This document shows, piece by piece, positions 1 to 64,000 of a stretch of 64,000 nt of DNA. The DNA is from a virus. Where the stretch lies: IMG/VR virus record IMGVR_UViG_3300031227_000028, positions 18,857 through 82,856 of that record; one strand, written 5' to 3'. A program made the translations under genes and the position numbers. Positions within the stretch are counted from its first letter, which is position 1. The number at the start of each line of letters is the position of its first letter. The notes under the pieces are model-generated. The model was given only the letters and a program-made list of their open reading frames with translations, had not been told where the DNA came from and searched no databases.

Positions 1-66
1 AATTGATTGTTTATTGTGATATCCACATTCTTTATAAATTTTTAATGTTTTTATTTTTTCATCCAT
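1..66 (-). CDS. 5' part of a hypothetical protein running off the window edge (MDEKIKTLKIYKECGYHNKQSI...)
   Basis: ATG at 66 preceded by GAGATGAAAAAA and the recurrent ACATTTATATATTAG promoter at 118-132 (- strand). Confidence 0.6.
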   Translation of the reverse strand, partial: MDEKIKTLKIYKECGYHNKQSI

Positions 67-117
67 TTTTTTCATCTCTAATCGTTAATCTTTAATTATA
101 ATATAATAATACCATTA

Positions 118-132
118 CTAATATATAAATGT
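118..132 (-). promoter_or_regulatory. Archaeal-type TATA promoter, ACATTTATATATTAG class
   Basis: Same motif at 14277, 16535, 25447, 27471 and 29052 on the + strand. Confidence 0.7.
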
Positions 133-161
133 TATGTTTATTCATTTATATATGAAATACC

Positions 162-256
162 CTGTAGGTGACTAGTGATTTAAGGGTTTATATCAGAATA
201 ATCGGTCTATTACAGTAGGTGACTGTAGGTGACTGGTGATTTAAGGGTTTATTTCA
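162..256. repeat. 34-bp direct repeat (162-195, 223-256; 2 mismatches) with three GTAGGTGACT units
   Basis: CTGTAGGTGACT(A/G)GTGATTTAAGGGTTTAT(A/T)TCA seen twice. Confidence 0.85.
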
Positions 257-966
257 ATAATATCGTCAGAATTAGGTTCAATTTGGTCTGATTCTTCAGA
301 ATCCTGACCAAACATCTTTTTAAGTATAATAGAGGCTGTGTCTTCAGCTATATTAGCATTTAAATTCATATTTACATTAGTATTTCTAGTTTTGGTACCA
401 TGTAACTGCTTATGCACGTCTAATTTAAGCTTCTCAATCTGCATCATATGTTTAGGATTATCGCATAATTTCTCAATTTTTTCTAAGTTTGTATATATTT
501 GACCTGCTCCAAGCTCAGAATCCGTCATAAATTCAACAAATTTATCGATTTTCTTATCAGATACTCCAGAATTTTTCATTCCTAATACCTTTTGGGAGAT
601 TCTTGCTTTTAAAGAGTTCATTGAGCCTGTTCTCTTGCCTATTCTATCAGGTCCTGCCCTCCCTGCCTTCTTTATATAAACTTCAAATGATGCTCTGCTA
701 TTCTGAAACCATTTTGTTAAATCTCTTGGTCCTTGAAAATATCTAACTTCTTCTGTTACTTGATTGACTTCACCTTGAAAATTTTTTCCTTCTTTTTTAT
801 AAACGACTATTTTTTCGCCTAATTCATTATTATAAGAAGAAATATATTCATGTTCCCATTTAAATACATTAGAAGGCGGTGTTATTACTTTAGTTAAATC
901 GACTTTCCCAATATTTTCACATATCTCAGCCTCTTTTAGCTCATCTTTTAAAATTTTCTTATACAT
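241..966 (-). CDS. Hypothetical protein, possibly terminase small subunit
   Basis: 241-aa ORF; helical C-terminal half, NxNxNxN strand and acidic tail as often seen in TerS; same strand as virion genes. Function weakly supported. Confidence 0.35.
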   Translation of the reverse strand: MYKKILKDELKEAEICENIGKVDLTKVITPPSNVFKWEHEYISSYNNELGEKIVVYKKEGKNFQGEVNQVTEEVRYFQGPRDLTKWFQNSRASFEVYIKKAGRAGPDRIGKRTGSMNSLKARISQKVLGMKNSGVSDKKIDKFVEFMTDSELGAGQIYTNLEKIEKLCDNPKHMMQIEKLKLDVHKQLHGTKTRNTNVNMNLNANIAEDTASIILKKMFGQDSEESDQIEPNSDDIIEINP

Positions 967-1060
967 ATTGCTACCAAACTTGCGTTATTTTAATAGATTA
1001 TATCTGTAATACTAGTTAATAATTAAAAAAAAATAATTAAAAATACGTTAGTTATGACGT

Positions 1061-1678
1061 TTATTTAGGCATATTTGACTGTCTTAAAAGTTTCATTTCT
1101 TCATCTCTTTTAATTTCATCAAGTTTTTTTTGATAAATTGGGTTTTCATTTAAATATTTATCAGTTTGTTCTTTATTAACTTTCATATATTTAAGAAATT
1201 TCTCTTCATCTTTATAATCAATTTCCATAGCATTTCCGCAACCTCTTTGTTTACAAGTTAAATTGTAAACCCATCCATATTGAGCTTCTGTGCTAACACC
1301 ATTTACAACTGCTTTTTTAGTTGCTGGCTTTCTTATAATTGCATTATCAAATTTTCCTTGAATTAATTTACCAAAAGCAAATCTTTCACTTTCTGCATAT
1401 TGAGTAAAATCTACGCTAAAAGGGTCAATTTTAATTTTATTTTTTACTTCATTATTTAATGTAAGCATGAACGATTCTGTTTTATCTGATAAATTTTTTT
1501 CAAAATCTATTTTAGCACATCTTGCACAAAATGGTTGTCTTTTTCTATTATATTCTGCTTCGTTATCAGCTTTTATTCTATTAAAAATAACTTTTGGAGA
1601 CTTTTCTTTATCAAATATGTTTTTATAGTCTGCTTTTTCCTCTAAAGTCTGTTCTCTGAAAATCTTACCTTCTACCAT
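1061..1678 (-). CDS. Hypothetical protein with possible Zn site
   Basis: 205 aa; CARC and CKQRGC pairs. Confidence 0.6.
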   Translation of the reverse strand: MVEGKIFREQTLEEKADYKNIFDKEKSPKVIFNRIKADNEAEYNRKRQPFCARCAKIDFEKNLSDKTESFMLTLNNEVKNKIKIDPFSVDFTQYAESERFAFGKLIQGKFDNAIIRKPATKKAVVNGVSTEAQYGWVYNLTCKQRGCGNAMEIDYKDEEKFLKYMKVNKEQTDKYLNENPIYQKKLDEIKRDEEMKLLRQSNMPK

Positions 1679-1679
1679 T

Positions 1680-2006
1680 TTATTCTTTATCCTCTTCGTT
1701 AGCGTCTCTACCGCTATCTAACGCACTATCGTCAATTACTGGTTTTTCTTTTTCTTCAACACCTAATGTTAAATGTTCATTATAAATATCAAATAAATTT
1801 TTATTTTGGTCAACAATTGATTGATATTTTTTCATATTTTGTCGATATTGTTCTATCTTATAATTATAATCAGCTTCATATCCACCACGTAAACCGTTTT
1901 CAATAACTGATGCTTGATAAGCATAATAATCCATTTCTGTTTTACATTTATCTATTGCTTTTTGTGTTCTTCTTTTTTCATCTTCGTTTAATTCTCTTCT
2001 TACCAT
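1680..2006 (-). CDS. Hypothetical coiled-coil protein
   Basis: 108 aa; GGAGG SD upstream. Confidence 0.65.
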   Translation of the reverse strand: MVRRELNEDEKRRTQKAIDKCKTEMDYYAYQASVIENGLRGGYEADYNYKIEQYRQNMKKYQSIVDQNKNLFDIYNEHLTLGVEEKEKPVIDDSALDSGRDANEEDKE

Positions 2007-2140
2007 AATAAACCCTCCAATATAATTTCTATTGCTGTATCTTGATTTAATTTTTCTCCTCTAACAATTCCCATATTGTCAATAAAATTTTTTAAATTTT
2101 CATGAGCAAAATCGCTTACAGTAACATTAAGTTTTTTCAT
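2000..2140 (-). CDS. Small ribbon-helix-helix-like DNA-binding protein (46 aa, not in ORF track)
   Basis: MKKLNVTVSDFAHENLKNFIDNMGIVRGEKLNQDTAIEIILEGLLW; alternating beta-strand then two helices; overlaps next start. Confidence 0.6.
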   Translation of the reverse strand: MKKLNVTVSDFAHENLKNFIDNMGIVRGEKLNQDTAIEIILEGLLW

Positions 2141-2199
2141 AAAATAATAATTATTTTACCTATTTATAATTACTATATTATATAATATTATTTACATTA

Positions 2200-2760
2200 A
2201 AATTTTAATTTTGTATCTACTTTTGAAAATTTTATACTGTTTTAGTACTAATACAATACTAAAATCTTCAAAAGTATATAAAATTTCTAAAAAAACAGCG
2301 TTCTTTTATAAAAGAACACAACATTCTCGAAAAAATCGATATATTCAAACTTTTCAAAAGTATATAATTATATATTAATAATTATAATTATAATTATAAT
2401 TATTGATATTGAAAGATTATTATATATATATATTATATATATTTTATATAATTATATAAAAATATAAAAAATATATAAGTGAGTCTAATTTTCACGGTTT
2501 TGACGGTTCTTTTATAAAAGAATCGACTTTTTTTTCAGTTTGTATATACTTCCACTGATTTTAGTATTAAATTAGTACTAATATATATACTTTTGTATAT
2601 ACTTTTATACCATTTTCTTTTATATAACTTTTGAATCGTAATATTTTAGATACAATAATTATAATTATAATAATAATTATTAAAAACACGGTTTTCCTAT
2701 AATTATAATTATTGTATATACTTTTATTCTCCACTTTTCAAAAGTATATAAAATGATATT
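2200..2760. other. Putative replication origin
   Basis: Non-coding divergent region next to mcm; ~76-bp imperfect inverted repeats (2242-2317, 2506-2581) flank a nearly pure A/T tract; multiple AAAAGTATATA iterons in both orientations. Confidence 0.7.
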
Positions 2761-2773
2761 TTTATATATTATC

Positions 2774-2791
2774 AAGGCATTATACCTTAAT
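2774..2791. promoter_or_regulatory. Dyad operator-like site, copy 1
   Basis: AAGGCATTATACCTTAAT, exact reverse complement of 5428-5445; third copy at 25377. Confidence 0.6.
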
Positions 2792-2885
2792 TAGGTAATA
2801 AATAAATATTATCATATTATTGGGTTTATATTCTCTATCATAATAATATATATAAATAAGTTAATATTTTTAATAATTACACACA

Positions 2886-5432
2886 ATGGGAGATTCAATA
2901 GATTACAAAAAATTAAAACAATGTAGAAAAACTATAATAGAAAAATATGGTAATTCTGTATCTAGTTTAATAACTACAAAACTACTTTTTTCTCTATATA
3001 TTCATAACAAAGCAAATCTTAATGTAAAATTTATTTATGTAAGAAAAACATATTTTAAAAACGCTGATAAAATAATAGAAGAGAAAAAATATGAACGTTT
3101 TTATAAGCAATTTAAATCAAGAGAAAATATGTTTTTAACTGCTGAAAATGAAGATTTTCTTATTTGTAATGAAGAATTATCAGAAATTATTTTAAGTTTT
3201 TTTACAGATATTTATAATGATGAAAAAATTAAATCTAATGATAGACATATAATTGAACAAAATGATGAAGAATCTATAATTGATAATATATATACTCTAT
3301 CTGATTTTAAAAAGAAATTTAATGGCAGGAGCGATGTAATAGAATTAGATTCAGGAATTCTTGAAAGTAATTGTTATGTTCCAAATAAAATATTACATTT
3401 TAATAATATTCATTCTCTTATTAATAATAATGAAGATTTTAAATTTATAATGAATCCGTTGATTTCATTATCAAAATATTTTGATGCTAAAAAGACAGAT
3501 AATATAATAAAATTAGAATTTAATATTATAAGAAAAGTTACAAGTTCAAATTTTTTTGGAGACCATTTAGTATCACAATATTCAATACAATGTCCTAGAT
3601 GCGCTGTTAAATTTAATTTAATGCCATATCAAACGCATAAAAATATTAAACATTTTTGTGGTGGTGCTTATGAACCAGCTAACCAAGCGATTAAGTCTAC
3701 TGCATGTAAAGCTGAAACATTAACTCCATTATTTCTATATGAAATCGAGCTGTTAAATAATGAGAATGATGGTAGCAAAGATAAAGAAGGTAATAAAGTT
3801 TATATTTATTCATTTGAAACAAATTTAAAACCTGGTAGATATGTAGGAGATATTTTTAATACAATAGGAGATTTAGATAAAAATAAGCAAGATATGTATC
3901 TAGTATTTTTATTAGGATATAAACATTATAAACCAAAAGTATCAAATAGCTTAATAAGTAATAATGAATCTATTAATTGGTGTAAAGAAAATAAATTACC
4001 AAATGCTAGATTCCTTGATGCTTTATTTTCAGTAAGAAATTGCTATAAGAATTATACTACTCATTTGATAAGCGATAAAGGGTTTTTATTACAATTATTT
4101 GTTACAATATCAGGATTAGGTAAACTTATTTTTAATTATGATAAATTAGGAATATCAGTAATAGGTAATAAATCATTATCTAAAACATATATAGGTAGTA
4201 TTTTTAGTATGTTATTAGATAGAGATTATCATTTCATTCAAAGTGGAGAAGATGTTTCAGGGCCAGGGTTAAAAGGTGGAATTAACAATAAAAAGTTAAT
4301 AAATGGACAAAATACTAGTATCTTTGAACATGGAATCTTTACAATAAGTGGATTAACTGTATTTGATGAAGGTGAAAACTTTTATAGAGATGATTTACTT
4401 AATAGTACATTAAAAACATTCTTGAATAGAACAATTACAATTTCAAAAATTGGAGGAAGAGAAGGAATAGAACAAAACTATACTCCTTTAATTTTTTGTA
4501 ACTTCTTTAACTTCCAAAAGAATGAATATGTAAAAGAAATAGAAAATAATTATAATAGGTTTTATAATTCAGAAATTCAAAAAGGTACAGTAGAAAAAAC
4601 ACATGGTACAAGAAAAACTGATACATGTCAATATGTAAGACGTCAAAATCTATTTCTTCCTCTTAATTATTATAAATCTAAACTAAATAATAATCCCTTG
4701 TGTAAAGCCATTGCCCTAGTTCGTGAACGATATACTAATTCAGAAATCGATTGGCGAACTGGGGGTTCAATGGCCTCTTCTTACAGATTACTTTTTGATG
4801 TAATTTGCTGGAATACGAAGAAAAAAGTTGATAAAGATAACCAAAGAAAATCTGGTTTTAATAACAGTATTCTGCCGTTAATTAGTCAATTACCTTATGA
4901 ATCGTTCCAGGAAGAGCTTAAATTACACTATAACCCTAGTAAAATAAAGATTGATTTATATGATGAATTATATAATTCTGATGAAGTAAATCATCAATTG
5001 CAAAAGCTTAAAGAAAATATTAGTAAATTCCTTTTAGATGATGGTTTAGAATTACATAAACATTTATCGCATAACTCAGTTGAAATGGATGAGAAATTAA
5101 GTTTCATCCTATATAATGCAATTATAGTAATGCAGTTATGTGAAGATATCAATTCAGTCTCAATAAGTGAGAATATTAAAATGTGGTGTAAATTAATCTT
5201 CCTTAAATGTAAACGTGGAGTAAGTCAGAATGAATACGATTTTAAAACTCATAATTTAAAATACGATGAAGTTGATTATGACTATATTAGCCTGGAAGCT
5301 GACATTGAAGATATTGAGAAAGACGAAGAATCAGTAAGAATTGCTAAGAATATTATAGAATTAGAAGAAAAGAAAGAAATTGATGAAAGAAATGAGCAAG
5401 AAAACAATGAAGTAGAGATTACCCTTGATTAA
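2886..5432 (+). CDS. mcm: MCM-family replicative helicase (divergent)
   Basis: Zn finger CPRC; degenerate Walker A IGNKSLSKT; SGPGLKGG; Walker B LTVFDEG; ITISKIG hairpin; YRLLFD Arg-finger region. Confidence 0.8.
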   Translation: MGDSIDYKKLKQCRKTIIEKYGNSVSSLITTKLLFSLYIHNKANLNVKFIYVRKTYFKNADKIIEEKKYERFYKQFKSRENMFLTAENEDFLICNEELSEIILSFFTDIYNDEKIKSNDRHIIEQNDEESIIDNIYTLSDFKKKFNGRSDVIELDSGILESNCYVPNKILHFNNIHSLINNNEDFKFIMNPLISLSKYFDAKKTDNIIKLEFNIIRKVTSSNFFGDHLVSQYSIQCPRCAVKFNLMPYQTHKNIKHFCGGAYEPANQAIKSTACKAETLTPLFLYEIELLNNENDGSKDKEGNKVYIYSFETNLKPGRYVGDIFNTIGDLDKNKQDMYLVFLLGYKHYKPKVSNSLISNNESINWCKENKLPNARFLDALFSVRNCYKNYTTHLISDKGFLLQLFVTISGLGKLIFNYDKLGISVIGNKSLSKTYIGSIFSMLLDRDYHFIQSGEDVSGPGLKGGINNKKLINGQNTSIFEHGIFTISGLTVFDEGENFYRDDLLNSTLKTFLNRTITISKIGGREGIEQNYTPLIFCNFFNFQKNEYVKEIENNYNRFYNSEIQKGTVEKTHGTRKTDTCQYVRRQNLFLPLNYYKSKLNNNPLCKAIALVRERYTNSEIDWRTGGSMASSYRLLFDVICWNTKKKVDKDNQRKSGFNNSILPLISQLPYESFQEELKLHYNPSKIKIDLYDELYNSDEVNHQLQKLKENISKFLLDDGLELHKHLSHNSVEMDEKLSFILYNAIIVMQLCEDINSVSISENIKMWCKLIFLKCKRGVSQNEYDFKTHNLKYDEVDYDYISLEADIEDIEKDEESVRIAKNIIELEEKKEIDERNEQENNEVEITLD

Positions 5433-5448
5433 GGTATAATGCCTTAAT
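5428..5448. promoter_or_regulatory. Dyad operator-like site, copy 2
   Basis: ATTAAGGTA-TAA-TGCCTTAAT ~65 bp upstream of a TATA box. Confidence 0.6.
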
Positions 5449-5470
5449 TCTCATATTTGCTTTATAAAGG

Positions 5471-5561
5471 TATATACTCTATCACCTAAAGGTATATAAA
5501 GAAAACCAGCGTAATTATAATTATAATTAGTGATTAATAATTAATGATTGGAGATAAAAAA
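5471..5561 (+). promoter_or_regulatory. Repeated promoter/leader cassette: TATA + (ATAATT)n + TGATTGGAGAT SD
   Basis: Homologous cassettes at ~22826, ~25447 and ~31021. Confidence 0.7.
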
Positions 5562-5855
5562 ATGGAATTCGATAAAAACCTAAATTGCACAACAACATTA
5601 AAAGAATGTAACAGAGAAAAATTAGATTCAATTGTGTATGTAAAAGAAAGCATTTCAAAAGTTAAAAGTGATTTAAAACTTAATATTGCAGATTTAAAAG
5701 CTCAAATAGTAGAATTAAATAAAATAGCAGATGAAGATATTATTGATTTAAAAGTAGATATTGAAAAATTAAAAATACCTATGACTGAAGATGAATATAA
5801 CAAAACAATAAAAGAACATATAATAATAATAAAAGAAATGCAGATGAGGTACTAA
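5562..5855 (+). CDS. Hypothetical coiled-coil protein
   Basis: Start moved to the ATG after the TTGGAGAT SD. Confidence 0.65.
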   Translation: MEFDKNLNCTTTLKECNREKLDSIVYVKESISKVKSDLKLNIADLKAQIVELNKIADEDIIDLKVDIEKLKIPMTEDEYNKTIKEHIIIIKEMQMRY

Positions 5856-5857
5856 AA

Positions 5858-6103
5858 ATGTTTATGAAAATATATGGAAATACATATAACAAAGTAAAAC
5901 AGTTAAAACGTGAGATAGAAGTTTTAGAAGGTACTTATAAAGAATATAATGAAGCTTTAAAATCATGTGATATTACTGAAGCTAACTATAAAGGTATTAA
6001 AGCTACTTTCAATAATAGTTTAGAAAATTTTAGAAAACAAATTAATGCAAAGCAAAAAGAAATCAATTATGAATTAAGTAATAGAGTTGTGAATACAAAA
6101 TGA
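5858..6103 (+). CDS. Hypothetical protein
   Basis: Tightly packed ORF. Confidence 0.6.
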   Translation: MFMKIYGNTYNKVKQLKREIEVLEGTYKEYNEALKSCDITEANYKGIKATFNNSLENFRKQINAKQKEINYELSNRVVNTK

Positions 6104-6342
6104 AAAAAGCTGAAAATCATTTAGAAGTTTGTGAATATAACTGTAAATTTAATTTAAATAATGAATGTGTTTATGGTTTAAGAAATTTAGGTTGTTATTT
6201 AGATAAGAAAAAAGAAGAAGATATGAAATTAACAACGTTTTTAGCTTGCGTAGAATTTGGATTTAAAGGACATGAAGCAGGTCATAATTTACAAAAAATT
6301 TTAGAAGATTTTATTGCTATTTATAAAAATCAAGAGGAATAA
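6100..6342 (+). CDS. Hypothetical protein
   Basis: ATGA overlap; Cys-rich N-terminus. Confidence 0.6.
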   Translation: MKKAENHLEVCEYNCKFNLNNECVYGLRNLGCYLDKKKEEDMKLTTFLACVEFGFKGHEAGHNLQKILEDFIAIYKNQEE

Positions 6343-6412
6343 AAATGTGTATGTATATGAATGATAGTTGTTATGATTGTCCAAATAAAGATGAATGTGA
6401 GGAATTTGAAGA

Positions 6413-6613
6413 ATGAAAAGATTTCCAGTATCAATTGAAAATGGTAAAATTATATCAATTGTAGGTAGCATTGATTTAGAAGAACCTTATGCATCAAAAT
6501 TTAAAAACATTGAGCTTAGTCTTGATGTAGAATATCTTAAAATAACAGAAAACGGAGAGGAAAGGAAAAAATTAATTACAGCTAAATTAGTTCCAATAAA
6601 AAAATGGAAATAA
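6413..6613 (+). CDS. Hypothetical protein
   Basis: GAGG SD. Confidence 0.55.
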   Translation: MKRFPVSIENGKIISIVGSIDLEEPYASKFKNIELSLDVEYLKITENGEERKKLITAKLVPIKKWK

Positions 6614-6885
6614 ATCCTCAAAGATTTACATGGGAAACAGCAGGTCTTAGAACTGGTTATCATATTTACGATTTTATAAAAAGAGATGATAATGAAGAAT
6701 TTGTTAGGGTGAATAAAGACAAATATAAATTAATTGGAACTTGTGATGGTGTATTATTATCAGTTAGACCTAGAACTAATGAATTTGCAGCACTGTTTGA
6801 TATTTTAGACGAAGATGAATTAGAAGATAAAGTATGGATTCATTTTCCTAATACATTTAAAAAATTATTCGAGGAAACAAAATGA
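6604..6885 (+). CDS. Hypothetical protein
   Basis: Overlapping ORF in operon. Confidence 0.6.
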   Translation: MEINPQRFTWETAGLRTGYHIYDFIKRDDNEEFVRVNKDKYKLIGTCDGVLLSVRPRTNEFAALFDILDEDELEDKVWIHFPNTFKKLFEETK

Positions 6886-7085
6886 CGAAATATAATTGTG
6901 GTTGTGAAAGTGAAGGAATCATTCTTGTGAGTAAACATGATTTTGAAATATCAAAAATAAAGAAGTGGTCCGATAGTGTAGGAGTTGCAGGAACTAGAGA
7001 ATTATGTCTATATTGTTGGTGTGAAAAACATAATATTAAGTTACATTCTAGTTGTAAAATGTTAAAGGGAAAATGGGTGAAATAA
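6882..7085 (+). CDS. Small Cys-rich hypothetical protein
   Basis: CGC...CLYC; GAGG SD; ATGA overlap. Confidence 0.55.
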   Translation: MTKYNCGCESEGIILVSKHDFEISKIKKWSDSVGVAGTRELCLYCWCEKHNIKLHSSCKMLKGKWVK

Positions 7086-7484
7086 ATGGCAGCAATGGAT
7101 AAAATATATGGAAATAAAAAACAATACAATCAATTAATGAAATTTTATGAAGATAATTTTGATGATTACAAAAGTTTTACAGGATTGGATTATATTAGAA
7201 AATATGATTATACACCTAAAGAACTTAAAACTTATAAGAAAGATGATGAATTACCAATAGTTAATCAAGAAGTTATTGCTGATACTTGGTTGATATTAAG
7301 ATGTAATTTTGATTGGGTAATTGACCAATTAAAAGATATGTATAATTGTGATGATTATTTTAAAATAGATATGATAGAAAATTTAAAAAATAATGTTCAA
7401 AACGATTTTTGTCAATCATTAATAGAACATAAAAAAGCTGAAAGAGAAATGTATAGAATCAATAAATTATGTGAAAAAGAATAA
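7086..7484 (+). CDS. Hypothetical protein
   Basis: GGTGA SD; 132 aa. Confidence 0.65.
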   Translation: MAAMDKIYGNKKQYNQLMKFYEDNFDDYKSFTGLDYIRKYDYTPKELKTYKKDDELPIVNQEVIADTWLILRCNFDWVIDQLKDMYNCDDYFKIDMIENLKNNVQNDFCQSLIEHKKAEREMYRINKLCEKE

Positions 7485-7495
7485 GGAAATAAAGA

Positions 7496-8764
7496 ATGAA
7501 AATAATAGCAACAATAATGGGACAAAATTGCGAAAAAACATTATCATTATGTTTAAAATCAGTTAAAGATTTCGATGGAATAGTTTATTTAGATGGTGGT
7601 AGTACTGATGATAGTAAATTAATAGCATTAGATTATGATTTAACAATAATTAATAATAAATTTGATAAAAGTAATCCAAATATGATAAGTATTCAAAGAA
7701 ATTATTATCTTAATTATCTTAAAAAAACATATAAAGAAGAATTAGAAGACGTTTTTATTTTAGTTCTTGATGCAGATGAATTTGTTTCAGAAGGAGCTTA
7801 TGAAATATTAAAAAATGATATAAAAAAATTAAAAAGCTATACTGAAGATGGTCAAGGTTTAATGTCAAATATCATAAGTCCAAAAATGCGACATCTTATA
7901 TATAATTTATCTTATGAAGATGCAACTAGAGAAACACATTTTGCACCTAATAGATTATTTAACTTAAAATTTGCTGATAAATATCCAAAAGGAGAACATG
8001 GGATTCTTAATAATTCTGGTACTAGTTATAAATATAGTGGAATTACTATATGGCATTTAGGTTATTTAGGAGGACCATGGGGAATTAAAAAAAGATATGA
8101 CCAACAAATACTTAGAAACACTGGTCACGCAAAACAATATTTAAAAGATTGGAATAAAGCTCATTTATTAGGACATTATCCAATTAAAAAAGTTAATGTT
8201 TTAGATTTACCAAAAATATTATTAGAAAATTTTAGTCTTGATAAAGACGAAATATATTTTGAAGGTAGAGGAATTGAAAGCAAACATTTTATTGATGCTA
8301 TAGATTGGAAAGAATTTTTTAAATGTAAAACAGCATATGAAATTGGTTGCGGAAGAGGTCCAAGAGTTTATGCATTAAATAATATTGGTGTTAAAACTTA
8401 TGGTTGTGATATTAATAAATGGGCTTGTGAGCATAAATTTCATGATAATATTGAACAAATGGATATTACTAAAATAAATTCTTGGAAAAATAAATATGAT
8501 TTAATAATTGCATATGATGTATTGGAACATATTGAAGAAAACGATTTATGGAGAGTAATTGATTATATGAAGTTTGGAACAAGAAAATATATTTTAATAT
8601 CTGTACCAGTAATTGGTGACCTAAATTTAGAAGCTGACCCTACTCATAAAATTAAACAAACAAAAGATTGGTGGATTAAAAAGTTTACAGATAGAGGATT
8701 TAAATTAATTGAAACACCACAACATTTTTTATATAGAAATCAATTAATGATATTTGAGGTTTAA
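7496..8764 (+). CDS. GT2 glycosyltransferase fused to class I SAM-dependent methyltransferase
   Basis: DGGSTD and LDADE in N-terminal half; EIGCGRG and DVLEHI in C-terminal half. Confidence 0.85.
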   Translation: MKIIATIMGQNCEKTLSLCLKSVKDFDGIVYLDGGSTDDSKLIALDYDLTIINNKFDKSNPNMISIQRNYYLNYLKKTYKEELEDVFILVLDADEFVSEGAYEILKNDIKKLKSYTEDGQGLMSNIISPKMRHLIYNLSYEDATRETHFAPNRLFNLKFADKYPKGEHGILNNSGTSYKYSGITIWHLGYLGGPWGIKKRYDQQILRNTGHAKQYLKDWNKAHLLGHYPIKKVNVLDLPKILLENFSLDKDEIYFEGRGIESKHFIDAIDWKEFFKCKTAYEIGCGRGPRVYALNNIGVKTYGCDINKWACEHKFHDNIEQMDITKINSWKNKYDLIIAYDVLEHIEENDLWRVIDYMKFGTRKYILISVPVIGDLNLEADPTHKIKQTKDWWIKKFTDRGFKLIETPQHFLYRNQLMIFEV

Positions 8765-8765
8765 A

Positions 8766-9074
8766 ATGAGCGAAGAAAAATATGTATGCGGAAAGCCAAT
8801 GAATGTTTGTAATGCTGATGGCATTAGCTCTGTAATGAATTATAGACTTAGAACAGAAAAACAAGAAAATTATAAAGATATCCTTGGAACTAGTTATTAT
8901 AAAAAGGAAGATGTTAATAATAATTGTATAAGAAACAAAAAATTATTAGAAGCGATACAAAAAATTAGAGATGATATACATAAATCTCATGGAGATAATT
9001 GTTATCGTGAAGATATGAATTATGTTGGTGCTGATGCTTTAGACGCATTAGAAGAAGAATTAGGTTTAAAATGA
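8766..9074 (+). CDS. Hypothetical protein
   Basis: GAGGT SD before ATG at 8766. Confidence 0.6.
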   Translation: MSEEKYVCGKPMNVCNADGISSVMNYRLRTEKQENYKDILGTSYYKKEDVNNNCIRNKKLLEAIQKIRDDIHKSHGDNCYREDMNYVGADALDALEEELGLK

Positions 9075-9382
9075 TTAAAATAAGTTTAGATTTACAAAAA
9101 GATTATGACGAAAAAGGTCAGGTTAAAGGATGGATTGATATGGCATCGATTAATTTTTATGAAAAAGATGATAATCAAGCAAAAAGTATAGATGATGATG
9201 GTAGCGAATTTATTATATTAGATACTCCTTGTCTTTCTTTTGAAAAATTTGATAGAAAAATGTCAGAAATATCAGGAGAACCAGTTAATGAATATTTTTA
9301 TAGTATTAAACTTAATATGATAGATGTACCTATGGTTGAAGAATTTTTTAAAAAATTTGGTGTTGTAATAAATGACGAATGA
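9071..9382 (+). CDS. Hypothetical protein
   Basis: ATGA overlap. Confidence 0.6.
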   Translation: MIKISLDLQKDYDEKGQVKGWIDMASINFYEKDDNQAKSIDDDGSEFIILDTPCLSFEKFDRKMSEISGEPVNEYFYSIKLNMIDVPMVEEFFKKFGVVINDE

Positions 9383-9517
9383 AATTTTAAAAAGATTAAC
9401 ACATATAGTTTTTTTGGCGTGATGGTAAATTAACTTGTGAGCAAGAAGTTGAAAAATTATTACACGAATTAGGCCATATAATAAGTAAAGACAAAAAAGT
9501 TTTAGAGGAAATAGAAA

Positions 9518-9844
9518 ATGATAAAAGAAAAAATAAATAAAACATTAGCACTAATTATTTTTATTAGTTTTATTGCACTTGGATTAGTATCTGGAGCAAT
9601 ATTTTTAATAATAAATGATAATAAACAAAAGGTTTTAAATAACGAAACAAAATTATATAATGTAACTGAAGTTAATAGTTATTTAGATCAAGCATTTGAA
9701 ATAGGTTATAAACAATCTGAATCAAATATACAACAAGTTATAAATAAATCTTTATATGATGGTTATATAGAATTTAATATTAATAATCAAACAATAACAT
9801 ATATTCATCCATTATTATGTGATAGAATAAATATAACAGAATAA
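9518..9844 (+). CDS. Single-pass membrane protein
   Basis: N-terminal hydrophobic helix; several N-x-S/T sequons. Confidence 0.65.
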   Translation: MIKEKINKTLALIIFISFIALGLVSGAIFLIINDNKQKVLNNETKLYNVTEVNSYLDQAFEIGYKQSESNIQQVINKSLYDGYIEFNINNQTITYIHPLLCDRINITE

Positions 9845-9846
9845 AA

Positions 9847-11112
9847 ATGATAGATAAGATGAGAACATTTTTTGAGGAAATTGTAACATTTAATGACTTT
9901 ATAGAAGTTAGGATAATGGATAATAGAACAAAGAAAATGTTTTCAAATTATGTTTCAGATTATAATGAATTATTAAAAACGTTAGATATATATAAATCGG
10001 ATAAATTTAATATTTATTACGGTATTAATACAAGAAAAGTTAGAGGACGTAAAGATATTGATGTTGAATTAAGAAATTTGTTTTATTTTGATGTTGAACA
10101 TGGTCAAGTTAAACCGCCTTTAACTAATGAAAATTATAAGAAAAAATTAATAACTACTATTAGAGAAATTACAATTTATTTAAGAAAAGTATATGATATT
10201 AAACCATGTGCAATTGTAAAAAGTGGGAGAGGGTATCATTTATATTATAAATTTATACCTTTTAATGCAGCAGATTATAAAAAACAATTTGTTGCTTGGT
10301 TTAAACAAATACAAAATGAAATAGAAATTATTCAATCATGTAAAGATATTAAAATAACAGACTCAGTTTTTAATGTTTCAAGAATTGCAAGTTGTCCTTA
10401 TACTAAACATACTAAATATTTAGAAAAACCATTAAGAGAAATTTTAATTATTGATACTAAAAAAATAAACGATTTAATTCCTTTAATAAAAAAATTTAAA
10501 GTTCATCATATTATAAAATCAAAACAAACAAACATCAAGAAAAAAGGAAATAAATATACTAAAGATACTATTTTTAAATCACCAGAATTCTTACTCATTG
10601 CTAATTATGATAATCTACCAGAAGGCAATATAAATAATCATTTAATTTTGGCCTTAAAATTGTTAATGAAAGAAAATAATCTAACTAATTTCGAAGATAT
10701 GACGTTAGCATTAAACGATTTAGGCTATGAAAATAAGATAATGGATTGGACAGAATTAGATGAAGATTATGAATATAGTAATAGATTATTAATAAATTGG
10801 TGTTGTAAAAATTATGATTGGTGTGTTGATAATAAATATAAATTACCATATAAATATATGAATAGGAAAAAATGTGATATTAAAAAAGAAAGCAAAAATG
10901 TTAAATTTCCTGATAAAGAATTAAAAACTTTTAAACAAGTTGAGCAATATGTTAAAGCGTTTAATAAAATACATATGGAAGAACGTGATGAAGATGTTGT
11001 GATTTATTATGATTGTCTTAAAAATAAAATTAAAAATAATATAATTAAGCCCAAATTATGGGATTTTATTATAATAAATAAATTATTAGAACAAATATTA
11101 TTATTAAAATAG
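9847..11112 (+). CDS. Archaeo-eukaryotic primase (AEP/prim-pol) family protein
   Basis: FYFDVE (motif I), KSGRGYHLYY (motif II), D...SRIASCP (motif III). Confidence 0.75.
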   Translation: MIDKMRTFFEEIVTFNDFIEVRIMDNRTKKMFSNYVSDYNELLKTLDIYKSDKFNIYYGINTRKVRGRKDIDVELRNLFYFDVEHGQVKPPLTNENYKKKLITTIREITIYLRKVYDIKPCAIVKSGRGYHLYYKFIPFNAADYKKQFVAWFKQIQNEIEIIQSCKDIKITDSVFNVSRIASCPYTKHTKYLEKPLREILIIDTKKINDLIPLIKKFKVHHIIKSKQTNIKKKGNKYTKDTIFKSPEFLLIANYDNLPEGNINNHLILALKLLMKENNLTNFEDMTLALNDLGYENKIMDWTELDEDYEYSNRLLINWCCKNYDWCVDNKYKLPYKYMNRKKCDIKKESKNVKFPDKELKTFKQVEQYVKAFNKIHMEERDEDVVIYYDCLKNKIKNNIIKPKLWDFIIINKLLEQILLLK

Positions 11113-11169
11113 ACAAAAAACAAAACATATATATATAACTTAATATTATTAATAATATTAGAGGTTAAA

Positions 11170-11361
11170 ATGACTTTAGAATATGGAACAAAAGATGATA
11201 ATGAATATATACAAACTATTATTCATATAAGAGTAGCTAATAAGAAATTCTTAAAAGCAATGGCAGGTATAAATGGTATTTCAATGAAAGAACAATTAGA
11301 TAATACATTAACAGAACAGAGAAAAATATTTGATAAACAAGTAAAACAATTCAAAAATTAA
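11170..11361 (+). CDS. Ribbon-helix-helix-like DNA-binding protein
   Basis: TIIHIR strand then KKFLKAMAGINGISMKEQL; own TATA box and GAGGT SD. Confidence 0.55.
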   Translation: MTLEYGTKDDNEYIQTIIHIRVANKKFLKAMAGINGISMKEQLDNTLTEQRKIFDKQVKQFKN

Positions 11362-11441
11362 TAATCCTAATGATAGTATTCTATCAAGGATAGTGGATTA
11401 CCACAATCAAACAGCTGTAAAAGCAAACGAGGAAAATAAAA

Positions 11442-12074
11442 ATGGAAGAAGAAAAAAATTTATTTGATGAAATGACTAATATACCTGAACAAAAACCAAA
11501 TACAAACAACGATGTATCTGTAGCAGATGCTGTTCAAGAATTAGAAAAAGAAGAGGTAGTGGTTGATTCTGTTTTTGATTATAATAAATTACCAAGCACT
11601 ACAGGTTCTTCATATAATAGAGTTAATTTAGATAATGAAGAAGTTGTAATTAGTAAAGCAGAAATTAAATTACCACATCCTAATTCTGATTGGGTTGAAG
11701 GAAGAACTAATAAAAACATACACTATAAAGGATATCAATTTATTGTAAGTTATGATACTGAAAACGATGACCACGAAAATTATAGCGGTATGAGAGGATT
11801 CCAAAAAACAAACGGTAGTTTAGGTGAACCAACAATTTATACAAAAAAATTAAGCACACAAGCTAGTAAATTATTTGGTAAATTTAAAGAATATATTATA
11901 AGAACTGTTAAAGTTGAAGAAAAAGAAATGACTTCTGATATTTTTGAAGCTTCTTATGGTTTAAAACAATTTATGGCTTTCTTAAATAGTAAACCAAAAG
12001 CTTTACTTAGAGTAATAGAAGTAGATTATGATGGTAAAATTACTGAGAAAAACATGATAAGTAAATTTCTTTAA
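11442..12074 (+). CDS. Hypothetical replication protein, possibly ssDNA-binding
   Basis: Acidic N-terminus, beta-rich aromatic core, lies between primase and helicase; function is a guess from context. Confidence 0.4.
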   Translation: MEEEKNLFDEMTNIPEQKPNTNNDVSVADAVQELEKEEVVVDSVFDYNKLPSTTGSSYNRVNLDNEEVVISKAEIKLPHPNSDWVEGRTNKNIHYKGYQFIVSYDTENDDHENYSGMRGFQKTNGSLGEPTIYTKKLSTQASKLFGKFKEYIIRTVKVEEKEMTSDIFEASYGLKQFMAFLNSKPKALLRVIEVDYDGKITEKNMISKFL

Positions 12075-12097
12075 ACCTTTATAGGTTTATTTTTTTT
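12072..12097 (+). terminator. Hairpin plus T-tract terminator
   Basis: TAAACCT-TTAT-AGGTTTA followed by T8. Confidence 0.6.
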
Positions 12098-12138
12098 ATT
12101 TTTATTAGAAACAACTATACAAAATAGAAGGTAAATAT

Positions 12139-14271
12139 ATGAAATTTAACTTAAGCCCTAGCAGTATGAACGTGTATTTTGAATCACAGTTAATGTACTA
12201 TTTTCAAAAAGTAATTAAAGCACAACTAAGCGATTGGGTGCCACAATGTTATGGTGCATTAGGAAATTGCTTACATTCAACTTTAGAAGAAGTTGATAAA
12301 CTAAATAAAGACCAATTAGAAAGTCTATTCTGGGAGAAATACTATGGTTCAGCAGCTGCTAAATCAGTTGGAATTAGAGGAACATATCCTGACCCATATA
12401 AATATTCTGAAGCAGTAAGATATGGTAAAGAAATATTTGAATTAAAATATGATATAATATCTTGTGAAGAAATAATTACTATTCCTATTTATGTTAATAA
12501 TGAGCATACTATTTATTTAAAAGGTATTATTGATGTTCAAGCAAAATTAAAAAAAGATGGAAGTTATGTAATCGTTGACCATAAATCAAGTACTAGTATA
12601 GATAAAGGAGATAATTTCAAACGTCAAGGGTTATTTTATTCAATGTTAATTTATAGAGTAAAAGGAATTCTACCAACGCAAGTTATTTTTGAATATGAAA
12701 AAATTAAAAAAACTAAATCATTTTCGTTTACAATTAAAGAATTAGATGATTTTTATGATTTATGTATTTCTACTATTAATGATATAATAGGTAAAGGAAC
12801 AGATATAAGACAGTTTGAAATTGGTGAAATTAATAGTATTTTTAATGGTCATAAAACTTTATGTGAACAAGTAAAAGAAAGTAGAAAAAATAAATTAAAT
12901 TTTGGTATAGCTATATATGGTAATACATCAATACTTGTAGGAGATATAACTGATATTTTAAAAAATAAATTAGATAAATTAATGTCATATGAAAAAGAGA
13001 ATGCAGAATTTATAAAACAAAATAGTGATTGGGATGGGATAGTTCATTTATATAATAAATATAAAAATACATTTCCTACAGGATATATTCCTTTAGTTAA
13101 AAAAATATTAAAACATTATTCTGAATATATGAAAAAAGATTATAGATTAGAAATGAAAGATATGAGAAAACAAACTAAAAAAATTACATATTGTGAAAAA
13201 CTAGAAGGTATTAAATTTAGAAGTTATCAAGAAGAATCTAGTATTGCATTCTTTAAAGCCCAATATGGAATTATTAAATTAAAAACAGGGTTAGGAAAAA
13301 CAATAGCTGCTGGTGAAATAATTAGAAAAGCTGGTTTAGTTACTTTATGGGTTATTGATAGAAAATTATTAGTTGAACAAACAGCTAAAACTTATCAAGA
13401 ATTATTTAATGAAGAAATAGGAACTATTACTGAAGGTAAAATTGATATTAAAAATATTACAATTTGTACTTATCAAACGTTAAATAGAAGATTTAAAGAA
13501 TTAGCTGAATATTTAAAAACAGTTGGATTTTTAGTTGTAGATGAATGTCATAAAGCTAGTGCAATGAGTATAAAAAATATTGCTGAACGATGTACAAATA
13601 CTAAATATAGATTAGGACTTTCAGCTACTCCTGATTTGAAAAATGAATGGCCTGAAGTAAAAGGTATATTAGGAGATATATGTTATCAATTAGATAAAGA
13701 TGACCCACGTAATAAAGAATTTTTAGCTGAAGCTGATATAAATTTTATATCATTAGATGATAGAAAGTTTGCTGATAGTGGTGATTATCGAGAATCATAT
13801 AATAGTTATATTGTTCATAATGATATAAGAAATAATTGTATAAAAAAATTAGTTGATAAACATAAAAACGAAAATATATTAATTGTTACAAAATTAATTG
13901 AACATGCAAAAATATTAAGTAAATTACTTAATTGTGCAATTATAATTGGTGAAACATCTACAGAAGAAAGAAATAGAATTACTGAAGAATATGCAAAAGA
14001 AAAACCTTTTATTTGTGTAGGTAGTGTTCAAATAATTTCTGAAGGTTGGGATGTACCAACATTATCTGTTTTAATTCAAGCCAGTGCAATGTCAAGTAAT
14101 ATTAAAACAATACAAGGATTAGGTCGTCCTTTAAGAAAGAATAACAATAAAGATAAAGCAATATATTATGATTTTTTAGATAAATATAATAAATACACAA
14201 ATGATGCATCAAAAAATAGAATAAAAGCTCTTAAATATGAAGGAAATATATTAAAAGTAATAAATGGATAA
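12139..14271 (+). CDS. PD-(D/E)xK (Cas4/RecB-like) nuclease fused to SF2 helicase (XPB/UvsW-like)
   Basis: LSPSS, GIID, IVDHKS; then KTGLGKT, DECH, LSAT, SEGWDVP, QGLGRPLR. Confidence 0.85.
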   Translation: MKFNLSPSSMNVYFESQLMYYFQKVIKAQLSDWVPQCYGALGNCLHSTLEEVDKLNKDQLESLFWEKYYGSAAAKSVGIRGTYPDPYKYSEAVRYGKEIFELKYDIISCEEIITIPIYVNNEHTIYLKGIIDVQAKLKKDGSYVIVDHKSSTSIDKGDNFKRQGLFYSMLIYRVKGILPTQVIFEYEKIKKTKSFSFTIKELDDFYDLCISTINDIIGKGTDIRQFEIGEINSIFNGHKTLCEQVKESRKNKLNFGIAIYGNTSILVGDITDILKNKLDKLMSYEKENAEFIKQNSDWDGIVHLYNKYKNTFPTGYIPLVKKILKHYSEYMKKDYRLEMKDMRKQTKKITYCEKLEGIKFRSYQEESSIAFFKAQYGIIKLKTGLGKTIAAGEIIRKAGLVTLWVIDRKLLVEQTAKTYQELFNEEIGTITEGKIDIKNITICTYQTLNRRFKELAEYLKTVGFLVVDECHKASAMSIKNIAERCTNTKYRLGLSATPDLKNEWPEVKGILGDICYQLDKDDPRNKEFLAEADINFISLDDRKFADSGDYRESYNSYIVHNDIRNNCIKKLVDKHKNENILIVTKLIEHAKILSKLLNCAIIIGETSTEERNRITEEYAKEKPFICVGSVQIISEGWDVPTLSVLIQASAMSSNIKTIQGLGRPLRKNNNKDKAIYYDFLDKYNKYTNDASKNRIKALKYEGNILKVING

Positions 14272-14273
14272 AC

Positions 14274-14291
14274 AAAACATTTATATATTAG
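14274..14291 (+). promoter_or_regulatory. TATA promoter of clamp/clamp-loader operon
   Basis: AAAACATTTATATATTAG. Confidence 0.65.
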
Positions 14292-14346
14292 TTATGATTA
14301 TTTATTATTTATTATGATTAAAAAAATTTATATGAGGTAAATAAAA

Positions 14347-15051
14347 ATGAAAATAAAAAAACAAATTATTAGAGATTTTTTAAAAGAAAGTGCATTATCT
14401 GGTGATAGTTCACTTACTGAAGTAAAATTAGATTTCAATGAACAAGCAATGTGCTTAACTGCAATAACTGGTGGTAATGCTGTAATGGTAAAAGCTCAAT
14501 TAATTTCTGGTGCATTTGAAGAATATGAAGCAATTGGAAAAATTGGAATAATTAATTATTCTGAATTGACAAAAATTATTGATGCATTAAATGATAATAT
14601 TGAAATTAATAAAGAAGGAAATTTATTAGTATTTAAAGGTGGGCGAAAAATTGAAGTACCATTAGCTGATGAATCATTAATTAAAGATATTTCAAAAATT
14701 CCTAGTTTAGAATATGATTATACATTTGCTTTGAATAAATCAGTATTTGACGCTATTAATAAAAATATTGTATTCTCAATGAATAAAAATGATAGTAAAA
14801 CTATTCAATTTACTGGTGAAAATAAAATATTAAATATTAAATATGGTACTAAATATAAATTTGAAGATAGTATTGCAGTTAATGAAATTAATGCTAATAA
14901 AATTGATGTTAAATTTGGAGAGCCTTTATTAAATGCTATTACAAATTTAAGTGGTGATTTAACAGTTCAAATGAAAAGCGAATTTCCAATAACTATTATG
15001 AAAAAAACTGAAATGTATGCAATTAAGATTATTGTAGCACCAAAAGTTTAA
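14347..15051 (+). CDS. pcn: PCNA-type DNA sliding clamp
   Basis: 234 aa, clamp-like alpha/beta pattern, C-terminal IIVAPK, next to RFC. Confidence 0.8.
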   Translation: MKIKKQIIRDFLKESALSGDSSLTEVKLDFNEQAMCLTAITGGNAVMVKAQLISGAFEEYEAIGKIGIINYSELTKIIDALNDNIEINKEGNLLVFKGGRKIEVPLADESLIKDISKIPSLEYDYTFALNKSVFDAINKNIVFSMNKNDSKTIQFTGENKILNIKYGTKYKFEDSIAVNEINANKIDVKFGEPLLNAITNLSGDLTVQMKSEFPITIMKKTEMYAIKIIVAPKV

Positions 15052-15099
15052 ATTTTTATTTTATTTTATTTTATTAAATTATTAAGAGGGAGAAACAAA

Positions 15100-16026
15100 A
15101 TGAATATTGACGATTTAAAAAACATTGCATGGATGATTAAATATAGACCAAAAACATTAGATAATGTTGTTGGAAAAGAAGCTAAACTATTGAAAAAATA
15201 TGTTGATAGTAATAATTTACAACATTTTTTACTATCTTCTAGAACACCAGGTACAGGAAAAACAACTTGTGCAAAAGCTATTATTAATGATACTGGAGCA
15301 GATTACATTGAAATAAATAGTAGTGATGAAAGAGGAATAGATGTTATTAGAGATAAAATTAAATTATTTGTTAGTACGATGAGTTCTAAACCTGGTTTAA
15401 AAAAAATTGTATTTTTAGATGAAATGGATTCTATGACTAAAACAGCTCAAGATGCACTTCGTAATATGATGGAGAAATTTATGACTAATGCTATCTTTAT
15501 TCTAACTTGTAATTATATTGAAAAGGTTATTGAACCAATCAAAAATCGTTGTGAAGTTATAGTTTTTGATAGTCCTGATAAAGCAGAGATTAGAAAATAT
15601 TTATTGAATATCATAGATGCTGAAAGCGTTAAATATACTAGTGATGGATTAAATAAATTAATTGATATGAATTATCCAAGTATAAGAGAATCTGTTAATA
15701 CTTTACAAAAGTTTAAAACTATGGATATTGAATTGAATCCTATTAATTTAAAAAAAAATAATGAGAAATTTGATATTTTATGGACAGATATTAAAAGTGG
15801 TAAGGTTTTAAATGTTAGAAAAGAAATCTGTGAAAATAATTATAACCCTGAATTATTATTAAAACATTTTTGGGCAAAAACATATACAGATGAAAAATTA
15901 ACTATAAAACAAAAAATTAAATTAGTATCTGTATTAGCAGATGTTGATTATAAAATGAGTATTGGTGCATCAAAAAATATTCAAATAGATAATATGTTAT
16001 TTAAAATAGTAGGTGCTTTAATATAA
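15100..16026 (+). CDS. rfcS: Replication factor C small subunit (clamp loader ATPase)
   Basis: WxxKYRP, PGTGKTT, INSSDERGID, DEMD, CNY, NRC. Confidence 0.93.
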   Translation: MNIDDLKNIAWMIKYRPKTLDNVVGKEAKLLKKYVDSNNLQHFLLSSRTPGTGKTTCAKAIINDTGADYIEINSSDERGIDVIRDKIKLFVSTMSSKPGLKKIVFLDEMDSMTKTAQDALRNMMEKFMTNAIFILTCNYIEKVIEPIKNRCEVIVFDSPDKAEIRKYLLNIIDAESVKYTSDGLNKLIDMNYPSIRESVNTLQKFKTMDIELNPINLKKNNEKFDILWTDIKSGKVLNVRKEICENNYNPELLLKHFWAKTYTDEKLTIKQKIKLVSVLADVDYKMSIGASKNIQIDNMLFKIVGALI

Positions 16027-16031
16027 TTAAA

Positions 16032-16526
16032 ATGGATTTATTCAAAACTTTAAATAAAATATATACTGCAAGAGATACTGATTGGGTTAAAGATATTGAT
16101 AGTAATGTGTCAAATGTACCTATTAATATTATTTTATCATATAATATTAAACTTAGTAATGTAGTAGCTTTTTTAGATAAATATACATTTAGATTAGATG
16201 TTAAGAATTTTTGTATATTAGCTTGGGCAATTATACACCCTAAATATAATTCAATGCCTTTTAGTAAAAAAATAAAAGCTAATGAAAAAGAAAATAATAA
16301 ATATCAATTTTTATTAGATAAAATACAAACTAGAATGGAAATATCAAACAATGATTGGGTTGATTCTAAGAATTATTATATTGAAGACATTGAAAGAAGA
16401 ATAACAGATTATTTAACTTTATTTGGTTGTACTAAAAAAGAATGGAAATCAATTGGAATTGATTTTGAAGAATCAAAAAAAATTAATATTGTAGATATAA
16501 AAAAAGGATTAGATAAATGGTTTTAA
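16032..16526 (+). CDS. Probable second clamp-loader subunit (T4 gp62-like position)
   Basis: Directly follows RFC; C-terminal PIP-like KKGLDKWF. Confidence 0.5.
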   Translation: MDLFKTLNKIYTARDTDWVKDIDSNVSNVPINIILSYNIKLSNVVAFLDKYTFRLDVKNFCILAWAIIHPKYNSMPFSKKIKANEKENNKYQFLLDKIQTRMEISNNDWVDSKNYYIEDIERRITDYLTLFGCTKKEWKSIGIDFEESKKINIVDIKKGLDKWF

Positions 16527-16530
16527 TTAA

Positions 16531-16627
16531 CAAAACATTTATATATTATATATGTAATAAATAATTATATTGATAGGAGACTGTTACTCCTAATCAAATA
16601 GAACAAAAAAAATACGGAGATATAAAA
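16531..16627 (+). promoter_or_regulatory. TATA promoter and hairpin leader of yhhQ-TGT-TGT-GNAT-polB operon
   Basis: AAAACATTTATATATTA; hairpin 16570-16597; GGAG SD 16616-16619. Confidence 0.6.
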
Positions 16628-17278
16628 ATGATAAATGAAATAATAATAACTTACAAATTTTTTGGTAAGAGAGGCTTATTTGTATTCACAGGTATAGCAA
16701 TAATCTTAGCAAATATACAAGTTTTGAAAACAGTACAATTATTTGGAATGGTTGCAACATTAGGTAATGTTATATATGGATGTTCTTTTTTGATAACAGA
16801 TATATTATCTGAAAATCATGGGAAGAAAGATGCTAAGACAGCTGTTATAATAGGATTGTCTGCAGCAATAATATCAACTGTTATAATGTATATATGTACT
16901 TTATTCGTTCCACATTCAAGTGATTTCGCTAGTGGGGCTTTATCAACAATTTTTAGTGTTATGCCAAGAATAATGATTGCATCTTTAATAGCATATACAA
17001 TATCTAACTTTAATGATGTACATATATTCCATAAAATAAAAGCTAAAACAGGAGATAAACATCTTTGGATTAGAAATATTGGTTCAACATTTTCAAGTCA
17101 ATTATTAGATACAGTAATTTTTAGTGTAATAGCTTTCTGGGGAATGTTTAGTAGAGATATATTTATTCAAATAATGTTAACTACATATATTATGAAAATT
17201 GTAACAGCAGCTTTAGATACACCTTTCCTTTATCTTGCTAAATGGATGAAGAAAAATGGTCATGTGAGTGAGGAATAA
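16628..17278 (+). CDS. yhhQ: Queuosine-precursor (preQ0/preQ1) transporter, YhhQ/VUT family
   Basis: ANIQVLK, TLGNVIY, FLITDILSE.HG, R..IASL.AY, LWIRNIGST..SQLLDT, DTPFLY; multiple TM helices. Confidence 0.92.
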   Translation: MINEIIITYKFFGKRGLFVFTGIAIILANIQVLKTVQLFGMVATLGNVIYGCSFLITDILSENHGKKDAKTAVIIGLSAAIISTVIMYICTLFVPHSSDFASGALSTIFSVMPRIMIASLIAYTISNFNDVHIFHKIKAKTGDKHLWIRNIGSTFSSQLLDTVIFSVIAFWGMFSRDIFIQIMLTTYIMKIVTAALDTPFLYLAKWMKKNGHVSEE

Positions 17279-17279
17279 A

Positions 17280-18431
17280 ATGGATAGAAATTTTTTTGAA
17301 GAGAATAAATTAGTATATTTGCCAGCAACCCTTCCATCTGCTGAGTTATGTATAAATAATGATGAACCAACTGCAAAACAACCTCACTTTTGGAATAAAG
17401 AAACATCAATATGGTACTATCCAAATTTATTAATTAGTGCATATCATGCAGATAAAATTGAAGATATTAGAAAATTAATGGGAATAGATAAAGATGTAAA
17501 AATTCTTTATGATAGTGGAGGTTACCAAATGGTAACCTTAGGAGGAAATATTAATCCTAAAGATTTAATAGAATTACAATTAAAAAATTCTAATGCTGGC
17601 CTTATATTAGATAATCCTCCTTTTAAAATAGGATTAGGAAATTCACAGTTTGGTGAATCAATGAATGAAGATGAAATATCAATATGTCTTAATAAAACAA
17701 AAGAGAATGCTAAAATTGCAATGGCTAATAATATAGGACCAAATAAAATTAGATTATATGGTGTAGTGCAAGGAGAATCATGGGAACAAATTAATAGATG
17801 GTATGATTCAATGCATGAATTAGAAGAAGAATATGGAAAATTTGATGCCTGGGCAATGTCACCAAAACCATCAACAATAGCATTATATGGAATTTTATTA
17901 TTAGAAAGAAAAATTAAAACCCCAATACATTTTTTACAGGCTACAAGTAGAGAAGCAATATCCACTACCGCATATATTAGAAAATTATCAAAAAATTTGA
18001 TAACTATTGATAGTTCAAATTTTTCATCTGGTACAAGATATGGAAGAATAATAAATTATGAGCATTTAGGTATATTTGATATAGGCGAAGGAAAAAGAGA
18101 AAAAAATAAAAAAGGTTGGTTTTGTGATTGTCCTATTTGTAGAGAAAGAAAAATTGATATTGAAAATTTATCAACAACAGATTTAAAATATATAAATATT
18201 CATAATTTATATCAAATAGTTAAAATTGTAAAAGTTGCAGATTGGTTAGTTGATTATAGTGAAGTAATGTTTTTTAATTGGATTAAGAAATTTAAATCAT
18301 CATGCACTGGTGCAATTAAAATGTTACAATTTTATGATAAATATGGATTAGAAAGAACTAAATTAAATTACTCAGATATATTCACAGCAAATGATAATAT
18401 AGTAAATCAAAAAGGTTTATTTGATTTTTAA
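17280..18431 (+). CDS. tRNA-guanine transglycosylase/DpdA superfamily protein, paralogue 1
   Basis: DSGGYQ, ILD, GVVQG, TIDSS, CDCPIC...HN; C-terminal QKGLFDF; start moved to the ATG after GAGGA. Confidence 0.85.
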   Translation: MDRNFFEENKLVYLPATLPSAELCINNDEPTAKQPHFWNKETSIWYYPNLLISAYHADKIEDIRKLMGIDKDVKILYDSGGYQMVTLGGNINPKDLIELQLKNSNAGLILDNPPFKIGLGNSQFGESMNEDEISICLNKTKENAKIAMANNIGPNKIRLYGVVQGESWEQINRWYDSMHELEEEYGKFDAWAMSPKPSTIALYGILLLERKIKTPIHFLQATSREAISTTAYIRKLSKNLITIDSSNFSSGTRYGRIINYEHLGIFDIGEGKREKNKKGWFCDCPICRERKIDIENLSTTDLKYINIHNLYQIVKIVKVADWLVDYSEVMFFNWIKKFKSSCTGAIKMLQFYDKYGLERTKLNYSDIFTANDNIVNQKGLFDF

Positions 18432-18456
18432 ATTATATAGATTAGGAGAAAATAAA

Positions 18457-19602
18457 ATGAAAAGAACATTTTTTGAAAATAATAAATTAGTTTTTATCCC
18501 TGCAATTTTACCTAATAAAGATCTTTTTGGTAAAGAAACAGATAAATATTCTTTTTTTTCTGATAAGTCTTTATATTTTTATCCTAATGTTTTAATTAGT
18601 GCATATCACGGGAAACATTTAGATATTAGGAAAGAATTAGAATGTAATGATAATGTTATGATTTTAGGTGATTCAGGTGGATTTCAAGCAGTAACTTTAG
18701 GTGGCGATATAAACGCTAAAGAAGTTATTAAATGGCAAATGAATAATTGTAATGCTGGTTTAATACTTGATAAGCCTCCATATAAATTTGGTGGAACAGC
18801 GCAATTTGCAGGTACACCATCTAAAGAATTTTTTAATGAATGTTTAGAAAAAACAAAACAAAATGCTTTAATAGCTCTTGAACATAATAAAGGCGAAAAG
18901 AAAATTAGATTATATGGAGTAATTCAAGGCGAAACATGGGAACAAATGAAACAATGGTATGAAACAATATCATCAATTCAAACAAATGAGAAAAAATTTG
19001 ATGCATGGGCATTATCACCAAAACCATCAAATGATGTTTTTAAAATTGCAATGCTTGGTATTTTATGTTTAGAAAAAAAAATAGATACACCATTGCATAT
19101 ACTTCAAATTTCAAATCGTCCTGGAATAATAGTTGCTGCTTTAATAAGATTTTGTATTCAACAAACAGTAACTATAGATAGTTCTTCTCCTTCAAAAGCA
19201 TCACGTTTTGGGGAAATATATAATCCATATACATTTTTAGCAGAAATTAAAACCGGGCAAAGAAGACCAAAAGAAAAAATGAATGGATGGATGTGTGATT
19301 GCCCAATATGTCAAGCAACTAATATATCTTTTAATGATGTTGAAAATAAAAATTATGAAAATATTTTGGATTTACATAATTTATATCAAATAGTGCGTTT
19401 TGTAAAATATATGGATTGGGTAGTACAAGATAAAGAAATATTAATGAAAATGGTAAAAACTGTTTCAATTAATGCTTATAATGCAATTGAAATGATTTAT
19501 TATTATAAAGAATATGGATTAGAAAGAACTAAATTAAAATATCCAAATGTATTTGAATCAAATAATGATGCATCAAATCAAAAAGGATTATTTGAATTTT
19601 AA
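18457..19602 (+). CDS. tRNA-guanine transglycosylase/DpdA superfamily protein, paralogue 2
   Basis: DSGGFQ, ILD, GVIQG, TIDSS, CDCPIC...HN; C-terminal QKGLFEF; AGGAG SD. Confidence 0.85.
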   Translation: MKRTFFENNKLVFIPAILPNKDLFGKETDKYSFFSDKSLYFYPNVLISAYHGKHLDIRKELECNDNVMILGDSGGFQAVTLGGDINAKEVIKWQMNNCNAGLILDKPPYKFGGTAQFAGTPSKEFFNECLEKTKQNALIALEHNKGEKKIRLYGVIQGETWEQMKQWYETISSIQTNEKKFDAWALSPKPSNDVFKIAMLGILCLEKKIDTPLHILQISNRPGIIVAALIRFCIQQTVTIDSSSPSKASRFGEIYNPYTFLAEIKTGQRRPKEKMNGWMCDCPICQATNISFNDVENKNYENILDLHNLYQIVRFVKYMDWVVQDKEILMKMVKTVSINAYNAIEMIYYYKEYGLERTKLKYPNVFESNNDASNQKGLFEF

Positions 19603-19611
19603 GGTAATAAA

Positions 19612-20085
19612 ATGGCTGTGAAACAAGAAACATATGATAAATGGATAGCTAAATATGGTCCAAATGCAAGAATTGGTTTAGATATTATAGGTAAATGTAA
19701 TTTATATCCTAAAGAATTAGGGAGAATATTTTTACCTACAATAACAGAGGCAATTAAAAAAAATAATTGTTATATAATTGATGATAGGAATTGGGTATTT
19801 TTTAATTATAATAAAAAATTAAATAAAATGAAACTTCAATATATATTATCAATGGACCATAAAGGAACTATTTTATTAAAACATCTTGAATCAATTTGTG
19901 CAGAAAGACATATTCCTATAATTTATTTAACTGTTGTTGCAGGAATGCCAGCAGTTGATTGGTATTATAAAAAAGGTTTTATAAAAGTTAAAGAAAGACA
20001 TTCAAGGAAGGGAACTTTATTGTTTGATGTTGAGAAGAAGTTTTTTAAAATAGGTTTAGAGAAATGGTATAAAAATGAAATATAA
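19612..20085 (+). CDS. GNAT-fold acyltransferase-like protein
   Basis: KGTILLKHLE and IYLTV...PAVDWYYKKGF (motifs A/B-like); near-terminal KIGLEKWY. Confidence 0.65.
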   Translation: MAVKQETYDKWIAKYGPNARIGLDIIGKCNLYPKELGRIFLPTITEAIKKNNCYIIDDRNWVFFNYNKKLNKMKLQYILSMDHKGTILLKHLESICAERHIPIIYLTVVAGMPAVDWYYKKGFIKVKERHSRKGTLLFDVEKKFFKIGLEKWYKNEI

Positions 20086-22192
20086 ATCGCAAATAGACAA
20101 AATGATTAGTAATTGTTTGGTATATGATATAGAAACAAGCGCTAGTTATCCTGATGGTAAACCAATAAACATTAAAACAGATTTTAAAAATTATATTAAA
20201 TATGCAATAGTTAAATGGGTAGGTTTTTATTCTTATAAATATAATAAATATTATGAATATAATGCTATTATACAACTTGATGAAATTGACCAAATGTTTA
20301 AAGACCATAGACATATTATTGGTATAAATAATATAGAATTTGATACTCCTATTTGTATGAATAATAATATTATAAAACAATATCAACATAAACAAATAGA
20401 TTTACAGGTTATTCTTGGAAATAATTTATTACAAGGGCATAAAAATAGAGCAACATTTATGGGTGTAAATTTAAAAAAAATTATTATTAATGATAAAGAA
20501 TATGGACCTAATACTTTAATGAGTTTAGCTTATCATTTTAATTTACCAGTATTAAAAGGAGATATAGATTATAATATATTTTTTAAAAATCATTGGGATG
20601 AAAAAGAAACTAAAAATATTATTAAATATTTACATGGTGATATAGAAGTAACTAAATTATTATTTGATAAAGTAATTAATTTCTGGACTATATTTACAGA
20701 TTGGTTATATATTGAAGATGTAGAAAAATGGGCTTGGTTAAAAAGTAGTATTGCCAGTTTAACTTATCTTGCAGCATGTAAAGTTAAAAATGTTTTACCA
20801 ACATATGGAAGTATAGGAGAAACTGAAGATATGGGTGGAAGAGCAGTAATGCCTATTAAAGATGAAATATATAATGTTCATTATTTAGATGAAGCATCTA
20901 AATATCCACATATATTTGCTCAGTTTAATTTATTTAGTGAAGTAGATATATCAAGTTATACTAATGAACAAATTGAAAAAGCAATTGCAAATAATATAAT
21001 ATGGCATGGCAATGATAAATTTAAAGTTAAAGGATATTATTATATAAAAGAACAATCTATATTAGCTAAAGATGTATTAAATAAATTAAAAACAAGAATA
21101 GCTGTTAAGAAAATACTTAAAAAAGATAAAAATGGTAAATATATTAATATTGATGAACATAATTATATGAAAATAGAAATTGACCCATTGTTAAAAGATT
21201 TTATATTTGATAAACAATTATCTGATTATATTATAAATTCATTAAATGGATTACAATATGCTATTAAAATCTTTTTAAATTCATTATATGGTGCAGTTAG
21301 AAGTGGAATATTTGAACAAATACATACTCCTAATGCTGGATATGATTGTTGTTGGATTGGTCAACAAATTCATGAAAAAGTTGAAAAAGAATTTAAAGAC
21401 CGTGGATATGACACAGTAGGTGGATTTACAGATTCCTGGTTTATAGAAAAAAAAGAAGGAGATACTAGAGAATTAATGATTAAATATTGTAAAACTATAA
21501 TGAACAAATTAAAAGAATCATTTATTTTTCCTGCAGATACACATATAATTGATTATGAATGTTTTATGGATTATTTATTATATAATAAAGATAAGAAAAA
21601 TGAATATAAAAAAAATAATTATTGTTTCATATCTAATGGTAAAGTTAAAGTTGTAGGATTTCCTATAAAAAAAAGTAATTCATCTAAACTAGGAAATATA
21701 ATACTTAATAAATATATTATTCTAGAAGGATTAAAAAGAAATAATTTAAAATTTAAAAAGAAATATTTTGATAATATAATTGCAGAAGAATTAAAAAATG
21801 ATATTACTTTATCTGCTGTTGTTTTTAAATGTAATCCATCAATAACTTATAAAAAAATAAATCAATTACAAGCACAAGTAAGTCGAGCATATTTTGATGG
21901 TTTAGGTGGAGAAATAGCTATAATTAAAAATAAAAAATTTGGTAAAGTAGGAAAAACAAATAAATATTGTACTATAAAAGAAGCAATAGAAAATAATATA
22001 CAAGTTGAAGATTTAGATTTAACTAAATTATTTAATGAACTTAATCCATTTATTAGAAAAGAAAAAGATATGGATTTATTTAGTTTTGTTGGTGGTGATG
22101 ATAATTTATTTGATGAAAAAGTTGATGAAAAAGTTGATGAAAAAGTTGATGAAAAAGTTGAAACAAAAACGGGGCTAGATAAATGGTTTTGA
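20075..22192 (+). CDS. polB: Family B DNA polymerase with 3'-5' exonuclease
   Basis: YDIET, N..FD, Y...D; DEASKYP, KIFLNSLYG, FTDS; C-terminal KTGLDKWF. Confidence 0.9.
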   Translation: MKYKSQIDKMISNCLVYDIETSASYPDGKPINIKTDFKNYIKYAIVKWVGFYSYKYNKYYEYNAIIQLDEIDQMFKDHRHIIGINNIEFDTPICMNNNIIKQYQHKQIDLQVILGNNLLQGHKNRATFMGVNLKKIIINDKEYGPNTLMSLAYHFNLPVLKGDIDYNIFFKNHWDEKETKNIIKYLHGDIEVTKLLFDKVINFWTIFTDWLYIEDVEKWAWLKSSIASLTYLAACKVKNVLPTYGSIGETEDMGGRAVMPIKDEIYNVHYLDEASKYPHIFAQFNLFSEVDISSYTNEQIEKAIANNIIWHGNDKFKVKGYYYIKEQSILAKDVLNKLKTRIAVKKILKKDKNGKYINIDEHNYMKIEIDPLLKDFIFDKQLSDYIINSLNGLQYAIKIFLNSLYGAVRSGIFEQIHTPNAGYDCCWIGQQIHEKVEKEFKDRGYDTVGGFTDSWFIEKKEGDTRELMIKYCKTIMNKLKESFIFPADTHIIDYECFMDYLLYNKDKKNEYKKNNYCFISNGKVKVVGFPIKKSNSSKLGNIILNKYIILEGLKRNNLKFKKKYFDNIIAEELKNDITLSAVVFKCNPSITYKKINQLQAQVSRAYFDGLGGEIAIIKNKKFGKVGKTNKYCTIKEAIENNIQVEDLDLTKLFNELNPFIRKEKDMDLFSFVGGDDNLFDEKVDEKVDEKVDEKVETKTGLDKWF
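22112..22159 (+). repeat. 12-bp tandem repeat x4 (DEKV linker before PolB PIP motif)
   Basis: GATGAAAAAGTT x4. Confidence 0.95.
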
Positions 22193-22323
22193 ATTATTGT
22201 AGAAGATGTGGAAGAAAACTTAATAGCGATAAAGATTATGGGCCAGTATGTTTAAAAAAAGTTATATTTGAAAGAAGTTTAAATAAAGATTTACTTGTTG
22301 ATTTTGAGGTTGAAGATGTTTGA
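22183..22323 (+). CDS. Small Zn-finger protein (46 aa, DUF6011-like; not in ORF track)
   Basis: CRRCGRKL...YGPVC. Confidence 0.6.
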   Translation: MVLNYCRRCGRKLNSDKDYGPVCLKKVIFERSLNKDLLVDFEVEDV

Positions 22324-22822
22324 AGATTTAGAAGAACCAAAAATAAAAGCTATTAAGAAAAAACGTAAGAAACAAATATTAGAAGGATTATTTTCTCAAT
22401 CTATAAAAAAATATCCTAATTTATTAGGACATAAATTACATAATAACCCTTTAGCCCATCAAACTACTCATGCTGATTTTGAAGTATTAAATAAAAATGG
22501 TAATATTTATTTTGTTGAAGCAAAAGAATCTAAATTAAATGATAAAGGATATGGTTCATTTGCATTTAAAAGATTAACTCAAAGAAATTCTTTAATTTTT
22601 TATTCTAATTTTTCTAATTATACTTTTAGTTTTATACTGTTATTCTTTCGTTCTAACACTATGGAAAAATCAAGGTGTTTTGCTATACCTATAGAAAAAT
22701 GGTGCGAATTTGAGCAAGTAATAGGCAAGAAATCAGCTAATATACACGATATAAATGAAAATTTTGCTGATTATATATTAGAATACAGTAATAAACAGTT
22801 TAATCTAATGTTCTTATGTTAA
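22316..22822 (+). CDS. PD-(D/E)xK nuclease, Holliday junction resolvase-like (Hjc/RecU)
   Basis: E...HADF...FVEAKES; GAGGT SD before ATG 22316. Confidence 0.7.
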   Translation: MFEDLEEPKIKAIKKKRKKQILEGLFSQSIKKYPNLLGHKLHNNPLAHQTTHADFEVLNKNGNIYFVEAKESKLNDKGYGSFAFKRLTQRNSLIFYSNFSNYTFSFILLFFRSNTMEKSRCFAIPIEKWCEFEQVIGKKSANIHDINENFADYILEYSNKQFNLMFLC

Positions 22823-22825
22823 TAT

Positions 22826-22918
22826 TCTATTATATGCTCTATTATCTAAACCTTTATATATGAATACTGGTTTATTATAATTATAATTATAATTATTAAA
22901 ATGATTGGAGATATAAAA
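22826..22918 (+). promoter_or_regulatory. Repeated promoter/leader cassette
   Basis: CTAAACCTTTATATATG.ATACTG.TTTATT(ATAATT)n...TGATTGGAGAT; near-identical to 31021-31106. Confidence 0.75.
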
Positions 22919-23128
22919 ATGGATGAAAAAAAAATTATTGAAGGAATTAAATTTGAATTAAATTTAAAAAATAATGAATTTGAAGCACGTTATGTTGGAA
23001 CAATTACAAGATATAATATAACAGAAAAAAATAATTTTAATTCTTTTATAGATGAACATTTAATTCTTGAAGCATCAAAAAATATGGCTAAAAAATTATA
23101 TATAAAATTATATAAAAAGGTAGAATAA
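22919..23128 (+). CDS. Hypothetical protein
   Basis: Start after cassette SD. Confidence 0.6.
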   Translation: MDEKKIIEGIKFELNLKNNEFEARYVGTITRYNITEKNNFNSFIDEHLILEASKNMAKKLYIKLYKKVE

Positions 23129-23129
23129 A

Positions 23130-23453
23130 ATGAATAAAAAAACAGCAATTGCACAAGATTTAATTTTTTCAGGAGTATATAATACATTTGCAGAAGATAC
23201 TAAAGCTAAAAAAAAAGATTTTAAAGGTTATAGAAATGTTATGGTTAATCATGAAAGTGGTTATAGTTTATATGTTGAAAAACAATATTTTATTGACCAA
23301 GAAATTAAAGATTTAAAAAATAGAGTAAGTAGATATGAACAAAGAGCAATTGATTTAGTTAATAAATATGAAACAGATAGAAAAATTATGTTAGAAAAAA
23401 ATCAAAATGATAAAAATAGAATATTAGAATTACAATCAGGAGATAAAAAATGA
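23130..23453 (+). CDS. Hypothetical coiled-coil protein
   Basis: Packed ORF. Confidence 0.6.
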   Translation: MNKKTAIAQDLIFSGVYNTFAEDTKAKKKDFKGYRNVMVNHESGYSLYVEKQYFIDQEIKDLKNRVSRYEQRAIDLVNKYETDRKIMLEKNQNDKNRILELQSGDKK

Positions 23454-23692
23454 GTGAAAAAAAAATTTCGAAAATAATAGATATTGATAATCAAATAATG
23501 AATAAATATGATTTATGTTCAGGTGTAGATATGCTTAAACATAAAGATGAATTTATTAAAGCATTAAAAAATGCTAATATAGAAAATATTACACAAAAAG
23601 ATTATAATAAATTAGAAGATATGAATTATCATACACCTTTAGAAATAATTATTGAAGCAGGAATGTTTAAACAAAATAATCAGGTAAATTAA
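23450..23692 (+). CDS. Hypothetical protein
   Basis: GGAG SD; ATGA overlap. Confidence 0.6.
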   Translation: MSEKKISKIIDIDNQIMNKYDLCSGVDMLKHKDEFIKALKNANIENITQKDYNKLEDMNYHTPLEIIIEAGMFKQNNQVN

Positions 23693-23693
23693 A

Positions 23694-24641
23694 ATGAATG
23701 GAAAAAAATATAAACCATATTTAATAACAAACGATACTCCAAATTTAGATATATTAGATTATTCTTTATATTATAAATCTAAAAAGAGAGATGGTATTAG
23801 AGTAAATTTTAATAAAGGAGAAATGCTTTCAAGGTCTCTTAAACAAATTCAAAATAAACAATTACAAGAACAATTTCAAAATTTAAAAGATTTCTCAAAA
23901 AAATATAATGCAATTATTGATGCTGAATTATATAGTCATAGTTCAACGTTTCAACATATAACTTCATTAGTAATGACTCAAAATTATAATGATAAAAATT
24001 CTATTAAAAAACATGGAAAAGTTTTAGAAATTCCAATTGATTTTAAAGCATATATTTTTGATATAATTTTTGATGATAATTATGAAGAAAAATTTGAAAA
24101 TAGATATTTAAATATGTTAAATTTATCAGAAATTGAAAATCAAAATAATTTTAAAGTTGTTAAACAATTAGGATGTTTAGATAAAAAAGATGTTATAACA
24201 TTTTATGAAGATAATTTAAAAAATGATTATGAAGGTGTAGTTTTAAAAAGAAAAGATATGCCATATAAATGTGGAAGAAGTACTTTAAAGACTGGTGATG
24301 CATTAAAATTAAAACCATATAAAAGATTTGATGCAATAATAAAAGGAGTTACTGAAAGAATGGAAAATACTTCTGAATCGTTTAAAAATGAATTAGGTAA
24401 TTCTACTAAATCTAGAAAAAACGAAGATATGATTCCAACTGGAATTGCAGCTGCATTTATAGTTGATTATGAAGGAAAAGAAATGAAAGTATCTTTAACT
24501 GGAGATATGGCTTATAGAAAAAATATCTTTGAAAATAAAGAAGATATGATAGGTAAATGGATAGAATTTGAAGGAATGGAAGTTGGTTCTAAAAATGTTC
24601 CAAGACATCCATCATTTATTAGATTTAGAGATGCAAAATAA
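23694..24641 (+). CDS. lig: Minimal ATP-dependent DNA ligase
   Basis: KRDGIR (motif I), DAELY, FDI, EGVVLK, LKLKP, PRHPSF. Confidence 0.9.
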   Translation: MNGKKYKPYLITNDTPNLDILDYSLYYKSKKRDGIRVNFNKGEMLSRSLKQIQNKQLQEQFQNLKDFSKKYNAIIDAELYSHSSTFQHITSLVMTQNYNDKNSIKKHGKVLEIPIDFKAYIFDIIFDDNYEEKFENRYLNMLNLSEIENQNNFKVVKQLGCLDKKDVITFYEDNLKNDYEGVVLKRKDMPYKCGRSTLKTGDALKLKPYKRFDAIIKGVTERMENTSESFKNELGNSTKSRKNEDMIPTGIAAAFIVDYEGKEMKVSLTGDMAYRKNIFENKEDMIGKWIEFEGMEVGSKNVPRHPSFIRFRDAK

Positions 24642-24721
24642 TAATATAAATAATAATAGTATATATAAATAGTAATGTAATTATTATAATTATAATAATT
24701 ATTTAATAGGAGGTAGTAACA

Positions 24722-24868
24722 ATGGTGCAATCATTAGTAACTTTTACTGAGGAAGATAGTAACTTTATTGACGAATATAAAAAAGAAAAAGATATTTCAT
24801 CAAAACAAGACGCTATAATTGATATGGTAAAAAGAATTAAAAAAATCGAAGAAGAAAACAAACAATAA
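24722..24868 (+). CDS. Small RHH-like protein (48 aa, not in ORF track)
   Basis: MVQSLVTFTEEDSNFIDEYKKEKDISSKQDAII...; GGAGGT SD and TATA box. Confidence 0.65.
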   Translation: MVQSLVTFTEEDSNFIDEYKKEKDISSKQDAIIDMVKRIKKIEEENKQ

Positions 24869-24876
24869 ATAACACT

Positions 24877-25191
24877 ATGGAGGGTGTAAAAATGACTATA
24901 ATTATTGAAGAAGAAGAAGGAATTGATGCAAAAATATTTCAAGGTAATGCATTTAAATTTAAAATTAAACAAGATAAAATTGATGATTTTAAAGGAAACT
25001 ATGATGTATTTGCTGATGAAAAATGGAATAAATATAAAATAAAAATAGCAGATTTAATTCAAAAAAGAATGACAAAATTTGTTAAAGAAATTGTTGCTGG
25101 GGGAACTTGGGAAGAAGATTTTAAATCTATTTTTAGCGGGCTAATTGATTTAATTGAAGGAACACAAGGAGAAGCTAAAGTTTTTGAATAA
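24877..25191 (+). CDS. Hypothetical protein
   Basis: True start probably the second Met, after GGAGG. Confidence 0.6.
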   Translation: MEGVKMTIIIEEEEGIDAKIFQGNAFKFKIKQDKIDDFKGNYDVFADEKWNKYKIKIADLIQKRMTKFVKEIVAGGTWEEDFKSIFSGLIDLIEGTQGEAKVFE

Positions 25192-25381
25192 AATGGAAAC
25201 AGCAAAATCATATAAAAAGTTACTTGAGCCTATACAATATAGTGATGATAGAAAAAAAGCAATGATAGAACTTGGTTATGATATTGATGAATTGCAAAAA
25301 GAATTTAAATTAAAATACGGTGAACAAGAAAAAAATTTAGATTCATTAAACATGCTTAATTCTATTTTAAATAAAGATTAA
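25154..25381 (+). CDS. Hypothetical protein
   Basis: Likely starts at METAK. Confidence 0.5.
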   Translation: MKEHKEKLKFLNKMETAKSYKKLLEPIQYSDDRKKAMIELGYDIDELQKEFKLKYGEQEKNLDSLNMLNSILNKD

Positions 25382-25397
25382 GGTATAATACCTTAAT
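25377..25397. promoter_or_regulatory. Dyad operator-like site, copy 3 (perfect)
   Basis: ATTAAGGTA-TAA-TACCTTAAT ~75 bp upstream of TATA. Confidence 0.6.
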
Positions 25398-25516
25398 TAT
25401 TTTTTATTTTCTATTTCTTTATAAATAATTAACGCTCAAAAACAATACATTTATATATTAGTACTGGTTTATTATAATTATAATTATAATTAAATGATTG
25501 ATTGGAGATGAACGAA

Positions 25517-25693
25517 ATGGATGAAGAAAAAAATTATGAAAGGTCAAAAGATAACAAACGGTATAAATATTCAGAAACTGATAAAGATAACACAAGTTAT
25601 TATTATCAAGCAACTTCATCAAAAAATAATGAAGATGGAAAATATACAGGACATTATAATTCATGTAGTAAAGAAGATTATTATGAATTATAA
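25517..25693 (+). CDS. Small hypothetical protein
   Basis: Follows cassette SD TTGGAGAT. Confidence 0.5.
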   Translation: MDEEKNYERSKDNKRYKYSETDKDNTSYYYQATSSKNNEDGKYTGHYNSCSKEDYYEL

Positions 25694-25727
25694 ATAATTA
25701 TAACTAATGATTTGGAGATGAAAAAAA

Positions 25728-26090
25728 ATGGATGAAATTATGAAATCAAAATTAGAAATTTTAATTAAACAAATTAAAAATAAACAAATATCTATTGTTT
25801 ATAAAAAAAACGATATTAAAAATATTAAAGAAATAATTGAAGCAGAAAGTTTAAATTTAAAAGTTATTATACAAAGTGAATTAGATGAAAAAAATAAAAA
25901 GAAATTTTCAAATGAAGATTCTAGAAGATTAGAATTTATTCAAAGAAGTATTAAAGATATAAGTTTATGTAAAAAAAATCATAGAACATTTGAAATGGAA
26001 ACTAATTGTAGAGCAATGGAAATTGATTTAGAATATGATAAAAACGAATTAAGAATGTATGAAATTTTATCAAGGTTAGGTGTAATATAA
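25728..26090 (+). CDS. Hypothetical protein
   Basis: TTGGAGAT SD. Confidence 0.65.
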   Translation: MDEIMKSKLEILIKQIKNKQISIVYKKNDIKNIKEIIEAESLNLKVIIQSELDEKNKKKFSNEDSRRLEFIQRSIKDISLCKKNHRTFEMETNCRAMEIDLEYDKNELRMYEILSRLGVI

Positions 26091-26092
26091 TA

Positions 26093-26455
26093 ATGGTTGA
26101 TAAAAAATTAATGAATAAAAAACTTAAAGATTTAACTATAAAAGAAGTTGAAGAATATTTAAAAAATAAAGAAAATTATAATTTTGATGTATCATATAAA
26201 AATATAACAGACGATTGTAAATTTACACCTTTTTGTAGCGGTGGTTCAAATGACCCTAAATATGGTTGTAATAAAATATATTATGATTTAGCAATTCATT
26301 ATAAAAAAAGACTTATTTTTAGATTAGATATTAATAGTTTTAAAAATAAATCAACATATCCTAAAGATAATGTTCTTATATCAGAAGGAATAGAATATCA
26401 ATTTCATTGGTTAGATAATGGAAAATTTATGATAGTTAAAAAATATTCAAAATAG
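26093..26455 (+). CDS. Hypothetical protein
   Basis: GGTG SD. Confidence 0.6.
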   Translation: MVDKKLMNKKLKDLTIKEVEEYLKNKENYNFDVSYKNITDDCKFTPFCSGGSNDPKYGCNKIYYDLAIHYKKRLIFRLDINSFKNKSTYPKDNVLISEGIEYQFHWLDNGKFMIVKKYSK

Positions 26456-26468
26456 AGGTTAAATAATA

Positions 26469-26594
26469 ATGGTAGACATAGTAATTTATCACAAAAGTGA
26501 TTTAGACAGGATTGGTTCAGCAGCAGCAGGATTTGACATGTCAATACCAGACTTTTATCTTAATTTTTTAATAAGGAATATAGTAGAGGAGTAA
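26469..26594 (+). pseudogene. Internally deleted DHH/DHHA1 phosphoesterase remnant (41 aa)
   Basis: IVIYHKSDLDRIGSAA (motif I, DxDG altered) fused directly to AAGF (DHHA1 C-terminal motif). Confidence 0.55.
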
Positions 26595-26596
26595 AA

Positions 26597-26893
26597 ATGG
26601 AAGCAGAAAAAATATCAATGAAAAATTTGTTATACAAAATAACAGATTTAAAAACTCTTGACGGAGTAGATTCAGTAGGAAGTTATCTTTATAATGGATA
26701 CCATGTACAAATTAGTGAACATAATTTAACATGTGCAGAACGAGTTGGTAGATTATATTATAGAAGAAGAAATAATGGTTTATGTGTTAATTGTGGAAAA
26801 AAAGTTACTAGAATGAATCCTAAAACAGGAAAATTATACAGACTTTGTGAAAAGCATAGAAAACAAATTGATTTAAAAAAGAGAGTAAGATGA
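26597..26893 (+). CDS. Zn-finger protein
   Basis: CVNCG...LCEKH; GAGGAG SD. Confidence 0.65.
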   Translation: MEAEKISMKNLLYKITDLKTLDGVDSVGSYLYNGYHVQISEHNLTCAERVGRLYYRRRNNGLCVNCGKKVTRMNPKTGKLYRLCEKHRKQIDLKKRVR

Positions 26894-27354
26894 AAACTAT
26901 AGAAGAATTACAAAAACGTTTAGAAGGTGCCTTTAAACATAGTAATTTTTTTGATTCTTTACATGAAGTTAATGAAGTAAAAAAAGTTATTGGTGCAAAG
27001 GAATTAACTAAATTTTTAAAAAAGAAAATTAATATTATAAAAAAAGAAAAAAGAGAATATAATTTAAAAGTCAAAAATATTAGAATTAAATATGGTTCAT
27101 TTAACGAATATATATATGAAGAAGCTTTACAATATATAACTCATAGTTATAAAGTAGGAGAAATTGTTGTTGTTGAATATTGTGATTCATATAAAGCCCT
27201 TAAAATACATAAAATAACAAAAAAAGGTTATGATTTATGGGATGGAAATAAATTGGCCACAATAATGAAAATACCAGAATCTAGTATATTAGGTTATGGA
27301 CATAATTTAAATAAAATAATTAAAGAAAATGACAAAAAGAAGGTCAAAAATTAA
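26890..27354 (+). CDS. Hypothetical protein
   Basis: ATGA overlap; 154 aa. Confidence 0.6.
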   Translation: MKTIEELQKRLEGAFKHSNFFDSLHEVNEVKKVIGAKELTKFLKKKINIIKKEKREYNLKVKNIRIKYGSFNEYIYEEALQYITHSYKVGEIVVVEYCDSYKALKIHKITKKGYDLWDGNKLATIMKIPESSILGYGHNLNKIIKENDKKKVKN

Positions 27355-27448
27355 TTCAACTTTTTTTCTTGATATAATTGGTGAAGATAAAGTTGATAAA
27401 AAGAAATATAAAAAAACAGATAAATATAAACCCAACGATTATTTTATG

Positions 27449-27485
27449 TAAATAATATTATTTAATACAAACATTTATATATTAG
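27449..27485 (+). promoter_or_regulatory. tRNA operon A promoter (16-bp palindrome + TATA)
   Basis: TAAATAATATTATTTAATACAAACATTTATATATTAG, identical to 29030-29066. Confidence 0.85.
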
Positions 27486-27498
27486 TTGTTATATTATT

Positions 27499-27567
27499 AT
27501 GAATATGTATAAGACAACAAGTTTAACCAATATGTGTATGAGTAATTTATTACTTGCGTCATTTTAG
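27499..27567 (+). CDS. Putative leader peptide A, MNMYKTTSLTNMCMSNLLLASF
   Basis: Starts near the predicted TSS; 19/22 residues are M/N/L/S/A/T/C, the amino acids of operon A tRNAs. Confidence 0.65.
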   Translation: MNMYKTTSLTNMCMSNLLLASF

Positions 27568-27618
27568 TTATAACTATGTTGTTAAGCTTATTCTTTTTAT
27601 TTATCTGTTTAACAACAG
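27509..27618 (+). promoter_or_regulatory. Attenuator-like alternative hairpins, operon A
   Basis: ATAAG/CTTAT, ACAACA/TGTTGT, GAGTAA/TTACTT stem followed by U-tract; rival pairing TGTTGTTAA(27577)/TTAACAACA(27609). Confidence 0.6.
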
Positions 27619-27640
27619 GTTGAAATATATTAAAATTTAT

Positions 27641-27716
27641 AGAAGTGTAGGCTAGTCAGGTCAAAGTCACGCGGCTCATGACCGTGAGAACGTTGGTTCA
27701 AATCCGACCACTTCTA
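27641..27716 (+). tRNA. tRNA-Met(CAT), A1:U72, initiator-like
   Basis: Cloverleaf; CGCGG-CT CAT GA-CCGTG; no encoded CCA. Confidence 0.9.
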
Positions 27717-27736
27717 TTTTGTTTAAATGTACATTT

Positions 27737-27821
27737 AAATAAACGTGATAAAAATAATTACCTACCGTTTAGAAACGAAAGGAGGAGTGATTCCCTCGTT
27801 GCAAGGAATTATTGTTTATTT
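27737..27821 (+). ncRNA. Candidate multi-stem RNA between tRNA-Met and tRNA-Asn
   Basis: AAATAAAC/GTTTATTT, AATAATT/AATTATT, CCT/AGG enclosing CGTTT/AAACG and GAGG/CCTC hairpins. Confidence 0.35.
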
Positions 27822-27826
27822 TTATT

Positions 27827-27897
27827 GCCGATGTAGTATAATGGTATTATACCTGGCTGTTGACCAGATGATAGGGGTTCAATTCCCTTCGTCGGCG
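27827..27897 (+). tRNA. tRNA-Asn(GTT)
   Basis: GCCGATG/CGTCGGC; CT GTT GA loop. Confidence 0.92.
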
Positions 27898-27903
27898 TTT
27901 TAT

Positions 27904-28024
27904 ACGTGTGTGGCTGATTGGTAAAAGCGCTGGACTTAGAATGAAAATTCGTCTACAAGATGTTTTTACATAAGTTATCCAGTTTCCTAAGTGGATGTTG
28001 TGTGTTCAATTCATACCACACGTA
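27904..28024 (+). tRNA. tRNA-Leu(TAG) with 36-nt BHB intron (27941-27976)
   Basis: ACGTGTG/CACACGT; long variable arm; intron at 37/38 with CTTA/TAAG helix and GAA/TTA bulges. Confidence 0.9.
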
Positions 28025-28031
28025 TTTTTAT

Positions 28032-28115
28032 GCTACGATGGCTCAATATGGCACAGCAACAGATTGCTAATCTGTGAGACAATAACTCTTTTCGGTTCAA
28101 ATCCGAATCGTAGCG
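28032..28115 (+). tRNA. tRNA-Ser(GCT)
   Basis: GCTACGA/TCGTAGC; long variable arm; G73. Confidence 0.92.
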
Positions 28116-28116
28116 T

Positions 28117-28204
28117 TGAAGGAGAAGCTAAAAATGGTCTTATTGGAAGCAAGAGGCAATGCTTGACGAAGAGAAACTTATAACTGTAGCGGGTTATACA
28201 TTCA
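28117..28204 (+). ncRNA. Candidate structured RNA between the two tRNA-Ser genes
   Basis: TGAA/TTCA closing; TCTT/AAGA + AAGCA/TGCTT arm; TATAAC/GTTATA arm. Confidence 0.3.
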
Positions 28205-28213
28205 TTATTTTTT

Positions 28214-28294
28214 GCTAACAAAGCGAATGGTAAGCGTGCCGTCTTGAAAACGGTTGGTCCTTGCGGCTCGTCAGTTCGAATCTGGCTGTTAGCG
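28214..28294 (+). tRNA. tRNA-Ser(TGA)
   Basis: GCTAACA/TGTTAGC; CT TGA AA; long variable arm; A at position 8. Confidence 0.88.
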
Positions 28295-28323
28295 TTATTA
28301 AAATAAAAAAAATATAAATTATT

Positions 28324-28397
28324 GGGCGAATAGTTAAATCTGGTATAACGTCCCGCTTGCAACGGGGAGGCTTCGGGTTCAAATCCCGATTTGTCCA
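28324..28397 (+). tRNA. tRNA-Ala(TGC)
   Basis: G3:U70 identity pair; CT TGC AA. Confidence 0.93.
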
Positions 28398-28406
28398 TAT
28401 ATTAAA

Positions 28407-28607
28407 ATGAGTTATGATAAAAATCATACAAAAGACGATTGTGATAAATGTCTTGAAAGGGTTGGAAAAGAAAATTTAACACCTATTAAGTTTTTATATC
28501 TTGATAGGAATGATTTAATGCATCCTGATTATTATCATAACGCAACTAAAGCACAAAAAGATTACAAATTATATTATGTTTGTAAAAATTGTTTAAAAAA
28601 TTATTAA
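28407..28607 (+). CDS. Small Zn-binding protein inside tRNA operon A
   Basis: CDKC...CKNC; exactly fills the Ala-Thr spacer. Confidence 0.65.
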   Translation: MSYDKNHTKDDCDKCLERVGKENLTPIKFLYLDRNDLMHPDYYHNATKAQKDYKLYYVCKNCLKNY

Positions 28608-28608
28608 T

Positions 28609-28682
28609 GCACGTGTGGCACAGTGGTCTACTGCGTCTGCCTTGTAAGCAGAATTACCCCAGTTCAAATCTGGGTACGTGCT
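28609..28682 (+). tRNA. tRNA-Thr(TGT)
   Basis: GCACGTG/TACGTGC; CT TGT AA. Confidence 0.93.
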
Positions 28683-28688
28683 TTTTAT

Positions 28689-28760
28689 GCATCATTGGGC
28701 AAGTGGTAAGTCGTCTGTCTGCAAAACAGAAGAACCCCGGTTCAATTCCGGGATGATGCT
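28689..28760 (+). tRNA. tRNA-Cys(GCA)
   Basis: GCATCAT/ATGATGC; U73. Confidence 0.93.
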
Positions 28761-28761
28761 T

Positions 28762-29046
28762 ATGGTAAAATATAAAAAAAAATATGGGCATGAATATCCA
28801 ACATTAACAGTTCCAATGAAATCACTTCAAGAAGAAAATTTATTTATTAATCCTTATTGGAATGAATGGAATACTCAAAAAGATAGTTTAAGAGTTATAT
28901 GTGATAATAAAAAAATAGTTAAACAAAATAAAAATAGAATACATAAATTTTCAGTTTGGGATATTAGAGAAAAAGGAATACAAGAAAAAAATAAAAAAAA
29001 ATTAATTATAAGAAAGAAAAGAAAATTATTAAATAATATTATTTAA
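28762..29046 (+). CDS. Basic hypothetical protein (94 aa) ending operon A
   Basis: ATG 2 nt after tRNA-Cys; the track's upstream extension overlaps tRNAs. Confidence 0.6.
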   Translation: MVKYKKKYGHEYPTLTVPMKSLQEENLFINPYWNEWNTQKDSLRVICDNKKIVKQNKNRIHKFSVWDIREKGIQEKNKKKLIIRKKRKLLNNII

Positions 29047-29066
29047 TACAAACATTTATATATTAG
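29030..29066 (+). promoter_or_regulatory. tRNA operon B promoter (16-bp palindrome + TATA)
   Basis: 37/37 identical to 27449-27485. Confidence 0.85.
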
Positions 29067-29106
29067 ATATGGTTTTATATAATTATAATAAATAATCTTA
29101 ATATTA

Positions 29107-29304
29107 ATTTATTAAGAAATATTAAATAACTAGATAATTATAGGTGTTATCCCAATCATATTAAAATGAACATACAAGAATGGAGACAGGACGGGGAAAG
29201 AGGCTTTGACATAGTGTTTAAGCCTATCTATCGTTAGTCCTTCCATGGTTCATATCAATTTCTAAATAAATAAAAAAGAACATTGGCCATGTGCCATGGA
29301 ATTC
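29107..29304 (+). promoter_or_regulatory. Attenuator-like alternative hairpins, operon B
   Basis: ATGAAC/GTTCAT, ATGGA/TCCAT, AGGAC/GTCCT, AGGCTT/AAGCCT; rival pairing TTCCATGG(29241)/CCATGGAA(29294). Confidence 0.6.
29166..29237 (+). CDS. Putative leader peptide B, MNIQEWRQDGERGFDIVFKPIYR
   Basis: AAAATG context; residues 3-23 all belong to the operon B tRNA set. Confidence 0.65.
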   Translation: MNIQEWRQDGERGFDIVFKPIYR

Positions 29305-29318
29305 TAAAAAAAATATAC

Positions 29319-29389
29319 AGTCGTATAGTTTAATGGTAAAATTATCCGTTTACACCGGATGGCTATGAGTTCAATTCTCATTGCGACTA
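29319..29389 (+). tRNA. tRNA-Val(TAC)
   Basis: AGTCGTA/TGCGACT; TT TAC AC. Confidence 0.9.
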
Positions 29390-29403
29390 TAATAAACCTT
29401 TAT

Positions 29404-29476
29404 GCTCTAATGGTCTAGTGGACAATGACATCTGGCTTTCGACCAGAAGACCTGAGTTCAATTCTCGGTTGGGGTA
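29404..29476 (+). tRNA. tRNA-Glu(TTC)
   Basis: CT TTC GA; acceptor stem with three G:U pairs. Confidence 0.88.
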
Positions 29477-29482
29477 CTTTAC

Positions 29483-29557
29483 TGGGTGGTGGTCTAGTTT
29501 GGCTAAGACTCTCGACTTGGACTCGAGAAACCGGGGGTTCAAATCCTCCCCATCCAA
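29483..29557 (+). tRNA. tRNA-Pro(TGG)
   Basis: CTCGA-CT TGG AC-TCGAG; U1:A72; A37. Confidence 0.88.
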
Positions 29558-29567
29558 TATTTATTTT

Positions 29568-29639
29568 GCCTGTGTAGTGTAATGGCTATCACATGAGACT
29601 GTCTATCTCAAAATTTGGGTTCAATTCCCAGCATGGGCG
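29568..29639 (+). tRNA. tRNA-Asp(GTC)
   Basis: GCCTGTG/CATGGGC; G73; U37. Confidence 0.9.
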
Positions 29640-29643
29640 TTAT

Positions 29644-29718
29644 GGAAGTATAGCTTAATCTGGTTAAAGCACCGGTCTTATATACCGTTGAATCTGGGTT
29701 CAAATCCCAGTATTTCCA
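29644..29718 (+). tRNA. tRNA-Ile(TAT)
   Basis: GGAAGTA/TATTTCC; CT TAT AT. Confidence 0.9.
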
Positions 29719-29723
29719 TTTAT

Positions 29724-29796
29724 GGACGTATGGCTAAGTGGTTAAGGCAGTCGACTGATATTCGAAAGAACACCGGTTCAAATCCGGTTATGTCCA
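29724..29796 (+). tRNA. tRNA-Ile(GAT)
   Basis: GGACGTA/TATGTCC; CT GAT AT. Confidence 0.9.
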
Positions 29797-29802
29797 TTTT
29801 AT

Positions 29803-29912
29803 GCACCCATAGTCTAAACTGGAAGGGCTCTTGGCTTCGATACAATTGTATGGCTAGTAAGACGCTTTTTTGAAGATACCAAGGTATCCGGGTTCAAATC
29901 CCGGTGGGTGCT
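29803..29912 (+). tRNA. tRNA-Arg(TCG) with 37-nt BHB-like intron (29841-29877)
   Basis: GCACCCA/TGGGTGC; intron at 37/38 with CTTC/GAAG helix and GAT/ATA bulges. Confidence 0.88.
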
Positions 29913-29917
29913 TTTAT

Positions 29918-29991
29918 GTGAATGTAGCAAAACGGTTTAATGCACTCGACTTTTAATCGAGAGACTGAGGGTTCAAATCCCTTCATTCACA
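29918..29991 (+). tRNA. tRNA-Lys(TTT)
   Basis: GTGAATG/CATTCAC; CT TTT AA. Confidence 0.93.
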
Positions 29992-29998
29992 TTTTTAT

Positions 29999-30071
29999 AG
30001 GGTAGTGGTCTAGTGGACAATGACATCTGACTTTGGATCAGAAAACGGCAGTTCAATTCTGCCCTACCCCA
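29999..30071 (+). tRNA. tRNA-Gln(TTG)
   Basis: CT TTG GA; A1-C72 mismatch. Confidence 0.9.
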
Positions 30072-30076
30072 TAATT

Positions 30077-30148
30077 GCTTGCATAGCATAACGGTTAATG
30101 CTTCAGGTTGTGGTCCTGATAATCTGGGTTCAATTCCCAGTGTAAGCT
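30077..30148 (+). tRNA. tRNA-His(GTG)
   Basis: GCTTGCA/TGTAAGC; no encoded G-1; U73. Confidence 0.9.
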
Positions 30149-30155
30149 TTTTAAT

Positions 30156-30228
30156 GGACATATAGCATAATGGGAGTGCGCTGAGCTGAAGCCTCAGTAT
30201 TGTTGGAGTTCGACTCTCCATATGTCCA
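30156..30228 (+). tRNA. tRNA-Phe(GAA)
   Basis: GGACATA/TATGTCC; CT GAA GC. Confidence 0.92.
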
Positions 30229-30238
30229 TCATATTAAA

Positions 30239-30745
30239 ATGGCATACGAACTATATAAAATAAAAAAGGATAAAGAAAATTATTTTAAAGATTGGTCTAG
30301 TGATAAACTTTTAACTTTAACTGACGAAATAAAAGAAGTAGTCTATAAAAAGTATTTAGTTAAATGTGATGTTTTTAAAAGAGATAATTATAGTTGTCAA
30401 AATATTAATTGTAAAAATTTAAATAGTCCATTAACAATGCATCATGTTAAATTTCAAAAAAATGGTGGAGAACATAAAATAAAAAATTGTGTAACTTTAT
30501 GTGAACCATGTCACGTTTTATTTCATAGAGCTAGAACAGCAATTACTTATAAAAATAATAAATATCTTCCTATTCATATTAGAGGTAAAACTTTTATGTT
30601 AGATAGACAAGATAAAATTAACTGGAAAGAAATTAAAAGTCATATGAGAAAACTTAGAAAAACTTTAAGAAAAGAAAGAATTTATTTAAGTTGGAAAGAT
30701 ATGAATTTATTAATGAAATTTTTAGAATTAAATTTTGAAGATTAG
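30239..30745 (+). CDS. HNH endonuclease inserted in tRNA operon B
   Basis: VFKRDNYSCQ...C, TMHHV...GG...NCVTLCEPCH...H; start moved to the ATG after tRNA-Phe. Confidence 0.85.
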   Translation: MAYELYKIKKDKENYFKDWSSDKLLTLTDEIKEVVYKKYLVKCDVFKRDNYSCQNINCKNLNSPLTMHHVKFQKNGGEHKIKNCVTLCEPCHVLFHRARTAITYKNNKYLPIHIRGKTFMLDRQDKINWKEIKSHMRKLRKTLRKERIYLSWKDMNLLMKFLELNFED

Positions 30746-30750
30746 TTTAT

Positions 30751-30825
30751 GTATCTGTAGTGTAGTTTGGTCTATCATCTGGGACTTCCAATTCTGGGAC
30801 GTGGGTTCGAATCCCACCGGGTACA
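30751..30825 (+). tRNA. tRNA-Gly(TCC)
   Basis: GTATCTG/CGGGTAC; A73; G:U-rich anticodon stem. Confidence 0.85.
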
Positions 30826-30832
30826 TTTTTAA

Positions 30833-30903
30833 CCGCTCGAGATATTTGGTAATCATACGAGGCTGTAACCCTTGTTCTATCGGTTCAATTCCGGTCGGGT
30901 GGA
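30833..30903 (+). tRNA. tRNA-Tyr(GTA), archaeal/eukaryal type
   Basis: C1:G72, A73, short variable loop; A8. Confidence 0.88.
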
Positions 30904-30911
30904 TTTTTAAT

Positions 30912-30984
30912 GGGCTGTTGGTGAAATCTGGTATCATATTTGGCTCCAGACCAAATGTTATGGGTTCAAATCCCATGCAACCCA
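30912..30984 (+). tRNA. tRNA-Trp(CCA)
   Basis: TTTGG-CT CCA GA-CCAAA; A73. Confidence 0.9.
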
Positions 30985-31020
30985 TATATAAAAGCTTTAT
31001 AAAGGCTTTATAAACCCTTT

Positions 31021-31106
31021 TTCTATTATATACTCTATCATCTAAACCTTTATATATGTATACTGCTTTATTATAATTATAATTATAATTGATTGGAGAT
31101 GACAAA
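31021..31106 (+). promoter_or_regulatory. Repeated promoter/leader cassette
   Basis: Near-identical to 22826-22918. Confidence 0.75.
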
Positions 31107-31715
31107 ATGAATACATATGAAAAAAAAATTATGAATGAAATTGAAGGAGATTATGAATCAAATTTTATTTTAATTCCATTAGGACAATGTGAATTTTGTG
31201 GTCATAAATCAAAGATGGGTTATGAAGTAGTTCATAAAATTACTAAAAAAGTTTTAAAAGTTGGAACAACTTGTGTTTATACTTTAGTTAATCTTAACAA
31301 ACAACAAAAAAGAATTTTAGATAATATTATTAAAAAACAAAAACACGATTTAAAATATGCTAGTATAAAAAAATACTTAGAAGCTAAACATAAAGATGAA
31401 TTAATTACATCAAATCAAAGTTACAATAGACAACATCATTGTCATGACGAAATTATAAATGAAACTGAAGAATGGGTATTTTACAAAGTTGTTGATGATG
31501 AAACAAAAGAAGTATATGCAAATACTCAAAGTACAAAAGAAAAATATTATTCAGTTAATTATATTGTTGATTATTCATATCATTCAGTACAAACACAAAA
31601 AAATGTTGTAAGTCAAATATTAAATAAAATCAACAACACCCAATCAAATATAAATAACTATTGGTTTGAAACATATAAAGAATTAACATCAGTAGATTTA
31701 AAAAATTTAAAATGA
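31107..31715 (+). CDS. Hypothetical protein with Zn-binding N-terminus
   Basis: CEFCGH...VGTTC. Confidence 0.65.
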   Translation: MNTYEKKIMNEIEGDYESNFILIPLGQCEFCGHKSKMGYEVVHKITKKVLKVGTTCVYTLVNLNKQQKRILDNIIKKQKHDLKYASIKKYLEAKHKDELITSNQSYNRQHHCHDEIINETEEWVFYKVVDDETKEVYANTQSTKEKYYSVNYIVDYSYHSVQTQKNVVSQILNKINNTQSNINNYWFETYKELTSVDLKNLK

Positions 31716-32192
31716 GGCGATATAAATGGATAAAAAAACAATTATAAATGGATTAAATTCATGGGAAACAAATAAGGTTTATGTATTTGATGGATTAAAA
31801 TATAAAGAAGTTAAAATGATTACAAAAGGAATGGGGAAAGGTATTATATTACATATAAATATAAATTAAAATAGATGATTTAAATGTTAATAACAGCAAT
31901 AAATAAATATAATAAAACTATTATATTAGAATATGATAGCGTTAAACAAGCTATTAGTAATAATTATCAAGCATATGAAAATAAAACATTGACTAATTTT
32001 AAACAATTGAGGTGAATTAAAAAATGGTTAGCAAAATAAAACAATTAATAAAAAAATACGATAATGAGATGGATTATATTCGTAACTTAACATATGAACG
32101 CATAAAATCATCAACAAAAGCAGCTAAACTATATGGGAAATCATACCCATCAGTTTTAAAAGCTAAATACCCTATATTTTTACTATAAGAAA

Positions 32193-32855
32193 ATGGATAA
32201 ATCAATAAAATTACTAAAAGAACATTGTATATTTACTAATCCAGAAGATTGTTATGTATTATTTGCGATTGCACGTAGGAAAAACAACCTATACTTAACG
32301 AATAGTCAAGAGGTGGTGTTTAGACAAGTGATAAAAAATAATGAAAATATCGAGCGTAAATACAATAAATTAATATCTCAATGTAATGATTATCAATATA
32401 CTGATGGAAAAACAGATATAAAAAGAAAATTAAATTTTTATGTTTATGTTTCAGTAAATTCACGAAATGCATTAAAAGCTTATATTGAACTTCAAAAAAG
32501 ATTTAATCAATATGTATTTGAGCTATTAAAAAATAATGATAATTATCATTTATTTAAACGTCTTGATTCAATATGGTTATCTGATTTAATGAAGCCAAAT
32601 TGTAAAAGTAGTAAAAGATTTTTATTAGATATTGATACTAAAGAACAAGAAAAAATAGATAAGATAAGTGGGTTATTAGATAAAGTTACTTTAACAATTA
32701 AATGTTATAAGAATGAAACTAAAAATGGATTTCATTATATTATGGACCCATTTGACAAACAAAAATTTCATAATCTATTAACTGAAAATAATTTAAAAGA
32801 TATTTGTGAAGTAAAAACAGATGGATTATTTTTTGTAGAGAATTTAGGTGAATAA
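32193..32855 (+). CDS. Hypothetical protein with AEP-like catalytic motifs
   Basis: FLLDID and ETKNGFHYI. Confidence 0.5.
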   Translation: MDKSIKLLKEHCIFTNPEDCYVLFAIARRKNNLYLTNSQEVVFRQVIKNNENIERKYNKLISQCNDYQYTDGKTDIKRKLNFYVYVSVNSRNALKAYIELQKRFNQYVFELLKNNDNYHLFKRLDSIWLSDLMKPNCKSSKRFLLDIDTKEQEKIDKISGLLDKVTLTIKCYKNETKNGFHYIMDPFDKQKFHNLLTENNLKDICEVKTDGLFFVENLGE

Positions 32856-32858
32856 AAA

Positions 32859-34220
32859 ATGAGAGAAAAGATAAAAATTCCAGATAATGTAACAAATATT
32901 ATGTCTCACCTTATAGCTCATGGTTATGATGCATATATTATTGGTGGGGCAATAAGAGATTACTTTCTTGGAATAATTCCTCACGATTGGGATTTATTTA
33001 CAAATTGTCCTGACTTAGTTAATGAGTTTCCAGAAGGAAATGTAATTGGTGGAGAAGAAAGACAAGCAAAGATTTTAACTGTGATAGTGGACGGAATAGA
33101 AGTATCACAATATCGAGCAAATGGTGAACGAACAGAAGTAGGAAATGATTTGGAAACTCATTTATCTACTTGTGATTATAATATCAATGCAATGGCATGT
33201 GATATAAATGGAAACATCATAGATTTACATGGTGGAATATTTGATTTAAAACATTGGACATTTGAATTTGTTGGTGATGGAAACCAAAGAATAAAAGAAG
33301 ACCCTCTACGAATATTAAGAGGTATAAGACTTATTCTGAAGAACCGATTACATCCAAGCCTGGAAACAGAAACAATTTTAGAAGAGAATGGTATTAAGTT
33401 ATATGAGTTACCAAAAGAAAGAATCCGAGAAGAATTTCTTAAACTTTTAAAATATGAAAAATGTTTTGATATATTAAAAGAATTTGAATTGTTAAAATAT
33501 ATCATTCCAGATATTGAAAAGTCATATAACATGAACGGTGGCGATTATCATGATGAAACTGTTTTTGAACACATGAATTATTCATTTAAAGAAGCTTGTA
33601 AGATAACTGATAATGTATTTTTTAGATTAGCTGCAGGACTTCATGATTTTGGTAAGATTTCTGCTATATCAAGAACAGTATTAATTGACCCTAGAACTAT
33701 GAGAGCTATAGAAGATTCAAAGACACATTTCTATGAGCATGAAAGAATTGGTGCAGAAAAAATTGAAGAATGGATGAGAGAATATAAATTTGCTGAAAAG
33801 GAAATTAAATATGTTGTTACTTTAGTGCGAACTCATATGTGGGCTTGGACTGAAACAATTTCAAAACGGTCTTATATCAAACATTTCAAGAAATTTGAAG
33901 ATGCAGATATTGATATTATGGATTTTGTTACTATGACTTATTGCGACAATCAAGGTAATATGAAAAACTCTAGAATTAAATTTGCTGATTGGGTAAGAGA
34001 TAGTCCAATTCATAAAAAATATTATGAGTTAAAACATACTAATGAACCATTTTCAGTTAAAGATTTAGCAGTTGGCGGTAAAGATTTAATTCAATTAGGA
34101 TTTAAACCTGGACCAGAAATGGGAAAACTTTTAAAAAAACTTTTTGAAAAAGTAATGATATGTGAAATTAAAAATGATAAACGTGAATTAATTACATTTT
34201 TAAAAGAATTTAAGGAATGA
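32859..34220 (+). CDS. cca: Class II tRNA nucleotidyltransferase (CCA-adding) with HD domain
   Basis: GGAIRD...DWD, D.NINAMA, EDPLRILR, ERI, LHDFGK, GGKDL...G..PG. Confidence 0.88.
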   Translation: MREKIKIPDNVTNIMSHLIAHGYDAYIIGGAIRDYFLGIIPHDWDLFTNCPDLVNEFPEGNVIGGEERQAKILTVIVDGIEVSQYRANGERTEVGNDLETHLSTCDYNINAMACDINGNIIDLHGGIFDLKHWTFEFVGDGNQRIKEDPLRILRGIRLILKNRLHPSLETETILEENGIKLYELPKERIREEFLKLLKYEKCFDILKEFELLKYIIPDIEKSYNMNGGDYHDETVFEHMNYSFKEACKITDNVFFRLAAGLHDFGKISAISRTVLIDPRTMRAIEDSKTHFYEHERIGAEKIEEWMREYKFAEKEIKYVVTLVRTHMWAWTETISKRSYIKHFKKFEDADIDIMDFVTMTYCDNQGNMKNSRIKFADWVRDSPIHKKYYELKHTNEPFSVKDLAVGGKDLIQLGFKPGPEMGKLLKKLFEKVMICEIKNDKRELITFLKEFKE

Positions 34221-34513
34221 GAAAAATGACTATGCCTATAAATATAATGAATTGTAAATTAATCACTATTTATAAATTATTAGAAACTATAAATAATCAA
34301 AGTGGTAAATATAAAGTAACTAACATAAATATAATATCTAAAAGATCTAAAATAACATATGCTCATACTTTTGATATGTTAAAATTATTGATAAAAACTA
34401 AATTAATTGAGAAAAAAACTATACAACATGGAATATATCAATATAATTTAACTAAATCAGGATATAAAACATTAATTGCAATATCGTTTATAAATAGTAG
34501 TATATATAAATAA
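34217..34513 (+). CDS. Winged-helix DNA-binding protein
   Basis: ITYAHT...L...LIEK...YNLTKSG pattern. Confidence 0.6.
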   Translation: MRKMTMPINIMNCKLITIYKLLETINNQSGKYKVTNINIISKRSKITYAHTFDMLKLLIKTKLIEKKTIQHGIYQYNLTKSGYKTLIAISFINSSIYK

Positions 34514-34536
34514 GTTTATATAATATTATTTATAAA

Positions 34537-34764
34537 ATGGGTAAAGCTCCTTCAATTTATAGAAAAATAAGAAAGTCAACAACTAATTCTCCTTTTGGTG
34601 ATACATTTGCAATTACCATACCAAGAGATATTGCTGATGAATTCTCAGGTACATATTTTAAAATTCATAAAAATAATAATACTATTTTCTTAGAATCTGG
34701 ATGTAGACTTCCAAATAAAAATAGTAAAAGAGATGTAAATAAATATTTTTATGTGAGGATATAA
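34537..34764 (+). CDS. AbrB/SpoVT-like small DNA-binding protein
   Basis: FAITIPRDIA motif. Confidence 0.6.
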   Translation: MGKAPSIYRKIRKSTTNSPFGDTFAITIPRDIADEFSGTYFKIHKNNNTIFLESGCRLPNKNSKRDVNKYFYVRI

Positions 34765-35979
34765 ATGGTAGATAAAAAAATAAAAATATTATGGTTAAGT
34801 GATAGTCCACTTACTAGTACAGGATATGGAACTATGACTTTAAATATTTTAAATGGTATGACAGAAAAAGGAATTGAGTGTCATTGTATATGTCACAATC
34901 AACCTGGACAAACTTTAAAGCCTGGAATTAAATTTATGGATGATACAGAAATTAAATTTCATTTACATGGTGCAGGTGTAGAAAGATATTCTAAAGATAA
35001 AGTTAAATATTTATTACAAGAATTAAAACCAGATTATTTTGTAACATTATTAGATACATTTATGATTACAGAAGCTGGGTTTTTAGGAATGAATTTCAGT
35101 CCTGCTAAAAGTATATTTTATTTTCCTTCAGATGGAGAAGACCAATTACCTTTATCTTGCGAGAAATTATTTACTTCTGGGACATACCAGTATCCTATTG
35201 CAATGGCAAAATTCGGTCAGCAACAAGTTAAGAAAGCCCATAACATTGATGCATTATATATACCTCATGCAGTTAAACATAAACTATTTAGACCATATAA
35301 TGATAAAGAAAAAGTAAAAAATAGATTAAAATGGAGTAATAAATTAGGTGTAGATTTATCTAAAAAACAAATTATAGGAACTGTTGCTAGAAATCAAGGT
35401 AGAAAAATGATGGATAGAATGATTCCAATAATGAAATTAATTGCAGCTAAAAATGAAAATGCTGTAATGTTAATGCATACAGACCCATTTGATAGAGCAG
35501 GTTATTTTGATATGATGTATGAAATTAAAAAACATAACCTAGAAAATAAATTTATTTTTACAGGTCTTAATTTTTTGAATCCATATACATATACAGAACT
35601 TTCTGAAATTTATAATTTAATGGATATATTCTTATTGACAACAACTGGAGAAGGATTTGGTGTTCCAATAATAGAAGCTATGTCTTGTAAAGTACCTTGT
35701 GTTGTAACTGATTATACAACAACAAAAGAATTAGTTTTAGACCATAATTCTGGATTAGGTATTATAGTAAGTGCGGAAATTATGGGAACATGGAATGTAA
35801 AACGTGGTGTCTGTGATATTGAAGATGGAGCTAATAAATGTCTATTCCTTTTATCAAATGATAAATTAAGAACAAATATGGGAGAGAATGGCCGTAAAGC
35901 TGTTTTAAAATATTATACTTGGGATAAGGTATTGAAAGATTGGTATAAATTATTCAATAAATTAAAAGGTGATTATTAA
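34765..35979 (+). CDS. GT4 (GT-B) glycosyltransferase
   Basis: SDSP...TGYG, RNQGRK, EGFGVPIIEAMSC. Confidence 0.9.
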   Translation: MVDKKIKILWLSDSPLTSTGYGTMTLNILNGMTEKGIECHCICHNQPGQTLKPGIKFMDDTEIKFHLHGAGVERYSKDKVKYLLQELKPDYFVTLLDTFMITEAGFLGMNFSPAKSIFYFPSDGEDQLPLSCEKLFTSGTYQYPIAMAKFGQQQVKKAHNIDALYIPHAVKHKLFRPYNDKEKVKNRLKWSNKLGVDLSKKQIIGTVARNQGRKMMDRMIPIMKLIAAKNENAVMLMHTDPFDRAGYFDMMYEIKKHNLENKFIFTGLNFLNPYTYTELSEIYNLMDIFLLTTTGEGFGVPIIEAMSCKVPCVVTDYTTTKELVLDHNSGLGIIVSAEIMGTWNVKRGVCDIEDGANKCLFLLSNDKLRTNMGENGRKAVLKYYTWDKVLKDWYKLFNKLKGDY

Positions 35980-36230
35980 TGATATCATATAATATAAAAG
36001 ATAAAAATGAAATTAATAAATTAATAAAAGATATGAAAGCATTTATAAAAAATATACGTGTTTTTGTTTCTGATTTTCAAGAACAAACAAAATCAAATAA
36101 TGTATTAGAATTTTTAACATGGCTTGAAAATAAAACAGAAAAAAGAATTTATGATAAAAAAGTCGAATTAGAACAGAAATTAATACATAATCATAAAATA
36201 AAAAATAAAGAGATGACTAATAATGATTAA
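35979..36230 (+). CDS. Hypothetical protein
   Basis: TAATG coupling; GGTGA SD. Confidence 0.55.
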   Translation: MISYNIKDKNEINKLIKDMKAFIKNIRVFVSDFQEQTKSNNVLEFLTWLENKTEKRIYDKKVELEQKLIHNHKIKNKEMTNND

Positions 36231-36720
36231 TCATAGACAAAATGTATTATCTGAAATTGATAAATTTATTGCTGATAATGATATTAATAATTTAAGATGT
36301 TTAGAATTAGGTTCTGGTAATGCAAGCGATTTTAAAGATAAATTTGAACAATATAATATTAAAGAATGGTTAATGACAGATAAAAATGATAATATATTTA
36401 TGGAAAATTTACCATATGAAGATGATTCATTTGATTTAATTTTTAGTTGTCATGCGTTTGAACATTGTGAAAATCCCTTAAAAGCATTAAGAGAAATGAA
36501 AAGAGTATCCAAAAAATGGGTAATAATTATAACACCATTTCATTGTAAACATCAAATTTTAAATGCGGATTTTGACCATATTTTTTGTTTAACTGAAATA
36601 CAAATGAAAAGATTATTTAGATATACTGGAATAATAGAAGATAAAATTTATGTTCAAGATATAATGGGAGCTAAAGAACAAGATTATAATTTAATTAGTA
36701 TTGGTAAAGGTGATTATTAA
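36223..36720 (+). CDS. Class I SAM-dependent methyltransferase
   Basis: LELGSG, LPYEDDSFDLI, HAFEH. Confidence 0.88.
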   Translation: MINHRQNVLSEIDKFIADNDINNLRCLELGSGNASDFKDKFEQYNIKEWLMTDKNDNIFMENLPYEDDSFDLIFSCHAFEHCENPLKALREMKRVSKKWVIIITPFHCKHQILNADFDHIFCLTEIQMKRLFRYTGIIEDKIYVQDIMGAKEQDYNLISIGKGDY

Positions 36721-36923
36721 TGCCAGCTAAAATATTAAAATCTACAGAAACACCAATTGATTATATAATTAAATGTCAAAGAGAAGGAGTTAAACATTGT
36801 CTTTCTTTTGAAGAATTTAAAGATTATATAGAATTTGATTGTTCTTTAAAAGTTAGTTTTCCAAAAATATTAGAAGAAGTTTATAATAAATTTAAAGATG
36901 AATATTATAAAATAGAGGTTTAA
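36720..36923 (+). CDS. Hypothetical protein
   Basis: TAATG coupling; GGTGA SD. Confidence 0.55.
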   Translation: MPAKILKSTETPIDYIIKCQREGVKHCLSFEEFKDYIEFDCSLKVSFPKILEEVYNKFKDEYYKIEV

Positions 36924-36924
36924 A

Positions 36925-37776
36925 ATGAATAATAGAATAACTATACATATTGCTTGTAAAGATAGACCAAGTGAATTAGCTTTATTATTACAAAGTCTTA
37001 GAACACAATCTTTAGAAAACTGGGATTTATTAATAGTAGATGATGCTTCTCAAATACCTCTTGGACAAAATGAAGTTTTAATGAAATTAATTAATAGAGT
37101 TAAATTAGAAAAACATAAATGTAAATTTATAAGAAATGATGTTTCTCTTGGTGTGTGTCAAGCTAGAAATATTTGTATTGAAAATGATAAATTTAATAAT
37201 ATGTATACTGCAAGACTTGATGACGATAGTATATTAGAACCATTTTGTTTAGAGAAATTATATTTAGGTATAGTAAAATTAAATTATGATTTAATTGGTG
37301 GAACAATTCCTATTTGTCATTCACCTTATTTTGAACGACAAAATAAATATTTAAAAGGTTTTATTAACGAACATAAATTTAATAAGAAAGGCGATTTAAT
37401 ATTTAATGCAGATGAATGTGCTTATACATATACTAAAAATGATTATTTACCTACACATCAATTTAGAACATATTGTGTTTATAAATCTAAATTAAATAAA
37501 ATAAAATATCCAAAAAATCTTTCTAAAATAGGATTCAGAGAAGAAGGTTTTTTTAGTATGAAAGCAATTTTAAAAGGATATAAATTAGGGATATGTACTG
37601 GAGCAATAGCTAATCATATACAATCAACTTCTGGTGGTTGTCGTGACCCTGAATATCCAAAATTTGTTCAATCAGATGATAAAATATTTAGAGATTGGTT
37701 AAAAAACAAATTTGAAAAACATGGTGATTTTCTAAAAGAATATAAGAAAAAATATACTAAACAGGTGAAAAAATGA
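36925..37776 (+). CDS. GT2 (GT-A) glycosyltransferase
   Basis: IVDDAS, ARN, LDDD, FREE. Confidence 0.88.
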   Translation: MNNRITIHIACKDRPSELALLLQSLRTQSLENWDLLIVDDASQIPLGQNEVLMKLINRVKLEKHKCKFIRNDVSLGVCQARNICIENDKFNNMYTARLDDDSILEPFCLEKLYLGIVKLNYDLIGGTIPICHSPYFERQNKYLKGFINEHKFNKKGDLIFNADECAYTYTKNDYLPTHQFRTYCVYKSKLNKIKYPKNLSKIGFREEGFFSMKAILKGYKLGICTGAIANHIQSTSGGCRDPEYPKFVQSDDKIFRDWLKNKFEKHGDFLKEYKKKYTKQVKK

Positions 37777-38867
37777 AGTTAACAATTGAAGGACCAATGT
37801 TTGATACTAGTGGTTATGCAAATCATGTAAGATATTTTTCTAATACTTTATATGATGTTAATAAAGATATTAAAATAGAAACAACTTTAGTTTCAGGTTG
37901 GGAACATATGTGTAATAGTCAAGAATTAGAAATGATTAAAAAACCATATGATGAAGATAGCACTTTAATATTTATTGGACAACCACCAAGTTGGCCATTT
38001 GCTATTGCAAAGAATCCTAAACATTTTATTGGATATTTAGTTTGTGAAGGAGATAAAGTTCCTAATTTTTGGTTAAAACATATTTTTGATGAACGAGTTG
38101 ACCAAATATGGGTACCTAGTAAACATGTAAAAAATGCTATTATAAATTCATGTTCAAATCCTAGTGATTTAGAATATCTAAATAATAAAATAAAAATAGT
38201 TCCTCATGGAGTTAATTTAGAATTATTTCAACCAAGAGATAAAGATAATAAAATTTATACATTTATTTGTAATAAAGGTTGGTCAAAAGGAATACATGAT
38301 AGAGGAGGAGTGCAATTTTTAGTTAAAGCATTTACAGAAGAATTTACTAGTAAAGAAAATGTTAGATTAAAAATTAAATTAAATACAGCATATCATTATC
38401 AAGGTTGGAATATTGATGAAGAGTTTAAAAAACTTAAATTAAATAAAAAAATTAATAAACCTAAAGTTGAATTAGCTATTGGTAATATGACGCAAGATGA
38501 ATTAGTTGAATTCTATAATAGTGGTGATGTATTTGTTTGTCCTACAATGGGAGAAGGATTTGGTTTAACTTATGCTGAAGCAATGTCTTGTCAAGTGCCT
38601 TGTATTGCAACTAATTTTGGTGGTCAAAAAGATTTTATAAACACTAAAAATGGTTGGTTATTAGATTGTAAACTTATAGATTCATATGAAGAAGAAGGAG
38701 TTAAATGGGCTTTACCAGATGTTGAACATCTTAAAAAATTAATGAGAGCTTGTTTTAAATATAAGAAGAAAGCAATTGAAAAAGGTGAACAAGCATATAA
38801 AGATATTTCTAAATATAGCTGGCGTAATTCTGTAAAAAAAGGAATGAAGTTCCTAAAGGAACTTTAA
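37773..38867 (+). CDS. GT4 (GT-B) glycosyltransferase
   Basis: SGYA, VPHGV, EGFGLTYAEAMSC. Confidence 0.9.
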   Translation: MKLTIEGPMFDTSGYANHVRYFSNTLYDVNKDIKIETTLVSGWEHMCNSQELEMIKKPYDEDSTLIFIGQPPSWPFAIAKNPKHFIGYLVCEGDKVPNFWLKHIFDERVDQIWVPSKHVKNAIINSCSNPSDLEYLNNKIKIVPHGVNLELFQPRDKDNKIYTFICNKGWSKGIHDRGGVQFLVKAFTEEFTSKENVRLKIKLNTAYHYQGWNIDEEFKKLKLNKKINKPKVELAIGNMTQDELVEFYNSGDVFVCPTMGEGFGLTYAEAMSCQVPCIATNFGGQKDFINTKNGWLLDCKLIDSYEEEGVKWALPDVEHLKKLMRACFKYKKKAIEKGEQAYKDISKYSWRNSVKKGMKFLKEL

Positions 38868-40253
38868 ATTATTTTTTTTATATTCCCCATTTATAATATT
38901 AACTAATTGAACTTGTCCTGTATCCCATAAAAATGCATTAGTATTAGTCCATCCACTTGGGTTATTCTTCATATAAAATACTTTTAATGGCAAACTAGTT
39001 CCTACTGTATATGTATTTCTTAATATACCAGCATTGTGAACGTGTCCAGTAATACTTTTACCAAAATCAGTTTCTTTAGTTTTTAATGAACCTCTTCCAT
39101 ATCCAGGACCAGTGTTTCCATGATTAGCTAATTGAATTCCATGTAATTTATAATCTTGGTCCATTTTTAAAAAATTAACATTTTCAGGTAATCCACCGTG
39201 AGTTTTAATACCAATTTCTAATGGATTTTCTCCGTTTGCATAAGCTGATGCTAATTCAAAAGCTGTTCTAGCATTCATTGGGTCTTTAATAAATCTTCCT
39301 TCATCTAAATATCTTTCTAAAAATCCAGGGCTATGATTTGAATATATTACATTAACTTCTCTTCCTTCCATAGCATTTGCAAGTAACCAAAGTTCTTTAT
39401 TACAATCTCTTAATTCTTTATCTAAAGAAAGATTACCTTTATCTGCTCCTTCTCTTATCATTTGATATATTAATTCTTTTTGCATGTGATGAGAAATACT
39501 ATGTCCATTAAAAAAATCATGTAAAAATAATCTATCTGGTTTATATTCTTTTATCATATCAAAATTAGCTTTACGTACTTTTTTATCTGTATAACCATTA
39601 TGATAATCTCCTAATATTAAAGCATCTAAATTAGCTTGTTGTGGTTGAGAATTTGAGCTAAATTTAATACCTAAGTCAACAAAAGTACCATTGACCATTG
39701 AATGAATATTACGATGATGATACTTACTATTGTTAACAATATCTACAACCCAAGCACCATATACATGGTCTCTTAGTGCAATATTTCCTAATCTTCTTCT
39801 TTCTGCACTGGTATCTTTATGTGTTGCATAATTAGGTTCTGTAATTGCTCCTGGTGTAATTAATGCTCTTGGCATTTTAACATTACTATGTGAAATATAT
39901 TTAAGTCTTTGTTTAGGACTTGCAAATATTTTACTTGTTTCTCTTTGACTAAATCTAGCTAATCCAACTAATGGGTCTATTTGATATGGTCTAATATTAA
40001 ATTGATCTATTTCAATATTATCATTAAGTTTTAATTTACCATATTCTATATGATAATCTTTTAAAGAATCATCAATGTTTTCTATATTCCAATCTTGTCT
40101 TGCACTTTCTCCTATTGTGGGTAAGATAATTAATTCATCGGCGAATTCATCTACATAATTTTCTAATGATTTTAAAAAATTTTTATTAGGTTTTGCAAAT
40201 GCTTGAGCTGTTGTTACTACATAAGTTTTTGTTTCATGCTTAATTTTAACCAC
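38853..40253 (-). CDS. Calcineurin-like metallophosphoesterase-domain protein
   Basis: GDYH, HDFFNG, SNH, HG, GHVH; GTG start. Confidence 0.7.
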   Translation of the reverse strand: MVKIKHETKTYVVTTAQAFAKPNKNFLKSLENYVDEFADELIILPTIGESARQDWNIENIDDSLKDYHIEYGKLKLNDNIEIDQFNIRPYQIDPLVGLARFSQRETSKIFASPKQRLKYISHSNVKMPRALITPGAITEPNYATHKDTSAERRRLGNIALRDHVYGAWVVDIVNNSKYHHRNIHSMVNGTFVDLGIKFSSNSQPQQANLDALILGDYHNGYTDKKVRKANFDMIKEYKPDRLFLHDFFNGHSISHHMQKELIYQMIREGADKGNLSLDKELRDCNKELWLLANAMEGREVNVIYSNHSPGFLERYLDEGRFIKDPMNARTAFELASAYANGENPLEIGIKTHGGLPENVNFLKMDQDYKLHGIQLANHGNTGPGYGRGSLKTKETDFGKSITGHVHNAGILRNTYTVGTSLPLKVFYMKNNPSGWTNTNAFLWDTGQVQLVNIINGEYKKNNLKFL

Positions 40254-40262
40254 TCCTTTATT

Positions 40263-40631
40263 TTATTTAAATTGCCATGTTATTTGTAATTGTAATTCTG
40301 CTGTTCCATTAAAAGTTTCTGGATTACTTAAACTATCATAACTCCATAAATCTCCTGTTCCTAATCCTGATGCAGTTCTTCCACCAAATTCTCTTAATGT
40401 TGTACCGCTCATTTGAGATACAGTATAATCATAAGTATATTCAATTTCATTTGGTGTTGTAGTTATTACAGAACTATATCCTGATGAAGCTGTACCATTA
40501 ACTAAACCTGACCTAGTTGAAACAACTGTTCCAGAACCATCACCTATTTCTGCATAACCAGGATATAATCTACTCCCTGTTGGACTTATACTTAATGCAA
40601 GTCCTGATTTCATTATTTCTGTTGATACCAT
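40263..40631 (-). CDS. Putative tail/baseplate structural protein
   Basis: IGDGSG...LREFG pattern typical of tail-fibre attachment proteins. Confidence 0.55.
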   Translation of the reverse strand: MVSTEIMKSGLALSISPTGSRLYPGYAEIGDGSGTVVSTRSGLVNGTASSGYSSVITTTPNEIEYTYDYTVSQMSGTTLREFGGRTASGLGTGDLWSYDSLSNPETFNGTAELQLQITWQFK

Positions 40632-40638
40632 TTTATTC

Positions 40639-42840
40639 TCATGTATTAAAATCTGTTGTTATATAAGCTTGAAATGCTGGAGTACCTATTGGAAATTTAG
40701 GTGTTATTTTTAATTTAACATTAAATCCAGCTAATTTATTTCCTGAACCGTCTTCACCGTTCTCTATTATAGTTCCACAAGATTGTGGAGTATCTAATAT
40801 AGTTGTATGATAAAATTTATTATTAAAAGGTATACTAGCATCATTAGTATTTGATATTGGTATTATTCCATAATCAATACTACCTGCTGGAATATCGTTA
40901 CTAATATAATTTATTCCTGAATAATTAGTTAAATATGTACTATCCCAAGTAAGAGCAATATTATCTTCATTAATATGTGCTGAAATTGTTGCCGGTGCAA
41001 AACTAGTATAAGCTGATGTATCATAATATGACCCAGTAACTGAACCTAACATATATTCATAATATCTATATGTTGCTCCTTCTCTTGTTGATGCTTTTAA
41101 TCTAGTAATAGCTTCACCTGTTTCTGAATTGTATATTAATCCTGGAGCACCTACACTAACTGTTGTTAAAATATCTGTTAAAATATCATCTTCTAATTTA
41201 GTATAATTATCGTTTTCTAAATCCCATTCTGTAATAATTATATGTGAAGAATCAGTTGTACTACCGCTACTTCTAAAACCTGCTACAGCACCTATTTTTG
41301 GATTTCTAAAATTTATATATTGACTAACTGATGCATAATGGTCAACCGAACTTGCAGTTGTTCCAATACCAGTTTGACTATCTGATGTTAAATTTCCATT
41401 TACAAATCTTAATATTGTATCTTGCCCTTGGTCAAATACATCATCTTCCACAGAAAAACCAATATAATATAATATTTTACTATTATTATAATAAAATTTT
41501 CCTAAAGACATAGTATAATCAAGTGAACTCATACTATCTCCTGAATAAAGAGTTGGACTAAAAGTATCTCTAGCAGCTACAAGAGTAGTTCCAGCATCTG
41601 ATATATATAAATCTCCAATTCTACATTCTAATGCTATTGCTCCATTATCATCAGTATAACCATGTGTTATAATATTTTGAGATACAAAAGTAGTACCAAT
41701 CATTGCAGCTTGAGCTGGTAGTATATTAGTTATTGTTGTATAATATTCATCTCTAATATCACCTGATGAAACTGAACCTGGTACAGTTTCTAATTCATCA
41801 ACTGCATGAGTATGTTCCCATTGAATAACTCCTGAACTATTATATTTATAAGTAAAATAATCTCCATACCAAATTAATGAATCTGGGTCACCACTGAGAG
41901 AAATAAATGCTGCATGCCATTCTCTAAGTAAATTTGTACTTACATAAACATTATAACTACTATCAAACGCTATAGATTGATATGTTCTTAATATACCTCC
42001 ACTAGGTGTAGCATGTGAACCTCCAAATCTATCGTTAAAACTTGTTGCTGTAGGAACTGTTCCACTTGGCATAGTATAATCTATAGGTACATTTACAAGT
42101 TGTGATTTTAATTGTATATCAATAATAGCTGCTCTATAAGTTCCTTGACTATCTAAATATAATGTTTTAAGATATCTTCCTTTTGTAACTGGACTTAAAA
42201 AATCAGTTTCAGAAGTTGTAAAATCCATAACTAAATATGAACCATTATATTTAGTTAATATAGTATCCCATTCAACTTTATTAGGAATATCTTCTGTCCA
42301 AGTTATTGTTGGAGATATATTCTCCCAACCGCTTGGTAAAGTTACAGTACCAGCTAATATATCATCAACTAAATAATAAGCAAATGAATAATATTTATTT
42401 AATATTTCATTTAATTGATTAATAGCATTTGTTAAATCGTTCCAATTATCAAGTGTTGGATAATCTGTATCAACACTTAAAGTTGGTAAAGTAAAACTAT
42501 CAACAGTTGAATCATCAAAAAATTTATATAATACATTTGTTAATACTTCTTGAGCATTTAATAAATCAATTCTTAACGCTGGAACTTTTATTACTAAAGC
42601 ATCCATATCAGTTTTAATAGCGTTCCATCTAGCAACATTAAGATAATCTCCGTCTTGATAATCATAACTAGCTGTTGCAGTATATGAAGTAGACGTTTGA
42701 ACCCAACCACCTGTACCGGTGTCTAAAGTAGCTATCATAGTAACTATAGCGTTATGTATTTTAGTTGAATTCTCCACTGATTCTTGAATTTCACTAATCA
42801 TTGAAGGAAAACATCTTTCTGATAATATACGTTCTTTCAT
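40639..42840 (-). CDS. Putative tail-tip/receptor-binding protein
   Basis: 733 aa, S/T/Y/D-rich beta region; in tail module. Confidence 0.45.
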   Translation of the reverse strand: MKERILSERCFPSMISEIQESVENSTKIHNAIVTMIATLDTGTGGWVQTSTSYTATASYDYQDGDYLNVARWNAIKTDMDALVIKVPALRIDLLNAQEVLTNVLYKFFDDSTVDSFTLPTLSVDTDYPTLDNWNDLTNAINQLNEILNKYYSFAYYLVDDILAGTVTLPSGWENISPTITWTEDIPNKVEWDTILTKYNGSYLVMDFTTSETDFLSPVTKGRYLKTLYLDSQGTYRAAIIDIQLKSQLVNVPIDYTMPSGTVPTATSFNDRFGGSHATPSGGILRTYQSIAFDSSYNVYVSTNLLREWHAAFISLSGDPDSLIWYGDYFTYKYNSSGVIQWEHTHAVDELETVPGSVSSGDIRDEYYTTITNILPAQAAMIGTTFVSQNIITHGYTDDNGAIALECRIGDLYISDAGTTLVAARDTFSPTLYSGDSMSSLDYTMSLGKFYYNNSKILYYIGFSVEDDVFDQGQDTILRFVNGNLTSDSQTGIGTTASSVDHYASVSQYINFRNPKIGAVAGFRSSGSTTDSSHIIITEWDLENDNYTKLEDDILTDILTTVSVGAPGLIYNSETGEAITRLKASTREGATYRYYEYMLGSVTGSYYDTSAYTSFAPATISAHINEDNIALTWDSTYLTNYSGINYISNDIPAGSIDYGIIPISNTNDASIPFNNKFYHTTILDTPQSCGTIIENGEDGSGNKLAGFNVKLKITPKFPIGTPAFQAYITTDFNT

Positions 42841-42842
42841 TT

Positions 42843-43166
42843 TTAAGTTCCTGAATAAGATATTTCTGTTCTAGTTATTTTAGCATTATTACCTATAAAT
42901 CTATAATAAATTCCACTTGTTGATGCATCTGAAAATTTATTAGATACACCTCTATCAAAACTATATATAGCTAAAGTGTTTCCGCTATAAAAATTTGGTA
43001 TTCTAGGTTGATAACTATTTTCATTATCACCGTTACTTGAAATTTGATATTGAATATTATTTAAATTTTCTCCATCAATAGTAAACCAAACTGTATTATA
43101 TGAATCAATAGCATTTTTTGCTATTTGTTTTCCTTTTAATATTTTAGGTAGTAATGGTATTGGCAT
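42843..43166 (-). CDS. Hypothetical virion-module protein
   Basis: Packed ORF. Confidence 0.55.
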   Translation of the reverse strand: MPIPLLPKILKGKQIAKNAIDSYNTVWFTIDGENLNNIQYQISSNGDNENSYQPRIPNFYSGNTLAIYSFDRGVSNKFSDASTSGIYYRFIGNNAKITRTEISYSGT

Positions 43167-43167
43167 C

Positions 43168-45009
43168 TTAAACTATACGAACCTCTCTAGTTATATTATG
43201 AGCTTCTGGACCATATCCTAAGCTTGCAGTAACATTAAATAATCCTTTTATAGAACCATTTATTTGCCAAAAATATGTTAACCTTGTTGAAAATGGAAAT
43301 TCAGCTATGTCCCAAGGATTAGCTGTTGGGTCAGATTCTGTAGCAGGAGAATTAACAAGTATTACATCATCAAAAGTAAAACTATATGTACTATTTGATA
43401 TTTCCCATAATATATTATAATTATAATAATCATCAAACCCAGTATTATTAAACTCTACCCATACAAACCAGTCAGTTGTTTCATTTCCTATTGATGTTGG
43501 TAATGGATAATTATTTGAATATACCCATCCTATTGCTGTTGTATTAGTGGTATTATATACATTTAATCCTGTTTCTGATACTGTACTACCATTAGCAGTT
43601 ATATTTAAAAAATGTGTACTATATGTAGTTGAAACATTCATTGGTTTCCAAGTAAAATCATATAAACCAGTTGTTCCTATTGAAACATTTTCTGTTGTAT
43701 TAATTAATCCTAAATGTGCTATTGTATTTGTATCTAATTGGTTAAATTCAAAATCTTTACTAAATACACCATCACTAGTAATATTAACTTGAAAATTCAT
43801 TGTCTTATATAAAAAATATTCCGCTAATCCTGCTGTGGTATTAGCCATTATAATATCATTAAGAGTTATTCCTGTTATTTCATCTTCAAATATAATTGAA
43901 AAATCTTCTGATTCATTTGCATCTAAATAATCTAACCAACTACAAATACTAGTATATCCTGGTGATATTGTTAATGTTATATTAGTATCAACATCCATTC
44001 TTGATGAACTATCTGAATTACAAGTATTACCCATCCATAAAGAATAAGCACTTTCTGATGATAAACTAATATTATCTATTAAAGGTATAGATAAATTATT
44101 AGTTCTACTTAATGTAAAAATATATGTAAAATTTTTTAATTTAATTGAACTTAAATCAATTAATCCTGTTGAGTCAGTACCTTCTATTATATTACCTGAC
44201 ATATTTTCGTATGAATATGATAAAGTATAATTTGTATGAACATTATCTATCCCACTTGTATCATATGTAAATTGATAAGCAGTAATATAAGTTGATGGAC
44301 TTATTGAATTTGTATATGTTCCTTGTAAAGCTGAACCAACAGCAAATCCATCAAAATGTAAAGCATTGAAAGTTAATGTATTATCACTACATACAATATC
44401 TGTACAAATAGAAGGGTCATTACAATCACCAGTTAAAACATTGGATGCTACTATTTCTGAATTATATACTAAATCATTATAAGTTGATTGGAATGTATCA
44501 GAATAATATATATTATAATCATCGCAAGATATATTTCGTACAATTATGGTTGCTGATTTATTTAAATTATTAGCATAAATATTACTACTATTAACTGCTA
44601 TAAAATTTTCTCCCGATATTACATCTTCTGTAAAAGTTATATCAGTAATATCAACTACATTATTCCACTTTGTTTTTATTGATGACGAGTCAATAGTAAA
44701 ATCAACAACACTTGTTTTTTCTAAATCAGATAAAGCTGAAACATTAGTACTATCTCCATAATCATAAAAAGGTGCAGAACAATCTTCTGTCCATTCTTGT
44801 GAAACAATCCAATCAGAACAAACACTACTACCAACACAAAGATAACCTAAAGGTGGTTCTGGAAAATAAGTAGTATATCCATCTGTTGTACATACTGAAG
44901 GACAAAAATTTTTTGTACATCCACTATTACCACCAAGTCCAAAAACATTAATACTCAACAAAACCCCAACCAGTAAAAATATAAACATTAATCTTATTTT
45001 ATTTTTCAT
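43168..45009 (-). CDS. Secreted/surface glycoprotein-like protein
   Basis: Signal peptide, Cys-rich N-terminus, many N-x-S/T sequons. Confidence 0.65.
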   Translation of the reverse strand: MKNKIRLMFIFLLVGVLLSINVFGLGGNSGCTKNFCPSVCTTDGYTTYFPEPPLGYLCVGSSVCSDWIVSQEWTEDCSAPFYDYGDSTNVSALSDLEKTSVVDFTIDSSSIKTKWNNVVDITDITFTEDVISGENFIAVNSSNIYANNLNKSATIIVRNISCDDYNIYYSDTFQSTYNDLVYNSEIVASNVLTGDCNDPSICTDIVCSDNTLTFNALHFDGFAVGSALQGTYTNSISPSTYITAYQFTYDTSGIDNVHTNYTLSYSYENMSGNIIEGTDSTGLIDLSSIKLKNFTYIFTLSRTNNLSIPLIDNISLSSESAYSLWMGNTCNSDSSSRMDVDTNITLTISPGYTSICSWLDYLDANESEDFSIIFEDEITGITLNDIIMANTTAGLAEYFLYKTMNFQVNITSDGVFSKDFEFNQLDTNTIAHLGLINTTENVSIGTTGLYDFTWKPMNVSTTYSTHFLNITANGSTVSETGLNVYNTTNTTAIGWVYSNNYPLPTSIGNETTDWFVWVEFNNTGFDDYYNYNILWEISNSTYSFTFDDVILVNSPATESDPTANPWDIAEFPFSTRLTYFWQINGSIKGLFNVTASLGYGPEAHNITREVRIV

Positions 45010-47945
45010 TCTAACCCAATCTCCCCATCAATGTATGTAACATTAACAGCTGTTCCTGCACCATCATCATTAGTTGTAATATAATGAGCAGATATATTTG
45101 TTGATATTGTTGTATTAATATAATAGTTTGAAGTTATATTCCATAAACATCCGCTATTTGGTTGACTTATTGAACTAATACCATTATTACTAAAATTATA
45201 ATAAATTGGATATGCACCAGTTGCTGTTAAAGCTCCTGTAGTAAAATTATATACAGTATCAGTTGAACTCCAATTAGGAGTATAACTAATATTGCTTTTA
45301 GTTAATCCATAATTGTCCCAACAAAAACTTATTGATGAATTATATTCTGAAACAGTTGTAAAATTATAATCTAAAAGATAATTACTCCATAATCCATCAC
45401 TAACTAATATAGTATAATGATATGTTGTATCTGCTTCTCTATCTGTCCATAAATAACTAGTATTTGAACCACTTGTAACTCCAGTAGTTGTTTCTATAGG
45501 AGAACACGAATAAGTATTTTCACATGGATAATATATAACAGTTAAATCTCTGCCTTCTTCATCTAGAACATACACTGATAAATTAACCCAATTTAATTTT
45601 CCAGTGGCTCCAGCATCAGGAGAAACTAATGTAATAGTTACATTATTATATTGTCTTACCGCAATATATGAATAATATGAAGTTCCACTTGTATTAGTTG
45701 AATCATTTGAACCATAATAATCATAATTCAATCCACATGTTATGAATGAACCCACAGTAGATGCATTAGTAAGAATTTGTGAACCTATTTCCCCAGATAT
45801 TTCAGTATATGTTACTAAATTTACTGATTCATACCACGTATAATTTTGAACAGTAATAGGATTAACATTAGTATAAGTACAATTAATATAATCAACTCTT
45901 GTAGCATTTAAAACAGCTACTGTTGGTGTTATAGAAACAACTACTCCTCCAAATACTTCTGCTGTTGTAAATGTTATATTACTTTCTGAATCATTATAAA
46001 TTGTGTCACTAACTATATAAGACCAAGAATATGTAGTATTTATTATTCTATCATCCCAAGTTGTTGAAACTGTTGAACCATTTGTAACTGGATAAAAATT
46101 TGTTGCAGTACATCCAAAATCTGCACATTTATATATTGATACATTCATGTCTCTTCCTTGTTCATTTGAAACAGTTAAATTAAGATAAATAAGTTCTCTT
46201 TGGTCTGTTGCTGTGTCAATTGGAGATTCAGTTATAGTAAATGTATTTGTATCCCAAGGTAAAATTAATGTTGTAGTTGTGCTATTAAGTAAATAATCAG
46301 TACTCTCAAATGTATAATTAACTCCACATTTTAAATATGTTGAACTTGCAGTTTCATTTGAAGATATATTTTGTGTTGTTAAACTATCTATTAAAATAAA
46401 AGTAATATTATCACTTGAATTATACCAAGAATAATTATTAAATACTACTCCAGTTGCAATAGTATGTGAACAACTAACATTCTCAGAAAAAGTAATATTA
46501 CCTACAGCTGTAGTTGGAGTTTGAGTTATGATAATTTCTGAACCAATTAAAACATGTCCTTCTATTTTTCCAGAACCTTCTTGTCCTAATAATACTCCTA
46601 AATTACCATCATAATCTAAAGCCATATCTGGCATTATTTTTGTTTGTGAACCAGCTTGTTCAAACGAAGTACTATAAGTTGCATCATAATTCCATGATGT
46701 ACCATTCCATAAATAACCGTTTGCTGAATCAATATAACCTCCAACTAATGCTAAATAATCTGTACCATTAAAAGGATTATTAATGACATCTATATATGTA
46801 TTTGAACTAGTAGGTAATCCAACTACTATAGATGTATCTGCCACCCAAGTTTTTGTAATTGAATTCCAATAATAAGATTTATCATCACCACTATCTTGTT
46901 GTGAAATAATTAAATCTATTTCATCATTTCCAGAAATATTAGTAAATGAAGTTATTTTAAACCAAGGACCATTAACTGATGTATTAATTCCTGATATTGC
47001 TGTTGCATTAACTGCCCAAGATGAACCATCATATTGATATGCAGAATATGTAAATTCAGAAGTTTCATCACCAATAACTATTAAGCTCCAATTATTATCA
47101 TTAAATAAATTATATACAAATCCACAACTTGCCCATTTTAAACTAGCCATACTATTTAATAAAGTAGCATTTTCTACATAAGATGAACCATTCCATTGAT
47201 ATGCTGTTAAATTATTTAAATCTGTTCTTGTAGCAGAAGCAGATGATGCTTCAAGCATTATTTTATTATGTCCATAAAAATCACTAGCAGTACAAGTTCT
47301 ATGATTTTCATAATATGCTATTGCTGGGGCAATTGTATTATCTAAGGTCCATCCATATGATACCACTGGATCAAACATTCTTACATCATATTCTTCATAA
47401 CTTGTTTCTGGTTTATATCTAATTATTATTTTATCTGAACTTAATTGTTGAAATACTTTTGAGTAATAAGCACTGTCTTCCCATTCAACTTTCATTCTTC
47501 TTCCAAATGAAAATGGTGAATTTATTATTTGAGTTTCTCCACCATAAGTAATATCTCTATATTCAAAATGTAATATTTTGCCTTCACAATTTATACAAAT
47601 ATGTTTAGTTTCTATTGGAACTAATTCAACATCTGTTACATTACCATTAAATATATATTTAGATATAGTAGTTATATTATCTTTCCATAACGATTTTCTC
47701 TCTATAATAGTAAGGCCATTTTCATCATAAGTAGTTACTTCTCTTGATTTAGCACGCATTTTAGTTGTACCATCAAATAAATTTACATATTCTTTAGCTC
47801 CTAAATTCCATCCATCATCCCAAGTATAATATTCTGTTACTGTATTTTCTACTACTATCTTAACATTATCTGGCATCATTATATATATGCTAGCTGTAAG
47901 AATTATCATTATTAAAGTACCTAAAATTATTTTTTGTTTAACCAT
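45006..47945 (-). CDS. Large membrane-anchored surface glycoprotein-like protein
   Basis: N-terminal TM helix; repeated YQW(N/D)GSSW blades and Ig-like repeats; ~40 sequons by manual count. Confidence 0.65.
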   Translation of the reverse strand: MVKQKIILGTLIMIILTASIYIMMPDNVKIVVENTVTEYYTWDDGWNLGAKEYVNLFDGTTKMRAKSREVTTYDENGLTIIERKSLWKDNITTISKYIFNGNVTDVELVPIETKHICINCEGKILHFEYRDITYGGETQIINSPFSFGRRMKVEWEDSAYYSKVFQQLSSDKIIIRYKPETSYEEYDVRMFDPVVSYGWTLDNTIAPAIAYYENHRTCTASDFYGHNKIMLEASSASATRTDLNNLTAYQWNGSSYVENATLLNSMASLKWASCGFVYNLFNDNNWSLIVIGDETSEFTYSAYQYDGSSWAVNATAISGINTSVNGPWFKITSFTNISGNDEIDLIISQQDSGDDKSYYWNSITKTWVADTSIVVGLPTSSNTYIDVINNPFNGTDYLALVGGYIDSANGYLWNGTSWNYDATYSTSFEQAGSQTKIMPDMALDYDGNLGVLLGQEGSGKIEGHVLIGSEIIITQTPTTAVGNITFSENVSCSHTIATGVVFNNYSWYNSSDNITFILIDSLTTQNISSNETASSTYLKCGVNYTFESTDYLLNSTTTTLILPWDTNTFTITESPIDTATDQRELIYLNLTVSNEQGRDMNVSIYKCADFGCTATNFYPVTNGSTVSTTWDDRIINTTYSWSYIVSDTIYNDSESNITFTTAEVFGGVVVSITPTVAVLNATRVDYINCTYTNVNPITVQNYTWYESVNLVTYTEISGEIGSQILTNASTVGSFITCGLNYDYYGSNDSTNTSGTSYYSYIAVRQYNNVTITLVSPDAGATGKLNWVNLSVYVLDEEGRDLTVIYYPCENTYSCSPIETTTGVTSGSNTSYLWTDREADTTYHYTILVSDGLWSNYLLDYNFTTVSEYNSSISFCWDNYGLTKSNISYTPNWSSTDTVYNFTTGALTATGAYPIYYNFSNNGISSISQPNSGCLWNITSNYYINTTISTNISAHYITTNDDGAGTAVNVTYIDGEIGLE

Positions 47946-49546
47946 TAGAAAATCACCTGTCCATTTCCACTATCTAATAAAGCTGTTGATATATCTGTAT
48001 CAACAAAAATTGTATCATAATATTTATCTTCAAAAGTATTATTATAATTAAAAATTTCTAGTGTAGATAATACAGGAGTATATGTGGAATCATATGTTAT
48101 CATATCGTTACCTGCTTGACCAAAAGTTGAATTTCCAAATAAAAATACACTCCCACTAGCTGCACTATAATCTTTTTTAGTTAAAATAAATTTTTTTACT
48201 AAAACATTAATATCATTATATGAAGTTTCAAGTCTAGTTATAAAATCTGGAATACCAGTATCACCAGTTTGTATTTTTCTAATATCGTTAATTATTTGTT
48301 TTAATGTATCAGTTAATCCTTTAATTTTTTGAGACAAACTTATTGTAACAACATTACCACTATAACTTGTTTTAGTATTAAATTTATAAACTACTTTATT
48401 AATTTCATAAGTATTATTATTTTCGTTTTGTTTTGGTAAATTAACTAAAATTGTATTACCTGGGACTAAATATTCTATACCATTTGAAATTAATATACCT
48501 TCCATAAGTGCATCAGCACTTTCTTTAATAATTTGTTTAGCTCTATCTCTTGCTTCAACAGGGTCAGTAATTTCTTTATCAGTAATTACTTGTTCTTTTC
48601 TACCATATGAAATAACTGAACTACTATCTTGAGCAAATTTAACTATAGCTTGTCCTCTATCATAATCAATTGTAAATGCTTCTCCAGATGTTGGAATATT
48701 ATAACCTGAAGCAGTTCCTGAAACAAAAACAATATTACTATTACTAAAATCTACTAGATATTGAACACCAGATAAAGCTCCTTCATTAGTAGCATTTAAA
48801 ATACCACCATTAAGATGAGTTCCACTAACATTAACATCTGTGTTATATGGTGAATAAGTTAAACTATATTCTGAACCACCATTAGCAATAAAATCTTGTG
48901 TTGGAACTTTTGTGAATATTTTAGAACCATAAACCCAAACTCTATTAATAACTTCATCATCATTAACTTGAAAATTTGAACTTATTATATTAGTACTATC
49001 TAAAGTAACACCAGACGAAATTGAACCTTTTAATTCAAAATGTAAATCTCCATCTACATCTACATAAAAATAAAATCCTGCAAGTTCGGCTAATCTTTTT
49101 AAAGCATCAAAAACAGATGTATGATTAAATTGAATTTTATCTATTTCAATTCCAGTAGCATTAACATTATTAGTAGTTAATTCTGGAACATCTCCCATAA
49201 GTGATAAAACTATTGCACTAATTTCTGTATTATTAAAAATAACAGGCTCAACAGTTGAATCAATTAAAATAGTACCTTTATCTTTTCCAGATATTGTAAT
49301 AGTACCTGTATTTTCATTAGCCATATTACCAATGTCATCTACATTACCTTTAAAAATTTTTGTAGTATTTGAATAAATTTCTATTTCGTCATTAATAGTA
49401 AAATCATCTTTTCTAATTCCAGCACCACTATCAAATATAGCTTTAAAATTAGATACTGAATTATATTCTCCTCTACTATTAAAGATAGTTAAATCTTTAG
49501 ATTGAAAATACTCTACTCCATTTAAATATAATTTACCAATTATCAA
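47945..49546 (-). CDS. Baseplate hub/tail-tip protein
   Basis: Follows tape measure; IFKG.V, ISGKD, LAELAGFYFYVDVDGDLHF, NRVWVYG, YG..E; TTG start with GGTGA SD. Confidence 0.7.
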   Translation of the reverse strand: MIIGKLYLNGVEYFQSKDLTIFNSRGEYNSVSNFKAIFDSGAGIRKDDFTINDEIEIYSNTTKIFKGNVDDIGNMANENTGTITISGKDKGTILIDSTVEPVIFNNTEISAIVLSLMGDVPELTTNNVNATGIEIDKIQFNHTSVFDALKRLAELAGFYFYVDVDGDLHFELKGSISSGVTLDSTNIISSNFQVNDDEVINRVWVYGSKIFTKVPTQDFIANGGSEYSLTYSPYNTDVNVSGTHLNGGILNATNEGALSGVQYLVDFSNSNIVFVSGTASGYNIPTSGEAFTIDYDRGQAIVKFAQDSSSVISYGRKEQVITDKEITDPVEARDRAKQIIKESADALMEGILISNGIEYLVPGNTILVNLPKQNENNNTYEINKVVYKFNTKTSYSGNVVTISLSQKIKGLTDTLKQIINDIRKIQTGDTGIPDFITRLETSYNDINVLVKKFILTKKDYSAASGSVFLFGNSTFGQAGNDMITYDSTYTPVLSTLEIFNYNNTFEDKYYDTIFVDTDISTALLDSGNGQVIF

Positions 49547-49600
49547 TTATATTTCACCATTATATTTAACCATTATATTTAACCATTATATTTAATCATT
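49547..49600. repeat. 13-bp tandem repeat (~4 copies) across tape-measure stop and hub RBS
   Basis: ACCATTATATTTA units. Confidence 0.8.
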
Positions 49601-50967
49601 GTATTTAATTCTTCTTGAATAGCTCTATTAACTATATCACCATTAACTCCCATGATGTCACCATTAAAATTATAAGTATTACCTTGATTACTAGATGAAT
49701 TTGTATCGTTATTTGTTGCTCCTATTAAGCTAGAAGATTCTGGTATATTTTTTGATTCTTTAGAAGGTAAATTAAAAGATATTCCAGAATCTTCTGTTCC
49801 TAAAAAAGATAATTCATCAACAATAGAGCTAACACCATCAGAAAATAAATTTGCTGCTTCTGCTAATACTCTAAATATATCAACTAATCCATTAAGAGCT
49901 CCAGCCTCTTCAGCTAATTTAAATAAATTACCTAATGAAGTAACCATTGTTCCTAATGATTCACCAAGATTTGTAAATATTTCTAATAAATCAGGACCGC
50001 TATCTTTTATAAAATTTTTAAAAGAAGCAAAATTTTCTTGAGCTTGGTCCATATCAAATGTTTCTAAAAACCCTTCTGCAAGTGGTTTAAGTACATTATC
50101 TATTACATAATTATAAATTTCTTTAACTGAATCTATTACTCCTGTAATTTTATCTTTTATAACATCTGTATTTTCACTTAAAAAACTTAATACACCTGAA
50201 AGCATACCTTTAAAAGCGTCAAATATTCCTGTATCTCTAACTATTTCATCACCCATAATAACTAAAGTATCTTTTAAATTAGAAACCATTTGATTTGCTG
50301 TACCCATTTGATTCTTAAAAGCATCAGCAAATTGACCACCGGCTGCACCAGCGTTTTTAAAAGTTTGTTCTAATAAATCAAAACTAATTTCCCCATTACT
50401 AATCATATCACCAAGTTCTTCACCAGTTTTTCCTGTTGCCTCAGTTAATAAATCAAAAATTGGTATTCCTGCAAAAGCGAATTGTTTAATATCTAACATA
50501 GAAGCTTTTCCAACTGAACCGATTTGTTGTAAGTTAACAATAATTCTATCTAATTCAGGTTGTCCTTTTCCTGCAGCTGCTAAAGCTTTACCTATATCTA
50601 AAAGAAAACTTTCAGATCTAGCTGCATCTTTTGTAACAGTAGTTAATAATTTGTTAGCTGTAATTAAACCAGGTAATTCAAAAGGTGTAGCTGCTGCATC
50701 GATTTTAATTTGTTCAATAGCTTTATCTGCTTCTTCAGCACTTCCTAATAATGTTATGAAACCTTGTCTTTCTTGTTCTAAATTACTTGCTGTTTTTAAT
50801 GCTGCACCACCAGCTGCTACTGTTGCCGCACCGAAAGCTAATAAACTTTTAGTAGCTACTCCAACAACTTTACTTCCAAACCCTTTTAATTTAGAACTAA
50901 AAGCACTAAGTTTACTACTAGCTTTATCTTCTAATGATAATAATATATTAATCTTAGCATCTGCCAT
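49579..50967 (-). CDS. Tail tape measure protein
   Basis: Ala/Gly-rich helices; LLGS.E.A...AA.TPFEL tape-measure domain; follows tail chaperone. Confidence 0.88.
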   Translation of the reverse strand: MADAKINILLSLEDKASSKLSAFSSKLKGFGSKVVGVATKSLLAFGAATVAAGGAALKTASNLEQERQGFITLLGSAEEADKAIEQIKIDAAATPFELPGLITANKLLTTVTKDAARSESFLLDIGKALAAAGKGQPELDRIIVNLQQIGSVGKASMLDIKQFAFAGIPIFDLLTEATGKTGEELGDMISNGEISFDLLEQTFKNAGAAGGQFADAFKNQMGTANQMVSNLKDTLVIMGDEIVRDTGIFDAFKGMLSGVLSFLSENTDVIKDKITGVIDSVKEIYNYVIDNVLKPLAEGFLETFDMDQAQENFASFKNFIKDSGPDLLEIFTNLGESLGTMVTSLGNLFKLAEEAGALNGLVDIFRVLAEAANLFSDGVSSIVDELSFLGTEDSGISFNLPSKESKNIPESSSLIGATNNDTNSSSNQGNTYNFNGDIMGVNGDIVNRAIQEELNTMIKYNG

Positions 50968-51014
50968 TTTCTTTTTCCTTTAATTATTTAATATAAATAA
51001 AAATAAAATAAAAA

Positions 51015-51101
51015 TTAACATGTACCTTTTCCACGTCCACCTTTTGGTTTACTTGGTCTAGGACTTCTTTTTCTTGGTCCTTTTTTATCTCTATCTGCCA
51101 T
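51015..51101 (-). CDS. 28-aa basic peptide MADRDKKGPRKRSPRPSKPKGGRGKGTC
   Basis: AAAAAATG context; GC-richer than flanks; overlaps previous stop. Confidence 0.45.
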   Translation of the reverse strand: MADRDKKGPRKRSPRPSKPKGGRGKGTC

Positions 51102-51285
51102 TTTTTCGTTTGTTTTTCCTTTGTTGTTTAACTTTTTCTAATTCTAAATCTTTTTGATGATAATTATTTGCATCAACAAGGGCATTTATTTCAGCTATAG
51201 TTAATTTTGGAATTGTAAAAAATGTATATCCCATTTCATGAAGGAACCGAATATTTTTAACATCTATTCGGTAGCTGTAAAATTT
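51091..51285 (-). CDS. Tail assembly chaperone, -1 frameshift extension (gpGT-like)
   Basis: In-frame slippery heptamer A AAT TTT at 51285-51279; open -1 frame to 51091. Confidence 0.7.
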   Translation of the reverse strand, partial: KFYSYRIDVKNIRFLHEMGYTFFTIPKLTIAEINALVDANNYHQKDLELEKVKQQRKNKRKNGR

Positions 51286-51644
51286 TCCACATCACTATCT
51301 TTTCCTTTACGTTTTTCTTTCATTTCAAATTGAGATTTACCTGAACTTATAGCCATGATTGCTGTTAATAATGCATCAATATAATTTTTATCATACTTAA
51401 TATTTTTAGCTTCATCTAAACTAAAAGCTGGTTTTAAACAATGATTAACAATTATTTGTTCATCAATATAAGTTTCACCTTGTTTTAATCTACTAATATA
51501 ATCTGCTAATTCACCTTTTGTAATTGGTTTAACTAAAATTGTAGGTTTATTTTCTATATATTCAACAACTACATCAATAGGTACTAACACATTTTCATGA
51601 TTTCTTTCAAATAATATTCTATCTTTACTTAAATATTCACTCAT
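51264..51644 (-). CDS. Tail assembly chaperone (gpG-like)
   Basis: Upstream of tape measure; ends at slippery site. Confidence 0.7.
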   Translation of the reverse strand: MSEYLSKDRILFERNHENVLVPIDVVVEYIENKPTILVKPITKGELADYISRLKQGETYIDEQIIVNHCLKPAFSLDEAKNIKYDKNYIDALLTAIMAISSGKSQFEMKEKRKGKDSDVENFTATE

Positions 51645-52018
51645 TTTATTCCTCCCACTAATTTACTTTTAACAATGTTAACTACTCTATTTCTATTTCT
51701 ATCTGCAGTATTTCTAAAATGTCTTCTTGGACTAATTTTAGAAGTTCCATATTCTAAATGAACTGCATAATCTAAATCACTAATTACTTGAACTTTATCA
51801 ACACTAATTTTTTTCTTTTTAACTGAATTTAAAAATCTACCTGTATCAACACTTGTTTGTTCTGCTCGTCTTCCAGCAACACTTTGTTTAGTTTCTGCTA
51901 ATAAAAGATTAGCTCCTGTATTTAAAGCTGAACTTAATTCATCATTAGTTATTTCTGCTTTTTTTAATAATTTTTGAAGTTTATCTATACCTTCAATTTT
52001 AATTTCAGTTTTTACCAT
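51641..52018 (-). CDS. HK97 gp10-like tail completion protein
   Basis: IEGIDKL, VDTGRFLNS, YAVHLEYGT. Confidence 0.85.
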   Translation of the reverse strand: MVKTEIKIEGIDKLQKLLKKAEITNDELSSALNTGANLLLAETKQSVAGRRAEQTSVDTGRFLNSVKKKKISVDKVQVISDLDYAVHLEYGTSKISPRRHFRNTADRNRNRVVNIVKSKLVGGIK

Positions 52019-52046
52019 TTTTAAAAATTAAAAAAAATTAATATAA

Positions 52047-53030
52047 TCACCATGGATTATATTTTTCAATTGCATCATTAACAACACCACTAACTTTTTG
52101 TGGATTAATTGTTAATGACCATTGTTGTATTCCTTCGCTTGAACTTGGGTCTGGCATATCAGTTAATGAACATCCGCTATAAGTTAAAGTTAAATCTCTA
52201 CTTCCTAAAGTTGGTCCAATATATAATTCCATATTAAATATACTTCCACCTTGGAAATATTGTTCATAAAAAGTTTTAGCCCATTCAGTTGAAGAATCAA
52301 CAGTCATACCAATTTCATGGTCTCTATTTTCTGGTATTGGTACATCAATTTCTTGACTTCCATTATTATAATGTGGTGCGTTTAAATTTTGTGATACATT
52401 ATAATTCCAATCTCTAATATTATTAAAATTTGTTCCACCTAAAGTCCATTTACTATCTGCATGTATAAAAGGTCTTAATGCTGTTTCTGTAATTGCTGTT
52501 ACTGCACCAGAAGTATAAACTGATTCTTTAGCTATTGTTGCAGCTTCTGTTTCTATTATTCCACCTTCAGAACTTGTTATTGTAAATGAATCTACTACAC
52601 AACCATTAAATGTTTTAATATGATTCATTCCTAATCCTGAACATTGTTTAGCGTCTTCAACTGTAAAACTCATTGGTGGACAATTTGTACCACTAGTAAA
52701 TCCATTTGGTATACATGAAACTGCTTCTGTAATTGTATGAGTATAAGGGTTTGCTCCTGTATCTACAACAGTTCCTAATGCATAACCTAACAATCTCCAA
52801 TCTTGTGGATTATAAGTTAATGCTGGTGCATAATCTTTTGCTGTTTGAACGAATTTTCCTACGTTTCTACTATCTGTACCAGTATATCTAACTGATTCTA
52901 CATTTGTACTTTCATTTGGTTCTAGACTAGAAACCATTCCAATCCATTGACCAGTTCCAGAAACGTTTGCATATGTTCCTGATTCAAATATGAAAGCGTG
53001 TTGGTTTCTATCTCCTATAAATCTTCCCAT
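52047..53030 (-). CDS. Major tail tube protein
   Basis: ES.TY, SFTVE, F.GC.VDS pattern; GGTGA SD; position. Confidence 0.75.
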   Translation of the reverse strand: MGRFIGDRNQHAFIFESGTYANVSGTGQWIGMVSSLEPNESTNVESVRYTGTDSRNVGKFVQTAKDYAPALTYNPQDWRLLGYALGTVVDTGANPYTHTITEAVSCIPNGFTSGTNCPPMSFTVEDAKQCSGLGMNHIKTFNGCVVDSFTITSSEGGIIETEAATIAKESVYTSGAVTAITETALRPFIHADSKWTLGGTNFNNIRDWNYNVSQNLNAPHYNNGSQEIDVPIPENRDHEIGMTVDSSTEWAKTFYEQYFQGGSIFNMELYIGPTLGSRDLTLTYSGCSLTDMPDPSSSEGIQQWSLTINPQKVSGVVNDAIEKYNPW

Positions 53031-53058
53031 TGTTTTTCACCTTAAATTATTTTTATTA

Positions 53059-53514
53059 TTACACTGCTATATACTTATATGAAATAGATATAACATCTGA
53101 TTTTATACCAGCTTTACCTGGTTCGTCTACTGGAACAATACTATCTACTGAAAACCCATATAAGTCCTCGCTTAAACTAGTTCCAGAAGTAGTAAAAGGT
53201 TGTTGATTTTTTCTAAGTTTGTTTGCAATTGACCAAGATAAAGTATCTCGTTCAATTTCATTTCTACACCAAGCTCTAATTTCAAAAGGCAAAGTCACTT
53301 CCATATCGTTACTATTTTCACCTAATAAATCTAATTTTGGAGAATTTTTTCTAACTGTTAATATAGGATATCTTACTGGTCTATCAGGATAAGAAGTCAT
53401 TACAAATTTTTCATTAGAAATACGAGTACCAGAAATAGGGTCTGTGATATTATTTTTTAAGAAATCTCTTAAATATAAAGATGTACTACTAAATAAACTA
53501 TCTACATTTACCAT
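53059..53514 (-). CDS. Tail terminator-like protein
   Basis: YP.LTV pattern; precedes tail tube. Confidence 0.6.
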   Translation of the reverse strand: MVNVDSLFSSTSLYLRDFLKNNITDPISGTRISNEKFVMTSYPDRPVRYPILTVRKNSPKLDLLGENSNDMEVTLPFEIRAWCRNEIERDTLSWSIANKLRKNQQPFTTSGTSLSEDLYGFSVDSIVPVDEPGKAGIKSDVISISYKYIAV

Positions 53515-53520
53515 TTTTTT

Positions 53521-53562
53521 GACCTCGCTTAGTCTAATCCTTTACTCGCTTGTAAAAGATTT
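53521..53562 (-). promoter_or_regulatory. Tandem hairpins with identical AAGCGA loops over the RBS
   Basis: AATCTTTTAC-AAGCGA-GTAAAGGATT and GACT-AAGCGA-GGTC. Confidence 0.55.
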
Positions 53563-53569
53563 AAATTAA

Positions 53570-53995
53570 TTATTCACCAATTAGTGAACCATTTGTTAAT
53601 CGTCTTATATATAATTTATGATAAACTTCATCGCCTTGAGCATTCCAAGTTCTTGCTCCACCTTCAATTATACCATATTCATTTTGTATTGGAGAACCAA
53701 TACCTATTTTCATTTCGCCTGATATATTAACATCCGCTAATACATATAATTTTGAATCGTCTGATTTTAATAAACCTTGTTCGTTATGAAATTCTTGTGA
53801 ACTACCATATAAATCTCTATTATTTATTGGTTGTTTTATTCCTGAAGTCCAAACATCAGTAGGATTTTTTAACCCTGATACATTATCATAACCATCATCA
53901 ACATATGTTACTTCAAAATATCTAAATCTAACTGGAAAACCTGTTTCATCAATAACTTGTTGAAAGTCGTCTTTTAAATCTTGTGAAGTAACCAT
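53570..53995 (-). CDS. Head closure/head-tail joining protein
   Basis: Size, position, beta-rich. Confidence 0.55.
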   Translation of the reverse strand: MVTSQDLKDDFQQVIDETGFPVRFRYFEVTYVDDGYDNVSGLKNPTDVWTSGIKQPINNRDLYGSSQEFHNEQGLLKSDDSKLYVLADVNISGEMKIGIGSPIQNEYGIIEGGARTWNAQGDEVYHKLYIRRLTNGSLIGE

Positions 53996-53997
53996 TT

Positions 53998-54222
53998 TTA
54001 TTTATTACTATAATTTCTTTTTCCGTCGTCTTTTAAATCTTCAGTAAAATTATCAATTCTTTTTTTATCTTTCTTAGATAATTTTCTTGGTAATTCTTTT
54101 GGTATATCTTCTTCATTAACATATTTGTAAGAACCTAAAGATATTAATTCTGTTGCTTTTTCTTCAGAAACTTCAACAATTTCTTTTGGTTGAAATTTAC
54201 CTATATATTTTATTTTAACCAT
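53998..54222 (-). CDS. Small hypothetical virion-module protein
   Basis: EIVEVSEEKATELI pattern. Confidence 0.55.
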   Translation of the reverse strand: MVKIKYIGKFQPKEIVEVSEEKATELISLGSYKYVNEEDIPKELPRKLSKKDKKRIDNFTEDLKDDGKRNYSNK

Positions 54223-54228
54223 TTTTAT

Positions 54229-54612
54229 TTAACCAAATAATTGATAATGTGAAACTTTTCTACCAATTAAATTTAAATCATCATCAACTAACTCGTTATA
54301 ATAAGCAGCAGCTGCATCGATTGAACTTGAATTAGTTTTATCAATAGTAAAGTCACCCAATTTAATTTTCGAAGCATCTCCACCTTGTAACGCTAAAGGT
54401 TTAACTAATCTAGCTATTGTACCATTTAAAATTATATCTTGATATTTTAAATCAATTGAATCTGAACCTATTTCAACACCAATAAATCTACCAGCATAAT
54501 CTCTAGACCTATCTGCCATTCCAGTTAAAGAAGTACCAGATATACTAGTTGGTATATTATCTATTAAATTATGCACTTCTTGCGTTACACTACCTAAATT
54601 CCATAAACCGAT
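54229..54612 (-). CDS. Head-tail adaptor; probable ATC start at 54612 (track uses GTG 54576)
   Basis: IKLGDFTI adaptor-like motif; GGTGA-ATTAAA-ATC in frame. Confidence 0.55.
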   Translation of the reverse strand: MGLWNLGSVTQEVHNLIDNIPTSISGTSLTGMADRSRDYAGRFIGVEIGSDSIDLKYQDIILNGTIARLVKPLALQGGDASKIKLGDFTIDKTNSSSIDAAAAYYNELVDDDLNLIGRKVSHYQLFG

Positions 54613-54622
54613 TTTAATTCAC

Positions 54623-55003
54623 CTATTTATATCTAACTTCAACTGATGTTATATTTTTTGCTGAACCTAATCCTGAACCTGTTACATAAATATTTTCCAT
54701 TAAAGCTCTTTCAGTAAATCCGTTTGAAATTGCTCCTGCGGCATTATCAGTAACTGCTACTCTTGGATAACTAACTATATTTGCTGCAAAACTTAATTGT
54801 GTATCTAATAAAATATTTGTACCAGATTCAAAAACATATAAACTACCTGTATTTGTTGTATTATTATAATTGTATTGAATAGATTGTAATAATCCGTTTA
54901 ATGGATTTGATGTATAAACTGGTGCTAATATTCCTCCTGTAGTACTTGTTAAAGTACCTGATTCAGGGAATTTATAATTTTTAAGTCTTTCTCCATTAAC
55001 CAT
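54623..55003 (-). CDS. Hypothetical virion protein
   Basis: Beta-rich; head module. Confidence 0.55.
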   Translation of the reverse strand: MVNGERLKNYKFPESGTLTSTTGGILAPVYTSNPLNGLLQSIQYNYNNTTNTGSLYVFESGTNILLDTQLSFAANIVSYPRVAVTDNAAGAISNGFTERALMENIYVTGSGLGSAKNITSVEVRYK

Positions 55004-55012
55004 TTTTAAATC

Positions 55013-55243
55013 CTACATAAATGTATATTTGTTTTTACATTTATTGCATATATAATCATCATATTTAACATGTGTTAATGTTTCTCCACAAACACATTTT
55101 TTAGATTCTTTTTTAATTTTAACTTTAATTTCTTTGATTTCTTTAATTTCTTCTTTAACTTCTTTTTTTAAAACTTTTAATGATTTTACGAAATCTTTTT
55201 TAAAATCTTTTTTAGAATCTTTTTTAGTTTTAGTCTTAGCCAT
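55013..55243 (-). CDS. Lys-rich protein with C-terminal Zn ribbon
   Basis: CVCG...CNKC. Confidence 0.6.
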   Translation of the reverse strand: MAKTKTKKDSKKDFKKDFVKSLKVLKKEVKEEIKEIKEIKVKIKKESKKCVCGETLTHVKYDDYICNKCKNKYTFM

Positions 55244-55256
55244 AATTATTACCTTA

Positions 55257-55311
55257 AATAAAATAAAAATAAAAATAAAAAAATAAAAAAAATAAAAAAA
55301 ATAAAAAACAA
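55257..55311 (-). terminator. Oligo-T terminator after capsid genes
   Basis: Repeated T4-T8 runs on the - strand. Confidence 0.55.
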
Positions 55312-55312
55312 T

Positions 55313-55666
55313 TTATATTGTACCTGGGCCAATTGCTATGAAAGTTCCACTAGCACTTGCAGTTGTAGTATAAATAACTGCACTACCTGCTGAAACTGCT
55401 GGAATTGCTGATAATCCACCAATAGCTTGTGCAACAATAGTAGGTGCTGATGTAAAAACAGTTCCAAATTGAACTACACCAATACTTCCAGTTGAAGCAA
55501 TAAAAGTATGCGATTGAACAATATTTCCCACAGTAGAAGGACTACCAAGAGATATAATGTTTTGTTTCGCTGAAGTTACTGATAAAGCTGCAAGTTCAGA
55601 TGCATCAACTCCTAAAGCTGCTAATTGGTCAGGTTTACTTAATCCGTCATTTAATGAATTGCTCAT
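55313..55666 (-). CDS. Putative head fibre/decoration protein
   Basis: V.FG..F...P H-type lectin-like pattern; follows MCP. Confidence 0.5.
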   Translation of the reverse strand: MSNSLNDGLSKPDQLAALGVDASELAALSVTSAKQNIISLGSPSTVGNIVQSHTFIASTGSIGVVQFGTVFTSAPTIVAQAIGGLSAIPAVSAGSAVIYTTTASASGTFIAIGPGTI

Positions 55667-55689
55667 TTTTTTATAACCTATTAATATTC

Positions 55690-56544
55690 CTAACTAGTTG
55701 TAATCTTTGCCATAGCTGATGTTTTTAATGCTGAAGCTGTAAATCTATGTGTTAGACTTGCTGCTTTCATATCATAACTAGGTAGATCAAATTTCTCTAT
55801 TGTTAAAGGTCTTTTTTCTGCAATTGCATAAGCTTGGTCTTTATCAATAATATATGAACTAGTTGTAGTCATACCTGCATTAGTTGAAACGCTAACAACA
55901 TTCATACCGAAAATAACTCCAATGAATCCTTTTTCAAGCATTTCTCTGTTACCAACTTTATCAGCTTCAACAAATGTATCAATGTTTCTTAAATCATTTA
56001 ATACTTCATTTCCAACAAACATAGTAGTAGCTGCATAATCTGCATCTTCTAAATATTGCATTCCTCGTGAAATGTTTGCAATAGTTATAGCTGCTCCACC
56101 TGAAACTGTATTAACTGCACTGTCTAAAGCTCCGCTAATAATGATTGAGTTTTCATTTTCAGCAAATCTTTTACCTGCAGTTCTAATTTGTCTTTCTAAT
56201 AGTGGGAACTGAGAATCTTCCATCATTTCTGTGGTAATTCTAATAGCTACTCCATATTTCTTAGGTTTTAGATTTACGTTAGTATAATCTTGTTCGTCTA
56301 TAGGAATAAAAGCACCTTCAGCCACTTCTCTAACATCCATAGTATTGTCTACTTCTAAGTTAACATCAACACTTGAACCTGGTATTTGACCCGGACCAAA
56401 AACTAATGCAGCTTCACTTCTAGGTATAAGTTTTTTATTAACTTCTTCTATTAGTGTTTCAAAAATTTTCTTTGGAATTAAAAGTGAACCTTCTGTACCA
56501 GTTCCTCTATCTAATAATTCTTGTATATTTTGTAATTGTGCCAT
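55690..56544 (-). CDS. Major capsid protein, HK97 fold
   Basis: G.LLIP, VAEGA.IP, KKYG..I.IT.EM.ED, G.IFGM.V; GGTGA SD. Confidence 0.9.
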   Translation of the reverse strand: MAQLQNIQELLDRGTGTEGSLLIPKKIFETLIEEVNKKLIPRSEAALVFGPGQIPGSSVDVNLEVDNTMDVREVAEGAFIPIDEQDYTNVNLKPKKYGVAIRITTEMMEDSQFPLLERQIRTAGKRFAENENSIIISGALDSAVNTVSGGAAITIANISRGMQYLEDADYAATTMFVGNEVLNDLRNIDTFVEADKVGNREMLEKGFIGVIFGMNVVSVSTNAGMTTTSSYIIDKDQAYAIAEKRPLTIEKFDLPSYDMKAASLTHRFTASALKTSAMAKITTS

Positions 56545-56554
56545 TTTATTTCAC

Positions 56555-56983
56555 CTATTTAATATGTACTAAGCAATATCCTCCAGATGCTGCACTTGTT
56601 AAAGCTCTACCAATAACTGTTCCTGCTACTACTCCAGTTGCTACTGCATTTGAACCATCGCATAAAACTTCTCCTGCTGCTGTAACTGTTCCATTAGCCT
56701 GTAGTATAAATACTCCTTCTAATGCTACTGCCACTGCTGCTCCTGAAGCTGCTGTTTGCATTGCTATTCCTGTAAATGATGCTCCTGAAGCATTACCTGC
56801 TACTTCTACATCACTTGCTACGTATGAATTTGTTCCTGAACTAACAACGTTGTCAGCTCCTGATGCAAAAACATATACTCCACCAGAAATTACTTCTTTT
56901 GCAATTGCTGTGAATAATTTAGGGCAACCGAAGTCTGCTACTTGTACTGCACCAACTGGGTTACCAATTCCTGTACCTGCCAT
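56555..56983 (-). CDS. Capsid cement/decoration protein
   Basis: Ala/Gly-rich; GIA...A..G..V.V...G, IGRAL..A; between protease and MCP. Confidence 0.75.
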   Translation of the reverse strand: MAGTGIGNPVGAVQVADFGCPKLFTAIAKEVISGGVYVFASGADNVVSSGTNSYVASDVEVAGNASGASFTGIAMQTAASGAAVAVALEGVFILQANGTVTAAGEVLCDGSNAVATGVVAGTVIGRALTSAASGGYCLVHIK

Positions 56984-56998
56984 TTTATATCACCTTAT

Positions 56999-58231
56999 TT
57001 AATATTGTAATCTTTTATATTTGTTTAAATCGTTTAAGCTTAATTCAATATCTCCTGATTCACTAACTCCAAATTTAAGTCCTTCATAAACGTTTTCTTT
57101 ATTTTCGTTTTTTTCTGGGCTTATTTGTCCTTGTGTTTCATCAACATTTTCTTCTGCTTCTTGATTTGTTGTACCTTCTTCTGTTTCAGTTGGTTCTACA
57201 GTTGCTTCTGGTTCTACAGTTGCTTCTGGTTCTACAGTTGCTTCTGGTTCTACAGTTGCTTCTGGTTCTACAGTTGCTTCTGGTTCTACAGTTGCTTCTG
57301 GTTCATCAACTTCTTCAACTTCTTCAACTTCTTTAGTTACTATTTTATCTAATTCTTCTAAAAGAATATTGATTACTTCTTCACTTAAAGTTGAAATGTC
57401 TCTAGGTTCTATATTTTTTTCTTTAGCTTTTGTAGCATAAGTTTCTCTTAAAACATTTAATTTTTCTTCTTTAATCTGTTCAAGTTGTTTATTAGCAATT
57501 TCTAGTTCTTCTTCTTTAGCAATTAATTCACTATTTTTTGCTTCTAAATCAGCTTTTACCTGATTAAGTTCTTCTTCAGCCATATTTTCGACCTCCTTAA
57601 GTTTATCTGAATGAGTTTGACTGTTAGTTTTTTTTAAATTTTCAATAACAGAATTTTTATTTTTAATGAATTCATCTTTGATTCCACTAAAACTTTCCAT
57701 TGCAGCCAAAGCAAAAGTTGCATTTTGGTCGGCTGGAACTGCTACTAGAGATAATTCTACAAATTGAACTCCTCTCATAATAAACATTTCATCTTGTCCT
57801 TTTTCTGGGTCTGCTTCAATCCAATCTACTTTTTTAACATATGCACCAACAGATACTGAATTAACTAAATTCTTTTCAATTTTATTAATTATATCTTCAT
57901 CCATAACAGTAGCTTCAAAATCGATTCTTTTATCTTTAGAATTAAATTTTGATTTTACAACTTTCCCAACTATATTATCTATAATAGCATTGTGGTCTTT
58001 CAATAAAGGTTTACCCTCTAATGAAGGAGCAGCTGGTTTAAGTTCTTCTGCTAAGAATGTATGCCCATTTAAAGTAGTAGTTTCGTTAATAGCAACACCT
58101 TTAATTGTGAATTCTTTGTCGCCCATATCATCAGGATTATCAGATTCATTAACCTTAGACTTTCCATTAATAAATTCAGAAATAGGTACATTAAAATTCA
58201 GCTTAATGTTTTCATTAAATTCTTCTTCCAT
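56999..58231 (-). CDS. Prohead protease fused to acidic scaffold region
   Basis: LLKDH...VG, SVSVG, ELSLVAVPAD; start moved to ATG 58231 after GGTGA. Confidence 0.88.
   Translation of the reverse strand: MEEEFNENIKLNFNVPISEFINGKSKVNESDNPDDMGDKEFTIKGVAINETTTLNGHTFLAEELKPAAPSLEGKPLLKDHNAIIDNIVGKVVKSKFNSKDKRIDFEATVMDEDIINKIEKNLVNSVSVGAYVKKVDWIEADPEKGQDEMFIMRGVQFVELSLVAVPADQNATFALAAMESFSGIKDEFIKNKNSVIENLKKTNSQTHSDKLKEVENMAEEELNQVKADLEAKNSELIAKEEELEIANKQLEQIKEEKLNVLRETYATKAKEKNIEPRDISTLSEEVINILLEELDKIVTKEVEEVEEVDEPEATVEPEATVEPEATVEPEATVEPEATVEPEATVEPTETEEGTTNQEAEENVDETQGQISPEKNENKENVYEGLKFGVSESGDIELSLNDLNKYKRLQY
57191..57304 (-). repeat. 18-bp tandem repeat x6 encoding (EPEATV)n
   Basis: TGGTTCTACAGTTGCTTC x6 on + strand. 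Confidence 0.95.
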
Positions 58232-58269
58232 AAATTTCACCGGTAATTTATAATTATTATAAACCAAAT

Positions 58270-58305
58270 AATGTTTATAAATGTAATATTAAATAATATT
58301 ATTTA
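58270..58305 (-). promoter_or_regulatory. Capsid operon promoter sharing the tRNA-operon palindrome
   Basis: TAAATAATATTATTTAATATTACATTTATAAA on - strand. Confidence 0.7.
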
Positions 58306-58307
58306 AG

Positions 58308-58619
58308 TTATCCAAATGGTCTAAATATAGCAATAATACTTACTATAAAAGCTAAAAACGCTATAAAAATATTAATTTTATTTATATTAGTATTTGGCTT
58401 GGCTTCCATTTCAGCTTTATTGGCGGCTAATGCAGGACATTCAACTTGTCTTGTTTCTAATGCATTAATTTTTAGTTGTGCGTCGGCTATTTTACCATTA
58501 GTAAATTTAGCTCTTTCGTCTATACTATCTAATTTTTCTCTAGAATATTCTGCAAAGTCATCAAACTTTTGACCTAATATTGCTATTGTAACTTTTGTTT
58601 CTCCTACCATTCGTATCAC
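58308..58619 (-). CDS. Coiled-coil protein with C-terminal TM helix
   Basis: IFIAFLAFIVSIIAIF; true start probably MVGE. Confidence 0.65.
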   Translation of the reverse strand: MIRMVGETKVTIAILGQKFDDFAEYSREKLDSIDERAKFTNGKIADAQLKINALETRQVECPALAANKAEMEAKPNTNINKINIFIAFLAFIVSIIAIFRPFG

Positions 58620-58824
58620 TGTATATTATTTCTGTTTTTATTCTTTCAAAAAATTTTATTTCTGCTTCATTAAGTTTATTTATATAAGAACAATAATTAT
58701 ATAATCCAATTTGTCCTTTATATGATTGTAATATTTTTTTACTACTATTAATATATTCTAAATCATTATCTTGAGATAATCTAGTTATTATATTCAAATA
58801 ACTTAACTGTTCATCAAGTGTCAT
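58561..58824 (-). CDS. Hypothetical protein
   Basis: Abuts upstream gene. Confidence 0.5.
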   Translation of the reverse strand: MTLDEQLSYLNIITRLSQDNDLEYINSSKKILQSYKGQIGLYNYCSYINKLNEAEIKFFERIKTEIIYSDTNGRRNKSYNSNIRSKV

Positions 58825-59388
58825 TTATTCTCTTAATACACAATTACCATTAGGAATATTTTCACAAGTATATATTACACCATCTTTGGTTAATGTAAAA
58901 TATTTATTTTCAGCTATTATTATTTTTTCGTGTTCAAGTTCATTTATAGTTGAATGATAAATAACTCGTTTTCCATTCCATTTAATAATAATAGTTTCAT
59001 TATCTAATGATTCTATTTCTACATCTGTAAATAATTCTAAATCGTCTACAGGGTCTTGATTAACTGGAAGTGTTGAATTAATTTCTATAATAGCTGATTC
59101 ATTTATGGTTAAATTATAATCATCTATAAAATCTATAGTCTTAACCCACTGGCCTTTGGCTCCTTCTGTAGAATAACACCTAATATAATCTGTAGTATTT
59201 TCTTCATAAGGATATGCAGTCAAAGCTGTTGAACTAATACCACCATAAAAAATACCAGTTTCATTATTGACATCACATGTATACATATTATTTATTTCTT
59301 CTGTTGAGAATGTATTTAACCCTATTCCACCCACAGCTAATGTTAATATTACAAACATTCCTATAATTCCATAATCTTTATTTTCCAT
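58825..59388 (-). CDS. Membrane-anchored hypothetical protein
   Basis: N-terminal TM helix; sequons; Cys pairs. Confidence 0.65.
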   Translation of the reverse strand: MENKDYGIIGMFVILTLAVGGIGLNTFSTEEINNMYTCDVNNETGIFYGGISSTALTAYPYEENTTDYIRCYSTEGAKGQWVKTIDFIDDYNLTINESAIIEINSTLPVNQDPVDDLELFTDVEIESLDNETIIIKWNGKRVIYHSTINELEHEKIIIAENKYFTLTKDGVIYTCENIPNGNCVLRE

Positions 59389-59389
59389 T

Positions 59390-62300
59390 TTAGCACCATG
59401 AGTAAGTATTATTATTATACTTACATAACTCTTCTTTAAGCATATTATTTTCCTCTTGTAATCGTTGTATCATTTCTGTATTTAATGCTATTATACCCCA
59501 ATATTCTGGACTTGTAGCTATTATGTCAGTAGAGTTTGTTTCATTATTATATTCTTGAGTATATCCAGATAATAATGGGTCTGCTTTAGCTAAGTCTTGA
59601 GCTATAAATCCATATTCAGTAAAATTACCATGCTCTTCATCCCATGTATATTTGAATGGAGTTATTTCATTATAATTTTCTTCTGTCATATTAATACTCT
59701 TTCTTAACTCTTCTGGTTTATATCTTCCGTCAGAAGAACAATCACCAATTTGACTTCCACCTGAACCATCCCAACATAATGGGTCTGAACCTACAGCTGA
59801 TAATGTTTCAACATATAAATTTCCATTAACATCTAAAGTGGCTAAAGGGTATCTTGATACTACACCAACTAAAGTTTTACTAGATGCAGTTGGATTTAAC
59901 ATTAGATATTCCGTTCCTGCTCTTACTGGTTTAACATATGAATATCCATTAGTACTTTCATATCCTATATCTACATGATTAGTACCATCCTTTCCTATTC
60001 TAAATCTTGACCCAAATGTATTATGAAACATAGTAGCACTAGTTGAATTAATATATAATTGGTCTTCGTGAGATTCTGAAAACATGCTTATATATTCAAA
60101 CCCTTCATCTATATATAATATTCCATCTCCAACATTTAAGTCGTCCCCTACATCAAGTTCACCGTCAATATTTAAATCTTCTCCTATATCAATACTACCG
60201 TCTACTTCTAAACTATCCACACCAAAATGAGCTTTAGTATCTCCACCAAATACTGCTTCATTAGTTATTCCTGTGCTTACAGCAGTCAATATATTACTTC
60301 CACTACTAACTATTCTTCCAGAAAAATATGCTCCAGATGTCTCAGGATATGCATTACCAGTATATTTTATTGCTACATAACTAACACCATCATAAGTAAC
60401 TGTAACTAATGAATATGTTTCGCTTGTTTGTGTAACTTGTAATGTTTTTAAAGTTCCACCAAACATTGAAGATGTACCAGAAGTAACAATTACATCTACA
60501 ATTGCTGATTGATAATTACCAGATGTTCTGTCCATTGTGATTCTTCCATTAACATCATTATTAGCTCCATTAACTACTAAAAGAATATATTGAGGATTTG
60601 CATTCTCAACCATTTGAAAAAGACGATTGACATAATGACCTTGTGCCATTTTAATATTGGTTATATCACCAGTAACAGTTAAATCATCCGCAATAGTAAC
60701 TGCAGTTGTACTTGCAGTTATTTTTGTAACTCCAGCTCTTTGTAATAATAAATTTGCGTCATAAGAACTGAATGCGTCATCAACACTCCATACCGGTTGA
60801 TTAAAAATAAATTTTGCTCTATCAGTGTAAATATGTGCCCAACCAGTATTTAATGGTGTAAAAGTAATATAACCTCGAGGATTAGTTAATTTTAATCCCG
60901 CAGAAGTATCACCATCAAAAGTGATACTTACAGACTCTAATGTTTCGTCATCTAATTGTATTTTACCAACTACTTCTAATGCTTCAGAAGGAGTTGTTGT
61001 TCCAATTCCCACATCACCTGTTACAAAAGTAGCATCTCCTGAACTATTAGTCCAAATACCACCTGAGATACCAGTTAATAAAGAACCATCACCGTGATAT
61101 TGAACTGCAGTTATATCTCCTGTAGTAGTTAAATCTCCACTAGTACTAAATTTTACCATAGCTGGATTACCACTAGGTGTTGCTGAAGTTCCATAATTAA
61201 TATTTAAACTTCCATCTCCACCACCTAATATATTTGTTTGTCTTATAATATTCCAAGAATTTTCAAAAACTGTACCATCTACTTGTTTTAAATCTATACC
61301 ACTACCCCAAGTTCCTGCTTCTGTTGAAACAATATCTAAATAAGAATCTTCTCCAACAATAGCCACATCAGATGAAGAAGCCCAATCTGTTCCTAAATCA
61401 TTTTGTTCTATTTGTAATAACGCTGTAGGACTAGCAGTTCCTATTCCAACATTACCATTATCAGCCTCAATAAAAAACAAAGTTTCCATATTAGTAACAA
61501 GAGTTCCTGCTGTAGTAGCTTGTGCAGAAGCAGCTAAAAATTCTAAATCAGCACCAGTTTTAAAAACACTTCTTATAATGTTCGAACTAGTTGTTGAATC
61601 ATATCCTGATGTTGCATTATCTGGTTCTACCCCATAACCTAATGCCCAATCTGAAGAAGACCTTTCTGTTCCAAGAGTATTTATTGTACCAGTACCATAA
61701 TGTGCTTTTAATACAGTAGAGCCTGTTGTGGAAGATAATTCGTTCCCAGCAGTTATAACTCCTGCAACATCTAATGCTTCAGATGGACTATCAGTTCCAA
61801 TTCCTACATTGTTTGTTGTTGAATCAAGTGTCATGATATTAGTACCATCAGAAAAAAATAATTTAGCATCATCATTTACAACTTCAAAATAACCTTCTGT
61901 ATTTGTTAATATTAATTTTGTAGGATTTGCTGCGCTAGATTCTATCTCTGCATATTGTGCACCTGAACCATAAACATGTAAATGTTCTTGAGGAGTTGTT
62001 GTTCCAATTCCTACATTTCCATCATTCTGGAATACCACCGATGCACCTGTACCATAATAGAATCGTAAATCATCTGCGTTTGCAATGATTGAATACTTTT
62101 CAGCTTGTCCTGTATCATTAATAACAATTCCAGCACCTATAGAATCTTCAATTTCTAAAACTGTATATCCTGCCGAGATAGGAGAAGCAGGTGAAGTAGT
62201 TCCAATTCCTACATTTCCTCCTGAGAGAACTCTCAGCTTTTCAGAACCACCTGCTACAAGATACAAATCATCATCGTCAGCCCCTATAGATACGTAAGTA

Positions 62301-64000
62301 GTACCTGTGGTTCCATCATCCATAAAACTAATTTGGCCCGTATCATCTGTACTTTCAAACACAGCAGCTGTATTTATTGTGCTAGAATTAACATGAAGTC
62401 TTTTTTCTGGACTACTAGTTCCTATTCCAACATTTCCATCACTTGTAATTCTCATATGTTCATCAGATATTGAAACTTCGGTAGTATCAGCATCAGCATT
62501 ACCAGCAAATATTAAATCGCCAATTCCAAATGCTCCAGTTTCTATATGAGCAATCATAGTTTTCAGATTTGCTACTTGTCCTAATGGCATTGAACCTAAT
62601 TTTAATCCTACTAAATCACCAGAAACACTATGGTCATCATGTATTCTTATAAAAGTAGAACCGTTATAGTCATGCAAACTTAGTAATTCTTCTGGGGCAT
62701 CATTTTGCATTCCAACATTTCCTGATTGAAGAAAAACCATTTTAGTATCAATAGCAGTTAAATCATCTTGTACAGTTTGTATATATAAATTTCCATTATT
62801 GACTTTTAAATCCCAATTTTCATCCACCGTAACTCTGTCTTCCAAAAGATATAATGTAGGTCCAGCATCTTCAATTATAATATCGCCATCCTTAACTTCT
62901 AATTTAGCTCCAGGACTATCTGTTCCAATTCCAACGTCTCCATTTTCATCTATAATTACAGCAGTATTCCAAGTTATATCGGCCCCTGCTGTTCCTGAAC
63001 CTGCAACTGAAAAAACATGTTTTCCACTTAATTGATAATAAAGCGATGCTTCATCAGTTGAGATATATTCCCAGCTTCCATCTGTATCAAGATTAGTATT
63101 TTGTCCTAAATTTAAAGACTTTCCAGTTCCCAAAGCAGTTGCACCTGCGATAAATTGATTTGCTCCAAGAGTTAAAGAAGTAAAACCTGCATCAGTTGCT
63201 AAGGGAGTTGTAACTCCAAACCCTACATTTCCACCATTAAACCAAGTATGCCCACTTGCATTTAATATTATTTTAGGGATATCGGTTATGTCAGTTAAGA
63301 TAATGCTTTCATTTACTCGCATTTCACCAACACTTGTTACATTAACTTGTCCTCTGAAAACTGCGTTACCATTAATTGTTAAATCATTAAATTGGACATC
63401 ACTTGTAGTTAAAACATTTTGATTCATATCATAAAGTTCATTATCTCCTTGTCCAGTATTTAATGTAGGAGCATCAAGAGTTCCAATAACTTCTACTGCT
63501 TTTTTGAATGATATAATACCACTTTGTTTTATTCCATATGCTTGTTGGTCAGTACTACCTGCACCTTCACTCCATAATTGAAGTTCGTTATTGTCGCCAG
63601 AACCACTTCCAAGATATTTCCAATACCAACCATATCCATTATATCCAAAATCGATATTCATATCAGAACCACCATCACCAGTTCCTACTTGAAAAATTAC
63701 ATCCCCTGTAGTCGGATAAACAACATGAAGTTTTGCAGCTGGGCTAGTTGTTCCAATTCCTATTCTATCATTACTAGAATCTATTTTTAAAGTATCTGTA
63801 TCAAAAGTATAATTTCCTGTTCCAGTATCTCCAGTATTTAATAAATATCTATCATCTGATTCTGTATTATTATAATAATCAGATTTATCAGCAGACCAAT
63901 TTCCTAAACTAGAAGCAATTGGTTCTGTTATATCTGCATATAATAAATTTGCTTCAGTTGTTGTTGAATAATCAGATTTATCAGCAGACCAATTTCCTAA
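59390..64000 (-). CDS. Giant fibre/adhesin with GNVGIGT repeats and C-terminal intramolecular chaperone (peptidase S74-like); 5' end outside the window
   Basis: Frame open from 64000; many GNVGIGTxxP...L.V repeats; SDGRYK...YGFIAQDL then coiled coil. Confidence 0.85.
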   Translation of the reverse strand, partial: LGNWSADKSDYSTTTEANLLYADITEPIASSLGNWSADKSDYYNNTESDDRYLLNTGDTGTGNYTFDTDTLKIDSSNDRIGIGTTSPAAKLHVVYPTTGDVIFQVGTGDGGSDMNIDFGYNGYGWYWKYLGSGSGDNNELQLWSEGAGSTDQQAYGIKQSGIISFKKAVEVIGTLDAPTLNTGQGDNELYDMNQNVLTTSDVQFNDLTINGNAVFRGQVNVTSVGEMRVNESIILTDITDIPKIILNASGHTWFNGGNVGFGVTTPLATDAGFTSLTLGANQFIAGATALGTGKSLNLGQNTNLDTDGSWEYISTDEASLYYQLSGKHVFSVAGSGTAGADITWNTAVIIDENGDVGIGTDSPGAKLEVKDGDIIIEDAGPTLYLLEDRVTVDENWDLKVNNGNLYIQTVQDDLTAIDTKMVFLQSGNVGMQNDAPEELLSLHDYNGSTFIRIHDDHSVSGDLVGLKLGSMPLGQVANLKTMIAHIETGAFGIGDLIFAGNADADTTEVSISDEHMRITSDGNVGIGTSSPEKRLHVNSSTINTAAVFESTDDTGQISFMDDGTTGTTYVSIGADDDDLYLVAGGSEKLRVLSGGNVGIGTTSPASPISAGYTVLEIEDSIGAGIVINDTGQAEKYSIIANADDLRFYYGTGASVVFQNDGNVGIGTTTPQEHLHVYGSGAQYAEIESSAANPTKLILTNTEGYFEVVNDDAKLFFSDGTNIMTLDSTTNNVGIGTDSPSEALDVAGVITAGNELSSTTGSTVLKAHYGTGTINTLGTERSSSDWALGYGVEPDNATSGYDSTTSSNIIRSVFKTGADLEFLAASAQATTAGTLVTNMETLFFIEADNGNVGIGTASPTALLQIEQNDLGTDWASSSDVAIVGEDSYLDIVSTEAGTWGSGIDLKQVDGTVFENSWNIIRQTNILGGGDGSLNINYGTSATPSGNPAMVKFSTSGDLTTTGDITAVQYHGDGSLLTGISGGIWTNSSGDATFVTGDVGIGTTTPSEALEVVGKIQLDDETLESVSITFDGDTSAGLKLTNPRGYITFTPLNTGWAHIYTDRAKFIFNQPVWSVDDAFSSYDANLLLQRAGVTKITASTTAVTIADDLTVTGDITNIKMAQGHYVNRLFQMVENANPQYILLVVNGANNDVNGRITMDRTSGNYQSAIVDVIVTSGTSSMFGGTLKTLQVTQTSETYSLVTVTYDGVSYVAIKYTGNAYPETSGAYFSGRIVSSGSNILTAVSTGITNEAVFGGDTKAHFGVDSLEVDGSIDIGEDLNIDGELDVGDDLNVGDGILYIDEGFEYISMFSESHEDQLYINSTSATMFHNTFGSRFRIGKDGTNHVDIGYESTNGYSYVKPVRAGTEYLMLNPTASSKTLVGVVSRYPLATLDVNGNLYVETLSAVGSDPLCWDGSGGSQIGDCSSDGRYKPEELRKSINMTEENYNEITPFKYTWDEEHGNFTEYGFIAQDLAKADPLLSGYTQEYNNETNSTDIIATSPEYWGIIALNTEMIQRLQEENNMLKEELCKYNNNTYSWC
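63874..64000 (-). repeat. 34-bp direct repeat, 93-bp period (LGNWSADKSDY)
   Basis: 63874-63907 identical to 63967-64000. Confidence 0.9.

Follow-up and report, generated by a model that had tools for sequence, protein, structure and literature searches.

The stretch of DNA analysed here (the window, 64,000 nucleotides) belongs to a tailed virus from a salt lake. Its 83-kb genome (82,856 bp in full) is complete, with direct terminal repeats and a CheckV estimate of 100%. The locus holds genes for a sliding clamp, a clamp-loader ATPase and a 164-aa protein, followed by an operon encoding a YhhQ transporter, two transglycosylases (TGT1 and TGT2), a GNAT-fold enzyme and a family B DNA polymerase (PolB), in which neighboring genes abut or overlap (Table 1). 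The preliminary description had placed viral PCNA and RFC genes just 5′ of this module and YhhQ at its head. Both placements are borne out, the former by the profile matches at 14347 and 15100 and the latter by the exact box at 16533 and the TIGR00697 score.

Table 1. Features of the replication and modification locus, in window coordinates
Feature	Position	Strand	Evidence or remark
Promoter-like box AAACATTTATATAT, archaeal BRE/TATA-like	14275..14288	+	Exact match, 5′ of clamp operon
PCNA-like sliding clamp, 234 aa	14347..15051	+	NCBIfam NF002222, E 2e-13, residues 7-222
Clamp-loader ATPase, RFC small subunit/T4 gp44 type	15100..16026	+	NF001679, E 1e-65; phrog_168, E 4e-66; Pfam AAA, Rep_fac_C
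164-aa protein, tail KKGLDKWF at 16500-16523	16032..16526	+	ESM Atlas lead PF16790 Phage_clamp_A
Promoter-like box AAACATTTATATAT	16533..16546	+	Exact match, heads YhhQ-TGT1-TGT2-GNAT-PolB operon
YhhQ/Vut_1 queuosine-precursor (preQ0/preQ1) transporter	16628..17278	+	TIGR00697, E 1.2e-61, 208 bits vs cut-off 51
TGT1, DpdA-like transglycosylase, 383 aa, tail QKGLFDF at 18408-18428	17280..18431	+	47% identity to TGT2
TGT2, DpdA-like transglycosylase, 381 aa, tail QKGLFEF at 19579-19599	18457..19602	+	Start ATG 18457
GNAT-fold acyltransferase, 157 aa, KIGLEKWY at 20047-20070, then KNEI	19612..20085	+	Pfam Acetyltransf_10, E 2e-4, just under cut-off
Family B DNA polymerase, 705 aa, tail KTGLDKWF at 22166-22189	20075..22192	+	Via homologue in relative L001

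Clamp, clamp loader and polymerase

For the 14347 clamp, a profile built from three homologues matches 85 solved PCNAs over the full length (best E value, 1.6e-12). In a fold search with the N-terminal domain of its AF2 model, itself a weak one, DNA clamps are the only matches, with Z scores of 10 to 12. The 164-aa protein gave no match in a Pfam search. PF16790 is its ESM Atlas lead on two measures, features (0.90) and structure (TM 0.51/0.63), and its homologue in L001, at 37% identity, retains a GLDAWF tail. In phage T4, the clamp, ATPase and small subunit are encoded in the order of genes 45-44-62, and the viral clamp, RFC ATPase and 164-aa protein follow this order. The 164-aa protein is therefore probably a gp62-type clamp-loader A subunit, an expected client of the clamp. 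PolB itself found no match in Pfam; its L001 homologue (BLAST, 1e-53) matches DNA_pol_B at 1.9e-21, and Exo I (DIETS), motif B (NSLYG) and a motif C-like element (FTDS) can be read in the sequence.

AAACATTTATATAT occurs in four exact copies in the window (14275, 16533, 27469 and 29050), all intergenic and 5′ of plus-strand genes; besides the PCNA gene and the YhhQ operon, it heads both tRNA operons. We infer that it is a promoter. The host is probably an archaeon, and probably a low-GC one that is not a salt-in halophile; it is possibly a member of DPANN. The host domain is read only from these promoter-like boxes, the affinities of PCNA and RFC, and the MAG labels of relatives, which include one Bacilli label.

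A shared C-terminal tail

The tails in Table 1 were re-read from the ORFs spanning 16032-22192 and are as first reported. All five adjoining genes carry [K/Q]xGLxx[W/F] at the C terminus or at most 4 residues from it; in the GNAT, the final residues KNEI are encoded where the gene overlaps PolB, whose start codon is at 20075. Across the 21,070 ORF residues of the whole 82,856-bp genome, the motif [KQ]xGLxx[WF] occurs six times, five of them in the last 14 residues of these five proteins. Over 2000 shuffles the count averaged 0.02 and never exceeded 2, a comparison that yields no clean P value since the motif was defined after the data were seen. There are two classes of tail: KxGL[D/E]KW[F/Y] on the clamp-loader-like protein, the GNAT and PolB, and QKGLF[D/E]F on the TGTs.

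The 164-aa protein and PolB act as internal positive controls. The hxxW tail is kept in all six PolB homologues, and in the viral PolB it follows a (DEKV)x4 linker. TGT homologues at 31 to 53% identity retain Qxx[LIV]F(x[F]) after a variable linker. An ending of this type is present in 14 of 16 close homologues, and in a 14-sequence alignment Q375 is at least 90% conserved and F379 is invariant. GNAT orthologues also keep a hydrophobic/aromatic tail, ending in FKIGLEQYEI and KMKNILDF (L002 and L013). A wider survey started from the best 150 of a 50%-identity cluster search and covered the 148 TGT-family representatives among them with 330 aa or more. Of these, 49% have hxxAr in the last 9 residues against a background of 19 to 24%, and 36% have [QKST]xxhxxAr against 4 to 9%; the anchored consensus reads K-Q-x-S/N-L-F-D-F-COOH. 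A recognizable tail is missing from about half of the distant representatives, some being fragments or fused forms, and two homologues from bacterial phages have different C termini. In the AF2 model of TGT2, the last ~11 residues have a pLDDT of 61 to 66 after a domain at 86 to 99.

The preliminary interpretation as a whole is partly supported, and comparative evidence backs its claim of PIP-like tails, which are conserved, flexible and common to PolB and the loader-like subunit. They fall into two classes and contain noncanonical residues: the TGTs lack the second aromatic, and the other three have K for the canonical Q. The viral motif fits the archaeal PIP consensus and its short variants at the extreme C terminus, such as QLTLF of Sso PolB1 (PMC3504372). 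Judged from these alignments, the tails look functional. Our literature search found no paper describing such tails on DpdA-like enzymes.

Transglycosylases, GNAT and precursor supply

TGT1 and TGT2 are true TGT-superfamily enzymes, distant from DpdA1-4. By comparison with homologues, TGT1 starts at ATG 17280 and not at GTG 17268. All catalytic Asp/Asp/His/Asp and Zn-site residues are present in both, and TGT1 has a Tyr in the DSGGYQ gate. In a 78-sequence alignment (TGT2 numbering), D72, D105, H214, D241 and H307 never vary and C280/C282/C285 reach at least 90% conservation; the catalytic residues are those essential in DpdA (PMC10164549). TGT1 clusters with P0003/L013 (support, 88/85), which places the duplication before the origin of this virus. 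The TGT2 model (pLDDT 92.7) matches ArcTGT 1iq8 and human TGT with VIA Z scores of 25.8 and 25.5. The family profile finds ArcTGT at 7.7e-7 and DpdA 7ui4 at 4e-3; the family is thus equally distant from tRNA TGTs and bacterial DpdA, and fold cannot separate DNA from tRNA as substrate. Remote similarity extends to DpdA2 of Vibrio phage nt-1 (BFVD, E 1e-12, TM 0.53) and DpdA3 of phiST (4e-5). An assignment to DpdA4 was ruled out by the lack of a PF20314 match.

A TGT gene lies within 1.4 kb 5′ of PolB in 7/7 genomes, always on its strand and in many cases overlapping it, and adjoins QueF and the preQ pathway in all five relatives with upstream context (L001, L002, L004, L005 and L006, where TGT clusters with QueE, FolE, QueC, QueD and QueF). 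This QueD/E-FolE-QueC-QueF cluster directly 5′ of PolB supports a DpdA-like genomic context, as read from gene order; DpdA is regarded as a signature of 7-deazaguanine DNA in viruses (10.1101/2023.04.13.536721). The reported absence of folE and queC/D/E from the window extends to the complete genome, where we looked for FolE, QueD (PTPS), QueE/radical SAM, QueC and QueF and found none. YhhQ is also matched by the preQ0/preQ1 transporter profile NF008406 (1.4e-16) and by Pfam Vut_1 (5.8e-50), and with the pathway genes missing, precursor salvage is plausible. Archaeal viruses that carry YhhQ or only DpdA are already known (PMC8651126).

The Atlas model of the GNAT reaches TM 0.73 to GNATs. Orthologues lie directly 3′ of TGT in L002 and L013, and an unrelated GNAT lineage adjoins TGT in L001, making four genomes with this virus. 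That adjacency, together with the coupling of TGT to QueF and hence preQ1, lends some support to the speculative idea that the GNAT acylates the preQ1 amine.

Proposed mechanism and alternative readings

The same tail on PolB, a loader-like subunit, two TGTs and a GNAT suggests that protective base modification may take place on the sliding clamp. The tail peptides would anchor the enzymes at the hydrophobic pocket of a clamp that stays behind on freshly synthesized duplex, either the viral PCNA or, in relatives encoding none, host PCNA. TGT1 and TGT2 would act as DNA-guanine transglycosylases of the DpdA kind, exchanging guanine in viral DNA for a 7-deazaguanine by means of a conserved Asp nucleophile and an Asp acid/base. 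Because relatives always pair this TGT with QueF, the inserted base would most likely be preQ1. The virus is presumed to have lost the FolE-QueD-QueE-QueC-QueF pathway carried by its relatives and to import the free base via YhhQ. The GNAT may belong to the same clamp-docked set. We give this reading as a whole, a replication and DNA-modification module in which clamp-docked TGTs exchange guanine for salvaged 7-deazaguanine, a probability of roughly 55%.

The TGT paralogues might instead be YhhQ-fed tRNA-guanine transglycosylases that place archaeosine- or queuosine-type bases in viral or host tRNAs, with unrelated tails. ARAGORN finds 20 tRNA genes at 27000-31500, including G34 tRNAs for Asn, Asp, His and Tyr, the window encodes a CCA-adding enzyme, and the nearest solved structures are tRNA enzymes. 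However, the proteins end with the catalytic/Zn domain: of the 577-582 residues in ArcTGT, the model covers 22-353 only, so the C-terminal part of ArcTGT has no counterpart. The TGT-PolB-preQ module is kept in relatives without tRNA genes, one of them (G004) 98% complete and also lacking PCNA. Moreover, translation of TGT is coupled to that of PolB, a tail of PCNA type would make no sense on a tRNA enzyme, and the virus-encoded TGT homologues studied to date all act on DNA. We consider a tRNA role very improbable. It is also unlikely that the tails bind another hub, such as a viral SSB, a helicase or the clamp-loader ATPase, or serve as a degradation or packaging signal. Two tail classes could mean two receptors, and acidic/aromatic C-terminal tails also serve SSB-centered networks. 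But K-Q-x-x-L-F-x-F at the extreme C terminus is the PIP pattern of clamp binding, PolB and a clamp-loader-like subunit, textbook clamp clients, are among the carriers, the tail-bearing genes adjoin the clamp gene, and RFC-L and PolB of halovirus HVTV-1 share one tail.

With some probability, though short of an even chance, the GNAT leaves deazaguanine alone and acts as a clamp-docked acetyltransferase of chromatin proteins, PCNA or replication proteins, or as a Mom-like acylator of another base. GNAT-fold enzymes acetylate Alba, a chromatin protein of archaea, and Mom of phage Mu is a modifier of adenine in DNA. The nearest structures are generic protein and N-terminal acetyltransferases of the RimI and NatA types (TM 0.63-0.76), and L004, L005 and L006 have TGT and QueF with no GNAT in the stretch seen. 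Against this, adjacency in four genomes by two unrelated lineages suggests that the GNAT and the TGT/preQ1 module are functionally connected, and the known dPreQ1 hypermodifications, methyl and formyl, target the same amine.

Comparison with known systems

Like the viral DpdA systems (bDpdA and DpdA1-4; PMC6884629; 10.1101/2023.04.13.536721), this virus encodes a TGT-superfamily enzyme with three catalytic/recognition Asp residues. It differs in having tandem paralogues, tails of PIP type that are conserved, a TGT constantly coupled to PolB and no biosynthesis genes whatever. DpdA modification is described simply as "post-replicative," and we found no link to a clamp in the DpdA literature; clamp tethering, if true, would make modification co-replicative and processive, and possibly direct it to viral DNA. 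HVTV-1, which has DpdA4 and carries dPreQ1 in its DNA (10.1101/2023.04.13.536721), is an independent lineage with shared tails on DpdA and replication proteins: the ending VLx[F/W] is common to its DpdA4, RFC-L, N6-adenine methyltransferase, PolB and HVTV1_99. The dPreQ1 hypermodifiers DpdM (methyl) and DpdN (formyl) (Cui/Hutinet 2023) are likewise accessory enzymes adjoining DpdA/QueF in a subset of genomes, and the position of the GNAT gene beside TGT/QueF makes its product a candidate decorator of the preQ1 aminomethyl group. Unlike them, it has a GNAT fold, which predicts acyl transfer from acyl-CoA; our literature search found no report of acetylated dPreQ1.

The archaeal PCNA clients PolB, RFC large subunit, FEN1 and RNase HII share the short C-terminal Qxx-h-xx-aromatic peptide on a flexible linker, and truncated forms with a single aromatic are known, as in Afu RNase HII (PMC3504372). 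The viral carriers, in contrast, include base-exchange enzymes and a GNAT, which are not known clamp clients. The T4 gp45 "toolbelt" resembles the locus in its order of clamp, loader ATPase, small subunit and, further on, polymerase, and in C-terminal clamp-binding peptides on several proteins. The viral clamp, however, is PCNA-like by profile: every one of the 60 solved chains listed is a PCNA or an archaeal sliding clamp, and gp45 comes up solely when the N-terminal domain of the model is compared by fold (Z 6.7). The proposal that T4 alpha-glucosyltransferase rides gp45 is the same idea of a phage DNA-modifying enzyme on the clamp. A 2025 preprint (10.64898/2025.12.06.692756) could reproduce that interaction neither in vitro nor in vivo, whereas the evidence in this virus is a conserved sequence motif and not a pull-down. 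In eukaryotes, DNMT1 is also a DNA-modifying enzyme brought to newly replicated DNA by a PCNA-binding motif, a coupling that serves maintenance methylation at the fork (PMC5264654; PMC9570017). The two cases differ in enzyme, chemistry and domain of life, and DNMT1 copies an existing mark, whereas the viral enzymes would install a protective base de novo.

RESULTS

Gene order and the replication genes

The virus record, of which the window covers bases 18857-82856, is 82,856 bp long with 26% GC and a completeness rating of 100%; its ends are direct terminal repeats, the first 100 nt being identical to the last 100 nt. The genes considered here form two tightly packed transcription units on the + strand. 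An exact AAACATTTATATAT box precedes each unit, and the same box stands before both tRNA operons; it resembles the BRE/TATA element of archaea and would act as a promoter. ARAGORN finds 20 tRNA genes in these two operons (27640-30985, +), each operon behind its copy of the box. They include a tRNA-Ile(UAU) beside a tRNA-Ile(GAU) and one tRNA-Met only, and downstream of them lies the gene for a class II, HD-domain CCA-adding enzyme (32856-34220, +).

Genes of the two transcription units (window positions)
Unit	Product	Position	Strand	Match
1	PCNA-like clamp	14347-15051	+	
1	RFC-small/gp44-type ATPase	15100-16026	+	
1	164-aa protein	16032-16526	+	
2	YhhQ	16628-17278	+	TIGR00697
2	TGT1	17280-18431	+	
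2	TGT2	18457-19602	+	
2	GNAT	19612-20085	+	
2	PolB	20075-22192	+	via L001 homologue

ORF 14347 is predicted to be PCNA-like, both by full-length similarity and by the fold of its clamp domain. A profile of its homologues matched 85 solved PCNAs over the full length (residues ~11 to 239), with a best value of 1.6e-12; the match to NF002222 reached 2e-13, yet fell under the NCBIfam curated cut-off. An AF2 model built from a 3-sequence alignment was poor (pLDDT 49.9), and its N-terminal domain alone was usable: residues 1 to 117 gave DNA clamps as their only fold matches (Z 10-12). The PolB of the window had no Pfam match, and we identified it through its homologue (31% identity) on L001, a 69-kb contig from an "uncultured archaeon" MAG, which matches DNA_pol_B at 1.9e-21. 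The 164-aa protein had no Pfam match even at E ≤ 10, and a word-based homologue search returned 0 relatives for it and 1 for the GNAT. The ESM Atlas leads from the 164-aa protein to PF16790, Phage_clamp_A (features 0.90, structure TM 0.51/0.63). In T4, gp62 follows gp44. Given these leads and its place directly after the loader ATPase, we liken the 164-aa protein to gp62; its assignment as a Phage_clamp_A-type subunit is a lead, not proof.

Two DpdA-like members of the TGT superfamily

TGT1 and TGT2 are predicted to have the TIM-barrel TGT fold with a Zn subdomain. The TGT2 model aligns with ArcTGT 1iq8 at a VIA Z of 25.8 (rmsd 3.2 over 302 residues), with human TGT 7nq4 at 25.5, and with Z. 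mobilis TGT at ~24.8. Across 78 sequences, D72 (DSGGF/YQ), D105 (GLILDxPP), H214, D241 (TIDSS), and the Zn-site H307 are invariant, while C280, C282, and C285 of the Zn site are at least 90% conserved. Both paralogues keep every catalytic residue, and in HMM alignments DSGGFQ and the segment after D241 fall on the matching TGT motifs. The conserved aspartates correspond to those essential in Salmonella DpdA, D95, D130, and D256, which are the acid/base, base-recognition, and nucleophile residues (PMC10164549).

In sequence, the two proteins lie far from all solved TGTs, the profile matching ArcTGT at 7.7e-7 and bDpdA at 4e-3. The best 50 fold matches do not include bDpdA (7ui4), an absence that does not argue for another fold. 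With Pfam at E ≤ 0.01, PF01702 alone matched both paralogues, and PF20314 (DpdA4, DUF6610) went unmatched. Among BFVD viral models the nearest are unnamed proteins, then nt-1 DpdA2 R9TGF0 (1e-12, TM 0.53), and more remotely phiST DpdA3 (4e-5) and, weakly, HCTV-1 DpdA4 (8e-3). A TGT-domain protein of Vibrio phage GR7B was found by tblastn (26% identity, E 2e-5), but it differs in having 538 aa and a Lys-rich tail. Scanning viral contigs with TGT2 as a single protein gave no match. An exhaustive TGT profile search gathered 1535 clusters. Of these, 310 had E ≤ 1e-30, and those among the 310 that could be identified included no named member. We treat TGT1 and TGT2 as a separate DpdA-like clade. 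In a tree, TGT1 clusters with P0003/L013 (support 88/85), so the duplication predates this virus. TGT1-type proteins have Tyr at the gate position (DSGGYQ). The paralogues could possibly differ in base or sequence specificity, or form a heterodimer.

PIP-type tails on adjacent genes

The preliminary description listed C-terminal peptides of the two TGTs, the GNAT, PolB, and the 164-aa protein and had the enzymes riding PCNA; all five peptides read exactly as it gave them: QKGLFDF (TGT1), QKGLFEF (TGT2), KIGLEKWY (GNAT), KTGLDKWF (PolB), and KKGLDKWF (164-aa protein). For the GNAT the motif stands but the end position is corrected, four more residues following it where the gene overlaps the beginning of PolB. 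The starts of both TGTs are corrected too, to ATG 17280 and ATG 18457, in agreement with database homologues. The pattern [KQ]xGLxx[WF] occurs 6 times in the 21,070 ORF residues of the whole genome, and five of the six end these adjacent genes; 2000 shuffled controls averaged 0.02 occurrences, with a maximum of 2. Since this pattern was set after the fact, conservation of the tails is the better test.

The archaeal PIP consensus typically lies at the extreme C terminus (PMC3504372). Compared with Qxx[LIVM]xx[FWY][FWY], the TGT tails (QKGLF[D/E]F) have the Q, the L, and an aromatic residue, and lack the second aromatic at position 8. In the tails of the 164-aa protein, the GNAT, and PolB, K replaces Q and is followed by L and W[F/Y]. 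Short variants are on record, such as QLTLF in Sso PolB1 and a single aromatic in Afu RNase HII (PMC3504372), and the viral tails, judged by their sequence, would be variant PIP-type peptides that fall inside the range described for archaea (PMC3504372). The KxGLDKWF peptide is common to the GNAT and to the expected clamp binders, PolB and the 164-aa protein, which serve as internal positive controls for the predicted docking; the TGT peptide is a close variant. In the AF2 model of TGT2 (pLDDT 92.7), confidence drops to 61-66 over the last ~11 residues.

Other C termini in the genome are of similar type. A GT2 glycosyltransferase-SAM methyltransferase fusion of 423 aa (7493-8764, +) ends in QLMIFEV, with the same glutamine, hydrophobic residue, and Phe spacing as the TGTs. 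PIP-like ends are also present on a 210-aa replication-module protein with no Pfam match and no assigned function (11442-12074, +; KNMISKFL) and on another protein of the replication module, of 175 aa and right after PolB, again with no Pfam match (22295-22822, +; KQFNLMFLC), which by its sequence looks like a nuclease. Just ahead of the PolB tail itself, a perfect (DEKV)x4 repeat (22100-22165, +) serves as a charged linker.

Conservation of the tails

Nearly all of the 16 TGT2 homologues found in the database, at 31-53% identity, have Qxx[LIV]F-type ends, for example QNSLFDF, QTNIFNF, QKNIFSF, and QTKLFDF. In a 14-sequence TGT alignment the tail Gln is at least 90% conserved and the Phe invariant, and the linker ahead of them is variable. 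For a broader survey we took the best 150 of a 50%-identity cluster search and kept the 148 representatives of at least 330 aa. A hydrophobic residue followed at the third place by an aromatic, within the final nine residues, was present in 49% of them versus 19-24% of controls; the stricter [QKST]xxhxxAr (h, hydrophobic; Ar, aromatic) was present in 36% versus 4-9%. The anchored consensus of the TGT tail is K-Q-x-S/N-L-F-D-F-COOH.

The other proteins behave alike. PolB homologues keep an hxxW tail in 6/6 related contigs (ALTEWF, SLDDWGL, EIDKWCK, SLNQWFK, SLEAWCDV, and ELRQWANI), the homologue of the 164-aa protein retains GLDAWF, and the GNAT orthologues end in FKIGLEQYEI and KMKNILDF. Thus, the motif is conserved across orthologues, the linker flanking it is variable, and the whole lies in a flexible tail. 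A second clamp-RFC-small-protein module that looks viral, on contig C4 of a Woesearchaeota MAG (L008), encodes a 123-aa protein after RFC that has no PIP-like tail.

In halovirus HVTV-1 (KC117377; L012/L014), VLx[F/W]-COOH ends HVTV1_69, _87, _89, _91, and _99. These are DpdA4 (HVTV1_69, NVLEF), the RFC large subunit RFC-L (SVLDF), an N6-adenine DNA methyltransferase (DVLDF), PolB (GVLSW), and the 150-aa HVTV1_99 (DVLGF). The count in 134 ORFs of at least 100 aa from the first 70 kb is these five annotated proteins plus one probably spurious ORF. The same arrangement is therefore present in an unrelated DpdA subfamily of an unrelated archaeal virus, and it extends to a methyltransferase, so that a DNA methyltransferase, too, has a replicase-type tail. 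Co-variation of the TGT and PolB tails was considered and rejected: the lineage studied here has two stable classes, QxxhFxF and hxxW, whereas in HVTV-1 the DpdA4 and PolB tails are of one class.

Genomic context and source of the precursor

Relatives of the module are found on L001, on a 9.9-kb contig binned as Bacilli (L002), in a Woesearchaeota MAG (L003), and in IMG/VR (L004-L006). In every relative with upstream sequence, the TGT belongs to a preQ cluster of QueD, QueE, FolE, QueC, and QueF, in which QueF immediately precedes the TGT or a GNAT alone stands between the two. PolB is on the same strand, with the TGT no more than 1.4 kb upstream, in 7/7 genomes, and the genes frequently overlap. 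In L001 the module comes together with clamp, loader, and 164-aa genes. The G004 genome, rated 98% complete, carries the module while lacking PCNA and any tRNA gene; its tails would thus have to use the host clamp, and viral tRNAs are not what its TGT serves.

The L002 QueE (radical SAM) gene (435-2213) is interrupted by an intein with Hint/intein-splicing domains. The relatives' preQ clusters also hold extra genes. A small phosphoribosyltransferase gene lies in that of L002 (2315-2707). The L006 FolE (5913-6770) has an N-terminal extension weakly similar to a phosphoribosyltransferase domain (E 1.2e-5, under the Pfam cut-off), and L001:8460-9038 encodes a 192-aa protein with weak glutamine-amidotransferase similarity. 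The extra genes may be a sign of further deazaguanine chemistry.

The complete genome of our virus has none of this pathway: FolE, PTPS, radical-SAM, QueC, and QueF gave no HMM match in it, and neither did tblastn with the relatives' preQ enzymes. It does encode a predicted YhhQ/Vut_1 queuosine-precursor transporter, scoring 208 bits with TIGR00697 (equivalog cut-off, 50.95) and 170 bits with Pfam Vut_1 (cut-off, 27.2). The proposal that the precursor is salvaged, made from the window alone, therefore holds genome-wide. Archaeal viruses carrying YhhQ, and others with DpdA only, are already known (PMC8651126). The constant link to QueF in the relatives points to preQ1 as the inserted base; dPreQ1 is the base measured in HVTV-1 DNA (10.1101/2023.04.13.536721).

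Whether the substrate is DNA or tRNA is what separates DpdA from TGT/ArcTGT. TGT1 and TGT2 have no counterpart of the C-terminal part of ArcTGT. The argument for DNA is one of context: this missing part, the viral preQ pathway and PolB synteny in seven genomes, and the PIP-type tail would all suit an enzyme working on replicating DNA.

Possible roles of the GNAT

The GNAT matches Acetyltransf_10 at 21.7 bits, near but under the cut-off of 23.6; PF13673 is found on its orthologue P0018, and its Atlas model reaches a TM of 0.73 to GNAT clusters. A YYKKGF motif is conserved, but only a degenerate form of the pyrophosphate-binding loop, KKG[ST]I, is present. A search with the GNAT alignment gave no match in viral contigs and a single 1.5-kb contig among metagenome contigs. 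Orthologues lie directly after the TGT in L002 and L013, L001 has an unrelated GNAT between QueF and TGT, and no GNAT is present in the stretch seen of L004-L006. In this the GNAT resembles DpdM and DpdN, each an accessory enzyme adjoining a preQ1-type DpdA in only a subset of genomes.

Acylation of the preQ1 amine would suit this position, but the evidence agrees just as well with an enzyme that acetylates proteins while docked on the clamp, or with one that modifies a base as Mom does. Our literature search found no report of acetylated dPreQ1 or of a DpdA-GNAT link. In the most far-reaching reading, a clamp-docked GNAT would N-acylate the preQ1 aminomethyl group, in the free base or in DNA as dPreQ1, to give an N-acetyl-type 7-deazaguanine so far undescribed in DNA. 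This would happen during replication, with PolB, the GNAT, and both DpdA-like enzymes riding PCNA as a toolbelt and with precursor imported by the viral YhhQ. We give this combined model about one chance in five. Three successive glycosyltransferase genes (GT1, GT2, and GT4; 34765-38867, +) close the early/middle region. The third (GT4) has a "GT4-conflict" match, and the candidate targets of the three are DNA, capsid, or host envelope.

Host

As host we favour an archaeon outside the salt-in halophiles, possibly a member of DPANN. This view comes from the promoter boxes, the PCNA/RFC affinities, the MAG labels of the relatives, the low GC, the non-acidic proteins (D+E roughly equals K+R), and recurrence in salt-lake metagenomes (runs X1, the probable source, 0.98; X2, 0.77; X3, 0.45). 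No RNA run is listed among the sequencing runs containing the stretch.

DISCUSSION

Viral DpdA modification has so far been described only as "post-replicative". A conserved, putative clamp-docking peptide on DpdA-like enzymes offers a concrete mechanism that can be tested: at the fork, modification would take place on the sliding clamp. It touches on how a virus could modify its DNA densely enough ahead of attack by host nucleases, and how its DNA could be singled out from that of the host. Two further results are a large TGT clade linked to QueF and PolB, which counts 310 clusters at E ≤ 1e-30, and a salvage-only version of the system with YhhQ, two TGTs, and no pathway. The GNAT becomes a candidate for a new enzyme that decorates dPreQ1.

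Each element by itself is already known, be it DpdA systems in viruses, recruitment through PIP motifs, or DNA methylation coupled to PCNA, as with DNMT1; a literature search found nothing tying DpdA or 7-deazaguanine to PCNA, PIP motifs, or the sliding clamp. Binding of a phage DNA-modifying enzyme to the clamp had been claimed in one case only, that of T4 alpha-glucosyltransferase and gp45, and this was recently contested in a 2025 preprint that did not reproduce the binding (10.64898/2025.12.06.692756). With that claim in dispute, a clear sequence signature is useful. Clamp-coupled modification of this kind would be a viral counterpart of the coupling of DNMT1 to PCNA in eukaryotes.

Follow-up and report, generated by a model that had tools for sequence, protein, structure and literature searches.

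Organization of the tRNA units and their leader reading frames

The window—by which term we refer to the whole stretch of 64,000 nt analyzed—contains 22 tRNA genes arranged in two units, detected by ARAGORN with introns and in agreement with Rfam; the sets found were the same as those that the first-pass annotation had assigned to its operons A and B. Each unit contains an ORF, and each is preceded by a promoter and a short leader ORF (Table 1). The virus also possesses an RFC, along with TATA-type promoters and intron-bearing tRNAs, and is a tailed, probably archaeal virus.

Table 1. Features of the two tRNA units and their leader regions (positions in the window)
Feature	Position	Strand	Description
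Promoter repeat, copy 1	27449..27485	+	37 bp, archaeal-type, A-rich BRE-like stretch; TATA box TTTATATA at 27474-27481
Leader ORF A	27499..27567	+	22 aa, MNMYKTTSLTNMCMSNLLLASF; between promoter and unit A
Region 1	27512..27520	+	Thr-Thr codons (AGACAACAA); complementary to 5' arm of spacer hairpin A
Spacer hairpin A	27577..27617	+	11-bp stem (27577-27587 with 27607-27617), 19-nt U-rich loop
T5 tract	27594..27598	+	In loop of hairpin A; candidate archaeal termination signal
tRNA unit A	27640..28760	+	Met, Asn, Leu(TAG, intron), Ser(GCT), Ser(TGA), Ala, 66-aa ORF, Thr, Cys (ARAGORN, Rfam)
66-aa ORF	28407-28607		Inside unit A, between Ala and Thr tRNAs
Promoter repeat, copy 2	29030..29066	+	37 bp; TATA box at 29055-29062
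Local TATA-like element	29135..29142	+	TAATTATA, read from sequence; 31 nt upstream of leader B ATG
Leader ORF B	29166..29237	+	23 aa, MNIQEWRQDGERGFDIVFKPIYR; between promoter and unit B
Spacer hairpin B	29241..29301	+	Outer stem of two paired CCATGG copies; A/U-rich loop
tRNA unit B	29319..30985	+	Val, Glu, Pro, Asp, Ile(TAT), Ile(GAT), Arg(TCG, intron), Lys, Gln, His, Phe, HNH-like ORF, Gly, Tyr, Trp
HNH-like ORF	30239-30745		Conserved; inside unit B, between Phe and Gly tRNAs

The composition of each leader matches the tRNAs of its own unit. In leader A, 19 of the 22 residues (18 of 21 after Met1) belong to the set {M,N,L,S,A,T,C}, each of whose 7 amino acids is covered, and both Ser boxes are used; leader B has 21 consecutive residues of set B (21 of 22 after Met1), covers 12 of its 13 amino acids—the absent one being His—and uses both Ile codon types. 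The coordinates, sequences, counts, and codon usage that had been reported earlier for these two frames were all reproduced here, as was the contention that the match exceeds chance. Among the 244 ATG ORFs of 18–30 aa present in the six frames of the whole 82.9-kb genome, no other frame equaled leader A in its content of set A, nor leader B in its content of set B, so that each is the sole extreme. The binomial P values, calculated with the initiator Met excluded, were 6e-6 for leader A and 5e-4 for leader B, and when the 20 amino acids were shuffled between the two units of the window the observed score was matched in about 2 of 100,000 trials (P = 2e-5). Since each leader is the first or the longest ATG frame that ends upstream of the tRNA in its leader region, there was little freedom in the choice of the ORF.

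This match exists at the level of the amino acid and not of the anticodon. Both codon boxes of Leu, of Ser, and mostly also of Arg are used in the leaders, whichever single viral tRNA is present; and the caveat previously expressed about TTA and AGA codons proved to be correct and of wider reach, in that neither Leu(TAG) nor Arg(TCG), the viral tRNAs concerned, reads the three Leu TTA and two Arg AGA codons of the window leaders. Consequently, a further supply of the viral tRNAs would not relieve stalls at those codons. A match at the amino-acid level argues against the sensing of specific cleaved isoacceptors; an attack by anticodon nucleases as the trigger is pure conjecture.

Leader composition in the rearranged arrays of related viruses

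The first-pass annotation had suggested that the leaders be compared in relatives with reshuffled tRNAs. We carried out that comparison with four distinct related viral contigs (L199, L202, L170, and L171), located by means of the portal, a tRNA-Arg intron motif, and the conserved HNH-like ORF. These contigs carry homologous but rearranged arrays and provided nine more leaders, whose composition followed the content of the arrays; in all four, as in the window, the short ORFs are situated between promoter and tRNA genes on one and the same strand. Homologs of leader A occur in L199 (MLYNTTTGMCTSDLLNSLASH) and L202 (MVNTTTLNNANMLLCSWSTN), and homologs of leader B in L199 (MSTVIWKRDREQGIGIVDVPFQYHQ, 13 of 13 amino acids covered), L202 (MNCKHFIEKIEGQQVVRGPDYR, 12 of 12), and L170 (MNTNIIFGIERVGFDRPQFNHQ, 10 of 10). 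Homologous leaders have drifted to some 25–35% identity and yet remain confined to the residues that their own unit serves. Short motifs—P.YR, ASSSF/ASF, and NLL—are shared among the peptides.

Enrichment in the own set was found in all 11 leaders of the five genomes, with P values from 4e-7 to 1e-2; and the amino acids of the tRNAs were present in the own leader in 89 of 90 instances, versus 24 of 110 in the foreign leader. The rule applies from codon 5 to the end, where 165 of 181 residues are in the set, whereas at codons 2–4 the proportion (12 of 33) equals the background. Where tRNAs have switched units, Trp, Tyr/Lys, and Asn/Leu appear in or vanish from the leaders along with them. Thus, Trp is confined in 5 of 5 genomes to the leader of the unit that bears tRNA-Trp, including L202, where that tRNA lies in the A-type array and W occurs in that leader alone. 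In both L170 and L171 a separate unit is made up of the Tyr-Lys-Asn-Leu tRNAs, and N, L, K, and Y abound in its leader; a Thr-Cys-Met-Ser-Ala(-Trp) unit is headed by the leader MEIETTMWTCTTTASSSF or MINATMKWTCTVASSSC; while the first unit of L170, devoid of Lys, Tyr, and Trp tRNAs, has a leader without K, Y, or W. Upon shuffling of the amino acids between units, P was at most 3e-5 in L199, L202, and L170, and in L171 the observed partition was the best among the 210 possible; overall, such shuffling gave P values of about 1e-5 in four genomes. The composition rule is, then, conserved among these viruses and co-varies with the content of the arrays.

Promoters and predicted starts of transcription and translation

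The common promoter that had been noticed before both units is an exact repeat at 27451-27485 and 29032-29066, can be extended by eye to 37 bp, and occurs in just two copies throughout the window. The TATA box of copy 1 (27474) lies 31 nt upstream of the second ATG of leader A (27505), a spacing that points to this codon as the probable true start, from which a leaderless peptide of 20 aa, MYKTTSLTNMCMSNLLLASF, would probably be translated. Copy 2 is homologous to the promoter located 31 nt upstream of the ATG of leader B' in L199. In the window, the ATG of leader B is 111 nt downstream of the start of the TATA box of that copy, so that the shared promoter is far away, and no clear ribosome-binding site was found for this leader. 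The local element TAATTATA at 29135 may be a proximal promoter for leader B, though the evidence is weak because the region is AT-rich.

Considering all the genomes, the distance from the start of the TATA box to the ATG is 30–33 nt in 6 of the 11 leaders, and the real genes as well as the leaders of the relatives have the same spacing, 29–33 nt; furthermore, GGTGA precedes two other leaders. Such a spacing is what one would expect of leaderless mRNAs, a common type in archaea (PMC4983044). Most leaders would accordingly start either at the predicted 5' end of the transcript or after GGTGA, their translation being likewise a prediction.

RNA structure and U-tracts between leaders and tRNAs

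The leader stop codons are situated 18–81 nt upstream of the first tRNA, and the intervening spacers contain hairpins that begin 2–9 nt past the stop codon and end, in most units, 8–20 nt upstream of that tRNA. Their place beside the stop codon is conserved, and the hairpins were significant in 6 of 9 cases (z from -3.1 to -5.3), with divergent stems. The fold of spacer A has -14.5 kcal/mol and a z of -3.1, with its 5' arm beginning 9 nt past the stop codon, and L199 has the same hairpin, with U5 in the loop (z -3.6). Hairpin B has -19 kcal/mol and a z of -3.9, the arm used in the duplex test starting 4 nt past the stop; at its position the relatives have unrelated stems, with z values of -5.3 (L202), -4.7 (L199), and -1.7 (L170). 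The folds of the whole leaders were weak (z -1.15 for A, -2.96 for B).

A competing pairing that involves the ORF was found in the A-type leaders only. Region 1 forms 7 bp with the 5' arm of hairpin A (RNAduplex, z -2.3 against shuffles), and the equivalent complementarity in L199 is that of ACGACAA with TGTCGT (z -1.2); in the B-type leaders, the ORF paired with the hairpin arm no better than shuffled sequences did.

In archaea, U-tracts are the terminator signal and are bound by aCPSF1, the criterion being at least 4–5 U in the nascent RNA at the termination point, and hairpins are not required (PMC8716108). Within the window, a U-tract of at least 5 precedes unit A only. T5 tracts were found at 27594-27598—where a natural variant has a longer T run—in L199 A', and in L171_1, and T4 in L199 B', L170_1, and L170_3, whereas window B, L202 A and B, L171_2, and L170_2 have no such tract. 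No canonical terminator was recognized either, the U5 of the window being inside the loop of the hairpin and not 3' of the stem.

Proposed mechanism and alternative explanations

Because the leader frame changes as tRNAs move between blocks, the leaders probably act as translated sensors of tRNA supply. The first-pass annotation had proposed a switch whereby a ribosome stalled at any codon whose tRNA is cleaved or uncharged turns on the operon that replaces that tRNA; the translated sensor tied to its tRNA set is the part of that proposal strongly supported by the tracking of reshuffled arrays, while attenuation as the output, the sign of the response, and the trigger are aspects that we infer. 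The best explanation, to which we assign a probability of roughly 0.6, is that the leader ORF is a sampler, and that slow decoding of the amino acids of a unit causes more of that unit to be made. The ORF at the head of each unit consists, from about codon 5 to the stop, almost exclusively of amino acids served downstream and contains nearly every one of them at least once; the transit time of the ribosome might thus report a shortage of any of those aminoacyl-tRNAs, in the manner of an OR gate. A ribosome that had reached the stop codon would cover the nearby 5' arm of the hairpin; an earlier stall would leave that arm free to pair and, in the A-type leaders, would also cover the competing region 1. 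The structure formed could then decide whether transcription proceeds into the tRNA genes, the presumable archaeal route being the exposure or concealment of U-rich RNA with respect to U-tract- or aCPSF1 (FttA)-dependent termination. In sum, more of the unit would be produced whenever its amino acids are decoded slowly. In-set codons continue, however, up to the stop codon, and a stall in that vicinity would resemble completion, a circumstance that counts against a readout by stalling.

The same sensor might instead act after transcription, with the folding of the hairpin altering the 5' processing by RNase P, an endonucleolytic cleavage, or the stability of the pre-tRNA rather than read-through. 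We consider this output unlikely, though deserving of attention: in most units the hairpin fills much of the interval from the stop codon to the first tRNA, a U-tract is missing from several units, and in L170_2 and L171_1 the stop codon is just 18–22 nt before tRNA-Tyr, which distance leaves no space for a terminator. Nevertheless, mainly the first tRNA would be affected, although sampling by the leader extends to the entire unit; no signal for processing was recognized; and the A-type leaders of the window and L199 do contain the U5 tract. A response of the opposite sign seems to us still more doubtful. Under that scheme, available tRNAs would allow an efficient translation of the leader, and the ribosome trailing the RNA polymerase would shield the transcript from factor-dependent termination, thus establishing a positive feedback. 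The composition rule would fit such a coupling equally well, the predicted leaderless transcripts would permit immediate ribosome loading, and the archaeal aCPSF1/FttA terminates on exposed U-rich RNA; but the ribosome departs at the stop codon, well before the first tRNA, a coupling device needs no sampling of each amino acid once, and the benefit of a positive feedback on tRNA supply is not obvious.

Two further explanations appear very improbable. If the codon string were untranslated and paired with tRNA anticodons like an array of T-box specifiers, the presence of a codon for the amino acid of each tRNA would be accounted for; against this notion, each of the 11 leaders is one frame closed by an in-frame stop, its ATG being either at the 5' end or preceded by GGTGA, many of the codons mismatch the viral anticodons, and an Rfam search of positions 27000-31500 with E values up to 1 returned only tRNAs and chance hits, with no T-box or other family at the leaders. 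T-boxes are, moreover, not known in archaea. That the match is due to chance, or that the frames encode micropeptides whose composition is unrelated to the tRNAs, is scarcely more credible: the hypothesis was indeed formed after seeing the data, and the shared short motifs could be read in that sense, but the permutation P in each of four genomes, the shift of the composition with tRNA rearrangement while the sequence drifts, and the lack of a match of the leader peptides to any protein family all speak otherwise.

Relation to known systems and significance

The closest parallels to the sampler leaders are the multivalent attenuators of enterobacteria—thrL, ilvL/ilvGMEDA, and ilvBN, along with trpL, hisL, pheL, and leuL. 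As in the thrL/ilvL class, the transcript opens with a short ORF in which the amino acids that matter to the operon are overrepresented, the progress of the ribosome would, in our proposal, be read through RNA structure near the stop codon, and in the A-type leaders a segment of the ORF is complementary to an arm of the next hairpin. The differences are nonetheless considerable: here the downstream genes are tRNAs and not bacterial biosynthetic enzymes or synthetases; up to 13 amino acids are represented about 1–3 times each, where the known leaders have runs of one to three amino acids; no 3:4 terminator hairpin followed by a U-run was recognized; and the transcripts, predicted to be leaderless, are those of a probable archaeal virus. 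With pheM of pheST, the synthetase attenuators, and the T-boxes, the present leaders would have in common that expression of a gene of the translation apparatus depends on how much of the tRNA for its amino acid is charged, but those systems are bacterial and respond to a single amino acid, and the T-boxes sense uncharged tRNA through RNA–RNA contact without translation. In tnaC, a ribosome at the end of the leader blocks a termination factor, and free tryptophan is sensed through the nascent peptide. By a tnaC/Rho-type analogy, purely inferred, occupancy of the RNA directly past the stop codon by a ribosome or by the hairpin could gate the access of aCPSF1/FttA to U-rich RNA (PMC8716108, PMC11616081).

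In the literature searched we found no published account of such a leader control of tRNA arrays and no description of leader-peptide attenuation in archaea. Viral tRNA arrays are usually seen as constitutive helpers in codon usage or as spares against tRNA-cleaving defenses, and termination works differently in archaea and bacteria. On balance we favor the view that a lineage of tailed viruses whose hosts are AT-rich archaea—probably DPANN of salt lakes and sediments—has pan-set sampler leaders, i.e., translated OR gates with one to three codons per amino acid that would co-evolve with the shuffled arrays and effect an attenuation of an archaeal, non-bacterial type. The composition rule is simple and searchable, and predicts the boundaries of the transcription units within tRNA arrays, and the leaders would provide natural multi-codon stalling reporters. 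If the proposal is true, the virus gauges the decoding capacity and makes tRNAs on demand, module by module; leader-peptide sensing would then take in viruses and tRNA genes and, provided that the assignment of the host holds, archaea as well, and tRNA genes governed by a leader peptide would be recorded for the first time in an archaeal system.

Composition of the two leaders in the window

The array of the window comprises the 22 tRNAs listed in the first-pass annotation, for which ARAGORN (introns on) and Rfam returned the same set; every amino acid has a viral tRNA, and Ser and Ile have a second one. These tRNAs constitute unit A (M, N, L, S, A, T, C) and unit B (V, E, P, D, I, R, K, Q, H, F, G, Y, W), each of them downstream of a short ORF—leader A and leader B, respectively—from whose stop codon a spacer extends to the first tRNA. 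Our reading of both leaders was identical to the earlier one, and in each leader region the leader ORF was the first or the longest ATG frame ending upstream of the tRNA. The match of each leader to its own set, put beyond chance by a rough estimate in that annotation, withstood recalculation: upon shuffling the 20 amino acids into sets of 7 and 13, the observed 39 of 43 in-set residues were reached in 2 of 100,000 shuffles. The set-A residues have a frequency of 0.37 in the long ORFs of the genome; and among 244 ATG ORFs of 18–30 aa, taken from the six frames of the whole genome, leader A was alone in having at least 19 set-A residues of 22, and leader B alone in having at least 21 set-B residues of 23.

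Recovery of related arrays

No close relative was found in the collections searched, and the nearest homolog of the viral CCA-adding enzyme had 51% identity. As an IMG/VR query that enzyme retrieved no close relative; its alignment retrieved from IMG/VR distant viruses only, with 0–5 tRNAs each, and from metagenomes mostly cellular homologs at about 30% identity. The phage collection held no relatives of this virus, the exact promoter sequence had no match in IMG/VR, and a portal search of genome contigs gave five loci, all without tRNA arrays. A portal alignment, after which whole records were searched for tRNAs, yielded the contigs L170 (18.7 kb, about 20 tRNAs), L171 (10 tRNAs), and L172, which is truncated; L199, a complete genome of 79.5 kb, came from a motif common to tRNA-Arg introns; and a conserved HNH-like ORF 3' of tRNA-Phe served as the anchor for L202. 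We left L172 out of the leader analysis because its 5' end is missing and it has no usable leader, and did not count the contigs L200 and L201 as separate genomes, since they match L170 and L202 almost exactly in leaders and tRNA order, the regions compared. Since the tRNAs of L199, L202, L170, and L171 are only 63–82% identical to those of the window, these four represent viruses different from that of the window.

Leader composition follows array content

The composition of a leader is tied by rule to the content of its array. The expectation that it would track that content when tRNAs were reshuffled was borne out in the relatives: over the 11 leaders, those of the window included, 89 of the 90 amino acids of a unit's tRNAs were found in its own leader—the sole exception being His in window B—versus 24 of 110 in the other leaders of the same genome. 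Enrichment in the own set was present in all 11 (binomial P from 4e-7 to 1e-2), and shuffling of the partitions gave P values of 3e-5 for L199, 1e-5 for L202, <1e-5 for L170, and 0.005 for L171, in which last instance the observed partition was the best of 210. The rarest residue, Trp, was confined in all five genomes to the leader of the unit bearing tRNA-Trp; thus in L202, where that tRNA lies within the A-type array (i.e., the one resembling unit A), W is present in leader A'' and absent from leader B''. By codon position, 12 of 33 residues were in-set at codons 2–4 and 165 of 181 from codon 5 to the end (Fisher P 3e-11, for a split picked post hoc); in L199 B' all 22 residues following MST belong to set B. 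The peptides are homologous yet drifted, their composition being conserved and their sequence not; W6, D9, E11, G13, I16, V17, and P20, for example, are common to the leaders of window B and L199 B'.

Leaders of the tRNA units in the related viral contigs (the initiator Met is counted)
Unit	tRNA amino acids	Leader	In-set	Covered
L199 A'	M,N,L,S,A,T,C	MLYNTTTGMCTSDLLNSLASH	17/21	7/7
L199 B'	same 13 as window B	MSTVIWKRDREQGIGIVDVPFQYHQ	22/25	13/13
L202 A''	N,M,A,T,C,W,L,S	MVNTTTLNNANMLLCSWSTN	19/20	8/8
L202 B''	V,G,Y,E,Q,P,D,I,R,K,H,F	MNCKHFIEKIEGQQVVRGPDYR	19/22	12/12
L170 unit 1	E,G,V,P,Q,R,I,F,H,D	MNTNIIFGIERVGFDRPQFNHQ	17/22	10/10
L170 unit 2	Y,K,N,L	MGIISGSKYLNNLLKLYR	10/18	4/4
L170 unit 3	T,C,M,S,A(,W)	MINATMKWTCTVASSSC	13/17	6/6
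L171 unit 1	Y,K,N,L	MAVKIGNLNLNLLKRLY	11/17	4/4
L171 unit 2	T,C,M,S,A,W	MEIETTMWTCTTTASSSF	14/18	6/6

Amino acids rather than anticodons

The match between leader and unit lies at the level of the amino acid and not of the anticodon. Under strict wobble rules the tRNAs of the own unit read 44–76% of the codons of each leader (the codons of L199 A' being read separately); every leader containing Leu or Ser uses both codon boxes, and three of the four Arg-containing B-type leaders use both Arg boxes, regardless of which single tRNA the virus supplies. As had been cautioned from the first reading, some leader codons lack a cognate viral tRNA, namely three TTA and two AGA, which codons the tRNA-Leu(TAG) and tRNA-Arg(TCG) of the window cannot read. 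This use of both boxes, together with the unreadable TTA and AGA, disfavors the earlier suggestion that the leaders sense particular isoacceptors cleaved by host anticodon nucleases. The amino-acid-level match fits either the sensing of amino-acid-wide charging or simply selection to keep one or more cognate codons for each tRNA.

The anticodon of the viral tRNA-Leu is itself variable, being TAG in the window and L199 and TAA in L202, L170, and L171; a mix of TTR and CTN codons is kept in all the Leu-containing leaders, i.e., the A-type ones of the window, L199, and L202 and the Tyr-Lys-Asn-Leu ones of L170 and L171.

Promoters and start contexts

The promoter repeat, described as 37 bp in the first-pass annotation, is indeed present before both units of the window, 35 bp of it being exactly repeated, with no further copy there; it ends with an A-rich stretch plus TTTATATA, which end looks like an archaeal BRE/TATA. 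The short ATTTCTAA motif was not enriched in the window (15 found versus 16 expected). In 6 of the 11 leaders—window A, L199 B', L202 B'', L170 units 1 and 2, and L171 unit 1—an ATG lies 30–33 nt downstream of the first base of the TATA box, and the ordinary protein genes of these viruses have the same spacing; leaderless mRNAs, the main class in several archaea (PMC4983044), are therefore predicted. GGTGA stands 4–10 nt upstream of the ATG in L199 A' and L171 unit 2, and no clear start signal was seen in window B, L202 A'', or L170 unit 3. The shared promoter is about 80 nt more distant from window leader B than from the homologous leaders, and TAATTATA lies 31 nt upstream of the ATG of that leader.

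The motif CATATTAAAATG precedes three ORFs of the window, of which two begin immediately 3' of a tRNA and one is leader B, and may be a start context for mRNAs freed by tRNA processing. The gap of 108 nt between tRNA-Met and tRNA-Asn contains a TATA-like TTTAAATA plus AGGAGGAGTGA with no clean ORF, and might represent the remnant of an internal promoter or leader.

Positions of the features
Feature	Record	Positions
Promoter repeat, copy 1	window	27451-27485
Leader A	window	27499-27567
ATG of leader A at TATA spacing	window	from 27505
Spacer A segment with differences	window	27570-27634
tRNA-Met/tRNA-Asn gap	window	27718-27825
tRNA-Leu (TAG)	window	27903-28025
tRNA-Leu (TAG)	L199	
tRNA-Leu (TAA)	L202	6248-6398
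tRNA-Leu (TAA)	L170	7913-8031
tRNA-Leu (TAA)	L171	1763-1875
CATATTAAAATG	window	28396-28409; 29155-29168; 30228-30241
Promoter repeat, copy 2	window	29032-29066
TAATTATA	window	29135
Leader B	window	29166-29237
tRNA-Arg, intron core	window	29803-29912
tRNA-Arg, intron core	L170	5503-5607
tRNA-Arg, intron core	L172	294-401
tRNA-Arg, intron core	L199	10418-10527
HNH-motif ORF	window	30239-30745
HNH-motif ORF	L199	10917-11414
HNH-motif ORF	L170	5815-6330
HNH-motif ORF	L202	8001-8507
tRNA-Asn with intron ORF	L171	1272-1760
ORF similar to that intron ORF	L172	494-905
phrog_14949 protein	window	32193-32855
CCA-adding enzyme	window	32859-34220
Non-coding stretch	L001	8330-8870

Spacer hairpins and candidate termination signals

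A single hairpin, its loop large and A/U-rich, dominates the fold of the spacer; this hairpin was significant against shuffles in three B-type units (z of -3.9 in window B, -5.3 in L202 B'', and -4.7 in L199 B') as well as in window A (-3.1), L199 A' (-3.6), and L171 unit 2 (-3.9), and weak in three other units; the stem sequences bear no relation between genomes. The 5' arm of the hairpin begins 2–9 nt downstream of the leader stop codon, a distance within reach of a terminating ribosome by standard ribosome-footprint dimensions. A-type leaders carry a stretch complementary to this arm, either at the ORF or within it (ACAACA with TGTTGT in the window, z -2.3; L171 unit 2, z -2.6; L170 unit 3, z -2.3), and in B-type leaders such pairing was not significant. 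The leader regions were too divergent in MAFFT alignments for an alifold-type covariation analysis.

Since archaeal terminators are U-tracts, bound by aCPSF1, that require no hairpin (PMC8716108; PMC11616081), a terminator of the bacterial type is not expected here. A U5 occurs in the loop just past the 5' arm in window A and L199 A', the other units having U4 or none, and no consistent archaeal termination signal was seen across the spacers of the units. Contigs from four salt-lake DNA runs contained one variant, whose nine differences all fall in spacer A, with the T-run one longer and the covered part of the ORF unchanged.

Genome, host, and other array components

The virus record is one contig of 82,856 bp with about 25% G+C, of which the window is a part, and encodes a portal, a large terminase, a major capsid protein, and a tail tube in addition to an RFC-type clamp loader, an ATP-dependent ligase, and a class-II CCA-adding enzyme. 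The tRNA introns, the TATA-type promoters with putative leaderless starts, and the clamp loader point to an archaeal host. Portal relatives were binned with Pacearchaeota and Woesearchaeota MAGs, which binning is weak evidence for the host because other bins were bacterial. Sequence of the virus was present in salt-lake metagenomes from at least seven studies, and none of the listed runs containing it was recorded as RNA.

Introns of 36–37 nt interrupt tRNA-Leu(TAG) and tRNA-Arg(TCG) of the window at the canonical position; MFE folds did not confirm a bulge-helix-bulge in either. The tRNA-Arg introns of the window, L170, L172, and L199 have in common a TGGCTAG(T/G)A core, usable as a lineage marker in IMG/VR. 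The HNH-motif ORF directly 3' of tRNA-Phe keeps its position and sequence (38–52% identity) across four viruses, between which tRNA identity is only about 70%, and looks like a fixed array component rather than a stray homing endonuclease. The tRNA-Asn of L171 harbors a 415-nt intron with a 134-aa ORF, to which an ORF between tRNA-Asn and tRNA-Ala in L172 is similar. The CCA-adding enzyme, with an HD domain, is of a bacterial/eukaryotic class although the virus looks archaeal, and adjoins a 220-aa protein of unknown function (phrog_14949), which pairing also occurs at the loci L001, L004, L005, and L007. Cellular homologs of the enzyme (about 30% identity; L016, L030, L032, L039, L041, and others) are flanked by tRNA-Lys/tRNA-Arg on one side and tRNA-Pro/tRNA-Ala on the other in many metagenome contigs. 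In L001, a distant relative, about 500 nt of non-coding, G+C-richer sequence precede a tRNA-Pro/tRNA-Trp pair and may form a structured RNA.

Proposed mechanism

In the literature searched we found no account of tRNA arrays controlled by leader peptides, whether in phages or in archaeal viruses, nor of leader-peptide attenuation in archaea. We file the system as a variant of leader-peptide sensing outside the classical attenuator family, because its terminator feature is unconfirmed and its cargo and domain differ from those of that family. That the leader is a translated sensor tied to its tRNA set we consider probable (about 0.8); that the output of the sensor is transcription attenuation has somewhat less than an even chance, and the sign of the response is more tentative still. 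According to this proposal the leader would be translated, with its transit time signaling a shortage of any aminoacyl-tRNA of its unit; the spacer would fold differently with a stalled than with a terminating ribosome, and that fold would govern read-through or else processing of the array; and slow decoding would, as the most sensible direction, lead to a higher output of the array.

Follow-up and report, generated by a model that had tools for sequence, protein, structure and literature searches.

A leader open reading frame that spells out the amino acids of a downstream viral tRNA operon is probably a translation sensor and may act as an attenuator

The window analysed here, a stretch of 64,000 nucleotides, is part of a virus genome of 82,856 bp with direct terminal repeats and 26% G+C. 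Among public sequencing runs, salt-lake metagenomes are almost the sole source of this sequence, and none of the runs listed as sources is an RNA data set. The genome encodes a tape-measure protein and a tail-tube protein, indicating that the virus is tailed. Two tRNA operons lie behind two copies of one promoter. Behind the first copy, leader A precedes operon A, which comprises eight tRNAs for seven amino acids (in order, Met, Asn, Leu, Ser, Ser, Ala, Thr, and Cys) and begins with tRNA-Met (CAU, A1:U72; 27641–27716, + strand); behind the second, leader B precedes operon B, which holds 14 further tRNAs for 13 amino acids. Each leader contains a small ORF. The leader-A ORF, or ORF A (MNMYKTTSLTNMCMSNLLLASF; 27499–27567, + strand), has 22 codons, or 20 when counted from the ATG at 27505, and ends with a TAG stop codon at 27565–27567. 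It occupies the place expected of the leader ORF of an attenuator, between the TATA box (27474–27481) and the first gene, tRNA-Met (27641). The leader-B ORF, or ORF B (MNIQEWRQDGERGFDIVFKPIYR; 29166–29237, + strand), has no Shine–Dalgarno sequence before it and no U-tract after it. The internal spacers of the tRNA array hold no further mini-ORFs, and a comparison with Rfam found only tRNAs in or near either leader, with leader A matching no family.

The gene upstream of leader A ends at 27354 and has its own T7 run at 27361–27367, before the promoter copy. Directly upstream of promoter A is a perfect 16-bp palindrome, TAAATAATATTATTTA (27449–27464), which is suggestive of an operator bound by a dimeric regulator. 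A 49-nt block at 27449–27497, consisting of the palindrome and then the BRE and TATA box, is repeated with 90% identity at 29030–29078, so that the palindrome also stands before leader B (29030–29045); outside the window, a third promoter with this palindrome lies ahead of the portal gene. The promoter core (27469–27481, + strand) is of archaeal type, with a BRE-like AAACA followed by the TATA box TTTATATA. The genome has about 20 copies of aACA-TTTATATA-TTAg, which is the sole block common to the non-paralogous copies. A related virus, G002, carries cgaaACATTTATATA repeats. Counting 30–31 nt from the first T of the TATA box predicts a transcription start at 27504–27506 (+ strand), or ~27505, which is the A of the second ATG of ORF A; T27504/A27505 provides a pyrimidine–purine step. 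The mRNA of leader A is probably leaderless. A leaderless ORF had been proposed in the original prediction, and the predicted +1 agrees with it, but we saw this geometry in no long gene of the virus; the typical and long genes are preceded by GGAG-type ribosome-binding sites. No TATA box lies at promoter distance upstream of tRNA-Met, nor does a separate promoter lie between the U-tract of leader A (see below) and this gene, so tRNA-Met would depend on read-through of leader A. We rejected a sigma-70 reading of 27609–27636 (TTAACA-16-TAAAAT), from which the start would fall inside tRNA-Met.

The host is most likely archaeal, given five lines of sequence evidence: the BRE/TATA promoters, the RFC and PCNA homologues, the portal protein, the short tRNA inserts, and the A1:U72 pair of the virus's sole tRNA-Met. 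For the clamp-loader (RFC) small subunit, the closest matches are archaeal RFC small subunits (E = 5e-50, compared to 3e-27 for T4 gp44), the sliding clamp matches PCNAs, including that of Haloferax, and the best isolate matches of the portal protein are the haloarchaeal tailed viruses VOLN27B, HF1, and HF2. Both tRNA-Leu (27904–28024) and tRNA-Arg (29803–29912) carry inserts which, judging by the gene lengths of 121 and 110 nt, are a few tens of bases each, with a predicted position at the anticodon loop and a size too short for self-splicing. The only bacterial-looking item is the CCA-adding enzyme, which is of the bacterial class II type. This enzyme belongs to a large viral family with at most 31% identity to any cellular homologue, all such homologues being bacterial, and we regard it as uninformative about host lineage. 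An identical CCA protein is carried by three contigs.

These features bear on the possibility that leader A is a bacterial-style intrinsic-terminator attenuator that works in a bacterial host exactly as the trp and his leaders do. The type of the CCA-adding enzyme and its uniformly bacterial cellular relatives would fit such a host, as would the alternative reading of the repeated promoter as TTTATA-17-TATAAT. The −10 element of this sigma-70 reading, however, is not conserved in the non-paralogous promoter copies and is absent from leader A itself, and we rejected the reading for these reasons. With the archaeal affinity of the RFC subunit, the Haloferax PCNA among the clamp matches, the haloarchaeal relatives of the portal, the short inserts in tRNA genes of 110–121 nt, and the A1:U72 pair also standing against it, we give very little credence to a bacterial-type attenuator.

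The peptide encoded by ORF A corresponds to the tRNAs that follow it, as had been claimed. Operon-A amino acids make up 19 of its 22 residues, which is the highest fraction (rank 1/451) among the small ORFs of the genome, defined as all ATG-started ORFs of 15–40 codons in six frames. ORF B has the lowest fraction of these 451 ORFs, with operon-A amino acids at 2 of 23 residues; the other 21 are drawn from the 13 operon-B amino acids. When the bases of each ORF were shuffled, none of 20,000 shuffles was as good as ORF A (p < 5e-5) and the corresponding value for ORF B was p = 2e-4, with no bias in the other two frames of the leader ORFs under the same null. In a partition test, the real assignment of amino acids to the two operons was the only one of 77,520 7/13 splits to fit both peptides this well. 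The match extends to codons: those of ORF A cover all eight operon-A tRNAs, those of ORF B cover 13 of the 14 operon-B tRNAs, and for Ser and Ile, which have two isoacceptors each, both are represented, but no viral tRNA reads the three TTA codons of ORF A or the two AGA codons of ORF B. The seven amino acids are interspersed in ORF A, with roughly one to four of each, and the longest run is LLL, in which two of the three codons are TTA. Thus, ORF A is enriched in codons tied to the product of its operon, as attenuator ORFs are, and its composition follows the set of tRNAs in its own operon when judged against genome-wide small ORFs, a property that it shares with the two HGTV-1 leaders described below. 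Because its amino-acid set matches the downstream tRNAs, an accidental origin of ORF A is very unlikely, and we conclude from its composition that the ORF is almost certainly meaningful.

ORF A also forms part of a long hairpin (hairpin 1; 27501–27593, + strand), with a 5′ arm at 27501–27545, entirely within the ORF, and a 3′ arm at 27550–27593; the loop also belongs to the ORF, as do the bases with which the 3′ arm begins. Hairpin 1 is the minimum-energy fold of 27499–27605, a single long imperfect hairpin of 36 pairs (−21.1 kcal/mol) that abuts UUUUUAUUU and whose core helix pairs S1 (27513–27527) with S2 (27567–27583). The elements on which the original prediction was built, namely ACAACA (27514–27519), TGTTGT (27577–27582), TCTTTTTATTT (27592–27602), and TTAACAACA (27609–27617), were all found at the positions given. 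Its long ORF hairpin before the U-tract was likewise recovered, but with a different basal register, as GAAUA (27501–27505) pairs with UAUUC (27589–27593) in place of the proposed ATAAG/CTTAT pairing. The last G–C pair of hairpin 1 abuts a T5 run (27594–27598) that begins the U-tract TTTTTATTT (U5AU3; 27594–27602, + strand), a candidate site of partial termination. Compared to shuffled sequences, hairpin 1 had a z-score of −2.83, with 2 of 200 shuffles folding as well (11 of 1000 in a larger set), and among 99-nt windows of the genome, 2% reach an equally good fold.

A similar picture might arise from an ordinary terminator or insulator that serves the genes upstream, or from an AT-rich hairpin formed by chance and accompanied by a spurious ORF, since AT-rich DNA folds easily, as the 2% of equally good genomic windows illustrates, T5 runs are common, and the leader has no Rfam match. 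The upstream gene, however, already has its own T7 run at 27361–27367, the hairpin sits downstream of the promoter, two independent folds (hairpin 1 and the helix described below) each reach a level of ~1%, and three separate ORF nulls oppose chance, making this explanation highly unlikely. Another explanation starts from the extent of hairpin 1, which spans almost exactly the distance from the predicted start (27505) to the U-tract (27593/27594). Leader A could then be a closed mini-transcript or small RNA of ~95 nt with an end-to-end helix, either for stability or as a peptide mRNA or regulatory RNA, with the tRNAs arising from incidental read-through and the codon match unrelated to regulation. 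We consider this rather unlikely, as it leaves unexplained why the peptide corresponds to the tRNA set of the operon and that of leader B to the complementary set, does not account for the S3 helix, and is difficult to reconcile with a tRNA-Met gene that has no promoter of its own. Together, the closed mini-transcript, the plain terminator or chance hairpin, and the bacterial-type attenuator make up about a quarter of the probability in our assessment.

Part of the 3′ arm (27571–27587) has a second partner downstream, S3 (27607–27622, + strand), and the S3 core AACAACAGGTT (27612–27622) is a direct repeat of the S1 core GACAACAAGTT (27513–27523). The alternative pairing proved stronger than the 9–11 bp first described: 27571–27575 and 27577–27587 pair with 27607–27622 to give a 16-bp helix (−13.4 kcal/mol) with one bulge and a 19-nt loop that contains the U-tract. 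The energy of this helix was lower than that of 992 of 1000 shuffled downstream segments (8 of 1000 were as good) and of 1983 of 2000 genomic decoys. Folding with the ORF masked, as the original prediction had suggested, switched the structure to the S2:S3 helix, and a 30-nt footprint inside the ORF was sufficient for this switch; without the mask, hairpin 1 wins and 27598–27627 forms its own small hairpin. The hairpin nearest the tRNAs ends 18 nt before the first tRNA in leader A and 17 nt before it in leader B. Hairpin 1 and the alternative helix are thus a real structural observation, above chance.

S3 had also been cast as an antiterminator. It cannot be one in the classical sense because it lies 3′ of the U-tract and has not yet been transcribed when polymerase makes its decision there; the antiterminator helix of an attenuator forms before the terminator, and the sole alternative partner of the 3′ arm in leader A (27607–27622) is located beyond the U-tract. 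This position of S3 is a further point against a bacterial-type attenuator, as is hairpin 1 itself, whose long stem is AU-rich and was not called by a terminator scan. The expectation that a stalled ribosome blocks the first fold held in part: masking the ORF does switch the fold, but a ribosome at the stop codon (27565–27567) would block the hairpin too, as it also covers the top of the 3′ arm. For this reason, the design of leader A seems to separate translated from untranslated leaders better than stalled from finished ribosomes.

Archaeal RNA polymerase stops in vitro at T5–T6 with or without an upstream hairpin, and T5 is the minimal signal for the Pyrococcus enzyme (PMC2253867). In Methanococcus maripaludis, terminators with one run of at least four U's have a median efficiency of ~43%, efficiency rises with the number of tracts, and efficient termination wants at least two U4 tracts plus aCPSF1, which recognises the U-tract as RNA (PMC8716108). 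Leader A has one U5 followed by two U3 runs (27594–27609), and thus contains the minimal archaeal signal but not the two U4 tracts of PMC8716108. Runs of T5 or longer occur ~3 times per kb on this strand, a frequency at which the U-tract alone is unremarkable. T5 is not avoided inside virus genes, where it occurs 2.8 times per kb of sense strand, as base composition predicts, and we therefore rejected T5 as a strong terminator. Several T5 runs follow tRNAs inside operons and hence must often be read through. Given the single U5, the frequent T5 runs in genes, and the several such runs between tRNAs, any stop at the U-tract of leader A is partial at best.

We tentatively propose, with a confidence just short of even, that leader A is a translation-sensing attenuator of the first tRNA operon of the virus; leader A is probably a translation-sensing leader, and the switch mechanism is borne out only in part. 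In the proposed attenuator, transcription from the archaeal BRE/TATA promoter would begin at ~27505, and the RNA would start directly with an ORF of 20–22 codons spelling the amino acids of the downstream tRNAs (Met, Asn, Leu, Ser twice, Ala, Thr, and Cys). When free of ribosomes, the ORF would pair with 27550–27593 to form a hairpin directly next to U5AU3, with the 5′ AUG hidden in it, and some of the polymerases would stop. A translating or stalled ribosome would instead keep the 5′ arm occupied, allowing polymerase to continue into tRNA-Met and the rest of the operon. The freed 3′ arm would then be captured by S3 (27607–27622), an event that would lock the open form after the decision and would not be the decision itself. 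Overall, when exactly these codons are decoded slowly, more of exactly these tRNAs would be made.

A different output is conceivable for the same sensor. ORF A could be a real sensor while the S1:S2/S2:S3 toggle controls the processing or stability of the pre-tRNA rather than transcription termination, for example through access of RNase P, protection of the 5′ end from exonuclease, or exposure of the U-tract RNA to aCPSF1 after polymerase has passed. S3, being downstream, would be meaningful only in a step that follows transcription of the U-tract, and recognition of the U-tract as RNA by aCPSF1 (PMC8716108) would suit such a step. Also consistent with control of processing are the codon-matched ORF of leader B, which lacks a U-tract, leader b of HGTV-1, which has the S1:S2/S2:S3 layout without one, and the tRNA-proximal hairpins that end 18 nt (A) and 17 nt (B) before the first tRNA. 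However, the U-tract stays single-stranded in the 19-nt loop, and it would have to be coincidental that hairpin 1 ends exactly at T5; we judge this explanation unlikely, if by no means negligible. It is also imaginable, although improbable, that S3 and the freed 3′ arm wrap the U-tract RNA in a loop after polymerase passage and thereby withhold it from aCPSF1/FttA. Antitermination in such a case would consist of masking the terminator RNA rather than pre-empting a hairpin, and leader A would be, with the same low probability, the first archaeal ribosome-mediated attenuator, with a leaderless sensor ORF.

As an attenuator, leader A would most closely parallel the thrL and ilvL leaders of enterobacteria (also trpL and hisL), in which a short ORF rich in codons that report on the operon product overlaps one strand of mutually exclusive helices and a hairpin with a U-run precedes the structural genes; like leader A, leaders of this type sense several amino acids together. 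Leader A differs in targeting tRNAs instead of biosynthetic enzymes, in its predicted archaeal host, and in a probably leaderless mRNA. It also differs in having no runs of control codons, in a terminator hairpin made from the ORF itself (by segments 1:2 instead of 3:4), and in an alternative partner that lies past the U-run and cannot pre-empt the terminator. In the pyrBI operon of E. coli, a closely coupled ribosome blocks the terminator hairpin, and UTP is sensed through polymerase pausing. As in leader A, the leader ORF of pyrBI enters the terminator hairpin, and the presence or closeness of the ribosome decides the outcome with no separate antiterminator helix; in contrast to leader A, this system is bacterial and senses UTP, not tRNA supply, and ORF A stops 27 nt before the U-tract. 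In mycobacteria, leaderless short ORFs encoding polycysteine attenuate operons of Cys metabolism, as supported by experiment (bioRxiv 10.1101/834739). These ORFs resemble ORF A in that a short ORF at the 5′ end of the transcript serves as a decoding sensor for downstream genes, but they are bacterial, consist of runs of a single amino acid, act on Cys metabolism genes, and have experimental support, whereas leader A is predicted only; ORF A lacks the consecutive codons of mycobacterial-type leaderless attenuators. With archaeal oligo-U/aCPSF1/FttA terminators, leader A shares a U5 in an AT-rich context, which is an accepted stop, and the partial character of single-tract stops (PMC8716108, PMC7515710, PMC2253867); known archaeal terminators, however, are found at gene ends, need no hairpin, and none has been reported to be gated by a leader ORF. 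Leader A would therefore be leader-peptide attenuation with new features (tRNA targets, an archaeal virus, a probably leaderless start, and non-classical wiring), and it has the look of a translation-sensing stop/go switch for which neither tRNA genes nor archaea offer a described precedent.

A codon-matched leader bears on the question of why viruses carry tRNA genes and how these are regulated: it implies that the virus gauges decoding capacity and sets its supply of tRNAs accordingly, and if the switch acts on transcription, it would be the first leader-peptide attenuation in Archaea, where the rules of termination differ from those in bacteria. Our literature search found no published account of codon-matched leader ORFs before viral tRNA genes. 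We did find two such leaders in HGTV-1 (Halogranum virus, NC_021328), a cultured haloarchaeal virus, for which a 2026 paper calls the tRNAs "of unknown function" with no mention of codon-matched leaders (PMC13532342). In HGTV-1 leader a, a TATA box is followed ~29 nt later by the ORF MTSRCSIQSSQISWSQISTF and then by tRNAs for Gln, Trp, Ser, Ile, Ser, Gln, and Ile, with Cys further on; in leader b, the ORF MKSKTTTTGTRL precedes tRNAs for Thr, Thr, Thr, and Lys. Each ORF ranks first among 403 small ORFs for its cognate amino-acid set, and the longer CDSs that precede tRNAs in HGTV-1 show no cognate enrichment. The same TATA-to-start count that was used for leader A places tRNA genes and a leader ORF of HGTV-1 6–7 nt past the predicted start.

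The HGTV-1 leaders have no sequence similarity to leader A, but, as in leader A, a tiny ORF that spells the amino acids of the following tRNAs is embedded in alternative helices. Leader a shares with leader A its place behind a TATA box and a hairpin with T5: its ORF extends through a GTGGAG/CTCCAC hairpin with T5 immediately after it, and the start of the ORF can pair with the 5′ arm of this hairpin. The wiring differs, as the U-run hairpin of leader a corresponds to S2:S3, and the strand that competes with it comes from the start of the ORF. Leader b has its start codon within an 11-bp hairpin, the 3′ arm of which, as in leader A, has another possible partner further downstream. On the strength of these sequence features, we take HGTV-1 to be an independent archaeal example of the leader signature, and because it has a cultured host as well as the same signature, the idea is directly testable.

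Homologues of leader A itself were absent from every collection searched. A blastn comparison with phage records gave no match, and no related locus was found among viral contigs with the upstream 154-aa protein, the array-internal 122-aa protein, and the CCA enzyme as queries. Searching viral contigs with the promoter 17-mer gave only chance matches and one distant virus that has a similar BRE/TATA repeat and no tRNA array. A profile of the CCA enzyme identified eight viral loci with 35–55% identity; five of the records with CCA loci were scanned whole, and four had 1–5 tRNA genes and one had none, with no codon-matched leaders upstream. A metagenome scan with a 20-mer from tRNA-Met recovered unrelated tRNA genes only. 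DNA contigs from four salt-lake runs carried mostly identical sequence, the exception being one short variant contig of 127 nt (27539–27665). Its low depth and its coverage of one arm, the 3′ side, make its support for the leader fold thin. The variant has six differences, all 3′ of the stop codon. One of these, T27588A, would turn the basal stem into seven contiguous pairs next to the U-tract; the others weaken outer parts of both helices, with the predicted energy of the alternative helix going from −13.4 to −8.9 kcal/mol. The 9-bp core TGTTGTTAA/TTAACAACA of the alternative helix is unchanged in the variant contig.

The cultured Halogranum virus HGTV-1 (NC_021328), an independent comparison, carries two codon-matched leader ORFs, tiny ORFs rich in the amino acids of the tRNAs encoded downstream, before tRNA groups on the minus strand (record positions 48621-48803 and 49104-49225). 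One, MTSRCSIQSSQISWSQISTF, lies upstream of tRNAs Gln-Trp-Ser-Ile-Ser-Gln-Ile(-Cys), and the other, MKSKTTTTGTRL, lies upstream of three tRNAs-Thr and tRNA-Lys. Among small ORFs, both ranked 1 of 403. Alternative helices enclose each HGTV-1 leader ORF, and a hairpin followed by a T5 run is present in leader a.

In the leader ORFs of the salt-lake virus (27499-27567 and 29166-29237), the sole codons unreadable by viral tRNAs are TTA (three occurrences) and AGA (two); the virus has neither tRNA-Leu(UAA) nor tRNA-Arg(UCU).

One contig of the salt-lake metagenome run X2 fuses window position 27467 to 29051, joining the two promoter repeats and lacking the 1,583 bases that hold leader A and operon A. 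Recombination between the two promoter repeats could have generated this arrangement as a deletion variant; alternatively, the repeat could have been misassembled, the shorter side of the join comprising only 26 bases. Within operon A, tRNA-Met and tRNA-Asn are separated by 109 nt (27717-27825) that contain the palindrome TTTAAATGTACATTTAAA and a small G+C hairpin; the hairpin includes a perfect Shine-Dalgarno-like GGAGGAGTGAT that is followed by no ORF.

A third promoter with the TAAATAATATTATTTA palindrome lies outside the window on the minus strand (L164:2520-2660, about 5520-5660 of the whole virus genome, G000:C1) and drives a 673-aa portal gene. The ~95-nt 5' UTR of the portal gene, which includes the C-rich sequence GCACCCTCCCCCTTTGC as well as a T8 run, could be another regulated stop. 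Promoter copies also precede small paralogous genes (window 129 and 25450; G000:C1 15514-18505, minus strand), whose products begin MKKMDEK, MEKMDEK, MEKMNK, or MNEMDEE; a near-identical block of ~60 nt, with a promoter and 5' UTR in it (TTTATATATTAGTACTGGTTTATTATAATTATAATTA...GGAG), precedes every gene of this family.

Also encoded in the window (32859-34220) is a CCA-adding enzyme of class II that carries an HD domain. Because no homologue with more than 31% identity was found in genomes of 185,579 prokaryote species, its family looks like a virus-specific clade of CCA enzymes. This family consists of several hundred metagenomic proteins with 42-50% identity, several of which are encoded on contigs of 80-180 kb.
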